Assembly (NCBI GenBank): GCA_001724265.1
Contig: MEDY01000161.1
Span: forward strand, 1 to 64,000
Direction of reading: 5' to 3'
Origin: Rhizaria sp. SCN 62-66
Taxonomy: Eukaryota
Length of the DNA: 64,000 nt
Shown here: positions 1 through 64,000 of the stretch, piece by piece
Position numbering within the stretch: the first letter of the stretch is position 1
How the letters are laid out: the number at the start of each line of letters is the position of its first letter
Made by a program: the position numbers and the translations under genes
The notes under the pieces: generated by a model
Told to the model about the DNA's origin: nothing
Seen by the model: only the letters and a program-made list of their open reading frames with translations
The model's database searches: none

Positions 1-1699
1 CAGTGATGTTTATTGAGGATGGGGAGTCTGGCCGAGTGCCGCCACACCACAAACATGTGGGGGAAGAGGCTCAATCGGCCCAATTCGCGACCCCCGTGTT
101 AATAGTCCTGCAAGGGCAAGGACGGGTGGCGAAATCAGTGATGAACTTTGAGGCAATAACTGATATATATAGATAATGTTTTTGAACGTAGTAACAAGAC
201 AAGACACAAAAATAAGTGTTTTTTTATATAATCGGTATATATGCCAAATAGTGTTTTTCTTATCTTAAAACAAGGAGCTTACAAGTCGTATCTCCTCTCA
301 CCACATAACAAATTTGTGTGCCGGTAATTTGCAATTCGTTTGTGGTGGAAGAGATAAACCAGCATAGATCAAGATAGAAAGTCTTTTATTGGTGGCAAGT
401 GAACAAATATCAACAGATATTTGCATATATACTTGAAGTGACGATTGTCTATAGGAAAGAAGCTGGTTAAAATACCAAAGCCATCGATCACGCTTGAGTT
501 CAACGTCACCGTAACAAAGAGAAAGGGAGAGAGATAGGAATTCGAGGAAACCAACGTTGTATTTAAGTTGCAGCGTCGCGCCTAAGCATATTCAATGTGA
601 TATCAGTCGAAAGGGAGGAGTTCAGCAAGGCTGTCAGTGATGTGAGAGCTGACTCAAGAACAACATCGTACTTTGTTATGATGCATCATAAAGTGTTGAT
701 TCTAGAGTCTAGGGTTTGCTCCATTTTGTTTCAGGGCTGTAACCTAAAACGGTCCAGAGTTCGCCTTGGCAGGAATGTTTCTCCCATGCCCAGACCTGCG
801 AAGGGTGCCTGTTCGCAAACGTAACTGGGCCATAACAAACGCAGCATGCACCCCGCAAGAGTTCCTGTGAACTCAACAGCGAGGAGTGTAGCCGAATCAA
901 AGATAATCACATCAAACCAATAGCCTAGTGTACACTTTATTATATTGAATGAACATATATTTTTGCTCTTGTATGACTATCGAAAACAAAGAAATAACCA
1001 CTTTCCACACTTATCGCAGAGCATGAAGAGGTGCAATTCTTAGAGATATCATGGAATTATTAACTGCTTCAAGTGTACAAGCAGTGACTTTTCACTTGAA
1101 AATGTGTTTTCTTTTGTGAAATTGTAATTTTATATTGAGACGCAAGTGTTGTGGTGAGACGTCGACAATGAGGTGCGATTTCCTACGTGGGTTCTTGCGT
1201 CAGGTTGCGGTTCCTAAAAAATCAGCGGGGCCAGAGGGAGGCGGAGCAGGAGGTTGAGTCCAAAGTGGAGGAGATGACCCATTTGCCCACATGGATACAC
1301 GCTTTTGAACACAAAACCGTACATGTCTTTAGACAACGCTTTAATAGATATTCTGGGCAGGGTTTTGACCCAAGAATTTTTGATGGTGGATGTAGGGAGT
1401 CGTGCGCGAGAAGAGAGCTGGGCGTGAGGCATCGACGTCGTTCCGTGCTCTTTTCCCGACGCCAATTCTGCCCTCCTATTTCATTCTATTGAATCTAAAC
1501 CGTGTTTTTTCTGTAGAATAATGTTTTAATTCGTCTAATATATTGTATTATTTCCAGAAACCTCACTTTATCTTCCTTTTTTCCCCTCGCTCGTGTCGCC
1601 CGCCACAAATTGTCATCTTCACCACAACCTTTCTCCAGCCTCGGTTCCTCACTCAGCTTCCCACGCTTCCCCCGCAACGCAGCCGTGCCTCGCAACACC

Positions 1700-3628
1700 A
1701 TGCCGCGCGGATACTCCTCCGCGTCTCTTGTCACAGGCAAACGAACCGCGTCTGTGTCTTCTACATATGGCTCCCGCTCTGCTAAAACAGCCGAAGTCCT
1801 CGCAGCAGCCTCATCCTCCGCCTCCAACTCTAACTCCAACTCCAGCGCCAGCGCCAACAGCAGCGGCCCTGGCAGCGGGAGCGGAACCCCTACGTCGACG
1901 GCTGCAACCACCGGCTCCATGGGTCGCTCTAAACGCACCGCTGGTGGCCACTCACTGCAGACCAAGTCTCCGCCCCCTACGTCCTACTCCCCTTCCCTGA
2001 CCACGGACGCTCTCTCTGCCCACAGCAGCAGCAGCAGCGGAGGCGGTTCAGGCAGTGGTTCAGGCCGCGCGTCGACTCAACTCCCCTCCTCCCACGACGC
2101 GTTGGGACACGTTCTGGCGAGCGCAGATATCTCGACTGCGCTGGGCTCTATCTCCGGCCTCGATCTCCAGGGCAAGTCGTTCCCCCTCCTCAACCCGAAC
2201 CCCAACCCTGCCGCTACCGCCGTCACTTCCAGCACCCCGGGCTCTGCGCTGTCCGGCTCCTCCGCCAGTCCGCTCGCCTCTGCTGCCTCTGCGTCTGCGT
2301 CATCGACGGCTGCTGCCACGGCGTCCTACCGTCTGAACCTTTCCCGCGACCCTTCCGTCGACCCCCTGACGTCAGCCTACTCCGCCGCCGCCGCCGCCAC
2401 GGCCCCCTTCTACCCGGCGGCCGTCACCGACCCCGCCACCGCCGCCGCCGACTCTGCCTGCAGCGTCTTAGCATGCGCCGGTACAACCCCTAGCCCAAGC
2501 GGAGCCCCCTCAGCCCTCGCGCTGCTGACTGACCTCACCTCCCTGCGCCCTGAGGACTGCCCGGCCCCTCTCCCGTTCTCCCTCGCTCGTCCCGCCGACA
2601 TCCCTCTGCCGCCACCGATCCGCCGCTACGCCTTCTGCGAGGAATACCTCCGGACAGTGGTTCTGCACCTGCTCGCAACCCACTTCACCGAAGCCGACGG
2701 TTTCATCGCCCAACTGCAGAAGTACAAGCTCCTCGCCTGGTTCGACGACATCAAGGAGCAGCTGCTCGACGAGTTCATCTGGCGCTCCATCGCCCTCATT
2801 CGCTTCTGCACCACGGGCCCCGCGGAAGGCACGCCGACTACCGCCGCCGCCCTCGCGGTCGCCGCCGACGCCCCGCCCGGCGCCGGGGCCGCCTCGGTCG
2901 TCCCTGGCGCCACCGCGGATGCGCTGCCGGCGGTCAAAACGGCCGCCGCCGCCGCCGCCGGGCTGTCGGCCGCCGCCAACGCCAACGCCAACGCTGGGAG
3001 TGCAACGACCTCTGGCCCTGGCTCCGGCTCGAGCGTTAGCAGTGGCGCCGAGGGGGGGTTGACAGTGGACGACGGGTGGGTTCCCTCCGCGCTGGCCTAT
3101 ACGCACGGCACCACGGCCCAGAGGCTCCGGCAGCTGTACGAGGCCTACGCGCTGGCGCATTACCGCGTCGTCGAGCTCGGACTGATCCTAGTCGAGGCCG
3201 TCGCGGCAGACCGCAAGGGCTTAGTCGTTGTGAACCAGTCCCACGGCCGCGCCATCAAGGACCACTTCGCACACGACAAGGTTCGTACTCTCAAAGGGTG
3301 GTTCTACGCCAACTGGGCCTCCCCGTTCCCCGACGCCGCCACAAAACGCCTCTTGGCGGATGCCTCGGGGCTCGACCTGAGCCAGCTGCAGTCGTGGTTC
3401 ATCAACTGGCGCGACCGCAACTGGAAGACCGTCCGCGCCGAGATCGCGGACCGCCGCCGGGAGGCTGCCGCTCGGCTGGCCCGGCTGGCCGCGGCGGCGA
3501 GGGGCTTCCTCGCGGCGTCGCGGGTGGCGAGGGCGACGGCGCTGGCGACCCTCGAGGGCCACAGGCGGAGGGTGGACTTGCTGAGGGACAGGCTGCTGGG
3601 GGTGCGGAACGCCCACGGCCAGTTCCTC

Positions 3629-3698
<70 letters not shown>

Positions 3699-5380
3699 GC
3701 AGCAGCAACGGGAGCTCTAACCCCAATAACAACCACAACGGCAGTAACAGCGGTAGTGACGGCAATGTTGGGGCTGGACTGCGGTCTGGCTCGAGCTCTG
3801 AGAGCAACAGCTCACGCCCGGGCTCTGCGGTTGGCTCTGGCTCAGACAGTCCTCACCCTCTCCACACCGCCAACAACAACAGCAGCAACTCTGTGGCGAC
3901 CGGGTCATTGTCGTCGACTGCGACTGCGCGTGAGATGTCGTCGTCTGGAACTTCAGCCTCCCTGTCTAAGCAAGCGCGCTCCTTCGTCCCCACTCCGGCG
4001 TTTCTGTACGTCGACGACAACGTTGAGCTCGCGGCTCTGTTGGAGGCCGCCTGCCGTGCCGCTGCGACGGACACCCTCGCTCCCGCTTTGTTGCCGCCTC
4101 CCGGCTGCCAGAGTCAGAGCTACAACCTGAACCATCTGTCCCCTTCCTCCGCCGCTGACGTCGCCCCCTTGCGCGCTGACCTCCTTGCCTTCCTCCCCGA
4201 CGAGCTCGTCACCCGCGCGGCCGAAATCGCGGGCTCCATGGCCGCGCGGAAGCTCAAGCCTCTGGGCGCCAACGCTCCCGCCGCTCTGAGCGCCGTCGCT
4301 AATACAATGGCCGGTTTCTCCGCCGCGGCGGGGCAGCGGGCGGCGGCATTGAGGGCTGCAGCGGCCAACAACACGGCGCTGGCGTTGTCGGCCAGAATCG
4401 GCTCGAACGTTGCGGGCATGCTTGCTCACGGTCACTCTGCTGCGGGTACCCATGGTGCTCACGGTCACCACCCTGGGGCAGTCCGTCCTAGTGGTGCTCA
4501 TGGGGTGTACAGTCAATCGCTGGCCGCGGCGCAGGCGCAGTTACAGAGTCAGAACTCAAGCCTTGCGCTGCCTGTCGGCAGCAGCATCATCAGCTCCACG
4601 ACCGCCAACCCCAACGCAAACAGTGCTCATCCTACCGCCTCTGCCAACTCTCTGCAGTCGCAGTCACCGGTTCCCGGCGCTCATGTGACACAGGGGGCTG
4701 GGTCACGGCCGTTGAGTCCGGCTGAGTTGATGCAAGCGTTGAGGGCGTCTGTATCGGCCTCCGCCGCCGCCGCCGCCGCCGCCGCCACCGCCGCTGCTAC
4801 TGGCTCTGGCTCTGGCTCTGTGACCGGTGTCACCGGCGTTGCTGCTGGGGGGAATGGTCCTGCTGGGTCTACTCTGAGTGCCTCATCGACCCCGGTACCT
4901 CTGGGGGTACCCATGGGTCACCTCTCGTCCACCCCTAGCAACATGAGCCATCTTAACGGCAGCAACAGCAGCAGCAGCAGTGGGGGCGTCATTGTGAGCT
5001 CGGGTAATGACGCTGCTGATGCGATCCGGCTTCAGATTCAGCAGTTGCAGCAACAGCTTCAGCTGCAGCTGCAACACCAAGGCCAGCAGCAGCAGCAGCA
5101 GCAGCAGGCTCAGAGTCAGCTTATCAGGGCGAGGTCCGTCTCCCCTCTCGCCACCGCCCGCGCCCCCGCTCTCACCCACAACGCCAGTCGTAGCAGCAGC
5201 AGCAGCAGCAGCAGCAGCGGCAACGGCAACGGCTTGGCTATGACTGACCGCGACCGTGACCACGACAGAATCAGCAACAACAGCAGCAACAATAGCACAA
5301 CTCCGAATACGGGTTTGGTGACATCGCAAACGACTCTGCTCCAGCGCCCTCCATCCCTCCAGATCATCTCCAACTCTACC

Positions 5381-5411
<31 letters not shown>

Positions 5412-6127
5412 GCAACAGCTCCAACGCTATCACCACCGACAACAACGCCGGTAACGGTAACAACAGCGTCGCTTCCGTCGCCGGCAGCCGCCCCCCGTTG
5501 TTAAGCCGCCCCCCGTCGCTGGGTCACCCGCCCTCGCTGCCGCACACGCCTTCCCTCGGCGCTGGCGGCGGCAACGCCGGCGGCCTCGGCGGCGGCCTTA
5601 GCCTCAACGGCAGTCTCAACGGGAGCCTCAACGGGAGTCTCGCTTTTGGCGGTATGTTGGGCACCGGCCTCGGTCTCTCTAATGGCGCTGCTACTGCCGC
5701 TGCCGCTGCTGCTTCTGCTTCTGCTTCGAACGCGGCCACCGGCGGCAGCAGTCACGCAGGGCTTGTGTCTGTGACGGGGGTTTTGCCTCCACTGAACGCC
5801 ACTGCCGCCAGCGCAGCTCTCACTTCCCCTTCCTCCACGACTGCTGCTGCTGCTGCTCATAACAACAACGCTGTTGTCACTCCGGCTGCGAAGAGTGGTC
5901 GTGAGACCAATCCTGCTGGGACTGCGCCTGCTGATTCCGACGCTTCTGCTGCTGCTGTTGCGATGGACGGGCCTCCGCCGTTGCTGCGCCCTCATTCTGC
6001 TCCCGACACACTCACCTCCAACACCAACGCGCCTGCGAATGCTGTGACGGCGGCTGCTGTCGCGGAGGCTGAGGCTGAGGCGGAAGTGACGCACATCGCG
6101 AAGCGTCCTCGCCGTGGCCAGCACTAA
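1700..6127 (+). CDS. TALE-class homeodomain transcription factor (Homeobox_KN type), ~1475 aa, mostly low complexity
   Basis: Single long ORF, first ATG at 1700, ends TAA. Segment ~3278-3427 reads KVRTLKGWFYANWASPFPDAATKRLLADASGLDLSQLQSWFINWRDRNWK: TALE loop PFP (canonical PYP) and helix-3 WFIN. The C-terminal KRPRR is NLS-like. Confidence 0.85.
3629..3697 (+). repeat. (AAC)23 microsatellite encoding poly-Asn
   Basis: Direct reading. Confidence 0.95.
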
Positions 6128-6220
6128 GTAGGCACTTAGATTAAGCGCTTAGTACTTGTTGTGCCCTCACCGTGGCCACCACGAAGTGGGGGCTTGCTCT
6201 GCTTACCTGCTGACCTCCCT

Positions 6221-6520
6221 CCACCAATCTGCGCGGCTGGGGGGCCAGGGCCGGGGCCAGAGCCCGGGGCTAAACACCGTGCGTTTTAGAAACACACTGC
6301 GTTTTGCTGTTGCTGTGCGTATGTTGACTGCATAGCTCTGTTCACACCCCACCATTTCTGCGCGGTTGGGTTGCACTTTAGCCTTACTTGGCTCTGCTTT
6401 GCCTCACACGCACACAACTGACCTTGTTGTCTCCTGTGCTTTGCTTTGCTTTGTTAGCTTAGTTAAGCTTTGTTTTGCCTTTAATTTGCGTTGCCTTACC
6501 ACTCTGCGCGGTTGAGGTCA
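6221..6520 (+). promoter_or_regulatory. Three copies of a stem-loop motif (ACCA-n-TCTGCGC-GGYT) in the presumed 3' UTR of the homeobox gene
   Basis: Copies at ~6221-6244, ~6345-6374 and ~6493-6518. Same loop, different but complementary flanks. Confidence 0.5.
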
Positions 6521-9500
6521 CCACACAAGGCACACAGCAGAGACGCAACAGTCAAGAGAGCCAACTTGCGACAGAATGAGTCTTAGTTGTTGCAACAGCA
6601 AGAAGTTCTCGTTTGTTCTGGTGACTCGCTCTTGGCGCACTCATCTTTCCTACAATATATCATCGTCGACTCCATCGTCGAAAATCCATGGTGTTTCATT
6701 TTGTTTCGTTCTTTTTATGTTGCTCTGCGTTCTCTCAGCTATGTGCTTTGTTCTGTGTGTATTACCGTCACTCCCCACCCCTCAGCTCACACATCTTCAG
6801 GGCACTCTCATTCTCCCACTCGGCAACAATCACAGTCGCCTTCGTCGACTAGTGACTCTTTGTTGGGTGATTTGTGTGAGACCCTACGTAGATACGATGT
6901 GTAAGCTGGCTTTGCGTCCGCAATTACGTTTATTCTCTTCTCACGCACATTCTGGGATGCTTTCTTTTGCGCGTCACTAAGACTCTCCTGATTCGCATTC
7001 GCTTGTTTCTCTCGAATGTGTGTGTGTTTTTGTTTTTGTTTTTTCTTAGGCGGGCGCGTTTTGAATGTAAGTCGAGTGTGACTGCGCCGTATGTAAGTAC
7101 TCTTGGTACTTACACCGACTCACTCACACCGCGGCTAATATTCCGAACCGCCACGCCGCCCCGTTGCCCACTTATGCCGTTATCATTGATTGACTCGCTC
7201 ACTTCCAGCATGAAACGTCGTGTTGCTCTGCTAAATGTCGGCGACAGCACGTTGTTTATTGTTGCTTTGATGAGTCAGCAATCACGTAACGCGTGAACGA
7301 CGCACGGGTTGCGCCCTACGGTCCCTCACTCTCTGCTCTCTATGAAATATACTCTGTTTCCCACATGTTACGTGTTTTTTCTACAAAACACGGACCCGTG
7401 ATCACGAGTCCACTCAATGGCAGAGATATTAGGGGACTGACGGCGCCATATACCCCCCTTAAACATCACTCTTTTTCTTCTCTCACATCTTCTCTCAATC
7501 TCTGTCCCATCGATCGAATCGGTTTCTCAGTTTCTGAAGTCTCAGAGATCTCACCGCCCTACCAGCACACTGGTCTCTCTCGAGAAACTCTCTCTCTTTC
7601 TATCTCGCTTACTCTCTCTCTCTCTCTCAGCTATTCGTTCATTCACTCTCTCATCTCTCATCCCCCGTTGCTGACATTCTCACGCGTCGACACTGTCGTC
7701 GCTTGATCGTCTCAGCGGCGCCAATTTCACTGTGTGTACTCTCTAGTCAGTGCACACAAACCCAATTTGCTCGGCAATCTCCCTTGTCTCTAGAGGGTGG
7801 TACCGAGCCTTTATATGTACATGTATCCCGTAAACACCACCAACCATCCCCCCTTACATCAACACCACAGTCTTATCTAGACACCGCAACAGTTGTTATC
7901 ACACGTTCCTCGATATCCCTCTACGTTTCTGCGTCTGTCTCTGTGTGTGACTCTCTTCTCTCAACTTCTCTCACTCTCTCTGTTCTCTCACTCAGTGCAG
8001 GCAGCGTCTCGCTCTGCTCTTTGGTTCGAACACCACAATGCCCCAAACCCTTTTTTTACACTCGGCTATTAGCTGTCTCCTCCTCGATTACTCCCAACTC
8101 GGCGCTTTTTTGCTGAACAAGCTCCACAGCGCAGCGTTGGATATGCTATTCGTGAGCGCAGTGAGAACCGCTTGTGTGTTTCCCTATCACCAGTCGTTGT
8201 TTCATATCACATGTCGTATCACACCACACACACTATCACGCTTTGTCTTGCTGCAATCAAGCAGTAGCTGCAAGTTGGGCAAAGCAAGTGACTAGTGAGT
8301 GACCTGAAACGCGTCTTTTTGTCCCCTTGAATTCCTTCGAAGTACGCGCTTTAATTCTTTTATATTGTCGCGTTTCTCTGTATTTCTCTCCATATATCAG
8401 ACTAATCTAAAGTCTAGTTTTTTCTCTATCATGTTTCTCTTTGTCCCTGTTTATTTTCCTCTCAAAATATGTCTCTCTCATCTCATATGCTCACTCGTCA
8501 GGTCGCAGTACCGTATTATCACAACCACATGTTGCAATGTGCGAGCAGTGTTTAACGGCTGGATAGCAGCGGCGAATCCCGTCTGTATGCAGTGCTGCTG
8601 CGGGCTCTGCGACACTTTCGCTTGTTTTCTGACTCCAAAGCTGTTACTCTGTCTTGTATTCCATACCCTTGTGTCTTAATGTTGGCGACTGGAGGTGTGA
8701 CGTGGTGACATGATGACTGTCTGACGTGTTAAAATGACTGACTTGCGATGCTCCGCGCTCACAGTCATTCGTTTTATCACTCTCACTTGTCACTGAATCA
8801 CTCGTTCTAAACTGCACTCACTTTGCACACGCACGCATTGCTTTTAGCAAAGTGTTTATCAATACACGTATCTTCTTGGGTCAACATGGATCTTTGTTGT
8901 TTCGCATTTTGGTACTGGCGCGGGAACAGGTGAGCGCATGCGCCCGGATCCCAAGCCCATCGATACGAGCACCGCTGACATCACGGCTGAGCGCGCACAG
9001 CACTCCGGCGCCACGGAGTCAGTCATCCGTGGGCGCTGGGGTGGCAGGGCAGGCTTCGGACGCTCAAGAACCACAACGACAAAAGGTGGCTGAAGCCTGA
9101 ATACAGGGAGCGTCATGCGCAGCGCCAGCGCGAGAACAACACGAAGAAGCGCGAGCAAAATGCTCACAGTCATTAAGAGTGTGCAAAAATGTGTTTCACC
9201 ACTGGCGCCTCGTCCGTCACGAAGAGTAGCAGCCAGCGCGCGTCCAGCGCAAGCAGACGAAAAAGAAGATCAAATAGAATATGCATTAACAATCGCGCGA
9301 CCATTGCGACAGCAGCAGTAAGTTGCTGCTGTACCTCCCGCATATCCCACTAAAACACAGCTTGTTATTTTGCAAATGTAATAACAATGTTGTTCAAAAC
9401 GCATCAGATATGTAGCCCTTTAGTTTGTTTTCGTCTTATCGAGAGAGAGGTTTTGATTGGGCGATTCAAATAGACTCAATGTACTCAATGTGACTTTAAA

Positions 9501-10491
9501 CTTTGTAGAAATGTACGCGTACTTTGTATTCATTTGAAGGTGATCGCTACTATATCAGTATTTTTACATTCGTGTGTTGACAACTTCATCATCCTTATCT
9601 TTTAGTAAACAGCAATAGCAACGGCGCTACAAGTGTTGTGCGCGACAGAGCTAAGACCTATTTGTAAAGTGTGAAGTGATCTAAAAGCTATACAGTACTA
9701 AATCTGCATCAAGCAGCAGTAGTCGAGCGTGTTTGTTTTCGGTGAACTGTTTGTGTGACGTATTATGGTAGGTTTCGTATGGGGATACATGTATCAAATA
9801 GAAAGAAGCGTTCGCCCTCCTGTCTAGCCTGTCTAACTTGCTTCTAGTCAGCGCCCTCGGTAGCAAGAGCGAACAAAGTAGAAGTGTCAGATTAGGAACG
9901 AACTGAGAGTGTGTGTGTGAACGTGCGAGTCTACACGCTGTCCTCGTCATTATTACTCTAGAATAGTACGAATCCACTCACACACAGATGAAATAACGTG
10001 GTGTTTTGTTGTTACATTTTTCGATGGGAGACAAAACACATGTTTCTCTGCTGCGCCAAGACCGCGACTGCGCTAAAAACACGCATGTTTCTCTCTACAT
10101 CTCTCTTCTTAAGGCAGGTACTTATGTACAACTTAAGACTCAACAATCCACTCATTCGTTAACGTTCGTTGCTCGTACGCATGCATACATGAGTACGTGA
10201 TATGACTGGACCGTAGTGCTTAGTGGCCAGTCAGAACCGCGACTGTTGCTGCAGTGAAGGCGGAACTGTGAACGGGAGTGATTTGTGAGTTGGTTAGTGA
10301 CTGTGAGTACGAGTGACCGTGCTCGCAAGTGGCTAAGTGCGTTCAGAGAGAAAGAAGCTAGAGAGAGGACAGAACATGGTTTGCTGCAGTGGCGTCACTG
10401 ATGCGCGGAACAATATGCAGAGAAACGGAAAATATGAAACTGAAATATGAAATGATTCCTTTCACTCGTATCATGTGTTACTGATTACAAC

Positions 10492-10498
10492 GAGAGAG

Positions 10499-10551
<53 letters not shown>

Positions 10552-10555
10552 GTGA
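10492..10555 (+). repeat. Compound (GA)n(GT)n microsatellite
   Basis: Direct reading. Confidence 0.95.
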
Positions 10556-11068
10556 GTTAGCGGTGTCATCACATCGTATGTTTAAACTTAAAGCTTAAGC
10601 ACACAACAAAAATTCACGTGCAGAGAAACTCGCGTGCAGAGGCAATGCCGCGCAGATAGCATTGCACAAAACCAGTTGTGTCTCAAAATTCGATAGCAAA
10701 ACAACAAAAGAGAAAAAGAGCGATCAGGAGAGATATAGCGAGTGTGTGGAGGGAAACGGCGGGCAGTGAAGAGCGATTTTGGTGGTTACGCGGGCGCTCT
10801 CACAGTGTACTGCTGATCGCAATGTAGCGTGCGCAACGCAACAGACCATAAAAGCCCCTTAACACTGGCCGCGCCTCTGACTTGACTGCACGTCTCTCTC
10901 ACTGTCTCATTTCTCATTCTTCTTAAGCTTGACTATTTGTTGAAACAACTGAACACGGAGAGGTGAAACCATTCGCGAACAGTTTCTAGAAACCGGCATA
11001 AATGCGACATACACTATGGAATGACCATGCGCAAGCAGTGGCTTAACTTTACACACGCGGCTTGACTT

Positions 11069-13667
11069 TTACGCGTGCGTGTGGTGCGCCGCAGGTCCCA
11101 CGGCAGCGGCCGCCGCCGCTGCCGCACCAGACGCGGCTTTGCTTGCAGCCGCCGTGGACGACGCGAAAAGCCCGCCCGTCAGCGCAGCGGCGGCGCGACG
11201 CTTAATCTCACCCCAGAGCATACGGCGCTCGATACCGACGCCGCCGAGCATGTTGGAGTTTTCCTTAGCACGGCGGATGAGGTACGGCAAAACGTCCATC
11301 ACAGGGCCGTAAGGAACGTACTTGAACGCGCGGAGCCCGTGGCGGGCGAGCGTGTAGGTGAGGTGGTCAGCCATGCCGAGGAGTTGACCGAAGCACACGT
11401 TGCCGCGCACGGCTGCGACCTGGGCAGGGGTGTGGATTCCGTCACTGGCTAAAGACTCGAGACGTGAGGCCACGTGTTCCAGGGACGTCTGGTTGTGGGA
11501 CGCGATCAACAGCGCCACACGCGGCTCCGGCGCAGCAGCAGCGGAACTCGTGCCGATATTCATGGGTGTCTCTGCAGCAGCAGCAGCAGCAGGAGCGCCT
11601 GCGCCGGAACTCGCGACGGTATTCACGACGGGGGCACTCGCGTCGATGGAGGCAATGAGAGCGTCGAGGACAAGATCCGTCGTTGCGAAATAACTCGCAT
11701 GCGTCTGCTCGATCGTATCCCACACGGGGGACGGCTGGCCGAGGCTCTCGGCGCGAATCCGCTCCGTGTCCATGTACGCACCGCGGACGAGCTTGGCGGC
11801 CCAGACCCACCCCTCGCGCTTGGCGAGCGCGAGGTCAGCGGCGACACGGGCCGGAGCGTCGCGGAGATAGCATTGGTACGTGTTCCAGACCGTCGCGGCC
11901 GTGGTGTTGTGGGCGCGCTGCATGTCCACCACGAAGGCGTCGATCAGAGGCTGGAAGTAAGTCTGTTCAGCGTCAACAAGGAGACCGACTTGGGCGGCAG
12001 CGGCGGCGCGCGCGACGGAGTCGAGACGTTGGGCGACACGGGCGACGCGGCGCTCGTCCTCTGCGTCCCAAAGGGCCTCGGAGCGAGTTCCTAAAAATAT
12101 AGCAAAAAGCACAAAATATATATATTGTATATAAAGAAGCACAAAATGAGTGATCATTGAATGAGACTAAACTAATTCATTACAAAATACTGAAATACAC
12201 AGTGAAATAAAACAATTAAATTGATACCCGCGCATATATCGGAGATATATTCGAAGACGTACCGGGAGGCAGAAGCACAGCCGCGAGCCCAGTGCCAGCC
12301 GCCGCATGGCGCGCCAGCATCTGGATCTGCGACAGCGAGAAGCCCAGTGCCCAGTCCTTGGCCGACACACCGGCGGTGGGGTCCTCAGCAGAGGCGAGGA
12401 GACGGGCGGCCGTGGCGGCGCGGTCGGGGGCGGGGAGCGCGGGGAAAGTGGCCGCGAGGAAGGCAGCGAGGGGCTCAGCGGTGAGGCGGAGAGGGGCGGT
12501 GGCAGAGAGGTCGACGCCGGTGGCGGGGGCCGGGGCGGCGGAGGGGAAAGCGGGCGCGGGGAAAACCGCGCGGAACGCGTTGACTAGAGTGGTGCCACGC
12601 TCCAGAAGCACGGGATCGGCCAGCGCGGTGAGCTTGATCGCGCTGAAGCCAGCCTCGGACCCCTTGGCAGCGACCTTGGCAGCGGCGTCGTGGTTGTGGG
12701 ACGTGTTGGCACTGTCGTATGAGTCGCGGACAGCAGTGATACACTTGAGGAAAAGCTGCTCGTGGTGGTCACAGCTGGCTTCGACGGACTTGGAGTAGCG
12801 AGGGTGCCCCTTTTCGCTCACATCAGCCATCGCAGACGCCGTGTTCGCGGCGGCCGGCGTGTTGACACCGGCGGCGCTTGTTGAGTCAGCAGAGTTGGCA
12901 GCGGCGGCAGCGGCGGCGTTGAAGGCGCCGGTGGCGGTGGGGGAGCTCGCGAGGTCGGCCTCAGCGGCGTAGTCGAGGATACCGCCGATACCAGACCGCT
13001 GCAGGCGTGCGATGGTCGGCTTGATCGACTCACCGTCCTCACCAGCGCAGAAGTGGGCGAAGAAGGTAGGCCGCATCATCGCCGCGACGGCCGCGTCGCC
13101 CAGGGAGCGGCGGGCGGCGCGGACGAGAGCGTCGGAGTGGGTGACGAGGGGCTTGACGCCACAGAGAGCGAAGATGGCCAGGGCGCGGGCGAGAGCGGAG
13201 GTGGGGAGAGCGGCATAGGCGGTCCGGGTGTCCGTGAAGTCTATCTTATCGCCCGCAGAGGAGGAAGAGGACCCGGCGACGGCGGAGGAGACGCCCGAGG
13301 AGGAGGAGAGGGCGCGGGTGGAGCCGCGGAAGAAGCCCGGGGGGAATGACGTGGCCTGCTGGGCATGGTGGGCGGAAGCCCCGACACTGCCGTTGACGCA
13401 AGACGCGGGGGAGCGGCGGCTCAGTGGAAACTGCTGCTGCGAGGAAGAGGAGCGCGCAGCGGCGAGAGGGAGACTGCTGAGGGCAGCGCGCGGGCCACTG
13501 GTGACTACGCCAGAGGCGGAGAATGACGGGTCATTGTGCTGGGCGTGGCAAGGAGAAGTGAGGACGACTGGAGTCCGACGTGCCACAACCCCGCTGCGGG
13601 AGACAGCGAGGGCACGGAACGAAGTGCAGAAGTACTTGGAGGTGGAGCGGGTAGAAACGAAGGCCAT
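11069..13667 (-). CDS. PRODH: Mitochondrial proline dehydrogenase, 2 exons (13667-12263, 12090-11069), ~808 aa
   Basis: Motifs TFFAHFCAGE, ILDYAAE, AIKLTAL, LLVDAEQTYFQP, NTYQCYL, KLVRGAYM, ASHN, FGQLLGMAD and KYVPYGPVMDVLPYLIRRAKEN. The GTACGT...TTTTAG intron (12262-12091) joins in frame (LPPG/TRSE). Ser/Arg-rich presequence-like N-terminus. Confidence 0.95.
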
Positions 13668-13969
13668 TAACTTCTCGGAAGACTAGAACCCCGAGAAAAA
13701 ACTATGGTGTGGTGGGACAGAGGGGGCGCACGGAAAAGGGCCAGGAAAGGGATAATTTGAGCGATTTGGTGATACAAAAGAGGTGAATATAGGTAAATTA
13801 AATGTGCTTGATTCCAATAAAGTGTGAAGCAAACGTTTCTAGGGAGAGAAATGAGCGATTTTAAAGGCCGGAAAAAAAAAGTCTGACGAGCGTCGCCTCG
13901 AAGCGCGAAGCGCGGCTGAGGTCAATACAGGTCATATCCACCGTCGAGAGCAAAAACCAAAATACTCAA

Positions 13970-14520
13970 CGTGGCAAACTCACAGTTCTAATTAGAATTG
14001 TAAGCGCCGCACTTAGAGGACAGCGGCGGGCTTGCCACGATTCCTTTTTCCAAAGTTGTCTCATGGCTTTCCGGCACGCCACCTGCCTCTGACCGAGGGG
14101 CTGTGTGGCCCTTACCACTTGAACCGCTCCCCGCCCCCTCGGCATGCTATTAACGCTGCTTTGGGGACCGGCGTAGATTGTGTTAGGACGGTTTGATAGC
14201 AAACAGGGGCGTTGATGTGCACGTAGTGTGGCCTTCTTGGCGGTAGTCCGCTCTCTCCATGCCCCCAAGTGCCCGGGACGGGAATGGGAAAAAAGCAGCG
14301 AGGCAGCCGAGCTGGCCCTTACAGGGAAATGGACGCCATATGCAAGGTAGAGAGCCGCGTGGACTAATAAAGAAGCGTTAATGAGCCAAACCTATAGATC
14401 TAGGCCCGAGTTGCTCTTTGTGCTCTATCTCTGCGCCTATACGGCGCACGGTTCAGACCGAGAAAGTAACCTCGGCTTCTCCTGCCACGAGCTAAAGCTC
14501 GAACATCGTTTTCGGGCCCT
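13970..14520 (-). ncRNA. Putative structured non-coding RNA, family unassigned
   Basis: Many 6-14 bp helices including a three-way junction. G-U pairs mostly favour the minus strand. No credible ORF. Confidence 0.35.
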
Positions 14521-15078
14521 ATCCCCAGCCATTTTCTTTCCATCTATCGACCCGAAACTAAGATATATGATACCTAAGCTCACTTAATACCCTGACAAAT
14601 AATAAATTTCGCCAAAATAATCTCACCAGTCACGAAAACCTCGTTTACCTCTGCGCTCTGAGAACGCCTCTTAAAAAAACGCCAGTGGTGGAGGGTCCTA
14701 CTGTCGTGGACAAAAAACGACGTCGTCTCTGCTTTTATCGGTCCGCTGTCTGGCTGCTGTCTGGCTGGCTGGTAAGTCAGTCGCTCGTTACTGTTGGACT
14801 ATAAAAGACGCAAGTGCAGTCACGTCTACCGTCGTCACTTTGCGTTGTTAAACCGACTATGTATTTTCAAACACGTTTTGTTTTATATTTCGTCATAGTA
14901 TCCTCACAGGACCTTGTCTTGCCTCTCATTTCCACCGCTAAAGTCAGCCTCACTTCCACTCTCGACAACACCAAGAGTCGAAAGCATAGCACGTCTCCGC
15001 TCAGACCCTCGCTCATCTCCAACAACTCCCTGGCTCCCCCCGAAGCTTGACTGGTTGCTATTGTTTTTCATTGCTGCG

Positions 15079-16866
<1,788 letters not shown>

Positions 16867-17078
16867 GTGACCGAACATCAAAAAGCAAGCAAGAACTTGA
16901 CTTGAAGACTCAAGTTTAAGTTCGCTATAGCGCGATCACTCCAATTATCTAGACATGATTATGGTTATATAGACACAAAATTTTAATTAAATACATTTTC
17001 TAACGTTTATTCTTTAAAACTGCACATTATACTAATATCTTGGCATTTGCAGCCACTTATCGGTCAACCCACCAGTCC

Positions 17079-19634
17079 TCAATCACTCTCAGAGTCACTA
17101 CTACTGTCATCATTATGATCGTTAGTACTCCCGAAACAAATACCAATTTCGTCCGCCACATCTCCCATTACCTGCGCTGCAAACCGGATCTCAGTTTCTG
17201 AATGTGCAGCTGACACGCATAACCGTGCGCGCGCGCTGAGAATCGGCACTCCAGGATATCCAGCCACGACCACGGCGACACCCCGCTCCTGCACGCCCCG
17301 TGCAAACGCCGCGAGCGCTGCAGGAGTGTACAACACAACAGCTAGCACAGGGCAACCGCGGTCTGCAAGCACATGGAGCCCGCGCGCGCGCAGTAGTTTC
17401 CGCAAAAGGGCTGTGTTGCGGCGCAATCGAGCCAAGCGAAGTGCTGCTGCAGCTGAGGGCCTGCCAGGAAACTCTACCACGCTCTGCAGAGCGTTAATCT
17501 CACCCACCTGCACACAGTCACCTGTCACCGCAGTATTCCCATCCCATGAGCTCTTTGGCCTCCCCTCCCTACTGTTGAAGCTACTGCTGTTGCAGTTGTT
17601 GCTGTTGTTGCTGTTGTTGCCGCATCCAACAAGTTCTTCAAGTGCTGCAACAGCTTGCGCGACGACAGGCGGAGACAGTGCCGCACCGCCCGCCGCTGTG
17701 ACGGCACATCGAGAGCGCACAAACGCTACGGTACGCGCAGGCCCTGCGATATACCCACCTGTAGCACCAAACGCCTTGCTAAGCGAGCCCGCCACAAGTG
17801 CGATGGAAGCGGGGGACACACCAGCAGCTTCGCAGGCGCCGCGCCCGTTGAAACCCACAGAACCGGCTGAGTGGGCTTCGTCCAAGTACAAGTGACACCC
17901 GTAGCGACGCGCGATGGCGGTTAAACTGCGCAATGGACACAGGGCACCATCCATAGAGTAGAGGCCCTCCACTGCAACAATAATTCGACGCCACGGCACA
18001 ACACGCGTCTTACGCGAAGTAGTTTCATTTGACGTGCAGTCACTTGCTTGCTTTGATAGACCTTTGCGTGACAATAGTTGCATGTTCGCGAGTGTGATCT
18101 CGTGAGCAAAGGGTTCACTGCCCCACGGTGTGTCGCTGGAAGGCGGCTTGACTTCTTTCCCTGAGCGCGGCTTAACTTCGCGTCCCTTTAGGATCGCATC
18201 ACGCACAGCAGCTTCAAGCGCAGTAGCATTGTTATGCGCAAAAGACCTGCTTTCAGCGCCCGCAGCTGCTGCGCCAGCTTTGAGTGAAGTGTGACACCTT
18301 TCGTCGTAGAGTAGCAGAGCACCACTACAGCTATCTTCATCTTCACTGTTGTCGTGATTGTCACTGTTATAACAGTTGCCGTCTGTGATATGACTAGAGT
18401 TGCGGCTCTTGTTGTTGTAATACGCCCCTAAAAGAGCAGGCAGCACTGCTAGATTTGTCGAGTATCCAGATGGACACAGCATCGCTGCCTCTTGTCCGTG
18501 TAGCTTTGCCAACAGCTGTTCCAGCCGTAAGTGCAGCGACGTTGCGCCGACACCGTCACTGACGTTTTGGCCGAGTTCGTCAACGCAGACTGTACGCTGC
18601 TGGCTAACTCCGCTATCATCGGGACTGTTTGTGTTTAAGCAAACGGGCTTATCAACATGAGTGTGGTTGTGCTTGTGACTGATAGCCGTACTATAAGCAC
18701 CAGAGGGAGCACAGGCTGTCACGCCATACTGCTCTAATGCGGCCATAACAGCTCTGCGGCTGCGTTGACCCACTGCATCCTGCTCACAGTCACTCTGTTC
18801 ACAGTCACTTGACTCACGTGTTGCTGCTGTTGCGCTCTTACGTCGGTCAACCATCTGAGCATCAGTTGCGGGAGATTGAGCTGAAGTTAGGCCGGAACGC
18901 GGCTTAATAAAAGCTACTGCGGGTGAGACTGTGGGCACCAGTCCCAGATAGTTATACGAGCCTAGATTAACGCACGCTACTGCACGTCCTGTTAGCTCTG
19001 CTTCTAGACTGTAACACGTTGTAAACCTCCGCACGGCACTGACTACACCACTCAGTGACAAGAACGTCTTCGTAGCGGTCTCAGACCTTGACTCAGAAGA
19101 AACAGACTGTAATTTGGGTGAGCGTAATAGTGACGCCGTACAAGGACCTGCGGGATCTGCAACTGAGACGGGTGATTTAGGTGCGCGTAATAGCAGAGTG
19201 GCGCGGGGGCCAGGAGGGCCAGCGACTGGGATATGGAAGCAATCGTGCACGCGGCCATATGTCCGTCGTGTGATAAAATCATCAATTCCGCCTACTAACG
19301 GCGGCAACGCGATTTCTTCAGTCAGCACCGTGGCTTTGTGTGAGTGGGCCACGCAGCAGCAGCGAGAGAGGAGTGATGAGGCGGTCGTGTGGAGCTTGGT
19401 GATGAGGTAAGAGGCGATATCACGGAGTAAACCGGAGATAAGGAGTAGCAGCCAGCCTAGAACAGTTACCACAGCCACATATATAGGCGGACGCGGAGTA
19501 GGGGCGCGGGAAAAGAGCTCACGTGTGTCATCATCGTTGTTGCTACGCTTGCTGTGTGTCAAAGGCGTGCGGGAGCCAGCGGAAGCGGCGGTGGCGTCGC
19601 ACCGGCGCGGAGACATATGCGGCTTCTTTGGCAT
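17079..19634 (-). CDS. LCB2: Serine palmitoyltransferase catalytic subunit (LCB2/SPTLC2-like; AOS-family PLP enzyme) with large insertions, 851 aa
   Basis: N-terminal hydrophobic helix, YGRVHDCFHIPVAGPPG, CVNLGSYNYLG, HTSL, FAHNN, VEGLYSMDG, LYLDEAHS, PLP-Lys in GSLSKAFGATGGY, and VVVAGYPGVP..RARLCVSAAH. Confidence 0.85.
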   Translation of the reverse strand: MPKKPHMSPRRCDATAASAGSRTPLTHSKRSNNDDDTRELFSRAPTPRPPIYVAVVTVLGWLLLLISGLLRDIASYLITKLHTTASSLLSRCCCVAHSHKATVLTEEIALPPLVGGIDDFITRRTYGRVHDCFHIPVAGPPGPRATLLLRAPKSPVSVADPAGPCTASLLRSPKLQSVSSESRSETATKTFLSLSGVVSAVRRFTTCYSLEAELTGRAVACVNLGSYNYLGLVPTVSPAVAFIKPRSGLTSAQSPATDAQMVDRRKSATAATRESSDCEQSDCEQDAVGQRSRRAVMAALEQYGVTACAPSGAYSTAISHKHNHTHVDKPVCLNTNSPDDSGVSQQRTVCVDELGQNVSDGVGATSLHLRLEQLLAKLHGQEAAMLCPSGYSTNLAVLPALLGAYYNNKSRNSSHITDGNCYNSDNHDNSEDEDSCSGALLLYDERCHTSLKAGAAAAGAESRSFAHNNATALEAAVRDAILKGREVKPRSGKEVKPPSSDTPWGSEPFAHEITLANMQLLSRKGLSKQASDCTSNETTSRKTRVVPWRRIIVAVEGLYSMDGALCPLRSLTAIARRYGCHLYLDEAHSAGSVGFNGRGACEAAGVSPASIALVAGSLSKAFGATGGYIAGPARTVAFVRSRCAVTAAGGAALSPPVVAQAVAALEELVGCGNNSNNSNNCNSSSFNSREGRPKSSWDGNTAVTGDCVQVGEINALQSVVEFPGRPSAAAALRLARLRRNTALLRKLLRARGLHVLADRGCPVLAVVLYTPAALAAFARGVQERGVAVVVAGYPGVPILSARARLCVSAAHSETEIRFAAQVMGDVADEIGICFGSTNDHNDDSSSDSESD

Positions 19635-20895
19635 GAAACCAGGGCTGAAAAGAATATTATTCAGCCCACTTTTAGATCAAACTTGTTTCTGCTATGGAAC
19701 GCTTTAGAAATACGAAAATATGAAGAAAAGATGCACCGGCCGCGTGAGAATGAAGGCGAAGCAAGAGGTGTTGGAGTCGTTGCCGAGCAAGTTATCGGAA
19801 ACGCAAACCCCGACTTTTATCATCGTGATTATAGAATTTTCAAATAATATTTCAAGATATCAGCTTATTTAACTTTGGTTACAACTGCAATTTGAAATCA
19901 AACGTCGCAAATCACGGAGATATTCAGCAATAACAAATACTTCAGTGATGACGAAAAACAAGAAACAAACAGCTGTATCATCGAGTGGACTCCATGTAAC
20001 TGATTAGCGCATTTATATTGTTGAGTATGATATAACTTGGGTCTATACTTTTATCATCGCATAATTTTTGTTTACATGACTTATCTGTACATATTTTATC
20101 CCTTGAAACAGCAGTCCCTATAGCAAACAGCTCTTGAAGATGTTCACACCATGGCATATCTTGCGTATATAAAGAGCTATCTTAGATCTGACATTTTATT
20201 ATGCGTTTAAACAATATTTTAATCAACATATTGCATTTATACGACGATATATAATGACGATCAAGCATGGCAGCATGTCACGGGCAATTTTGCTGTCGGC
20301 AAATTTGCTCGTGGCTGGTGCGCGGCGCGACGGGCGCTTTTGTTGAGCAGCTTCGCGATTGACTTATATTGCGGTGAATCCTCCGTTAATTGGAGGTTTT
20401 CGCCTACTTCCCAAAACAACTCGTGTATATATATTTATGCATATTAATTATATTTCAAAATACTCTTATTGAATAACGAAGTTCACTTTTTCCGATCACC
20501 GTCGTCCGACGAGTCACTGCCACGCCCACACACTCCTTCCTTTTCTCCCGTCACTCTCACTTCATCTTCTTTCCCCCACATCTCTCGCCTTAGCACGCCA
20601 TCATCCCGCAACTGCACCCTTTCCGAGGCATGCTCCAGTGTTTGCTTTGCGCGATATAACCACTCTGACGCATCCCCCTCCCAATTGTTTGTCTTTAGTC
20701 GTGACCGTCGCCCGCCCGTTGCCTACCCCCGGTGATCGACTCAAGTCAAACACGCTCGTCTCTTCTGACCCAACTGCGCGCCATCGCTAGAACACTGCTT
20801 GACAGCCACGTTTTCGAGTGGTCTGTTGAGTTGGTCTTCTTGGCCCTGCAGAAACGATGATTCGCGCAAATTAGTTCCTCGAAGCTATCTTTAAC

Positions 20896-22943
20896 ATGCT
20901 CACATTGGGTACGCTACCACGCGCTCTTTCTGACCTTTAACACTTCCCCTCTCTCTTTCACGCCAACCTATTATTGCTTGAGCATTGTTGCCCTTTGCTT
21001 GAACCACGCATATTCGAAACTTCAACACACAGCTCGCAATCGTTTCATCTTGTGTGCAACTTTTGTGATTGCGTTGCGTTTCGCCACAGTCACGTGTTAT
21101 GCTTATGCTCACTCAACCATTATGACTTTATCTCATATCCCTTTTTTTCTTCTTAGTCGGCGGCCTTGTGCTGCTCGTTATTGAGTTTATTTCTAGTGAA
21201 AGCGTTTTCCTCTGGCTCCAAACCCCCGGCGGACCTGCCGTACGTGCCTTTTTCGTCATCTCAGTCTGTTTCCACGTGCTTTATCTACACCACATGCTCG
21301 CTGGCCCCTGTCTCCGCTCCGGCAGCGCCCCCGCACTTGCCCGCGCACGCGCGCACGCCCACGCCAAACGCGGTGTCGGCGGCGGTTTAATGCAAGGCGT
21401 CGTTCTGCTACACTTGGTCGTGATCTTCTTCCTGCTTGTCTGTGCTTTCACGGGACAGGATGCTGCTTTATCCATGATCACAATGTGTTTGAGTGAGCTT
21501 GCTAACGTTCCGCACACTCGCCGGACTCTGTCGGCGATTGCGCGTGAAGCTGTTGCAGCTGAAACCGCCGCCGCCGAGGCCGCTGCCGCTGAGGCGACCG
21601 CCGCTGCCGAGGCAGCAGCAGCAGCAACAACGGCTGCGCAATGCACCGATGAAAGCAGCCACAGCATCGACAGCTCTAGCAGCGACAGTAGCGATACCAA
21701 TAGCAATTGCAATAGCTCCGGCACTAACAGCCATGGCGACGAAGCCAACCCTGCCAATGCCACTGCCTCTGCCACTGCAACTGCAACTGTGACTCGTAAA
21801 GCAGCACATTCTACAACAGCTGTGGCCTCACCTGCAACTGCGTCTGTGCCTGTAGTGCCGACTGTGCAGTTATCACGCACCAAACTGACTTTGGCTGTAT
21901 TGCGCGCGCTCTGGACTTTCTTCTTCGCCTCTGCAATCGCCCCTTCGTCGTCTTTTTTGCAGCTCACTGCGTCTCACGGCAACGGCGGCCTTCTGACCGG
22001 AACTACGAGCAGCGGCAGCCACAGCAGCGGTCGCAGCCACGGCCACGGCCATCGGGCTTATGAGGACTCTGGACTGGTCAGCAGCGGCAGCACTGGCGGC
22101 GCGGGTGCGCAACGGAGGAATGCGCGCAGCGGCAGCGTCAGTCTGAGCGCCAACAGCACTGCGAAAGGCAAGGGTGCTGTTGCTGGCTCTGCTAATAATG
22201 CAGCTGCTGTTCTGGTTGGTTCTGGTAAGGACGGCAGTGGTGGGACGAAGAAGGTTCCGCTCACCCGAACTAGCAGTGGCAGCGCTATTCCTGAGCACCG
22301 AAGCAACAGCAAGAGCAACAACAACAACGATAATGTCAACGAAAACGACACTATCGATGACGGCTCAAACGACAATGATGATGACGACGACGACGAAAAC
22401 GACGGTGACGATGTGTTTGACTCGAGCACAGACAGTCGCACTGCCCCGATGAACACGCCACAAACGCACTCGCAGAGTCAGACGGCGACCGCGAGTGCAA
22501 ACAGGTCTGGTTTGCTTGCTGCCCGCGTTCGCCGTCAACAGCAAGTTTTACGCCGGACAGCGCACGGCATCGTGATCGCCACCGACTCTGACGGCTGCTA
22601 CTCGCAAGGAACCTACTCCAGCGGCTTATATTCGGGGTCCGGAACAAGCTCCGGTGGCGGCAGCAGCTCTGGCGGCCGCCGCGGATGGCGCAGCTCGGGC
22701 AGCTCAGGCCGCGGCGGCCGCAGGGGCGCGGGGGGGCCGCCAGACGTGCCTGTCCTGCTCATGTTTGTCCTTTCACGGCTCTCAATCGTGTACTTCACTG
22801 CGCATGTTGTTTTGCCTTACGCGGCGCTTGATGCGACGCGGTTGGGGCACGTGTTGTATATTCTTGTCGCGATTGCAGGCCTGGTTGAAGGATGCCACTT
22901 GCGGGATGCACCACGTGCGCTGTCGTTCTTCCGCATGTACTGA
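20896..22943 (+). CDS. TLC (TRAM/LAG1/CLN8)-domain-like membrane protein; exons 20896-20908 and 21157-22943; true N-terminus uncertain
   Basis: Hydrophobic helices carrying YLHH, CLSELANVP and FVLSR in TLC-like order, split by a long low-complexity insert. The GTACGC...TTCTTAG intron joins in frame (MLTL-V-GGLVLL). Confidence 0.55.
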
Positions 22944-23787
22944 GAAATGACCGTGGACAGCAATGTTTAGTTTATTGTTTCATGACTTAAGTTGATTATT
23001 ATATTTGAACTTCATTTTGTTTATTCTCTTAGTATGGGGATACTCCTCTCCCCCGCAGTGTGATCATCGTTGGTGTTGTGACGACGACTGACAGTGGCAA
23101 ATGACTGGCCATGTCGCATCTATTTATAAGCATGCAATAGCAACGAATCAATTCAATACATAGCTACTTTTCCTTTCAAAACGATCATCCACCGTATACG
23201 ACACTGAATGTAGCGAACAATGCATCTTAAGCAGCTTTCGTAGCTAGACTGGATTTGACTCAAAATCACTAGCCAAAACGAGGGCGACGACGAGAGTGCT
23301 TCAAAGGAGCGTCGCCACCATCACAATCGTCGTCGTCGTCGTCGTTGTCGTTGGTGCTATTGCTGTTGTTGTTCTCAGTGATAAACGCATCAATACCCTC
23401 ATGAGTACCCTCATAGGTACTGCGGCGCTGCACGATAAGCTCGCGAATTTCATCACTCATAGCAAATCAATGCCCTTGTAATTTTGACAGCCGAGATATC
23501 GTCTTTCACAAAACAGCTCCGCTTACGTGCGATAATACAAAAGAACGTGACTTGAATAAATACTGTACATTATGTATCAACAAATCAACGCCATCAAATA
23601 GACGTATATCAAACTTGGAGAACAAAAAGAAAGCAAAGAAAGCAAATCACGGCTTTGTCCAGAGCGGCAACACATTACTCGCTATACACTCGCACTGGAC
23701 GGGGAGGACACTTAGTTAAAACATTATTTTCTTCTTCTTCTTCTTCTTCTTCTTCTTAACACTAAGAGCGCACGGCCATATGTGGTC

Positions 23788-24714
23788 TCAGGCGAGCTGG
23801 TTATACATAGCGCGTAATTTTTCACGCGCCGCCTGTTCACGCTTCTCCTGCTCCCCGCCGTCCCCATCGCGCTTCAAACGGATCCTCTGCCCAGTCAAAC
23901 TACTGTACCGTTTCTCATCTTCTTCGTTATCAGACGACGAAGATGACGAGCCATCGTCGAACGCACTCCGCACACGGGGTTCTTTGCCCTTTTTATCCTT
24001 TTTATCGCGTGTTTTGTCCTTTTTGTCGTTTTTCTTGTCGCTGCGGCGGCGGTCACTGCGGTCGCGATCGCGCTCACGGTCACGCTCACGGTCACGCTCA
24101 CTGCGGTCACGGCTGCGGCTACGGCTGCGGCTCCGGCTGGGACTGCGGCTATGCCGGCGGCGGTGGCGGCGGCGGCGGTTACTGCTACTGCGGCTGCGGC
24201 GGCGGCTGCGATCACGGTCACTACCACTACTGCCACTGCCACTACTGGGACTTCGGCTGCGGCTTCGACTTCGACTGCGGCTTCGGCTACGGCTGCGGCG
24301 GCTCTGATAGTGATGACGACGACGACGCCGGTGGCCGCTGCTGCGCCCACTGCGACTGCTGTCCCGATGACGGTCACTGCGATCACGGCTGCGGCTCCGG
24401 CTGCGGCTACGGCTACGGCTGCGGTCGTTGCGATCGTTTGAGCGCTTAGGACTGCGGCTACGGCTGCGGATATGGCTGCGGCTATGGCTGCGGCCAGGGC
24501 TGTGACTCTTTGAGCGAGAGCGCGAGCGTGCGTGTGAGTCAGTGCGAGCGTCGGAGAGGCGAGGGGGTTCAGATCGACGAGCGGGATCAGAGGAAGAACC
24601 AAGTTCAGTAGAAGAAGAAGGCTTGTCTGTGACCAGCGGCGGCGCGGCCTCAGCCTCGCCAACGGCGGGCTTGCCGGCCGGAGAGCGGGAGCGAGAGCGA
24701 GAGCGAGACGCCAT
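23788..24714 (-). CDS. Arg/Ser-rich (RS-domain) nuclear protein, 308 aa
   Basis: RS/RD/RE dipeptide runs, a Lys-rich segment and a short non-repetitive C-terminus (SSLTGQRIRLK...REKLRAMYN). ATG to TGA. Confidence 0.75.
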   Translation of the reverse strand: MASRSRSRSRSPAGKPAVGEAEAAPPLVTDKPSSSTELGSSSDPARRSEPPRLSDARTDSHARSRSRSKSHSPGRSHSRSHIRSRSRSPKRSNDRNDRSRSRSRSRSRSRDRSDRHRDSSRSGRSSGHRRRRRHHYQSRRSRSRSRSRSRSRSRSPSSGSGSSGSDRDRSRRRSRSSSNRRRRHRRRHSRSPSRSRSRSRSRDRSERDRERDRERDRDRSDRRRSDKKNDKKDKTRDKKDKKGKEPRVRSAFDDGSSSSSSDNEEDEKRYSSLTGQRIRLKRDGDGGEQEKREQAAREKLRAMYNQLA

Positions 24715-25475
24715 TGTGGATCAGCGGTGACGCCTCCGCAGACTCCAGGAAGAAGGAGAGAGTCGGTGAAACGTGTGGGATTCCGTGAGGCTGCGACCTG
24801 CAACTTCTCAGTGCTCACCAATATCAGACGGGTCTGGTAAGCGCTATTAGAGTGATACAAATGCGCGAAAGGCGCAGACCACCATGGAGAAGTGTGAGGC
24901 CGTGGCGCGTCAAGGGCGCGGGCCGGGCAGGAGCGGTTGCGGCATCCCGGAGAGGTGACGGCAGGCCACCGCGGTGGGGACAGGGACAAGGCAGACGAGA
25001 GGGGTAGAGTGTGAGTTCCACTGATAGCTTTGAAGGAAACAAACCAAATAATTAGAAAATAAAGTACAAAATATCTTCATAAATCGCAATCTCTGCGCTA
25101 AACAACGATGTATATTGTGACTTTGAGGTGCGCTTTAGTATAGGTGTGACCGTTCAGTTCGGGGCGGTGGCTCGCGCCCAGCCAAGTTGGGGGTTTCTTT
25201 TCCAATACTTGGCGAAGCTGCATGTCGACAAATAGACGTGTATTCAAACTATGTACTTTAATTCTCACGCACGTATTCTATCCCTATTTAATTCTTCCGA
25301 ATTTTCTGACTAGCCTCTCAAATCCACTCCATCAACCGCCTCCTTTGCCCTCTCTCGCCTTCCCGCTATCCCAGCACTCTCCCCCGCACCCTTTTACACA
25401 CCTTCTCCCTTCCACACATCCGTCGCACTGCTCTGCGATCTGTTTTTTTGCGTGCGCGCCGCGTGACGTGACGTG

Positions 25476-28400
25476 ATGGCAACCGTGGGCGACACTAAGC
25501 CCGCCCTGGTGGCCGGCGCCGGCGGAGGCCGTTCGCTTAACGTCGGCCCCGGAAGCTCAGCCGACTTAGCTGCGCTGCTTGAAAAGGCCAAGAAGAGCTT
25601 CATCACCAGCACTGAAGTCCAGGAATACGCTGTTGCGTGGATTCGCCAGCAGCTCCACTCGTACGTTTCGCTTCTTCCTGCTCAAACAAAGCTAGATACC
25701 ACTGTTACGCTCGAGCTCTCTCTCGCTGCTCCTCTTTTCTTGGAGCATGTTTTTAACGCCACTATATCACTTTGATGAACGAAATCTTCATTTTTCATGA
25801 CTTATCTTTCTTGTTATTAACTAAAATGTTGATTTTATCTCTCTAACTTCTCTCATTGTGCGCCACAACACCTACAGCGATGAGACCGAATGCGTCCAAA
25901 AGGACAAGTACCTCGTCCTCCAACACCTCGGCGAAGGCGGATTCGGCTCCGCGTACCGCGTTCTGAACCGCGAAGACAACCGCTAGTACGTCCTCAAGAT
26001 GATTCGCTGTGCCTCCGAGTCTCAGCTTGAGCAAACCGTCATCGAAATGGTCACCATGCGTCTCTGCTCTTCCCCGTTCACCGTCCGCTTCGTTGAATTC
26101 TTCCAACACGACCTCGAGGTCTATCTGGTGATGGAATACTGCAGTGAAGGTGACCTCGGTGGCCGTCTCCGTGAACTCCGTCGTCCCCCGTCCCAGGAGC
26201 AAGTTCTCCGTTGGTTCACCCAACTCACCCTCGGTCTGGCGCGGATCCACCGCATGGGCTTCCTCCACCGCGACATCAAGCCGGGCAACATCTTCTTCGG
26301 CCGTTGGGATGTCGTCAAACTCGGCGATTTCGGACTCGCAGCCCTCGGTGGCCGGCTCGTCAACTCGGAACGCGTGGCCGGAGGACTCGCAGGTACCCCC
26401 GGTTTCCTTTCTCCCGAAATGCTCCGCGGGGAGCCCTACAACGCGAAAACCGACATCTGGGCTCTCGGATGCACCTTATACGAAATGCTCACGGGCCGCT
26501 CAGCCTTCCGGGATCTATACGGCGGGCGTCATCAGACTGGAGGCGCAGTCGGTCCGGGCTCTGGCGTCCTCGTCGGTGCCCAACTGCCGCGCCGCCACAT
26601 CGCCTCCCATTTCTCCCCCGAACTCGTCGACGTTCTCGCACTTTGTTTGGACCCGTCCCCGGAGTCGCGCCCGTCGGCGGCTGAGCTGCTCCAGCTCCCC
26701 GTGCTAGCGCGTACTCTCCCTTTAGTCCAAGACGAGCTGGAACTCCTGGAACGCGTGACGGCGCTCGAAGACCGGCTTGGTTACGACGCCGCGGCCCGGT
26801 CCCTGCGCAACGTCACGGCACGCTACATGCCCACCAACCGCTTCCTCCGTCTAGGCGCCGGCGCCGCTGTCCGTGGCTACGAGATGGTCTGCGACGTAGG
26901 CACCCACCTGTTCAACGCGGTGGTCTGGCTCGGGACGGGCGTCTTCTCCCCGCAGGAGCTGCCCACCGTAGCCAAGACGCGTCTCGCAACGGACTCACAG
27001 CTCAACGACCCGCCGACCCGCGCCGCTCTGGCCGCTACCACGGCTCTCTGGGTGCCCCTGCTCCTCGCCGCGCTCGGTCTGCTTGCCGGTGCGCTGTCCT
27101 CCCTCGCGCTGCGGTACTGGCGCCTCTTTGCCATCTCAGCCCTCTGTCCGCCGGTGACTGCACTCTGTGTGCAGATCGCCCAACGGCAGCTGCGCAGGCC
27201 GCAGGCTCCGCTCCCGCCGCCTCGCCCCCCTCGTATCACCACAAACGCAAATACGGGGGCGAACACGGGGGTGGTCACGAGGGCAGGTGCTCCAGTCGTG
27301 GCCGTCTCTGCCGCCGCTGTGGAGGCGATCGACGGCGCCCGCGCCCGCGCCCGCTCCGCCGTTGCTTTCGCCCGAGAACTCCTCGCAGGCGCTTCCGTCC
27401 CCTCTTTCCTCTCCGTCCCCGCTCCTCCTCTCCACGCCAGGCTATCCACCCTCGCGCTCCCCGTCACCTGGCCGACGTTGGCCCGGCTCTGCTGCTTCCT
27501 CGGCGCCGCGGTCTGGGCGATCGAGCTCCTGTCAACCCTCGTCCCGCCCGGTCGCGGCGTCTGGGGGCATCTGTTCTACGGTGCCCTGTCGCTCTTCGGC
27601 GCCGCTGTCGGGTACTGGATTGCCTGTGTCGCCCGCGCCGCCACCGCCAACGCGGCCGCGGCGGCGCTTGCGGGGGGAGCCGGTCAGCTCGGCCTCGGTC
27701 CTCTCGGCGTAGGGCTAGGCTTGGGATCGGACTCCGATTCGGAGGACCTCTTTGACACTTTCCCCCCCACCACCAGTAACGCCAACCCCCTCACCACAAA
27801 CGCGAAGAATGCGAATCACAATACCAATGGCAACAACGCGATCTCCGCCCCGTCCCCCCGCAACAACACCGCTGTCGCCGCGATGACCGGCGCTGGCGCT
27901 GGCGCGGGGGCGGCTACTTTGCCCGCCGCCGCCGGTGGGACTGCGGCCACCGCCCGGCCGCGCGGGACCCCGTCAGCTCTCCGCGGCGCTGCCGGGCAAC
28001 GGCTAGTCCACGACTGCGCTCTATACGCCGCCGCGGGCGTCGCCGTGGCGGTCGCGGTTGCGATGGGCGCCGCCGTGGCTCCCAGCGAGGACCCGGAAGC
28101 CATCATCGCGGCCGCCGCGGCCGCCTCTGCCGCCGCCGCGCCGGGAGGGCCGGACTCAGCAGCCGCCAAGGCCGCGGCCGCCGCCGCCGCCAAGACCGCG
28201 AAGAAGGCTCTCGAAGCTGCCGCCGCTAAGGCCGCCGCCGCCGCTGCTGCCTCCCCAGCTGCTGCCAAACTCGCCGCCGCCGCCGCCGAATCCTCCGCCC
28301 GTTTCCCTGCCCTTGCGCTCCTGTTTCTCCTCGCGCTTTTGACTCTCGCGTATGCCATTGCGACTGCGAAACCCGTCCGTCCTTACGCGCGCCGTGCGCT

Positions 28401-29067
28401 AGCTGCCCTCCGTAACCGCGCCCGCGCCGCTTTGCTGCCCCCGGCGCTGACGTCAGCGGCCGCACTTGCTGCGACGCTCACGTCCCCTCGTGCCGCTGCG
28501 CTGCTACTGCAGGGCACGGGTTCCGGCACGGGTCCCCTGGGTACCGCGGGAAATAATAATAAGGTGGTGTTGATGTCGCCGCAACAGTCACCGGTTCCCG
28601 CGAACACCAACGGCAATAACGCTCAGTTACTCTCTTCCCCGCAGTCGTCGTCGTCGTCATCGTCGAGCTCGGCATCCGCGGCGGCGACGGCGGCGGCGGA
28701 GCAAGTTCTCAAACAAGCTCCTCTCTTTGCAGTCACGGACGCTGTTTTAGCGTTTGTGGAGCAAGCTTGGCAGCCTCTCTCCGCCGCCGCCCTCGGCACC
28801 CTGTTGTTTTTCACTGTCCCCCACTGGCGCTTCACAGGGACTCGCCCTACCGACGCTGGCGGCGCCCCGGTGCCGATGGTCTTGCTCCTGCTTTTACCGG
28901 TGGTGATGCTGCTGGCTCTGGGGACGATTGCCCGGGACGCGCGTCACGAAGGCGGGGGTTTGGTGTCGGCGTCATTGGTGAGGTTTGTGATCCTCCCGTC
29001 GATCGTGACGTTTTTTTTGTTTTTGTTTGTGCAATCGTTTCTTGTGTCTATTATGAACTATTCATGA
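25476..29067 (+). CDS. NEK/NIMA-like Ser/Thr kinase with multi-pass membrane C-terminus; exons 25476-25660 and 25878-29067; contains an in-frame TAG at 25984-25986
   Basis: LGEGGFGSAY, YVLK, VMEYCSEGDL, HRDIKPGNIF, KLGDFGLA, GTPGFLSPE, PYNAKTDIWALGC. About 9 hydrophobic helices downstream. The intron GTACGT...CCTACAG keeps the frame. Confidence 0.8.
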
Positions 29068-30134
29068 AGTGTTGGTTGTTCGTGTGAGTTGTTGTATTCG
29101 TGCGTTCCTTCCTGGTTACTCGTGAGTTTTGTGTAATCTAATGATGAACTGCGCTGCTGCTGGAACCAGTGTTTCTTGATAGTCTTGTCTATAATATTCT
29201 TACATAATGAAAATACGCGTGTGAACATCATCATTGCATGGTTTTACGTCCTAATAATCACAAAAGCACTGGTAGTTCCATCGAGAGAGAGATGTATAGG
29301 AGCAGTCTACCAACACTTGCATAACTTCAGTCTTCACTTCAGTCACTGCTAAGTGTTCCGCTGCATGCTAAAGACGTGTGTGCGTGCTATTCAGTGCTGT
29401 GTGGGGCCTTTCTGTTTGCGTTTGACAATCGCCGTCGCATGTCACTGTGTTGTATATCTATTTGTGATTATTGGTGTCCGTAAACCTTATCATAACCCTG
29501 TGGTTTTGCTGTTACTTTTCGCTCCACCCGTGTCTCATTTCTTTACTTTCCCACCTCATCCCTTTGTTTCTTTAATAATTATGTTGGTGATATTGCCTCT
29601 CCTGCAAGTTCAATTCAGCTGGTATGATTTTCAGTTTGGTAACTTTGCTTTTTAGTGTATAATTCCCCCTCGCATGGGTTTGTCTGCATGATGAGTGCAT
29701 TGTTGGCTCACACAGGAGACGACTAAAGGGGTGGAAATCTGTTTTTATATTTGTATAGATAACTTTTTTGCTCTAACGCCGACAAATACAACATAGTATT
29801 CTTGAAAATCAAGCATATTTTGTTGGCGTCACATCTGACCACAAACCGCGATTGATTTTGACAGCGACGTGACAATGAGTGACTTTGACGGCGAGACCCA
29901 GTGACATATCGAAAGAGCAACGGCTTGCGTCATCACGAAACGAATCAATTGTGTCCGACTTTGAGCAGCTTGATGTCCCGCGTTTCACCGTTGATTGCTA
30001 AACCGGTTTGAATTTAAGATACGCAAGTTGATTAATTTTATTTTAATAAATTGCCACTATCTCTGATGCGACAAAACCCTCACCAATATGCCGAATTCCG
30101 TTTGCTCGTGCCTCACGCCCCAACCACAGAAGTC

Positions 30135-32983
30135 ATGGCAACTTTCCAAGCAACCGTGGCGCCCATGCCCACGGGCTTTTCTCACCTCGCCTACACCAAC
30201 ATGGTACGCATCCCCGATAATATTTGTTTTGCCCAACTAATATTTCTCTCTCCTCGCGCTTTCTTGGCTTTGCGCATCTCTTAAGCTCAACCCGACTCTG
30301 AATCTCCACTCTGTTTTGTGTTGCCCTCACCTTTACTTTCAATCTGCTTTCTCCCAACAAACCTCTTTCTTTTGCGCAGGTGTACACGCGCACGCGCCCC
30401 GCCGGCGCGACAATGGCGTGGGTCAACGACCAGATCTACGCCTGGAACACCCTCGACCAGCTCGGTGAACACGACGTCGCACTCAACGCTCTCCAGCGCG
30501 AAGCCTGCGGTGTTTCCCAGGGCCAGGCCGTCACCCTCCGCGCCGCCGCGGCCGCCGAGCTGCCCCAAGCCTTCTCCGTCCGCGTTACGCTCGACCTCAT
30601 CACCAAGCGCAAGGCCGAGCTCAAGGAGGAGGACGTGGCGGCTAAACTTCTCCAGCTCTTCGCTGGCCAGCCTGTGTGCCGCGACGGCGTGTGGGCGATG
30701 GATTTCAACGGCACTCCGCTGCGCCTCACCGTCACCAACTGTACCGGGCTCAACCCGGGCGCCGCTGGGGGCGAAAGCAAGGAAAGCAAGGAGCATATCT
30801 CCAAGGTTGTCCCTGCCGCCATCCTCGCAGCTGCCACCGAAGTCGACATTGTCCCGAATAAGGACAACAAGCTTCTCGTGCTTGAGAAGAGCGAGAGCAA
30901 GAAGCACACCCGTATCTTCGATCCCAACTGGCGCTTTGAGGACATGGGCATCGGTGGTCTGGACGCAGAGTTCTCGTCCATTTTCCGTCGCGCCTTCGCC
31001 TCGCGTCTCCTGCCCCCCAAGTTCATCCAGGTACGTCTTAGATTTCCGGCTGTATATCTTCATGTATTTGAAATATTGAATATTTTTTCAGTGCATATTA
31101 CTGTTATATATCTGTATGTTACGTTTTGTCTTCTTAAGTGAATATCTCATTGATGTATACTCTTGTTTGTTATTTTATCTGGACCTTGCGATGTTTTGTT
31201 TGTAGGACCTCGGTATCAAGCCTGTCAAGGGTATGCTTCTCTACGGTCCCCCCGGTACTGGTAAGACTCTCATCGCACGTCAAATCGGTAAGATGCTCGC
31301 TGGTCGTGAGCCGAAGATTGTCCACGGTCCTGAGATTCTGAACAAGTTTGTCGGTCAAGCTGAGGAGAACATCCGTAACCTCTTCGCCGACGCTATCCAG
31401 GTACGTTCCACATATTCCGTGCTTAAAAGTTACCTCTATAACATCAAAATCAACTATAATTTTGCGATAACATTTAAATCACTAAAATCTAACTTATTAT
31501 TAACTTTTATTTCTTTAAAAAATTATAAATCTAGGACTATGCTGAGAACAAGGAGAACTCTGACCTCCACATCATCATCTTCGACGAAATCGACTCGATC
31601 TGCAAGGCTCGTGGCTCTGTCCGCTCTGGCACCGGCGTCCACGACACTGTCGTCAACCAGCTTCTCACCATGATCGACGGTGTCGACTCCCCCAACAACA
31701 TCCTCGTCATCGGTATGACCAACCGCAAGGATCTGCTCGACCCTGCCCTCCTGCGCCCAGGTCGTCTCGAGGTCCACGTCGAGATCTCCCTCGCCGACGA
31801 GCACGGCCGCCGTCAAATCATCGACATCCACACCAAGAAGATGCGTGAGAGCAACGTTCTCGCCGACGACGTCGACCTCGACTTCATCGCGAAGCATACC
31901 AAGAACTACTCCGGTGCCGAGCTCGAAGGTGTCGTCAAGGCCGCCGCTTCGTACGCCATCTACGCCGCGGTCCAGGTCTCCGGCTCTGGTGTCGCGCTGA
32001 AGGATGACTACAAGGCGATGAAGGTCCGCATGGAGCATTTTCACCTTGCGCTCGATGAAGTCCGCCCGGCGTTCGGTGTCGCAGAGGACGAGCTTAAGGC
32101 GCTGATGCCGCAGGGCATCACCGACTATAGCACTGAGCACGACTCGCGTTTCCGCGACCTCCGCAGCGAAGTTGATAACCTTGTCAACGTGCTCCGCGAC
32201 GACGACCGCAAGTCGGTCACCACTGTGCTGCTCAAGGGTCCCCGCGGCTCCGGTAAGACTGCGCTCGCGGCTGATTTCGCGATTCGCTCTGGTTTCCCGT
32301 TCGCGAAGCTGATCGCGCCGCACCAGTTCATGGGCATGCCTGAGACTGGCAAGGCGTCCGAGATCGGGCTCGTTTTCGACCAAGCGTACAAGTCCCCTCT
32401 GTCCGTCATCGTCATCGATAACCTCGAAGTTCTGCTTGACTACGTTGACATCGGTCCCCGATTCTCCAACGTCGTCCTCCAGTCCCTCGTCGCTGCTCTC
32501 GCCCGCCCCCATCCTGAGGGCGCGAAGCGGAAGCTGCTGATCATCGGTACCACGAGTTCCTACCGCGCTCTCCGCGAAGTCGGCCTCGCGAACGCGTTCC
32601 AGTTCACTGTCGATGTCCCCGCGCTTAACTCACTCGAGGCGGCGCGTGTACTCGAGGCCACGAGTACCTTCGCCTTCCCCACCACCCCCAAGCTCGGTGG
32701 CAGCCCCACAGTCTGCTCCCAGTTTCCCCTCCCCGTCTCCGTCTCCACAAGCGAGATGCTCGATCGCATCCAGATCCCTATCAAGCAGCTTCTGCTCGTC
32801 GCAGGGATGGCGATTCATGATAACAAGAGTCAGCCGCTGGCGGTGCAGCGTGGGGAGCCCCGTGATGGGTTTAACATCGCCGCCTATAATGCACTGCGCA
32901 AGTGGATTGAGAAGTGCGCGGTTGATACGGACGCACCGGAGAAGCTTGCCGAGGCCATCATCAAGGCGCCCTTTTACGGCTAA
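30135..32983 (+). CDS. NSF: Vesicle-fusing AAA+ ATPase NSF/Sec18; exons 30135-30203, 30380-31030, 31206-31400, 31535-32983; ~787 aa
   Basis: [68 protein letters not shown], a second Walker A GPRGSGKT and IGPRFSN. Three phase-0 GTACG..AG introns. Confidence 0.97.
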
Positions 32984-33050
32984 GTGTGAAGCTTATCAAG
33001 GTGCCCTTTTGCGGCACACTAAGAGTGTGATCAAGGCGCCCTTTGGAGGA
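32960..33050 (+). repeat. Imperfect 35-nt tandem repeat x3 overlapping the NSF stop codon
   Basis: ATCAAGGYGCCCTTT starts at 32960, 32995 and 33030. Confidence 0.85.
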
Positions 33051-33743
33051 GACTGAGGCCTTTATGTCGATTACATTCGATGATGACAGAAGTGTCGCCT
33101 TTGCCAGGCTTTGAGACGGGGTGATAGTCTCTTATAAGATGTGAGTTTGTGTAATATAAGCTACGGTTCTTTTATTTTCCCTTGTGGGGTCGACATATAT
33201 ATTGAATTTGTTTTTATTTTTGTTGTAATAAGCTTATTTTTCATAGTTATCGTGTTTGTGTCTGATGTTGAATGCCTCTCAAGTAATTAGCGGCGCGGGC
33301 AGAGGCCGGGCTATTGTAGCGATGCCCCAACACGCTGACGTAAGCACGTTGCTCTCGGTGAACACTGTACACTGTACGCTGTACTCTGTACGCGGATATC
33401 CTACGGACAGTAACGTGTGAAAGTGGCTACGTTTGCATTTTGAGTTTTTGGTGACATCGCATCAATGCGTGGTTATCATACAGAGATAGATTGAGTTTTA
33501 TTCCCCCTAAGACGTTGTGATTCGTCACTCTTGTCTAGTTTTGTCTTAGTTTCAGCACATTCTTCGATTCGATTCTTTGTTTCTCCACAATAAGCGAAAT
33601 ATACACCGCCTTGAAATGGGAGAGCATAAGTCTCTAAAAACGTAAAACAACTTAGTTGCTTGATTTTATGTCGAGTGAAAAAAATTGAATTTCATAAGAA
33701 ACCAAGACATAAGAAGCCAAAAACTTTTGCGAAAGTTTTAATA

Positions 33744-33889
33744 CGGCAAATGGGTTAGCGGACGACCACACTGATTGTCGTTCGGCACCGGTCCCTGCAC
33801 TGCTGTCGAGCAACACCCGGAGTTCACCTGTCATGTTACGGGCGTCTCTGGTCTCAGTAGAGGCCGAGTTCGACTCTCGGCTTTGCCAG
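33744..33889 (+). ncRNA. tRNA-like Pol III RNA; best reading is an atypical intron-containing tRNA-Asp(GTC)
   Basis: GGCAAA/TTTGCC terminal stem, D arm GGTT-AGCGGAC-GACC, ACTGA/TCAGT stem, T arm (G)CCGAG-TTCGACT-CTCGG(C), and a T9 run at 33899-33907. Confidence 0.65.
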
Positions 33890-34448
33890 CATATCTTCTT
33901 TTTTTTTAATTTAAATTTCGTTTTTCATTTCGTTTTTATGTTACGCTGTGTCCGACCCGTTAATATCTCTCTTACTCTTGGTGACAATAATTTTTGCCTC
34001 ACATCGCTCCCGCCGAGCGGTGGTGAATGTTGCAACAAGAACAACTCGTAACAGCAGCAGCATCAGCACCGGCAACAGGAGCGTTGATATCATCGTCAAA
34101 CTCGTTCAAAAGCGGCTCATAAACGACATTCTGGAGTGATTTCACGAGATGCGGCTTAACAATCGCGCGGGGGTCATCGGTCAGATTGACAGACTCAGCT
34201 TGCTTCTTGAGTGCAGCGTTCGCGCCCTCAACGAAAGTACTTATCTTGGCTGCCACCGTTGGGGACCGGTTCCGATGCCGGTTTCAGCTCACGGTCACAG
34301 CCACCACGGTCATGGGTCACTCACAGCGAACTGAATGACATAACAATCAGCTGACTATTTTTATTAGATAGCCACTATGACCACATAAAGAATAATAAAA
34401 TCAACTAAATAAAGCTTAATCAAAGCTCCCGCATAACAACTTATCAGT

Positions 34449-35784
34449 TCAAACACCAAAGTCTGACTCAAGCCTCGTCGGTCCTCGCATTCCCGCTCCA
34501 TTCACCGCTGCCGCATTCCCACCATTACCACCGCTGTTCACAGCCAGCCTCAACCCCGCCAACCCCCCAGCCTCGTTACCATGACCGGTATCAGCGGGAC
34601 GCGCCCACCGTGCCGCCGACGGCAACACCGCTCCCCCGGCGGTACCCATGGCCCCCGCACCAGCACCCGCGAGAGAACTCATGGGGGTACTCGCGCCCAA
34701 CGCAGCGGCCGTGGCGGCGTTGTTGTTGATGCTGTTGCTTTGAGCCCTGGCTACCGCGCTTGCTGGCAGCGGCACAGCAGCAGCACCGCGACTGCGCGCG
34801 ATATGGGAGCCGCCAGTCAAACCGGTCCCCCCCATGGAGGCCCCAGCGGCGGCGGTGGCGGCTGTTGTAGGGAGCAGTCCAAACGCACCGGTGCTAGATT
34901 GTGCCAGGGACGGCGGCTGTGACGGGGCGTGTGACTGTGATTGTGGGGCAGGACGACGGAGTAGCGAAGCCGTCGCCGCTGTGGCCGTCGATGCCACGCC
35001 AGCGACAGGCGTATTCCAGCCCCCGCTCCCGCTCCCGCCCCCGTTGCCAGCGCCAGTGCCGCTGCTGGTGTTGAGGTGAACGGAGTTCGAAGAAGCAGCG
35101 CCGGGCGCGTTTGTAGTCGAAGGGGAAAGAGAGTGCATTCCGCTATTATTGCTCGTAGCACTGTGAGCGGCAGTCGCGGGCGAGCCGGAGACTGAGGGGA
35201 AAGAGAACGCCGGTGTTGTCGTGGCATCAGCGCGCATACATAGCCACTCGCCGAGGACGACTGCGACGGCGGCGGACGCGATCGTGAGAAGCCAGTAAGA
35301 CCAGGAACGGGGAAAAGTGCCGTCCCATGCGGCGACGACGAGCGTGTGGAGGAAGTAGATAGTTGATGCGAAATCAAGGCAGAGACGTGCGCGTTGAACA
35401 ATGCGCACGAGCAGACGAGGGCTAAGTGACACAAACACATGAAGAAACAAAATAGGCACAAAAACAGTGAGACAGAGGCACTCAGTAGATCAAGAACAAG
35501 AAGGCGTCAATGTTCCAGAAAGAGCGGAAGAGATCTGATCCACCGAGGAGAAGAACGTACATGATAAGCGCAACGGAAAAGTGGATAGCGTAAGCACAGA
35601 AGCGGACGGGTGACTCTGGGTTCACAGGCGTTGCTGAGAAGATATACGAGAGTGAAAATTGATGTCCCAGCACAGTCGTCCAAACAGCGGTGGACACGAG
35701 CAGAAGCGCGTAAAACGCAGCCTGGAGAGTCAGAATTTGACGCACAATGCGGCGCGGGTTAAAACGCGGCTGCGCGGAGGACAT
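34449..35784 (-). CDS. SYS1: SYS1 Golgi membrane protein with long low-complexity C-terminal tail; exons 35784-35561 and 35421-34449; ~398 aa
   Basis: FNPRRIVRQILTLQAAFY, IVQRARLCLDFASTIYFLH, FPRSWSYW and LGEWLCMR are typical Sys1 motifs. The GTACGT..CTTAG intron is in frame. Confidence 0.9.
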
Positions 35785-37396
35785 GTGTGAACACAACTGA
35801 ACAGGGAGGTTCGGGAGCTGTTGCAGAGAGCGAGAGCGAGACTGGGTGAGCAGCGTGATTTGATTGGTTCTACTTGGACTGCGGTAGAGGAGAAAGAATG
35901 GGGCGAGACAAAGTGAATAGCAATAAGCAAGCGTGTGCATGTGTGTCAAATCGATGTTAATTGGTGCTGTCGTCTCAATATTTCGTTTTCGCGACAGGGC
36001 TGCGAGCTCCAAGCCGTTGGAGACTCGAAACCGGTTGGCTGATCTAGGCGCTGAAAGAGCCTGGAAAACAGGTTTGATGGAGCATCCTCAAAATTTAATT
36101 AAAGAATTTGAAATAATAACGCTGTTAAAATTGAAAGATCATACAACATCTTCATTGGCGGACTTTACGAAGCTTGCGCGCCTTCTCTTGAACATGCACT
36201 CTGCTGACTCCCAGCAAGCGCCAATCCACCACGAACGCAAAGCTGGCGCAGAGTATTTGCAAGGTGACATCAACAAACAGCCTAAACATTCTTCAAACAA
36301 TGCATATTTTTGATATCATATAGGAAATATAGGTTTAAAGAAGAAAACGAGCGATCAATGCATATAACGTTGTTTTTGTTGCGATATCTACTTAAACGTG
36401 GACTGGTGTCACTCATGAGTAACTATGCTAACCACGCGTGAAGACGTTCAAAATAAAGCGAGTAGAGCGAGTATCAACACAAAATCGTTTCAAGGCAGAG
36501 TTGAAAATAGCTGAGTGGAGGCCTCACTGAATATTACCTTTGTTGCGTGACATATCACTCAAATTTGTTGATACTAAAAGTACTGTATGCTGAACATCTG
36601 TACCCTACCCTAGAACATTTGGATCTGATCCCCTCTGAAGCAAGATCTGATGTCTTCATCAGTAACGATAATCAATCTTGATGAGACATGAAGAAAATTG
36701 GGTTTGAACCGGGGAAGTTAGTCAGTGAATTTGCGAAAAGCCCTGTATGCTCCGTGTGTATCCAGAATCTGTGTTTTTCAAATGTGTTAAGCGTTAAAAC
36801 ATTTCGATCGTTGCGTTGTACTTGTATTCAAAATTGTTTATTTCTGTAAACCCCAATTCTGTTAAGAATCTGATTCCTTTTGCGCGGCAGGTTCCAGTGG
36901 TAACAAAAAAACACCTTGACCAAATGGTGAACTCCAGCGGCTCGATCGACGGCCACAACGTGCTTCACATCTACCACATGCTACTTGAGCATAGCTTTGT
37001 CGAGAAGCTCTACGATATGATCACCTTGATAAGCCAGACGACTTTGTTGTGCATGCATTGAAAGCGCTCAAGCATTCTGTTGAGCGACAACATGCCATGT
37101 AACGTGCCATTGGAACGCGGCATCTTTACTCACATGTGCAATTATTGCTAACGTGTACCCGCGTTTTTAGTTAAAGACCCAAGATAATTAACATCCTCTT
37201 GCAAAGATTTTCTAGATTGCCGAGACGAAATATAATAAAGCGAATTCTGAAGCGTCAAAGTTCCACCGGTTCGTCGCGAACATGGTGGGCAGCACTGATG
37301 AGGCGCAATGCAATGGCGGCGCCAGGGCTCAGGATCAAGCTAATGGCAAAAATAGCAGTGGTAATGAATCTGAAACATCTTTCAATACTGTGAATA

Positions 37397-37398
<2 letters not shown>

Positions 37399-37485
<87 letters not shown>
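37399..37485 (+). repeat. (GAT)29 microsatellite within a degenerate acidic ORF remnant
   Basis: Direct reading. Acidic codons continue in a shifted frame to ~37570. Confidence 0.9.
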
Positions 37486-37487
<2 letters not shown>

Positions 37488-37989
37488 GCACTGATGAATT
37501 TAGTGACAAAGCTGATGAGGAAGAGCAGGAAGTAACGTTTAAGGTTAAGGGATCGGGAAAGCCGCAATGAATAAGCTAAGTCTTGCAGTCAAAGCACGCT
37601 GGTTATTGTGACATTGCTGTTGAAACCTATGACAATTTATTTTTTTCTTCCTCTCAATACATTGTCCTAATATCACTTAGACGATCTAGAGCCAATGAGT
37701 AGACACCACTCATGTACAAGCGCTGATTAGTCGACACATATAGTGCAACAGTCATGTATTTTTCAAAAGCTTACCGCTTAATCAACGGGCGCGGGGCGCG
37801 TGAATGTAAACAACTAACTTCCACAGCCAGGGGAAAAGCGCCAAAAACCCTGGTTCACACAAAACACTTACAAAATAAAGTGCAAAACCTCACACTGACA
37901 ATTTTAAACTTGAATCAAACAAACGTGTTCATGCTAACGACATCTCGACTCAAGCTGTGCAGGAACGTCCCAACTCATGTACTCATGAG

Positions 37990-39712
37990 TTACTGCTGTG
38001 CGCTTGTCACAACAACACTAGTGGTGACGACTGGAACACTCGTCGGCGTAGCGACATGCTCAGTCTCGGCGGGAGCTTTTTCTCCATCCTGGGGTGACGC
38101 AAAGAAAAGAATGATGTCGTACAGTAATGAAACAGCAGCAATAATGCCACCAGAAGGAATAAACTCCATAGGATCTGCTTTCCATTCTTGGACGGCCTCG
38201 CGCGCAACAACTGCATTTACAGTACCAACAATGACAACGATCACAAGAATACCGTAGATTACGTGAAAAGTGATGCTTGCCCCGAGCTGTCCAGCGTAGA
38301 GACCACGACGGCATACTTGACAGCAGTTACCAAAAAAACCAAGCCAAACCAGGAAACCGACATACGGGACAATAACAAAAAACGCCCCCATTGAAGGCTC
38401 AGCAATCCTTGGCATGCACGTAGATGTATAATATAAACCTTCTTCCGTAATCCCAAGATCCGTGATGCGCCGAAGTGTGTAGAGGAATATCAGTGCAATA
38501 AAGTGAATCTTGATCATGAGCTGTGCAGTAAGCATAATAAAGCCATATTTAAGAGACTTGCCGCGCTCCTTAAAGGTCCAGAGTGCAGAGATAACATATG
38601 CGGCAAAAAGGAAGAATGTTCCTGCCACCGTCCCCCTCCAGCTGTAGATGTCACTTCCACTGTACTGATAATAGTTGTCGCGGTTTCTATGGCAGCGGTC
38701 AAAGCTATAGTCATTCTGAGACGCAGCAAGCAAGATGAATGCAACGAGGCAAAGAATGATGTTGATGGCCATTCCAGAGAACAAAACGCCAGAGGAAACA
38801 GACTTGGGGAGTAGAGAACCCGGAGGTGGCACGTCTCGAGAGACCGGCTGCTGCTGCTGTTGAGGCGGAGGGTAGTAACCGGGGTACGCGCCCTGAGGGT
38901 AGTAACCCTGCTGTAGTGGGTACGGACGCGGTTGCGGGTAAGGGCCTTGCTGCTGTGGGTAAGGGCCTTGCTGCGGGTATGGGCCTTGCTGCGGGTATGG
39001 GCCTTGCTGCGGGTATGGGCCTTGCTGCGGGTATGGGCCCTGTTGCGGGTATGGGCCCTGTTGCGAATAAGGCCCCTGTTGCAAGGAAGGCGATGGTTGC
39101 CCATTCACACCAGGGTACGAGTAACTTGGCGGCAGCACCTGCTGCTGCTGCTGCTGTTGCTGCTGTTGCTGCTTCATCACTTCCCCCTTCTTTGAGTCAG
39201 GCACATAACCGTGTCCAAAGGCAGGAAATACGTCGGGGGTCTTGTTTTGAGGCGATGGCTGCTGTTGCGCCTGTTCAGGAGCTGGGACAGCAGCCGCTGA
39301 AGTGTTAACAGCGGTTGGAGTGGGAGGCTGGTGGTTTGTTGGAAGGAGCTCTAGCTCGACAGCTGCTGGGCCAGCAGGCTCTATTATTCAGAAAGTTCGT
39401 GTCAAAAAATAGCAAAAAAATCAATAAGCAATGTTTCATTGCAATTTGAAGCGCTGGAGTTGCAGACAAGAGAAGGTGGTGAAAGGAGGCGCGAGGCTGT
39501 TGACCTTACCAGACATCTGCGACAAGAAGTCTTCAATAGGACACAAAAAAGGGCAAAAAGACGGTCAGCAAAAGCGAACTCAATAAAATATCATCAAAGT
39601 TTACAAAAGTAAGTCAGCGATAGATGCTAAGCGTGAAACACATCGTTACTGTTCAGAAAATTGGTTTCTCCTTCATGGAAAAGAATTAAAGATACATTTT
39701 TGTACTTACCAT
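37990..39712 (-). CDS. Multi-pass membrane protein with Gln/Pro/Tyr/Gly-rich N-terminus; exons 39712-39710, 39516-39510, 39380-37990 (or start at ATG 39516); ~466 aa
   Basis: The frame is open from 39380 to TAA. About 6 hydrophobic helices follow (QQGPYP)n. GTAAG donors and pyrimidine-rich acceptors give M-MSEPAG in frame. Confidence 0.7.
38921..39083 (-). repeat. 18-nt coding minisatellite, (QQGPYP) about 8 copies
   Basis: Repeated GGGCCTTGCTGCGGGTAT on the plus strand. Confidence 0.9.
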
Positions 39713-41019
39713 GGTGAAAGACCGTGAGCGGTGACAAGAGCGTCCAGATATTCAAGTTGGGAGACTGTATTGCGAAGAAGGACTGCAAATACACTTAAGA
39801 TACTTAGATTCATCGCATTGAACTCAACTCAATAATGGAGCGTGAATATTCATGTTAATTCATTCATGACTCGTACATGACTACAACTGAATAGTGACGC
39901 AACGTGACAACTTTCCTCTTGGTTGAGAGTGTCAAGGTGTTGAGAACTCTACGGACTGTCACAATGATTGAAGTAAGACCAATTATAGGGACATAGAGAC
40001 AATACTTTCCAGATACATATTGAAGTTTCGTTTCACACACTCATGTTTTTTTCAACATACAAGGAGCTTAAGTTGAGATACCTGTCCTTTAGAGTTGAGC
40101 TTGAAAGCACTTTCTTGTATCGCGATACAGTGAGCTGACTGACCGCGAAAAGCGATTACTTTTAAGGGGGAGTTGCAAGCAGCAACTCACAATTGTATAT
40201 ATTTGCTGCATACATTGTGCAACCCTAAATTGAACTCCAACTCCTTCTGTTTTCCTCTTCTTTGATGTATGGGTTGTTGGCATTGCATCTTAATATGCGT
40301 CACGAAATATCTGAAGTGAAATACACGTATCGCGAGGTAGCACCAATGTCACAAGTACATTGTACATTGACCTAGGTGATGTACAAAGCTCATAATCATC
40401 TTGTATAATTTCATGATGCATCTCTAATAGTTTGACACCTCATACGTACGCGACATTGTTATGCTGACAAATACTACGTATATTAAGAGAAGACAAGTGC
40501 AATAAGAGATAATAATGTTTTCATAACATTTAAATGTAGGTTTTAAATTTAGAAACTTGATTTCGTTGTGATTTAACTCGATTTCACGAGTGTACCACTT
40601 AAAACATCTCTATACACGCCTGCATAACAACACTTGCCGAAAATGTGACCGTTGGAGCTCGGCAGTGGCAGCGAGCGGGCCGTTGGTGTGATTTGAAGGC
40701 GACATTGCAGTCCTTCAACTGAGCTGCATATCCAATGAAACAAGAATATAACGCACAGAGCAGCGTTTTGTAGTAATGAATATTTTGAAGTAAATCATAA
40801 TTTTGCTGTGTCTTGTATCTGTGTCTCAGGACGCGCTCTTTTGAGCCTCGTGCACGCTCCTCCCACTCTCACCCCCATATCCTCTCGCCACGCCACACCA
40901 CGCACTAATTTCTTCGCTAACGTTTCACTTCCCCTTTTAGCCTAAAACAAACAGCTTGCTTTCTTTTCGTAGAACCGCTAGATCCATTTCACGACTCCTC
41001 TAACAATCGAGACCACAGA

Positions 41020-44000
41020 ATGAGCCGCGAGGTCAGCCCGGAGCGTGCCCCCGCCGCGCCCGCCGCGCGCGTGGCCCCCGCTGCCCGTACTGCCGCCTCC
41101 GCCGCTGCCCGCCGCGCCCCCGGCCGCGCGCCCGCGCTGGACGACGACGACTCGGACCCCGAAGGCACTGCTCTTCAGTCTGCTCTGTCACAGCCCCACG
41201 AAGACGACGACGGCAACGACGACAACGACCTCGACCGTCACAACGACAACGCTGATACCGAGGCTCCCGTGCCGTTCCGCTCGTCCTCGCCGCCTCTGCC
41301 CGCGATGCGCGGCCCCGCTGCCGCGCCCGCCGCCGACGAGCGCCCCCTCGGTGGTGCTCATTCCGGCTCCGGCGGCATCGAAGAGGCCCCCCTGCGCGCT
41401 TCCAGCGTCTTTAACAGCAGCGCTAAGGACCCTTTCGCCGGTATGGCCGACGCCTACCCGCCCGGTTTCGACCCCGCGTCTCTCGAAAACAATAGCGCTG
41501 GTGCTGGCGGTGACGACGGCACTGGCGGCGGCAGCGCCGATGATTCTGCCTGGGCATCCCTCCCGGTTGAAGACCGCTTCGTCCACAAGAACTTCAAGGC
41601 CCGTATCTCTGCGTACGACGAACTCCGTGCCGCCGTTGACGCCAGCGTTGCCCGCGGCGAGCGTGGCGCTACCTCGATGCTGCTGAACGAGCGCGCCGGC
41701 CTGCTCCGTGGTGCGATAAAGAAAGAGCCCCACGCACTCGCCGGTGAGAAACTACTGGATCTGCTCTTGGCGTGGGCTGACGCCGCCGCACCAGCACTGG
41801 CTCAGTCGTGCGCGGAAGCCTCCGCCGCCGCGGTGGCCGAGCAGCTCAAGGGCCGCCCCGCCGCGGCCGCTAAGGCGCAGGCGTTGCTGTTGCTGTTCAT
41901 CGAAGTCGGTGGCTGGGAGCCAGTTTTAGACGCTCTCGCAGCCGGTGGCAAGGGGAAGAACCCCAAAGCCGCCGCCGAATGCGTCCGCACGCTTCGCACC
42001 GCCGTCGCCGCGTTTGGCCCGCGCGTGCTGCCGCCGCAGAAGCTGCTGAAGCCGCTCGCGGCATTGTTGGGATCTCCCGCAGACGCAGTGCGCCGAGCCG
42101 CCGCTGAGCTCGTGTGCGAACTCGACCGGTGGTCGCCGCCCGGAGTAATCCTTCAAGCTCTGCAGGGCCACGACGTGCGCCCCGCGGTGATCAAAGAGGT
42201 CGGCGACGCTATCGCGCTCGCGGCCACGCGCGCGGCCGCCGCTGAGGAAGGCGTTGCGCCGCCGCAGGCGACGCGGTTTGTGCGCGGTAAAGACGGCGCC
42301 GCCGCGGCTGGCCGCCCTTCAGTCGCCACCGCGGGCGGCGGGTCCCGCGCCTCTATGGCCGGCGCTGCCGGCGCGGACATGGGCTTTACGATTGAGCTGC
42401 CCGCGAAGGATGTCTGCGCCGAGCCTCAGGATTTCGCCACTGCATTTGAGGCCGCCCCTGTGTGGGCAGAGCGCCGCGCGCTCTTGACCGGGCTCTGCAC
42501 TGCGGCCGCGGGTGCCTCGCGCGTTACCGTTTCCGGCGCGACGCACAGCGCGATGGCTGTCGTCCGCAAGATTGGTTTCAGTGACCCCAACGCCGCTGTT
42601 GTGGCTGAGTCGGTCAAGGCGATCGCGGCGCTCGCGCGCAAGGCTGGCCCGGCGTTCGCGCCCGTTGCGTCCAGTCTAATTGGCCCTATGCTGGCGTTGC
42701 TGAGGGAGAAGAAGCCCGCCGTCGCCCGCCCGCTTGAAGAGGCCCTAGACGCGCTTTGGAACCCCGGTTGCATTGACCGCAGCTCAGCTTTCGATGCTGT
42801 TGCCAAGGCTACCGCGAACAAGGTCATCGCAGTCCGCGCCGGCGCCTGCGCCTGGCTCGTCCGTGCGGCTTCTCTTTCCGCCGCCGCCCCCGGTGCCGCG
42901 GCAAAGACGCGCCCTCTCGGCGGCGGCCGTGGCGACGAGGCCGTGACGGCAGCGCTCGGTGATGCGCTTGTTCCGCTGCTCGACGAGTCAGACTCGACCG
43001 TCCGCGTCGAAGCGCTCGAGCTCTTGGCACGCCTCGCTCTCCCGTTGCGCAAGCGTTTCGACGCGTTATTGAGCAAGCTCCCACCCAAGCGTGCTGAGCA
43101 GCTCCGTGAGCGCGTCGCTCAAGTTGCAGGCTCCGACTCCGTTGCTGGGTCTGCGGGGAGTGACCAACAGGAAGACTCTGGTGACTTTGGCGGCCGTGGT
43201 GCCGGTGCGGCGGCGACTCACCGCGGCAAATCTACAGTGTCGTCGCCGCAGCGTCCTACAGCACGTCCTTCCACATCCTCTAGCAGCAACTCCAGCTCGA
43301 GCTCGAGCTCAAGCAGTGCACGCCCTGGCACTGCCGCCGCGACGGGCGCGCCGTCTGCCCGCGCCCGCCCCGCTACCGCCGCCACCGCTACTTCCAGCTC
43401 CGGCGCCGGCTCTGGCGCCAGTGGAGCTGGAGCGCCGAAGCTTGGCGCGCCGTCCAAGGAGTACAAAGACGCTGTTGCGTTCGCACCCGAGTCCGTTCTC
43501 CCGCTTGAAACAGCGCAAGAACGTCTCAGTGCGTTAGTTGACCCTGATCTGCTCGGTCCGGAGGCGCTCAGCTCGAAGAACTGGAAACAAGCCTCGGACG
43601 CCTGTGAAGCGTTGCAGACGGCGTTGCTTGACTTGCCACCAGCGCAGTTGCAAGAGGCTGTGGCGCCGCTTTTTTCGGTCCTCAAGGCCACCCCCGGCTT
43701 CGGTCCAGCGCACGCCGCCGTCGGGAAAGCCGTCTGCGAGCTTTTAACTGCCGTTGTGGCCGATGTGCCGGCAACCGCGGTGACCCAGACGCAGGCGGCG
43801 CGGCCGCTCGCGGACTTGCTGCCGCGCCTCACTGACCGCAAAGTCGCTGATGCCGCGCTGGCACTGCTTTCTGCGCTTTCTGAGTGTGTCGGGCCCTGTT
43901 TCGTGCTTGTGCAGCTCCGCGCCCGCGCCGCCGCTCTCAAGGCCCCCAAAGCCGTTGAAGCCGCCGCCGGCTGGGTCGAGACAGTGCTCCGCGAGTTCGG

Positions 44001-47000
44001 CGTTTTAGCCTGTGATCCGCGCGCCGTGCTGGCGCCCTGCGCGGACTGGCTCGAGAGCGCCAACGCCGGCGTCCGCACCGCAGCTCTCGGTGCTCTGGTC
44101 GAAATGCATAGGCAGACTGGCGGCGCGCTGGATGAGGCCGTTCTCGCCGAGCTCAAGCCGGCACAGGCGGCGCGTGTCAAGACCGCGTTTGCGGAGTGTT
44201 CTGAGGAGGAAATGGCAGAGGGTCGCGCGCGTGCGCTCGACCCTCCCCGGCGCGTGCGTAACCCTGCTCTGCGTCAACAAGGCGGTGGCTCCGGAGGCTC
44301 AAATAGCACTTCCGCTGCAAACGCGCTCGATGCACTGGTTGCACAGGTGGACTTGTCTGCTGGTGCGGAGGCATTGATGAAGCAGATGCGCTCCAAGGAC
44401 TGGAAGGAACGCAAGGCCGCGCTTGATACTTTAACCACACTTGTACCAGAGAAGCCTAACTCTGTCGGACCCAAGGTACGCAATCTAGCAATTTACTTGC
44501 ATCGTGTTTTTTTCATTGACTCAACTCAAAATATGCATATAATCATTATTAACACTTAAAATATGCAACTATTTGCAAATTTAATGATTTTGATTTTTAT
44601 CTCTACACTTAAACTCAACTATTCGTTGTTTTGTTGTCTCACAATTGCATTTTAGGAGGGTGGCTTATTGGATGCTGTTACAGAGCGTCTCGACGACACC
44701 AACAAAAACCTTTCCCGTCAGGCTCTATACCTTATCGGCCGTATCTCCCGCGCCATGGGCCCTCCCGTGCGTCTTTCCGGCCGCAAAGCCCTCGCTGGGC
44801 TGTTAACCAAGCTTGACGACGGTAAAGGTTACGTAAAGGCCGAGGCGGAGGAAGCGCTCATGGCGTGGACCGCCGCCGCCGGTTTGCAAGCCTCCTCCGC
44901 GCTTTTTGCCGGTGCATTGAAACGTGGCGCCGGCCGCCGTGAGGTGTTGGCGGCTATCAACGCCGCAGTCGCCGCCGGCCCCCTACAACACGAGTCAACT
45001 GCAGCCGGTGCGGGGTTCCTCGATATGGCCGCGGGGCTGGTCGCGAGCATGACTGACCGGTCGGCCGAAGTCAAAAACGAGGCTGAGAAGCTGTTGCCAC
45101 GGGTTATTGCTGCGCAGGGAGGACTCCGAGCACTTCAAACCGCTGCAGAGACTTACCCGAAGGCTATTCACGTACGTTTAACACACTTGAACAACTACAA
45201 ATTTCTGAATTTTTGCATAGTTTCTGAATTTAATTTGTATATCACTTTTTTAATTTTGTTTGCTTTCGCTTTGTTTTGTTTGTCTCTGTTTAGCTTGATT
45301 TGACTGCGCGTATCGAGCGTGCACTCCAGGAGGCCCACGCTCAAGGTGCAGTATCCTCCTCTGACAACCACTCTACCGCTGTCGCCGCCGCTGTTGCTGG
45401 CACGGGCACGGCTGCCCGCGCAGGCCACGGCGCCGCCTCTGCCCGCGCTGGCTCCAGCAGTGGCGCGCCCGCTCGCGCCGGCACTGCCAACGCTTCCGCC
45501 GCCACCGCTGCTGCCGCTGCGACAACCCGCCCCGGCACCGCCGCCCCTGCCTCTCGCGGCGGCCCTGCCGCCTCCGCCACCGCCGCAGCGAGCCGCGGCG
45601 CTTCACACACCGCATCCCACGCGCCCGCCGCGAACCCCGCTGCCACCCTCGCCGCTGCCGCCACCATTGATGAGCCTGCTTTGAGGTCTCTCGGCCGCGC
45701 CGCCCGCGCCGCTCGGTTGAATCGCGACGCCAAGCGCGTCCGCACCGGCGGCGCGTACCGTGACATGGACGGCGGTGAAGTGGCCGAGCTGCACGAAGAC
45801 CTGGCTCGGCTCTGCGCGTCGCGGTTAGCGCGCGCGCTCGTCTCGCTGGACCACAGGATCTTTTGCGACGGAGCCGCCACCCTGACGGCCGCGCTTGAAG
45901 TCCAGCTCGACGAGGCCTTGGAGTCGGTTGATATCGTCTTGCGTCTGTGTGCGTACCGGCTTCACGACTCGAACCCCGCTGCTCTGGCGGCGACACTGGC
46001 TCTACTGGTTGCGCTTTTGACAGCGACGGCTGAGGCTGGCGCTGAAGGTGCCGTCTCCGAGCTCGACGTCGCTGTCTTCCTCCCCTTCCTTGTCGAGAAG
46101 ATGTTTGGCCACAACAACGCCAAGCTCCGCACGCAGGCCCTGCACGTGCTAAACTTGCTCTGCAACGTTGCCCCTCCGGCCCGCGTCTTGCCTTTCCTGC
46201 TCGACGGCTGCCGGTCTAAGAGCAAACGCGTCGTCGCAGACTGCGCGGAGGAAGTCGGCGCTTTGATCCAGGCGCGGGGGCTACACGTGGCGCCCGCGCG
46301 CACGCTGCCGGTGCTGGTTTCGCTCATCGGGGCCGCCGACGCCGGGGTCCGCACTGCGGCGCTTAATGCACTGGTGAGGATTCACGGTATGTGGACCGCG
46401 TCTGAGGCGGAGCTGTGGCGGCTGCTGGAGCCGCGGGGGGCGCGGATCCCGGACCGTGAGAGGCAGATGATTGTGGACCGTTTCCGCCGTGCTTCGCTAC
46501 AACAACAGCAGCAGCACGGTGGGATGGGTCACCACGAGACGGAACCCACGCTCGGCGAGCTTGCTGACTCTGCCCCTCACCACAACCAACAACAGCAACA
46601 ACAGCAACCTGTCACTGCTGCTGCAGCTGTGGTCCCGTCGTTGCTCCCAGCTGGGTCTCAGATTGCGTCACCCTCCCGTCTCCGTGGCCCCAGCAGCACC
46701 GCTGCCGCCGCCCCCGCTGCCGCTGTCGCCGCTGCTGGTGCTGCTGCTGCGCAGTCGTCTGCGCCAGTGCAGGCGGTGGGCGTGACTGCGCTCGCGCCGT
46801 ACCTTTCCGTGCTCGCCAGCAGTCGCTCCGAGGACGAGTGCGTTGAAGCCATGCGCCAGGCATGGATGTGGCTTTCCCAAGCCAACGCCGACGCCTTGTG
46901 TCCCGACGCGGGCCTGCTGTGCGAGCTGCTTGTGCGTCAAGTCAACAAGTCCTTTGGCGCCGCGACAGAGCACGAGTTCGCGGTTGCCGCGACATCCGTT

Positions 47001-48203
47001 TTCCTCCCAGCAGCCGCGCTCGAACGGCCGATGCACCACCGCCTGTGCAAGTACGCTCTCAACACTGTCATGGAGGTGTTTAAGCATTCCGCGCTCGCGC
47101 TTGCCGTGCCGCAACCGACTCTGCGCCAGCTTCACTTGGCGCTGCTGGGCCGGCTGCTGGATCCGCGTCTCCGTACGCAGCGTCAGGATCCCGAGGTGCG
47201 CGGTCTCGTCAAGGGGCTTAACGTGCTGATGCTGAAGGTTCTCGACGCCGGCGGTTTCACAGCGGGTTTCGTGACTTTACTCGACTTCCTCACGGAAGGA
47301 TGCGCAGACTCTCAGCAGAAGGTGTTCACCGATCTCGTCGTGCGCTGCGTTGTCAAGCTTGCGAAGAAGCTTGCCGAGCGCGTTGACTCGCTTGACGTCG
47401 CTGCTGTATTGGGCGCTGTGCACGTCTTTCTCGTCCGTCACCCGCCCGCGTCGTTCGCAGAGCAAGGGCGTGATGATATGCCGCTCAAGACGGTACGCAC
47501 TGTCGTGACAGAGCTGATTAAGCTGCGTGGCGAGGCGCTGCTCCAGGATATGGGTGAGCTGCCCGGCAACTCCCGCGTTGTCGCATGGTTCCACGCTATC
47601 TACGCCCACTTGCGCCAGCAGGCTGAGGCTGAGGCCGCTGCGGCCGCCGTTGCTGCTGCCGCGAGCCCTGCTGATTCCGGCGAAGCCGAAGATAGCGTTG
47701 GTGCGCTTCGCGCGCTCACCAACAACAACAACGCGGCGACTGCGACTGCAAGTTCTAGCATTTCGCCGTCGCCGATTGCGCTGGGCACACCGATGACGCC
47801 CTCAGTCCCCTCCGGCCCGGCCCCGTTGGCGCCTGCCGACGCTGCTGTCCACACCGCGCTGAACGCGATCTGGGAGCGTGTGCGCACGAAGGAAACCTCG
47901 GCTGATGGATTGATTGAGCTCGCTGCGTTCCGCCGTACGCACCCGGATGCGCCTGTGGAGGAATACATCGCGAAATCGTCCAGTTTCTTTGGCAACTATG
48001 TGCGTCGTGAGCTGGAGAAGATTGAGCTTGCGGAGGCCGCACGCGCTGCCAAAAGCGCTGCTGCAGCTGCCGCGATGGCCGCCGCTGCGCCCGAAGCTGA
48101 CGATGATGCTGAGGGCGATGTTGACGCTGATACGTACGCTGCGGATGCCGCTGCAGCTGCTGCAGCGGAGGCAAATGCTGACGCTGAGCCTGAGGAGTAC
48201 TAA
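41020..48203 (+). CDS. CKAP5: XMAP215/ch-TOG/MOR1 microtubule polymerase; exons 41020-44475, 44656-45171, 45294-48203; ~2293 aa
   Basis: Tandem HEAT/TOG domains beginning LPVEDRFVHKNFKAR, VWAERR, SSKNWKQ and SKDWKERK. LREKKP and AFGPRV motifs, plus the C-terminal CKYALNT / LNVLMLKVL / DDMPLKTV block typical of the family. Phase-0 GTACG introns. Confidence 0.92.
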
Positions 48204-48890
48204 GCGCTACAAGGAAACTTTATTTTACTTTAACTTTACAAAGCATGATATGAAACCAAACTCGATTGATGGGTTTTGCTGTATTGATTGCGCATGCGTA
48301 AGTGCACATCGAGTACATGCAAATCTAGTAGCCGTAATAAAGAGAAATCTATTTTCATCAATAAGTGACTAGTCACTCTTATTTCATAAAATGTACTACT
48401 GGACAATATTACTTCTGCAAAGAGAGCATTCATGTTTATTAAGATGACAACTTCGTTATGCTGAGACTGAACCACATCAACAGACGGTCGGTACTGCTGC
48501 GAATGTTGTAGACTCGTGTAAACAACAAGTTACCCACAAAGGAATATCTTACAGTGCGACTAACGTCCAGGATAATACAAAAAATGTCACATTTCGAGCA
48601 AGATTTAAGCGAAAACCAAGCAATCATGGTGTGCTATATGCACGCTCATATGAAGATCACAAACTGAAGTAACGAACAGTGGTCCGATATCAAGAGACCA
48701 TGCGGTGGCTAATTTAGAGAATAATAACATAGGTAGAGAATAAGTTAAAACGATTAAACAAAAGTTCAAAAACAGCCGCACAATCTGATACGAAACAAGA
48801 GCGAGATAGAAACACAATCTTTCTCTCTCAGCGCAAACAGTTCTGTGTGAGTGTGTTCATAAGTACGGATAGTTTTCACTGCAGTCACGC

Positions 48891-51116
48891 TTAGTGCAGC
48901 CGATATGCGGTTGCACTGGTCGCAGCTGCCGCAGCAGCCGCCGCATCGTCATTGCGCGCTTGCCGCGTCGCAACCCACCTCTTGGCGAGCTCATATGACG
49001 AAATCATCAGCGCACACGACGGCATCACCTTGGCAACACGCGGCGCGAGGCCGATATACAGTCCACGGAGGCCGTCTTCGGCAATAACGGCCCGCAGCGA
49101 GCCGAGAAGTGAGGCAGCCACGCGTTCCCCATCCCCGAAACTCGCGCCCGGGAAAGCGAAGAGCGAAATTTGCCGACGGGTTTTGACCACGTCAAACGGG
49201 TGAGTCGCCAGAGCGGCCGCGGCGCCTGCCGTCGCGCCCGACGCAAACGCACTCGCCCACAGATGCGACGGTGACTCAAGCCCGGCCGCCGTACTCGGCC
49301 GGCCACCGCTAAGTTCAAGAGCGTCGATCGCGGCATCGTCAAGCCCGTGGACGAGGCGGAGTTCGAGTCGCGAGTATCGCGGCTTCAAGAACTCATACCC
49401 CACCCAGTAGATACCGCTGAAAGGCACGTCGCGCCACAGCGTTGCAGTGAGGCCGCGCCAGAGACCGGCGGGGCCGCCGGTGCGCGCACTAACTTGCAGC
49501 CGCTGCCAGAGACTCGGCCTCGGCGCCGCCACAGTAGTTGTTGCAGCACTAGCTGCACCCGCATGGGTGGCAGTGGCGGCATGAGCAGCGGAAACAGCGG
49601 TTGCGCTAACTGCGGTGACAGGGACAGGCACAGCGTGAAGCGGACACGACGGGCCGTGTGCAATTGCCGCGTTGGCTGCCACAGTCCCAGTCGCAGCGGC
49701 AGCAACTTCTGCAGCGGCTGTAGCTGCCGCTGTTGTAGCGGCGGTTTGTGGTGCACAGAGTGCCGCAAGAGCGCGCTGCTTCTGCGCAGCGTGACCGGCT
49801 CTCTCCGCCGCCACCAGGGACCACAGCGACGGCCGTTTCGCGCCATTCACACCTGCCGGTGACGCCATTGTAGTCTGAGCGCGGGTCCGCACAAGCTCCA
49901 GCGGCGCAGTTAACGTCGTCGCGGCAGTGCGGGCGATCGTGCCGGCTAACAAAGCGGGCGCGGCTTGATATAAAAACGAGACTGTGGGCGCCGGTCGGAT
50001 GATAACAGAGCCGTCAGCGTTGGTATGGCGGTCCATCGCGGTGTCATGGCTATGACTGTGCGTGTAACCTTGAGTCCCATGTGTACCGCTGCTGTTATGT
50101 GTATATTTAGCAAGCTGAAGCGCAATAGCAGCGCGCAGTTTGTCGTAAAACGCGAAATACACCGCTGTCGACGGCACAGCCATGGTCAAAGCAGGGGTGA
50201 GACCACGCCATAGTGCGCGCACGCCTTCACGCCGTGTGATTTGACTCAAAGCATCGCGCGCAGAGCTAAACTTCGGGTCAACACCAGCAGCAGCAGTGCT
50301 TGTTGTAGGAACAGAAGAGCTTGATGCTGTATGCACAGAGCTGAGCTTGGGCTCAACAGTCGGCATAGGCGCTGGAGTCGCACTATTGACTGGGATTGAG
50401 GCAGTGGCTGAAGGCGCAGCTGACCCTGTCGCGTTTGTTATTGTTGTTGCTGCCGATGTTGCGCGCGGTGGCGGCACGCTGCCAGAACTCGTGCTAGAGC
50501 TCGCGCTTGAGCTGGGACACGCGCTGGCGTTTGCAGCCCCCGCAGCGCCGGAACCAGCTGGGTGCGCGTGCTGCTGCGGAGGAACAGCTGAGTGCGCGTG
50601 TGCGTGTCCGTGCCCGTGGCGGCTGTGGTGGTTGAGATGCACGCGGGGCGGCGCGGGCTCGAGGTTGCAGCGCGGGCACCAGTACTCAGTGACACCGAGG
50701 TTGAGCTTGGTGAAGTCAGAGCCTCGCAACACGCGCTCGAAATGGGTCCGCGGAGGCTGCGACGCGGCAGCGCCCTGTGCCTGTGCTTGCGCTTGCAGCC
50801 GGTGTTTGACAACGTCGAAGGGAGTCATAAGCAGGGACGTGACGAGGGCGCCGGCGGAGGCAGCGGCGCCGCGTTGGAAGAGCGTGAGCTCGGGGAGGGG
50901 CGCGCCGCTGCCCCGGGTCGCAGTCGCGGATGTCACAGTCACTATCGGTACAGCGACCACCGAATCAGCCTCGACAGCCTCGGGCGCAAGCGCGGCCAAA
51001 GAGATAAAGTCTGACGCTGCTGTGCTCGCGTCGGTTTGTAATGGATAGGGCGGGGCGGGCGGAGGCAGCAGATTGCTACTGCTGCTGCTGTGTCTGGGAG
51101 GGTTGAGATCGGACAT
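48891..51116 (-). CDS. SLC25A39/40: Mitochondrial carrier of the SLC25A39/40 (Mtm1) subfamily, 741 aa with long insertions
   Basis: Three PX[DE]XX[KR]X[KR] signatures (PFDVVKHR, PLELVRTR, PFDVVKTR), LWRGLTPALTMAVPSTAVYF, LWRDVPFSGIYW and PSCALMISSYE. Confidence 0.9.
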   Translation of the reverse strand: MSDLNPPRHSSSSSNLLPPPAPPYPLQTDASTAASDFISLAALAPEAVEADSVVAVPIVTVTSATATRGSGAPLPELTLFQRGAAASAGALVTSLLMTPFDVVKHRLQAQAQAQGAAASQPPRTHFERVLRGSDFTKLNLGVTEYWCPRCNLEPAPPRVHLNHHSRHGHGHAHAHSAVPPQQHAHPAGSGAAGAANASACPSSSASSSTSSGSVPPPRATSAATTITNATGSAAPSATASIPVNSATPAPMPTVEPKLSSVHTASSSSVPTTSTAAAGVDPKFSSARDALSQITRREGVRALWRGLTPALTMAVPSTAVYFAFYDKLRAAIALQLAKYTHNSSGTHGTQGYTHSHSHDTAMDRHTNADGSVIIRPAPTVSFLYQAAPALLAGTIARTAATTLTAPLELVRTRAQTTMASPAGVNGAKRPSLWSLVAAERAGHAAQKQRALAALCAPQTAATTAAATAAAEVAAAATGTVAANAAIAHGPSCPLHAVPVPVTAVSATAVSAAHAATATHAGAASAATTTVAAPRPSLWQRLQVSARTGGPAGLWRGLTATLWRDVPFSGIYWVGYEFLKPRYSRLELRLVHGLDDAAIDALELSGGRPSTAAGLESPSHLWASAFASGATAGAAAALATHPFDVVKTRRQISLFAFPGASFGDGERVAASLLGSLRAVIAEDGLRGLYIGLAPRVAKVMPSCALMISSYELAKRWVATRQARNDDAAAAAAAATSATAYRLH

Positions 51117-51789
51117 GATGAGCGCGCGCGCGGCACAAGGCTCGGCTGCTGCGAAAAGGCGAAAAAGACAGCGACAGTCAAGAACAGTGTCTAGTGTGTG
51201 TCACAAAGGCGCTCTAGGAGCGGAGTGGTTTGTTGAGGGAAGCCGAGGCGATGCCGAGATAGAGCAGGAGAGGAAGCTTTCGAGGTGAGCTGTGAGTCAG
51301 CGAGAGGCATCTGGCAGAAGACTGAAGATGACATCGGGAGTATTAATAATTAATTCAAGCAGAAACAAACGTATAAACAAACATGCAATTAGGTTCATAT
51401 GCATGCACGACGGATATCTGACGGATTAACTCCAATCGCGAAAGTCCGCTTGTTTGTCCGAGTTCGGCGGAGTCCCGGTCCGTCCACCACCGACCGATGG
51501 TCGGCCAGTCAAGCAAACCAACCACAAACGGTCACTGGCGCCAGCCAAACGCTCCGGTGACGACACAGATCAACAGATATTATAGCAGAACAAGATGTAG
51601 GGATATACAAAAGAGGAATTCATACGTTACGCATCCAGGGAGTTCGAGAGAGCGTTATATAGATGTGTATTTGCGGGGGGAAGCGACCGGCCCGAGACCT
51701 CGATGGGAGACGAGAGAGATATTAACTTAGCGTGCGGCGACGCACAGCTGCGAGATATGAATCAACGACTAGTGTGGCGCGATACGTGC

Positions 51790-52352
51790 TCACAGACGCT
51801 TGATAGTATTGCTGGTCTTGCGACTGAGCGAGAGGATTGAGTTGACCAGCGAGCGGCGGCGGGAGCGCTTGACGACGACCTGTGTGGGAGCAAAGCCATG
51901 GGTCGAAACAAGAGAAAAGAAGGGTTCGTTGGAGGGGAAGAGGGGGATTAGAATGGCTTTAATAAGGCACATGGATAAAACTAGATGTGAACTACATCTG
52001 GAATGCTATGTAATGCGCGGTGGTGTGGAACGTACGTCGCTCTTGGGGCGGAGAAGTTGGCAGTACTGGAGCATGCGCATCTCGCGCTGGGGGTGGGAAT
52101 AGATCGGTCAGATAAGAAGAAGAACGAGACGGGTGAGCGTACAGGTGAAAATATGGGTAGATACGAGTAAAGCCTAGCATATGCAGTTATTCACATTTTT
52201 AAAGAACGTACCATGCACTTCCTATCGTCGTCGCCGTTCGCGCCCATGCAGCGGAAGAAGTTGGCAGCCTCGCCTTCGCACTGCGGGGTAGCCTCGACCG
52301 GGCCGAGCATTTTAATAATATCCTTACGGTTAACCTGGTAGCCGCTAGACAT
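51790..52352 (-). CDS. Twin CX9C (CHCH) small protein, possibly mitoribosomal mS37/CHCHD1; exons 52352-52212, 52086-52036, 51879-51790; 93 aa
   Basis: The spliced product contains CEGEAANFFRC and CMREMRMLQYC (two CX9C motifs, the second spanning an intron) and a basic C-terminus. Two phase-0 GTACGT..CAG introns. Confidence 0.8.
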
Positions 52353-52876
52353 GTGCGTTATTACAGCGTCCTCCAACGGGATTAAGACCTTCAAAACAAG
52401 GCAAACCTGACCTCGCTCCGTGAAGTAAAACGTTCAGCGACGAACAAAAACGCCACCATTTTCACGAACCTCGCCACCACCCGACAATTTTCACGAACCG
52501 CAGTCCTCCGTTCGTTCGTTGCTGGTTCGCAGAAGACCATCCGACCGATGTGGAATCAGAAATTTATCTCGTAGCACGGATTGCCAACGTCAACTGCGTC
52601 TGCTGAGCCAACACGGGCTTCATGTATTTCTTGTGTACTGTACACATAACATAGATGTCAATGTCCCCGCATAGCTGACTCATTATCCACATCTTTGGTT
52701 CGCTGCTCAAACGACCTGCTTCTCCCCTCCCTTGACTTCTTCAGCCGTCCCCCGCGGGACTCCTTCTTCTTTTCTAGATTGGTTACGTCCTGATTTCGGT
52801 CGCTCACACACCGGAGTTTCTTAAAAAGCTTCTTTCCGACTCTCTGGGGCGCTGCCCCCGCCGCTCCAGCCTCACA

Positions 52877-55800
52877 ATGTTCCCAGCACAGGAAGCGGCA
52901 AGCGCAGCCTCCCTTGCCCCCGTTGCTGCTGTGAACCCTCACAAGCTCCGCACGCCCCCCGCAGTTCTGCCGCCGCTCCATAAGCCCCCTGGCGCGCTCA
53001 ATGATGCATTTGCGCTCTCTCACGCCTTCTGTGGCAAAGATACAGCGCATGCAGTCGCTTCCGGCGCAGCGGTGTCCGGTGCTGACAAACCTCCGACCTC
53101 TGACTCAACTGCGTCTCACCAGCCCGCGCCCGCTTCATGTGGTTCTGCGCCTGCGTCCAACACTCGCCCCTACGGCCCTGAAGATGCCCCCCGCGTTTCT
53201 GCTTCTGTGTCACCCTCACAACCTTCTTCAGTCCCCGCTTCCGCTTCTGCTGCTTCTGCCGATGCTGCTTCTCCCTACGCTTCCGGCTCAGCCTCAGCCT
53301 CAATCTCAACCTCAGCCTCAACCTCAACCTCAACCGCAGCCGCTGGCTCTGGCTCTGGCTTTTTAGGCGCTGACTCTGGCTTGATAGGCCCTGTTAGGCT
53401 GCAGCAGCATTCACTCGCTGCAATGGCCGACGCCGCCACCGCTGCTGCAATGGCTGTCGCAACCGCGACCGCCCCCGAAGCCTCCGCGTCCGCCACTCTC
53501 TCTGCTCTGGCCGGCAACTGGCACGACGCAGCGCTCCCCCGCTGGTACTCTGAACAGCTGCACACTGCACTGCGGCACTCGGCGCCCGCTGCCGCTGTAT
53601 TGCAGTTCGACTCACTCAAAGCCTATGAACGGGAGCTCCGTGCAGAAGCCGCACTCGCACGCGCGCAAAAGCAGCAAGAACATGTGCCTTCGAGCCGGGA
53701 ACGCGTGCCTTCTGCGCGGGAACACGTGGCCTCCGAAAGGGAACACATGGCGACAGAGCGTGCACGCGCAGCAGCAGCACGGTCACAAGCGGCTTCTGCG
53801 CGTTTACAAGCTGCAACAGCCCGCACAGACGCCACAGCGTTGGCCTCCACAGCGGTGGCTTCCACAGCTTCAGCGTCAACAACAACTGCGGCGACAGGGA
53901 GCTCAGCTTTGAGTGTTCAAGAGCAGCGGTTGCATGCGGCTGTCGCTGGTATCGGCGCTTTAACGAGCACTGGCGCGGTCACCGAAGCTTTGGGTCCGCT
54001 GCTGGCGCATACGTTACTCCAAGGCGCGTTACAAGAACATGCAACTGCACACATGTTTAACAACAATATGGTCAATAGCAATCTCACGACTGACACTACC
54101 GCGGTGGCAGCGACGCAGACTGCGACTGATACCGCAGTCACCGGGCCTTCGTCCTCCTCCGCCGCTGCGTCTGACTCGTCCGCAACAGCGTCTCTGTTAG
54201 CAGGCCGGCACTTGCAGCCGTTACTCACCGCTGCTGCCGCCGAGGTCGCTTCCGCTGCTCTGTCGCCGCCCCGCGCCCGCGCTCTGTCTCCGCAGCCGCC
54301 GCCCGCAGTCGCCGCCGCCGAGGCTGACGCTGCGCTTGAGCGCGGCTTAGCTTTAGCGCTCGCAGTGCCGTGTCCGCGCCCGCTGTCGCCGCCTGTGTTT
54401 GGCGTTCCGGTGACGTCCCGCGTTGTCAGTAACGGCTATAACCACGGTCTGGGCTATACCAACACCACGACCGCGACCCCGACTCTGACTGCGGGCTCTT
54501 TCGCAGCGTCACAGCAACCGAAAGCTGTTCGGGCGGGGAGTCCCTTAGGTACCATGGGTTCCAGCCACATGTCCCCGCAGCCGCCGTTGTCACGCGCTAT
54601 TTCGCCGGCTCAACGTGCATCGCCGCTGTCTATGCTGCGGTCGGTGTCACCGGCGACGTCCACTGCGCCTGCGCTATCTCCGTCACACTCGCTCACGGCA
54701 TCTCTTGCCTCTGGTTCTGGCTCTAGCTCAAGCTCCATTGTTTCAGCATCACAGTCACTGGTGCAGTCGCAGTCTGGACACAGTTACAACAATAACAACA
54801 ACAACAATATCATGCAACAGCAGAAGACTGAGTTGGAGCAAGTTGTTTCCCGCGCAAGTTCTCCCGGTCTCGAGGCCGCTTTGCAGCGGCAAAAACTTAC
54901 TATCAACGAACAGCAAGCGCGTTTGCAAGCGAAACAGCCGGCGTTTTCGCCGTCTGCGTTGCCGCCGCGGACAGTGCCTATCGTGCGCCGCTCTATCGCT
55001 CGTCACAACAGCTTCAACTCGAGCAATAACACCAACAATATCAGTAACAATGCTGCAACAACAACGCCCGAGATGACTGCAAGTACCACTGGCCGCAGCT
55101 CTAACAGCCCTACAAGTGAGACTCGTGGTTCTCTCATGCCATCATCGTCGTTGCGCGTTCGAATTGACAACGATCAGAGTAACAAGAGTGACCACCGCGA
55201 GCAGCAGCAGAGTGACTGTGAGCAGCAGACACGTGGCCGTGAGCAGGCCAGTGACCGTGAGCGCGTTGCTATCAGTCCCACTGCAAGCATGAACGCGGAC
55301 TCGGATATTGACACCGCAGCCACCCAAGCAACCAAGTCACATTCGCAATCACAAGCACAGTCTCCGTCGGCCGCCTCCACTGCCGCCTCTGCTCCCGCCT
55401 CTGCGACCACGAGCTCCATTGCGACTACCGGCGCTGCTTTGACTGGCGCTGCGACTTTGACGGGCGCACCTCGCCGTATCATCGGTCCGCGCGTCGTTTT
55501 CGGCGCTGTCGTCCGCTCGCCTTCCAACGCCACTGCCTCTATCAATAGCTTCAGCACCGGCAATGGTGGTTCTAGCGGTAGCTTTGGTCCGCGCGCGCGT
55601 TCCCCCGCCTCGCTCCATATTACGACTGACACTGCGCCGCCACTCGGCGCCGACTCTGTCATCGAGCCTGTCCTTATCGCCGCGTCGCCGGTCCAGCCAG
55701 CGCCGCGGCTAGTGCCAGCGCCTGCCGCGGTGGCGATGCGGTTCGGTGACCGGCGGCCGAGGCTTGCGCCCGCTGCTGCTGCTGCCGCCGCGAGGGCTCA

Positions 55801-57781
55801 TGCGGCTCACGAGGAGTTGCTATGGGGCAGGGCCTGGGGGCAACTCTCCGCGAACGCACGCTCGAGTACTAATGCGACGAGTTCGACTGTCGATACGACT
55901 ACCGCACAGTCCCAGTCGCAACAGCAGCCAATGGCAGCGGTTCCTGGTTTAGCCGCGCAAGGCTTAGCCGCGCACTCGAGAGTCGCCCACTCAGTCGCAT
56001 CGAGGCCGTTGGCACCGCTCATCTTAGACTGTACCGACAACAACGACTGCGACAACGGCGGTGAACCACTGTGGAACGCGGCCGCTGTGCCAGCGCTAGT
56101 GGACCCCACTGTCGCAACGTACCTACGTGAGCACGCAAAGCCACCGTCACCGTATGGACCCACAACTGCAGCGAACTCTGACAAGTCCGAAACTGCGACC
56201 AAGGCGTTGACACTGTCGCCGGCGACGCATCAAGCTGGCGAAGTCCGGCGTAACAGCAACTACGAGGCCGCGCTCGTCCAAACAATGGCGCTCAACTTGG
56301 CGCAAATCCAGCAAAATATTATCTTGCTCGCCGCTATGCAACCCAAACGCGGAAGCAACAGTCATGATGGTGGAAACAACGGTGACGGTGGTGGCTATAG
56401 CGAGCGTGAGTGCGAAGGCGCCGCTTTGCAAGTGTCCACACAAGTGCGAGACTTCATGACCGCCCTCGGCCTCACCCCACACGCACCCGCGTTAGCCACG
56501 TTGCAACCGTCTGCTTTAGAGTCTCTTGTGCGCGCTCAGTTGGGACTCGCTGATGATTGCTACACTCGCGCGCTGCAGTCCGGCGCTGCCCCCGAGCGCG
56601 CACAAGAAGCTGCAACTGCATTAGGCGCGCCTGTGTTTGCACTGCGCCACGCGAAACCCGTGTCTGTGGGCCCGGTGGCTGCGGCGGAGGCTGCGTTGCG
56701 GGGTGCCGCTCAGGCTGAGGCTGCGGAAGCTGCAGCGGCCGCGCTCCTTGAGATTGGCCCTGCTGTCACAACAGCAGCAACATCCGCAGCTGGCCTATTC
56801 ACGATGCCAATGAGGCCAGACTCGGCGTCATCGACGGTGGCAACAACGGCGGCGTCTATGTCGGTAGCAGCGGACGGCAGTGTGCCAGTTTGGTTCCATG
56901 ACAACGATGGCCGTGGCAGCGGCGGCGGCAGTGGCGCTGACGCTGGTAGTGAGAGTGGCGCACTCTCAGCCGGTCTCGCGCCTCCTTCCATTGCCATTGG
57001 AACAACTGCGACGCACGCGCGCTCGCTGTCGCAGTCCCTGGCGCGCTCTCAAGCGCACTCGCGCTTACACGTTCCCGTTGGCATAGAGTTGGCGTCGTCA
57101 ACACGTGCTGTTTCACGCGCTGACTCACGTGCTGATTCCTCACACGCGGACTCTGATCATGAAAACAACTGCAACAGCAGCAGTAGTAGCAGCAGCTGTA
57201 ACAGCAATATTGCTGCTGTTGCTTGCTCCACAGCTGCAACTGGACCTGGTTATGCTTACTCTGAGCAAAATGGCGACACTGCAGCGATCAAGACTTCCGG
57301 AGCGGCAGTGTACAACGCACACGGCTCTGCTCAAGGATCTGCTTTATACAATGCACTTGGGTTGGCTCAGGGCTCAGCGTTACCTGGTACACAGGGCGCT
57401 GCACAAAGCTCGTCGATGTATGGCTCCCAGATTGCGTTCCCGCCGACGAAGACTTCTGTGCCAGTGCTGGAGTCAGACTTGACCGCAAACGCCAGCAGCC
57501 ACGCTATCGGAGTGAAGGTTCCTGTCACCATTCACGCACAGCCTGTGCCTGCGCCTACGACTGCGACAACGAGTGCGCTTTCCCCCACCTCTGTCAACCC
57601 TAGCACTGCTGCTGCTGCTGTTGCTGCGCCTGTGCCAGCGCTGGCTGGCGGTTTGCTCGCAGGCCTGTTGCCGCAGCTTCGTGTTTCGGCTCTCAACAAT
57701 ATGAGCGGCAATGCGCGGCCTGTGACGACAGTAACTACGCCTGCCACTGTCATCGCCATGGCGACTTTGACTCCACAGTAA
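52877..57781 (+). CDS. Hypothetical 1634-aa Ala/Ser-rich, largely disordered protein
   Basis: 4.9-kb uninterrupted ORF, ATG to TAA. Short internal repeats (EHVPSSR/ERVPSAR/EHVASER/EHMATER at ~53678-53761). No recognisable domain. Confidence 0.75.
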   Translation: MFPAQEAASAASLAPVAAVNPHKLRTPPAVLPPLHKPPGALNDAFALSHAFCGKDTAHAVASGAAVSGADKPPTSDSTASHQPAPASCGSAPASNTRPYGPEDAPRVSASVSPSQPSSVPASASAASADAASPYASGSASASISTSASTSTSTAAAGSGSGFLGADSGLIGPVRLQQHSLAAMADAATAAAMAVATATAPEASASATLSALAGNWHDAALPRWYSEQLHTALRHSAPAAAVLQFDSLKAYERELRAEAALARAQKQQEHVPSSRERVPSAREHVASEREHMATERARAAAARSQAASARLQAATARTDATALASTAVASTASASTTTAATGSSALSVQEQRLHAAVAGIGALTSTGAVTEALGPLLAHTLLQGALQEHATAHMFNNNMVNSNLTTDTTAVAATQTATDTAVTGPSSSSAAASDSSATASLLAGRHLQPLLTAAAAEVASAALSPPRARALSPQPPPAVAAAEADAALERGLALALAVPCPRPLSPPVFGVPVTSRVVSNGYNHGLGYTNTTTATPTLTAGSFAASQQPKAVRAGSPLGTMGSSHMSPQPPLSRAISPAQRASPLSMLRSVSPATSTAPALSPSHSLTASLASGSGSSSSSIVSASQSLVQSQSGHSYNNNNNNNIMQQQKTELEQVVSRASSPGLEAALQRQKLTINEQQARLQAKQPAFSPSALPPRTVPIVRRSIARHNSFNSSNNTNNISNNAATTTPEMTASTTGRSSNSPTSETRGSLMPSSSLRVRIDNDQSNKSDHREQQQSDCEQQTRGREQASDRERVAISPTASMNADSDIDTAATQATKSHSQSQAQSPSAASTAASAPASATTSSIATTGAALTGAATLTGAPRRIIGPRVVFGAVVRSPSNATASINSFSTGNGGSSGSFGPRARSPASLHITTDTAPPLGADSVIEPVLIAASPVQPAPRLVPAPAAVAMRFGDRRPRLAPAAAAAAARAHAAHEELLWGRAWGQLSANARSSTNATSSTVDTTTAQSQSQQQPMAAVPGLAAQGLAAHSRVAHSVASRPLAPLILDCTDNNDCDNGGEPLWNAAAVPALVDPTVATYLREHAKPPSPYGPTTAANSDKSETATKALTLSPATHQAGEVRRNSNYEAALVQTMALNLAQIQQNIILLAAMQPKRGSNSHDGGNNGDGGGYSERECEGAALQVSTQVRDFMTALGLTPHAPALATLQPSALESLVRAQLGLADDCYTRALQSGAAPERAQEAATALGAPVFALRHAKPVSVGPVAAAEAALRGAAQAEAAEAAAAALLEIGPAVTTAATSAAGLFTMPMRPDSASSTVATTAASMSVAADGSVPVWFHDNDGRGSGGGSGADAGSESGALSAGLAPPSIAIGTTATHARSLSQSLARSQAHSRLHVPVGIELASSTRAVSRADSRADSSHADSDHENNCNSSSSSSSCNSNIAAVACSTAATGPGYAYSEQNGDTAAIKTSGAAVYNAHGSAQGSALYNALGLAQGSALPGTQGAAQSSSMYGSQIAFPPTKTSVPVLESDLTANASSHAIGVKVPVTIHAQPVPAPTTATTSALSPTSVNPSTAAAAVAAPVPALAGGLLAGLLPQLRVSALNNMSGNARPVTTVTTPATVIAMATLTPQ

Positions 57782-58830
57782 CTGGCTTCGAAGCTGACCA
57801 CTGGTTGCTGAGCGATGCGCTGTTGCCGTTAGGTCGTCAAGTCGTCATATCGTGTTTCGGCTTTACGAACATAAATGTCAAATTTTCGATTTGTAGTTTA
57901 TTGTTAGTTGCATTCATTTTTGTTTGTATTTCGTGTTGTTTCTGTTGGGCGACTCGTTTATGTTGTACAGTAAATTACATGGGTTTATTCTCACTTACCA
58001 GTGTCTGAGTTATATTTTTCTTAGCATGTCTGTCTCTAGTCTTTGCTTTTTGTTTCGACCAATATCATATGTCTACGGAGTTGTGCACGTAGTATTTTAT
58101 TATTTTTGTGATCCTGTCTGTATCTCCTCCTGTCTGTAACTCCTCCTTCTGTTCCAACTGTCGTTGCATATCCCAATTTTATTTGAGCGACTGCCGTGCT
58201 GTTCGTTTCATGAACGTTTGAATATTTTCGACCGTGTGTGTGTGTGTCGTAAAACAAAATTCTCTCCTGATTTCTATCTACCCTTGGGCAGGATACCCCA
58301 CGCCACCTGTGTATGCGACTGTTACTCTCGCTCTGGCTCTTCGAACTGTAGGCCAATAGACTGTCTCAGATTCAGCGTCCGTTCGTTGAACAAATGTTGT
58401 TTTTTGTCCCTTTCAACCTCCAGAATTCGTTTTGTTTTCCCCTCAATTACAAACCACTTTAGTGCTTCGTTGTCCTTCAATCACCTCTTTTTAATTTTTC
58501 CAAGCCATCATCTCACCCTTGGAGATTTCCCGTTCGTTTAAGTTACAGCTGTGCAATTTCTGTCGCGTCTCACGCATCTGTGCCCCCCGTTTGCCCGCGA
58601 GCTTTCCGCGAGTACTGCTCACACTGCGTCCTTTTACAACCTTGACCGATACATTTGTACACTGTACATGTAATGTTAACAAGTTCGGCGACCAATTTGA
58701 CTGGGCTCACTCATAAACAAGATCCTAGTTGTTCTTCATCTTCCTACCGAATCCAATCCGACTTCGCAAGATTACTTTACTTGGTGCACTCGTCTTGAAA
58801 CTGTTCATTCAAATGTAATTATGTTCACTT

Positions 58831-59345
58831 TTGCGTGTGATTTCTTGTCAAAATTTGATCGCCATTTCTAAGTACGCGCGCTTCGAGCCCTTTGTCATTG
58901 AAGGACGCCTCAACTCCGAGAGTTTCCAAGAATTGCTCACGGAGAGCCTGCTGCCGAGTATCCGCGACGATCAGATCCTCCAGCAAGACAACGCGCCGGT
59001 CCACGTGTCTCGTTCTACCCTCGAGTTTCTTGCTCGGAACGACGTTCCTCTGCTCGAGGACTGGCCGGCGCAGTCTCCTGGTCTGAATCCGATTGAGCAT
59101 GCCTGGGCTCAAGCGCAGAAGCTCGTTGCTGAGCGCAACCTTGCTAACGCAACAGAGCTCAAGGTCGCTATTCTGGACGTCCTTCGCACGCTCCCCCAGG
59201 AAAACATCAACAGGCTCATCGACAGCGTGCCAAACAGGCTGCAAAAAGCTATCGAAAAGCAAGGTCGTTTCCTCAGTTAAGCGCATTATTATTATATTAT
59301 AAGCTATCTATGGATTTAAAATGTTGACCGCGGGGCCACAAACTG
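58831..59345 (+). mobile_element. 5'-truncated IS630/Tc1/mariner transposon (DDE_3 transposase C-terminal half) with probable right end
   Basis: ILQQDNAPVH...WPAQSPGLNPIEHAW...LIDSVPNRL. Downstream ...GGGGCCACAAACTG|TA resembles a Tc1 end (reverse complement TA-CAGT). No left end or first catalytic Asp found. Confidence 0.85.
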
Positions 59346-60624
59346 TAGGAACGCTTACAGTTTATTGCTCTTACGCGCCGCGTTAGTGTCGTTGCGGTTT
59401 CTGTTTTTTGCAAAAACTTCATATATCATGTCTATTTTCTACCAAATTTACTGCTCAATGTTATTTTTTGCGTATCTGAAATATGATGATCTTGATCTAT
59501 GTTGATTTCTGATATCTGCGGTTCATAAAGTTTTCGTGGTGAGAATTAAACCCAAGACATTGGAAGTCGAGGTGTTCTCAAATCAAGATCTCTGTCATAT
59601 CGCAAATATGATACATGTATTTATACTTTTTTATTTAGTTTAGCCTTGTTGTAATCGATTATAGTTCAAATGAGACCTCGATATGGAATCATGACGAGTG
59701 ACCATGACGCTCAGTTAAGTGCGGGTGTGATGAACAAAGATGAATTCAGTGAAAGTCCTACAGCAACATTTCCAACGCAAACCGACACATTGAATGTTCA
59801 CTTCATTGTTAGTCTCGTTCTCTTCGTGTATCACAGAGTCAGGAAGTAGATCGCCTTCTCACCACAAGCGCGTTTTCCATCACGCAAGTCAATAATCGGA
59901 GGTTCGACAAGTAATCTTGCAGGGTATCAAATTTATTTTGTAGTTTTAACAATATATTAGTTGTTTAGGAGTAAATGTAGTATTGTATTTCTATGCGCCG
60001 ATGTAGCGACTATAAAGAGGTATGCTTACTGTTCTGCCTGGTGTTGAGTGACTCCTCGTGGCTGCACCGTGCAGTCGTTCAAGTCACATTAATCACTTTG
60101 TGTCAAATAAATAATGGTTGTTCGGTGTAAAAAGCTACATAAATTATGTTATCTGACAAGAGTACAACATTCACTGAGATATCTCTTGATGTTGCCTTCT
60201 ATTATTATGAACGACGTGAGCTTGACTCTTCGAGGATGGAGAGAGAAGATATCATAATATAGTTGGTGCCTACAGTCATAAAACAGACATATTATATATT
60301 TAAGCAGATGTACTAGTCAAGTTATTGTGTTTTACATCTTTTGCGTCCTGTTTGTAAGACATCATTGGTGCTTACATCAAGCTACGATGAGCGAGGTTCA
60401 AATGAACGAAGCGACTGTTTTTATTGTATAAAAAGATACCTCTGGCAATGCGATTCAAATATCGCATTAAAATTGCAAAAATATACTTTGTAGTACTATT
60501 CAAAAAAGTAGAACTCAGGAGTGTATCATAGAACACGTGAAAGTACTATATGTGTCAAAAATGTTTTTATATATTAAATTTGCGCCGAACGTCACCAGCA
60601 AGCTTCAGAATCCTGAAGCAGCTT

Positions 60625-60696
60625 GGGGTCTTGGTGTATCGGTATCATACCTCTTTCGGGTAGAGGTGGTAGCGGGTTCAATTCCCGCAGACCCCC
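60625..60696 (+). tRNA. tRNA-Pro (anticodon CGG)
   Basis: Cloverleaf GGGGTCT/AGACCCC, anticodon arm CCTCT-TTCGGGT-AGAGG, T arm GCGGG-TTCAATT-CCCGC, C73, followed by oligo-T. Confidence 0.95.
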
Positions 60697-61416
60697 TTTT
60701 TTTTTCTCCATGCACGCCTCCAGCGTCGCACAGGGATCTTTTTTGTGCAGTCTTAGAGAACCTCTATTCTGTTCCGGTCTTTATTTTTGCTCAAATACAA
60801 GACAGAGGCTTGCCAACAGCACTCTGTGCTATTTGGTACTGTAACATCGACCAACGATCAAACAGCGACGATTGAAAGTCCACGATCACGTGTAATCATC
60901 GCAGAAGCGAGTTTAAGGCAGCAGAAAATACGGGGCGTTACTTGAAGTCGTGGGGTCAAGTTGAATAAAACCAGTTGCTAATGATATTTATTTATGCACA
61001 TTAACACAAATAAATTCAAGTTCTTGTTTGAGATTCGGTTTGATTGTGACAGTGGTCACATCGAGTGCTGCAGATGAATCCTACACATCATCACTGTCAC
61101 TGCCGCTGCCACAACTGTCTCAGATGATATTATTGACTTGCAGCTGTCATAGCAGTGCTACTTAATTTCCACTATGGCATGACGAGGATATACTACAGTA
61201 GTATTAATATATAGAGCGAGAATAACTTTTACTTCGAACCCATCATGGAAAAAACACTCAAAGGAAATTTGGATGATTTGTTTTTATTAATACTCGTATC
61301 AGTGTTGGCGCGCACGTGATGAGATGGGCAAAAATAGTTATGGATGAGCAGCGGATGGACCCGGCGCAAAAAAGTGTTTCTAGCAGCGCCCAGGGCGCAA
61401 GAAATGAAAAAAAAAA

Positions 61417-61488
61417 GGGGGTCTGCGGGAATTGAACCCGCTACCACCTCTACCCGAAAGAGGTATGATACCGATACACCAAGACCCC
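61417..61488 (-). tRNA. tRNA-Pro (anticodon CGG), identical inverted copy
   Basis: Exact reverse complement of 60625-60696, with an oligo-T terminator. Confidence 0.95.
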
Positions 61489-62033
61489 AAGCTGCTTCAG
61501 GATTCTCAAGCTTGCTGGTGACGATTAAGGCAAATTTAATATATAAATATTTATGCAACTTTTATTCAAACTTAAATTTTATATCATACATTGTCATTAT
61601 GTTTTTAATTTACCAATGTCATAATACACATCTGTAAAAATTATATGTCTGTTAAGTATTTTCTTTCAATCGACATTGGGTTTGTAAGGTGACTTAGATT
61701 CTGTTGGGCACAGGAAAGAAAATAAAGACACGACGAGGGGGCATTCGCAAGGGTCTCAGTTAATACAGAAAACCAGAAGGCAGAGCGACTAGAAGAAACA
61801 ATGAGACAAGCAATCTAAGTGAGAGGAAATCCACAAACAGTCTTTTTGATGAGTCAACGGGTGCAACAGGCAGCAGCCCGGCGCCAAGGCTGGCGACAGT
61901 TACGCTTGATACTGGAAGCGGCCGGCGTGGCGCTCGCAAAAGCAGGCTGCAGAGGAGCGACCTCGGAGCCGACAGTGGTAAAACAATCCAGAGCTAGCGT
62001 CAGCAGCCGCTCTCGCGTCGCGACCCCAGTCAT

Positions 62034-62210
62034 CGCGGCAGTGGGCAACATGCTGTACACATGCGCAGGCCGACTTTTCTTGTCGACACCGGAGGGGTTT
62101 GTATCCGGCAGGTTGCTCCTAGCCGGAGCAGCGGTAAGCGCAACCTGCCGGATCAACCCCCTCCGGTGTCGATAAGAAAAGTCGGCCTGCGCCTGTTGCC
62201 CACTGTCGCG
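62034..62210 (+). repeat. Long inverted repeat / fold-back hairpin
   Basis: 62063-62116 pairs with 62140-62192 (~53 bp, few mismatches). Outer stem 62034-62050 pairs with 62194-62210. Confidence 0.9.
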
Positions 62211-62819
62211 TTGGTGACGAAGACGATGACGAAGACGATGAAGACGGCGATGATGGTGGCAGTGGCGGCGACGACGGTGATGATGGAGACGAGGAGGACC
62301 ACGGCAACGGTGGCGACGACGATGAGGACAATGTGTGACATAATCACCACTGTGACGGTCGCTGTCAGTCAGTCGGTCCGTCATTTCAGATATAGAGTTT
62401 TGGTCAGCCCAATGATTGTTTAAACTTGCAAAGTATGATATACTCGAATTCGATGTCATATTTTGTATTGTGTTGAATAATTGGGTTATTAGAGAAGATA
62501 CGAGCCTAGATTGGAATGTTATTGTTTGTACATACCCTACATATACCCCTTTTTTATATTAATTATTAACTAATGTTACACGTGGGCACTGAATCATTAC
62601 CAAACTACAGCAAGGATAATTATAGTCGTAGCCAACAAACTAAGTAGTAAGACATGGACACACACACGGGGCGTATCAGTGGACAAAGAGGCTTTTAAAA
62701 CAAGCAGGGAAGCAAGCAAACTCCGCCCTAACACCCGCCTATTCAAGATAAGAACAGTTATACAGAAGGCGCTACATGTACATTTCGCGGCTCAGAGAGT
62801 GTGCAGGATTTCCATGTTC

Positions 62820-64000
62820 TCAGAGTCCCATCTCGTTCTTGCAGCGCGCGAGCATAGTGCGAATATCCGTGAACGAAGGCCGCAGATCGGGCTGCATGAA
62901 GCAGCGGCCGAGCATGGTAAGGAAGAGCGGTGAGAGTACCCGTGAGGCGGTCGTGCCGCCGCCCGCGCTGCGGCCCGCCAGCTCGTCCGCTGTGGGCACC
63001 TTGAGACGCGTGCCGCTCTTGCCGACGGCGTCGACGAGCTCAGCCACGGTGTAGCCCTGGAACGGCTCCTGGCGCGCGGTGAGCTCCCAGCACAGTACGC
63101 CAAACGAGTACACGTCCGAGGCCTTGGTGGGCGTCGCGCCCAGCAGCACCTCGGGCGCGGACCACGCGGTTAGGAAGCGGTGGCCCAACATGACTTCGGC
63201 GAAGGTCTTGACGGACTTGACGCCGACGTCACAAACCTTGATGCTCATGTTTTCGTCCAGCAGCACGTTGCGCGACTTAAGGTGCACATGGATCTGCCCG
63301 CGCGCGTGCAGCGCCTCCATCGCAGTCGCGACTTCGCTCGCCACACGCACGATCGTCGCCGGGGAGAGGTCCTTGGCCGTTTGGCGCAGCAGGTCGAACA
63401 GGGAGCGGCGCGCAACGTACTCCGACACCGCGTACACGTGGTTGCCCTGTGAGGCAGAATAGACCAGAGTAAGACAGAGAGAGCAAGAGTGAGATAACAT
63501 GTACTCACAAAGGTTTGAGAAGATGAAACAGTGAAGTGATCAAACTATAGACAACAGACAGAAATATATATGCAAAGACGGACCTGTCGCGCAACGCCGA
63601 TGAAGCGCACGATGTGCGAGTGCGCGATGCGGGACTTTTCGTCGAGCTCGACGGCAAGCTCCTCAACCGAAATGGCACGCATGCCCTCGAGGCGGAAGCG
63701 CTTGACGAGCACGCGCTGGTCATCCATCACGCCCACGGCTGTGGTCCACACGCCCGTGTCGCAGAGGATCTGCTGCGCGCCGCCGCTACCGCCGTTAGCC
63801 GCGGTCGCGGCCGCAGCAGCTGCGGCCGCCGCGGAACCGCCCTCGGCCTGCGCGGTAGCCGTCGCCGCGGCAGCCGCGGCGGAGGCAAAGAAGGCGCGCG
63901 GCAGCACGAGGCGGTCCAGGTCGATGCGCTGCGTGGTGGCGGCCGAGCTGAGCGCAGAGGGCTGCAGGAAATGGCTGTTGCCGCGGCCGCCGCCCGCGGG
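62820..64000 (-). CDS. Tyrosine-kinase-like (TKL) family probable pseudokinase, 5' part beyond the window; exons >64000-63584 and 63446-62820
   Basis: VLVK, HSHIVRFIG, VSEYV..RSL, IHVHLKSRNVLL, KVCDVG, WSAPE, SDVYSFGVLCWEL and RPSF. The GTCCGT..CACAG intron is phase 0. Confidence 0.85.

Follow-up and report, generated by a model that had tools for sequence, protein, structure and literature searches.

Is the TAG triplet that interrupts the reading frame of a kinase gene in this DNA read as a sense codon, or is it an ordinary stop? It lies in the window, by which we mean the whole 64-kb stretch of DNA that was analysed, and the earlier note on this stretch had raised the possibility that UAG is recoded in the host. 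Around the triplet, the frame reads ...LGEGGFGSAYRVLNREDNR-(TAG)-YVLKMIR..., which places the TAG between strands β-2 and β-3 of the kinase domain (Table 1). On its 3' side, the frame stays open for 1026 codons (25987-29067) and stops at a TGA, in keeping with the roughly 1000 clean codons with kinase motifs that had been reported. Since exon 2 has no in-frame ATG 5' of the Gly-rich loop, an exon 1 is required, and the gene model that we read from the sequence has a putative first exon and a putative intron ahead of the exon bearing the TAG. This candidate intron resembles the other introns in the window, which measure ~130-220 nt and have GTACGT, GTCCGT, or GTACGC donors.

Table 1. Features of the kinase locus and of a further TAG discussed in the text.
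Feature	Positions	Strand	Description
Second TAG	20872..20874	+	In the 5' leader of the next gene, where it terminates an upstream reading frame of 5 codons; non-coding
Exon 1 of kinase gene (putative)	25476..25660	+	ATG at 25476; 185 nt, phase 2; sequence reading
Intron (putative)	25661..25877	+	217 nt, AT-rich, GTACGT donor, ACAG acceptor; sequence reading
Exon 2	25878..29067	+	In frame with the TAG; kinase domain and C-terminal region; TGA at 29065-29067
Protein kinase domain	25912..26703	+	Pfam PF00069, E = 6.3e-53; best solved relative human NEK1 (4apc), E = 1.2e-45
27-nt candidate mini-intron, rejected	25960..25986	+	Encodes VLNREDNR; GC-rich; GTTCTG donor
In-frame TAG	25984..25986	+	Four codons ahead of the catalytic Lys (YVLK); orthologues have Glu (GAA or GAG)

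When the frame is read through the TAG, residues 21-284 match positions 2-262 of the 263-position Pfam Pkinase profile, a match that therefore spans the TAG. The catalytic motifs GEGGFG, VLK, HRDIKPGN, and DFG are all found. Position, frame, and a profile match running across the triplet bear out the claim that an in-frame TAG sits within an otherwise intact kinase domain. When solved structures are ranked, NEK1 (aligned over query residues 8-279) comes first, followed by STK4/STK3 (E ~1e-36) and NEK2 (E ~1e-34), and the source names of three database proteins (P0001, P0244, and P0246) are NIMA-related or Nek1. By these matches, NEK appears to be the closest characterised kinase group, and we call the gene NEK-like. 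The likeness is to the kinase domain of human NEK1, which is the best solved match, and the window kinase has HRDIKPGN and DFG. It differs from NEK1 in adding a C-terminal region of ~790 residues, which lies within exon 2, contains hydrophobic alanine-rich stretches, and is common only to the metagenome orthologues.

As for the source of the DNA, the contig is eukaryotic, with GC-rich coding stretches contrasting with AT-rich introns and spacers, and the runs that best match the window are bioreactor and wastewater metagenomes. In protein searches, the top named matches of the NSF protein are plants, green algae, and Plasmodiophora, at ~50-53% identity, while the named matches of the kinase are Plasmodiophora (41%) and Balamuthia (40%). 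Judged by these matches, the host appears to be an uncultured eukaryote of wastewater bioreactors, unplaced in lineage, whose named relatives stand at 40-53% identity, and it does not appear to be an ascomycete or any other fungus. No ciliate-like trait was seen in the window either, which is GC-rich and has introns of 130-220 nt.

The residue that preceded the TAG can be read from the orthologues. A 988-residue metagenome protein (P0244), encoded on a 17.9-kb contig, has 84% identity in the kinase part and 70% across the 711 residues that align; at the site it reads NREDNR-E-YVLKMIRC, with the same flanks as in the window. The codon at the site is GAA in the L002 locus (68% identity) and GAG in the L003 locus (45% identity), whose 1024-codon reading frame has the same architecture, and two other proteins (P0003 and P0004) also have E. 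Glu is thus present in all five of the closest orthologues. Across a wider alignment this column varies, with K, T, I, V, and M, and a residue is present at the site in 10 of the 11 aligned homologues that cover the region. Since the ancestral residue is Glu, the TAG is a single G>T step away from GAG. The Gln that had been expected from NEK1 does occur at this position in human NEK1, but it is not the residue of any of the five closest orthologues.

Apart from the TAG, the gene is well preserved. No second lesion was found in the 1026 codons that follow, and the exon 2 protein stays collinear with both P0244 and L003 as far as its last residues (...VTFFLFLFVQSFLVS...). In relative-rate counts, the window has 7 unique changes versus 6 in P0244 when L002 is the outgroup, and 21 versus 57 when L003 is the outgroup. 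The gene therefore shows neither a rate speed-up nor decay, which implies that the stop is either very recent or tolerated. A strain found in run X4 offers a further comparison, being ~0.8% divergent from the window (59 differences in 7568 bases, over the 8 pieces listed). Its contig over 25897-26954, which covers the kinase domain, has one difference in 1058 bases. This low divergence fits a gene under selection, but weakly so, because the 620 bases upstream (25307-25926), part of them in exon 1 and part non-coding, show no difference in X4 either. None of the 40 differences listed falls between 25306 and 29034, and the remaining 18 include, by count, one X4 change each of T>A, T>C, and T>G; the one difference in 25897-26954 may be position 25984 itself.

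We then turn to how genes end in the window. Among 17 modelled gene ends there are 8 TAA and 9 TGA, and none is TAG, which upholds the earlier tally of 8, 8, and 0 in 16 genes. Five of the 17 ends (those of the proline dehydrogenase, NSF, mitochondrial carrier, and both kinase genes) find support in a domain or an orthologue that ends there. In non-coding DNA, TAG makes up 20.4% of the stop triplets (465 of 2275), and past the real stop it is the first in-frame stop to follow in 5 of the 17 genes and the second in 4. Finding no TAG among 17 ends has a P of 0.02 if the TAG share is 20%, and of 0.17 if it is 10%; a share of ~10% among stops is common in eukaryotes. Genuine though weak, the absence of TAG terminators is the sole positive evidence for recoding.

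The density of in-frame TAG was estimated from codon usage. Both strands of the window together hold 897 TAG triplets, and the one at 25984 alone has a codon-usage signal on both flanks, its minimum log-likelihood ratio being 11.0 versus 2.7 for the next best triplet, with a training set that included the downstream flank of this TAG and left out the upstream flank. The training set consists of 13 long reading frames with 11,104 codons, of which 390 are ordinary Glu codons and none is TAG. The resulting density is ~1 in-frame TAG in 11,100 codons, or 1 in 17 genes. Two other TAGs had come under suspicion. The one at 20872, which had been listed as a second in-frame TAG, does exist, but it closes a 5-codon upstream frame that opens at ATG 20857 and ends before the likely start ATG at 20896 (with a GTACGC donor at 20909), and it is outside the coding sequence. 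The one at 63545-63547, adjoining the second kinase, was rejected as a candidate, as it falls in an ordinary AT-rich intron of the second kinase gene. Neither of these needs to be read as sense.

What, then, explains the TAG at 25984? An error of sequencing or assembly, the true base being G, is very unlikely, even though depth in the contigs, which are the form that the read evidence takes, is as low as ~5-6 fold. A separately assembled metagenome contig of 2465 nt (L001) corresponds exactly to window positions 24882-27346, TAG included, and in runs X2 and X3 the Logan contigs over this span show 0 differences and continue unbroken through the site, although the two runs yield identical pieces and appear to be a single data set filed twice, and all three may derive from one bioreactor population. 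Moreover, a 1022-residue protein that starts at ATG 25999, just 3' of the TAG (P0243), is recorded from three contigs. It is because a separate assembly and further contigs show the same TAG that we discount an error, and of the two prosaic readings that the earlier note had allowed for, an error or a nonsense allele, it is the second that is favoured. Forms with a sense codon at the site were also sought. Among the 120 matches listed in the full-length protein search there is no near-identical longer form, and what that search yielded was P0243, which starts after the TAG, and the 84% orthologue. With a 352-residue query, nothing near-identical was found at 193-616 residues, the top matches having 39-52% identity. 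Exact look-ups in the protein collection of 7 read-through forms and of 5 other start or fragment variants found none, and a pattern scan in which the T of the site could be any base gave 0 matches in the genome and viral contig collections. Even harder to credit is a wrong gene model in which the TAG is spliced out. There is an in-frame 27-nt GT...AG segment that ends with the TAG, and several exons in the window begin directly after a TAG acceptor (e.g., at 31535). However, this segment encodes VLNREDNR, which P0244 shares without change and which is also conserved in L002 and L003. The segment is rich in GC and has GTTCTG as its donor, in contrast to those introns of the window that could be read, which are AT-rich, have GTACGT-like donors, and are 5-8 times longer. 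Conservation, GC content, donor, and length together rule out the mini-intron, in agreement with the doubts already expressed about it, and splice arithmetic confirms that the frame would be lost if exon 1 were spliced to the AG of the TAG.

Two explanations would have the kinase made at full length despite the TAG. Gene-specific rescue, by ribosomal readthrough of the UAG or by mRNA editing (e.g., A-to-I, UAG to UGG), would agree with a downstream frame that is intact and a gene free of decay. A piece of the gene (27386-27777) is also present in a poly(A) RNA library of an X4-like strain, and editing that restores a premature UAG is reported from Fusarium (PMC10776026 and PMC11156358). Against readthrough, folding of the 120 nt that begin at the TAG is no better than that of shuffled versions (z = 0.20, with 118 of 200 shuffles at least as good). 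The stop stands in the context CGC-UAG-UAC-GUC, which is not known to be leaky: it is distinct from the UAG-CARYYA type, and it has no C at +4. Against editing, the product would be Trp, whereas the orthologues have Glu, and the host is not an ascomycete by its best named relatives. No RNA contig over 25984 is present among the contigs listed for run X5. Readthrough and editing, both of which had been proposed, are thus unsupported by structure 3' of the TAG, by its context, and by the residue expected, and we regard a rescue of this kind as improbable. The other explanation is that UAG no longer terminates translation and is beginning to come back as a sense codon, most simply for Glu. In its favour are the 0 of 17 TAG ends when 20-26% is expected under neutrality, the need for a residue at the TAG to keep the Gly-rich loop and the Lys at their proper distance (as is the case in nearly all aligned homologues), and a gene that is otherwise intact and not accelerated. 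On the other side, a lone in-frame TAG in the coding sequence is to be set against 390 ordinary Glu codons, a density far below that of every UAG reassignment described in PMC5304391, and at 10% TAG use the terminator tally has a P of 0.17. The trait of many conserved in-frame UAGs that marks reassigned codes is not seen here, where 1 of the 897 TAG triplets has a signal on two flanks. In the L003 relative, TAG is used as a terminator: 3 of 7 large reading frames stop at it, and one of these TAGs closes a DNA polymerase A gene, two residues past the last position of the Pfam profile (381 of 381). A change in UAG could not be traced among the close relatives, which have this terminator (L003) and GAA, GAG, or E at the site. 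Given the TAG terminators of L003 and the Glu of P0244 at 84% identity, any change of code would have to be very recent. A CUA-anticodon tRNA, another check that had been suggested, was not found in the 64-kb window, where the tRNA genes are two tRNA-Pro(CGG) only, and no eRF1 gene lies within it. We consider this explanation unlikely, if the least so of the alternatives. The recoding to Gln or Leu that the earlier note had put forward finds no support, in view of the Glu in orthologues, the lone TAG, the terminators of L003, and the tRNA genes of the window. That the host has dropped UAG as a terminator and uses it as a very rare sense codon, probably for Glu, with this kinase among the first carriers, is likewise improbable.

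Known systems can be compared with the window. In PMC5304391, from which these counts are drawn, the rhizarian exLh (UAG = Leu) has 384 in-frame UAG in 71 genes, or 5.4 per gene, and Iotanema spirale (UAG = Gln) has 204 in 126 genes, or 1.6 per gene. The window resembles both in having an in-frame UAG in a conserved protein and in using only UAA and UGA as stops (56/15 and 104/15, respectively, versus 8/9 in the window), going by that text. It is unlike them in that it has a single in-frame UAG in 17 genes and in that the orthologues have Glu rather than Leu or Gln, again as these codes are presented in PMC5304391. Ciliate codes in which UAG is read as Glu, including one where UAA and UAG differ, are reported in PMC10553269. 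The UAG of the window resembles these in standing where Glu is expected, and departs from them, as they are reported there, in having no further UAG codons beside it. A-to-I editing of premature UAG is reported, in PMC10776026 and PMC11156358, for the sexual stage of ascomycetes, including the Fusarium kinase gene PUK1. Like PUK1 as portrayed there, the window gene has a premature UAG inside a kinase domain and is otherwise intact. Whereas the Fusarium editing reported in these two sources is confined to ascomycetes in their sexual stage and produces Trp, the ancestral residue here is Glu.

The reading that we favour, and consider probable on the strength of the sequence comparisons, is that the TAG represents a recent GAG>TAG nonsense allele, or a very young pseudogene, of a NEK-like kinase in one wastewater population. 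A G>T change would have turned the Glu codon GAG into TAG in one strain, recently. Under the standard code, translation would then stop after ~97 residues, ahead of the catalytic Lys. Since the first downstream ATG (25999) is just past this Lys, a restarted product would have neither the Gly-rich loop nor the Lys. A stop before the catalytic Lys, together with a restart that lacks loop and Lys, would make this a fresh loss-of-function allele or young pseudogene. That the TAG terminates translation in the host is the most likely course under this nonsense-allele reading; a second, intact allele may exist, and the site may be decoded or edited. As in an ordinary nonsense polymorphism or young pseudogene, GAG and TAG are one step apart, the rest of the gene is intact, and the change is seen in one population. 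There is no difference in kind from an ordinary nonsense polymorphism, the oddity being that the 17 gene ends of the window avoid TAG.

Were UAG decoded as sense in this host, this would be a new nuclear code, at an early stage, in a poorly sampled eukaryote lineage, and a nuclear stop-codon reassignment caught at the codon-capture stage outside ciliates. Such an early stage of reassignment is predicted by evolutionary theory and has rarely been reported. One in-frame stop and a stop tally of ~17 genes cannot carry that claim, and most such cases can be settled cheaply from the codons of orthologues, the density of in-frame stops, and the terminators of relatives. The observation made at this locus is real, and its meaning is ordinary: the TAG in the NEK-like kinase gene probably marks an unremarkable loss-of-function allele.

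A strain diverging by ~0.8% from positions 20000-33000 of the window is present in the assembled contigs of X4, a 2025 activated-sludge run from a different study, and in its poly(A) RNA partner X5. The organism therefore recurs in studies a decade apart. Compared with the window, this strain carries small insertions and deletions at 20516, 21142, 23050, 23073, 23150, and 24610. Two GCC-rich runs drew hundreds of unrelated metagenome contigs, with depth up to 381 and many false joints, and contig depth and joints at these runs have no meaning.

Among the 17 modeled gene ends in our stop codon tally, that of the SYS1 gene is one of the least certain. The SYS1 domain occupies only residues 14-91 of a GC-rich open frame of 346 codons (34449-35489), the long tail of which may be untranslated sequence that merely lacks stops. 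A gene of the XMAP215/Dis1 type, with TOG domains, is split across three reading frames at 40921-48203, the breaks between which may be introns or a shift of frame. Both tRNA-Pro(CGG) genes are located in an inverted repeat whose 140-nt arms are 96% complementary and spaced by 702 nt. A second inverted repeat falls within or next to a minus-strand reading frame (61854-62558).

Coordinates of features in the window
Feature	Position	Strand	Remarks
C-terminal region of the NEK-like kinase	26704-29064		~790 residues beyond the kinase domain; counterpart at 10900-12874 of orthologue locus L003
tRNA-Pro(CGG)	60625-60696	+	inside repeat arm 60566-60705
tRNA-Pro(CGG)	61417-61488	-	inside repeat arm 61408-61547
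Second inverted repeat, 43 nt	62059-62196		arms 93% complementary, spacer 52 nt
TOG-domain gene, frame 1	40921-44559		stop TAA
TOG-domain gene, frame 2	44656-45303		
TOG-domain gene, frame 3	45294-48203		
GCC-rich, alanine-coding low-complexity run	28107-28700		
GCC-rich, alanine-coding low-complexity run	21565-21630		

As for the NEK-like kinase, a Pfam search assigned no family to its long tail, which contains conserved hydrophobic stretches (e.g., ...ALWVPLLLAALGLLAGAL... and, at the C terminus, ...VTFFLFLFVQSFLVS). By sequence comparison, these stretches are common to P0244, the nearest orthologue, a metagenome protein, with a looser likeness in L003. The NEK-like kinase with its hydrophobic tail may represent a membrane-anchored kinase family of eukaryotes.
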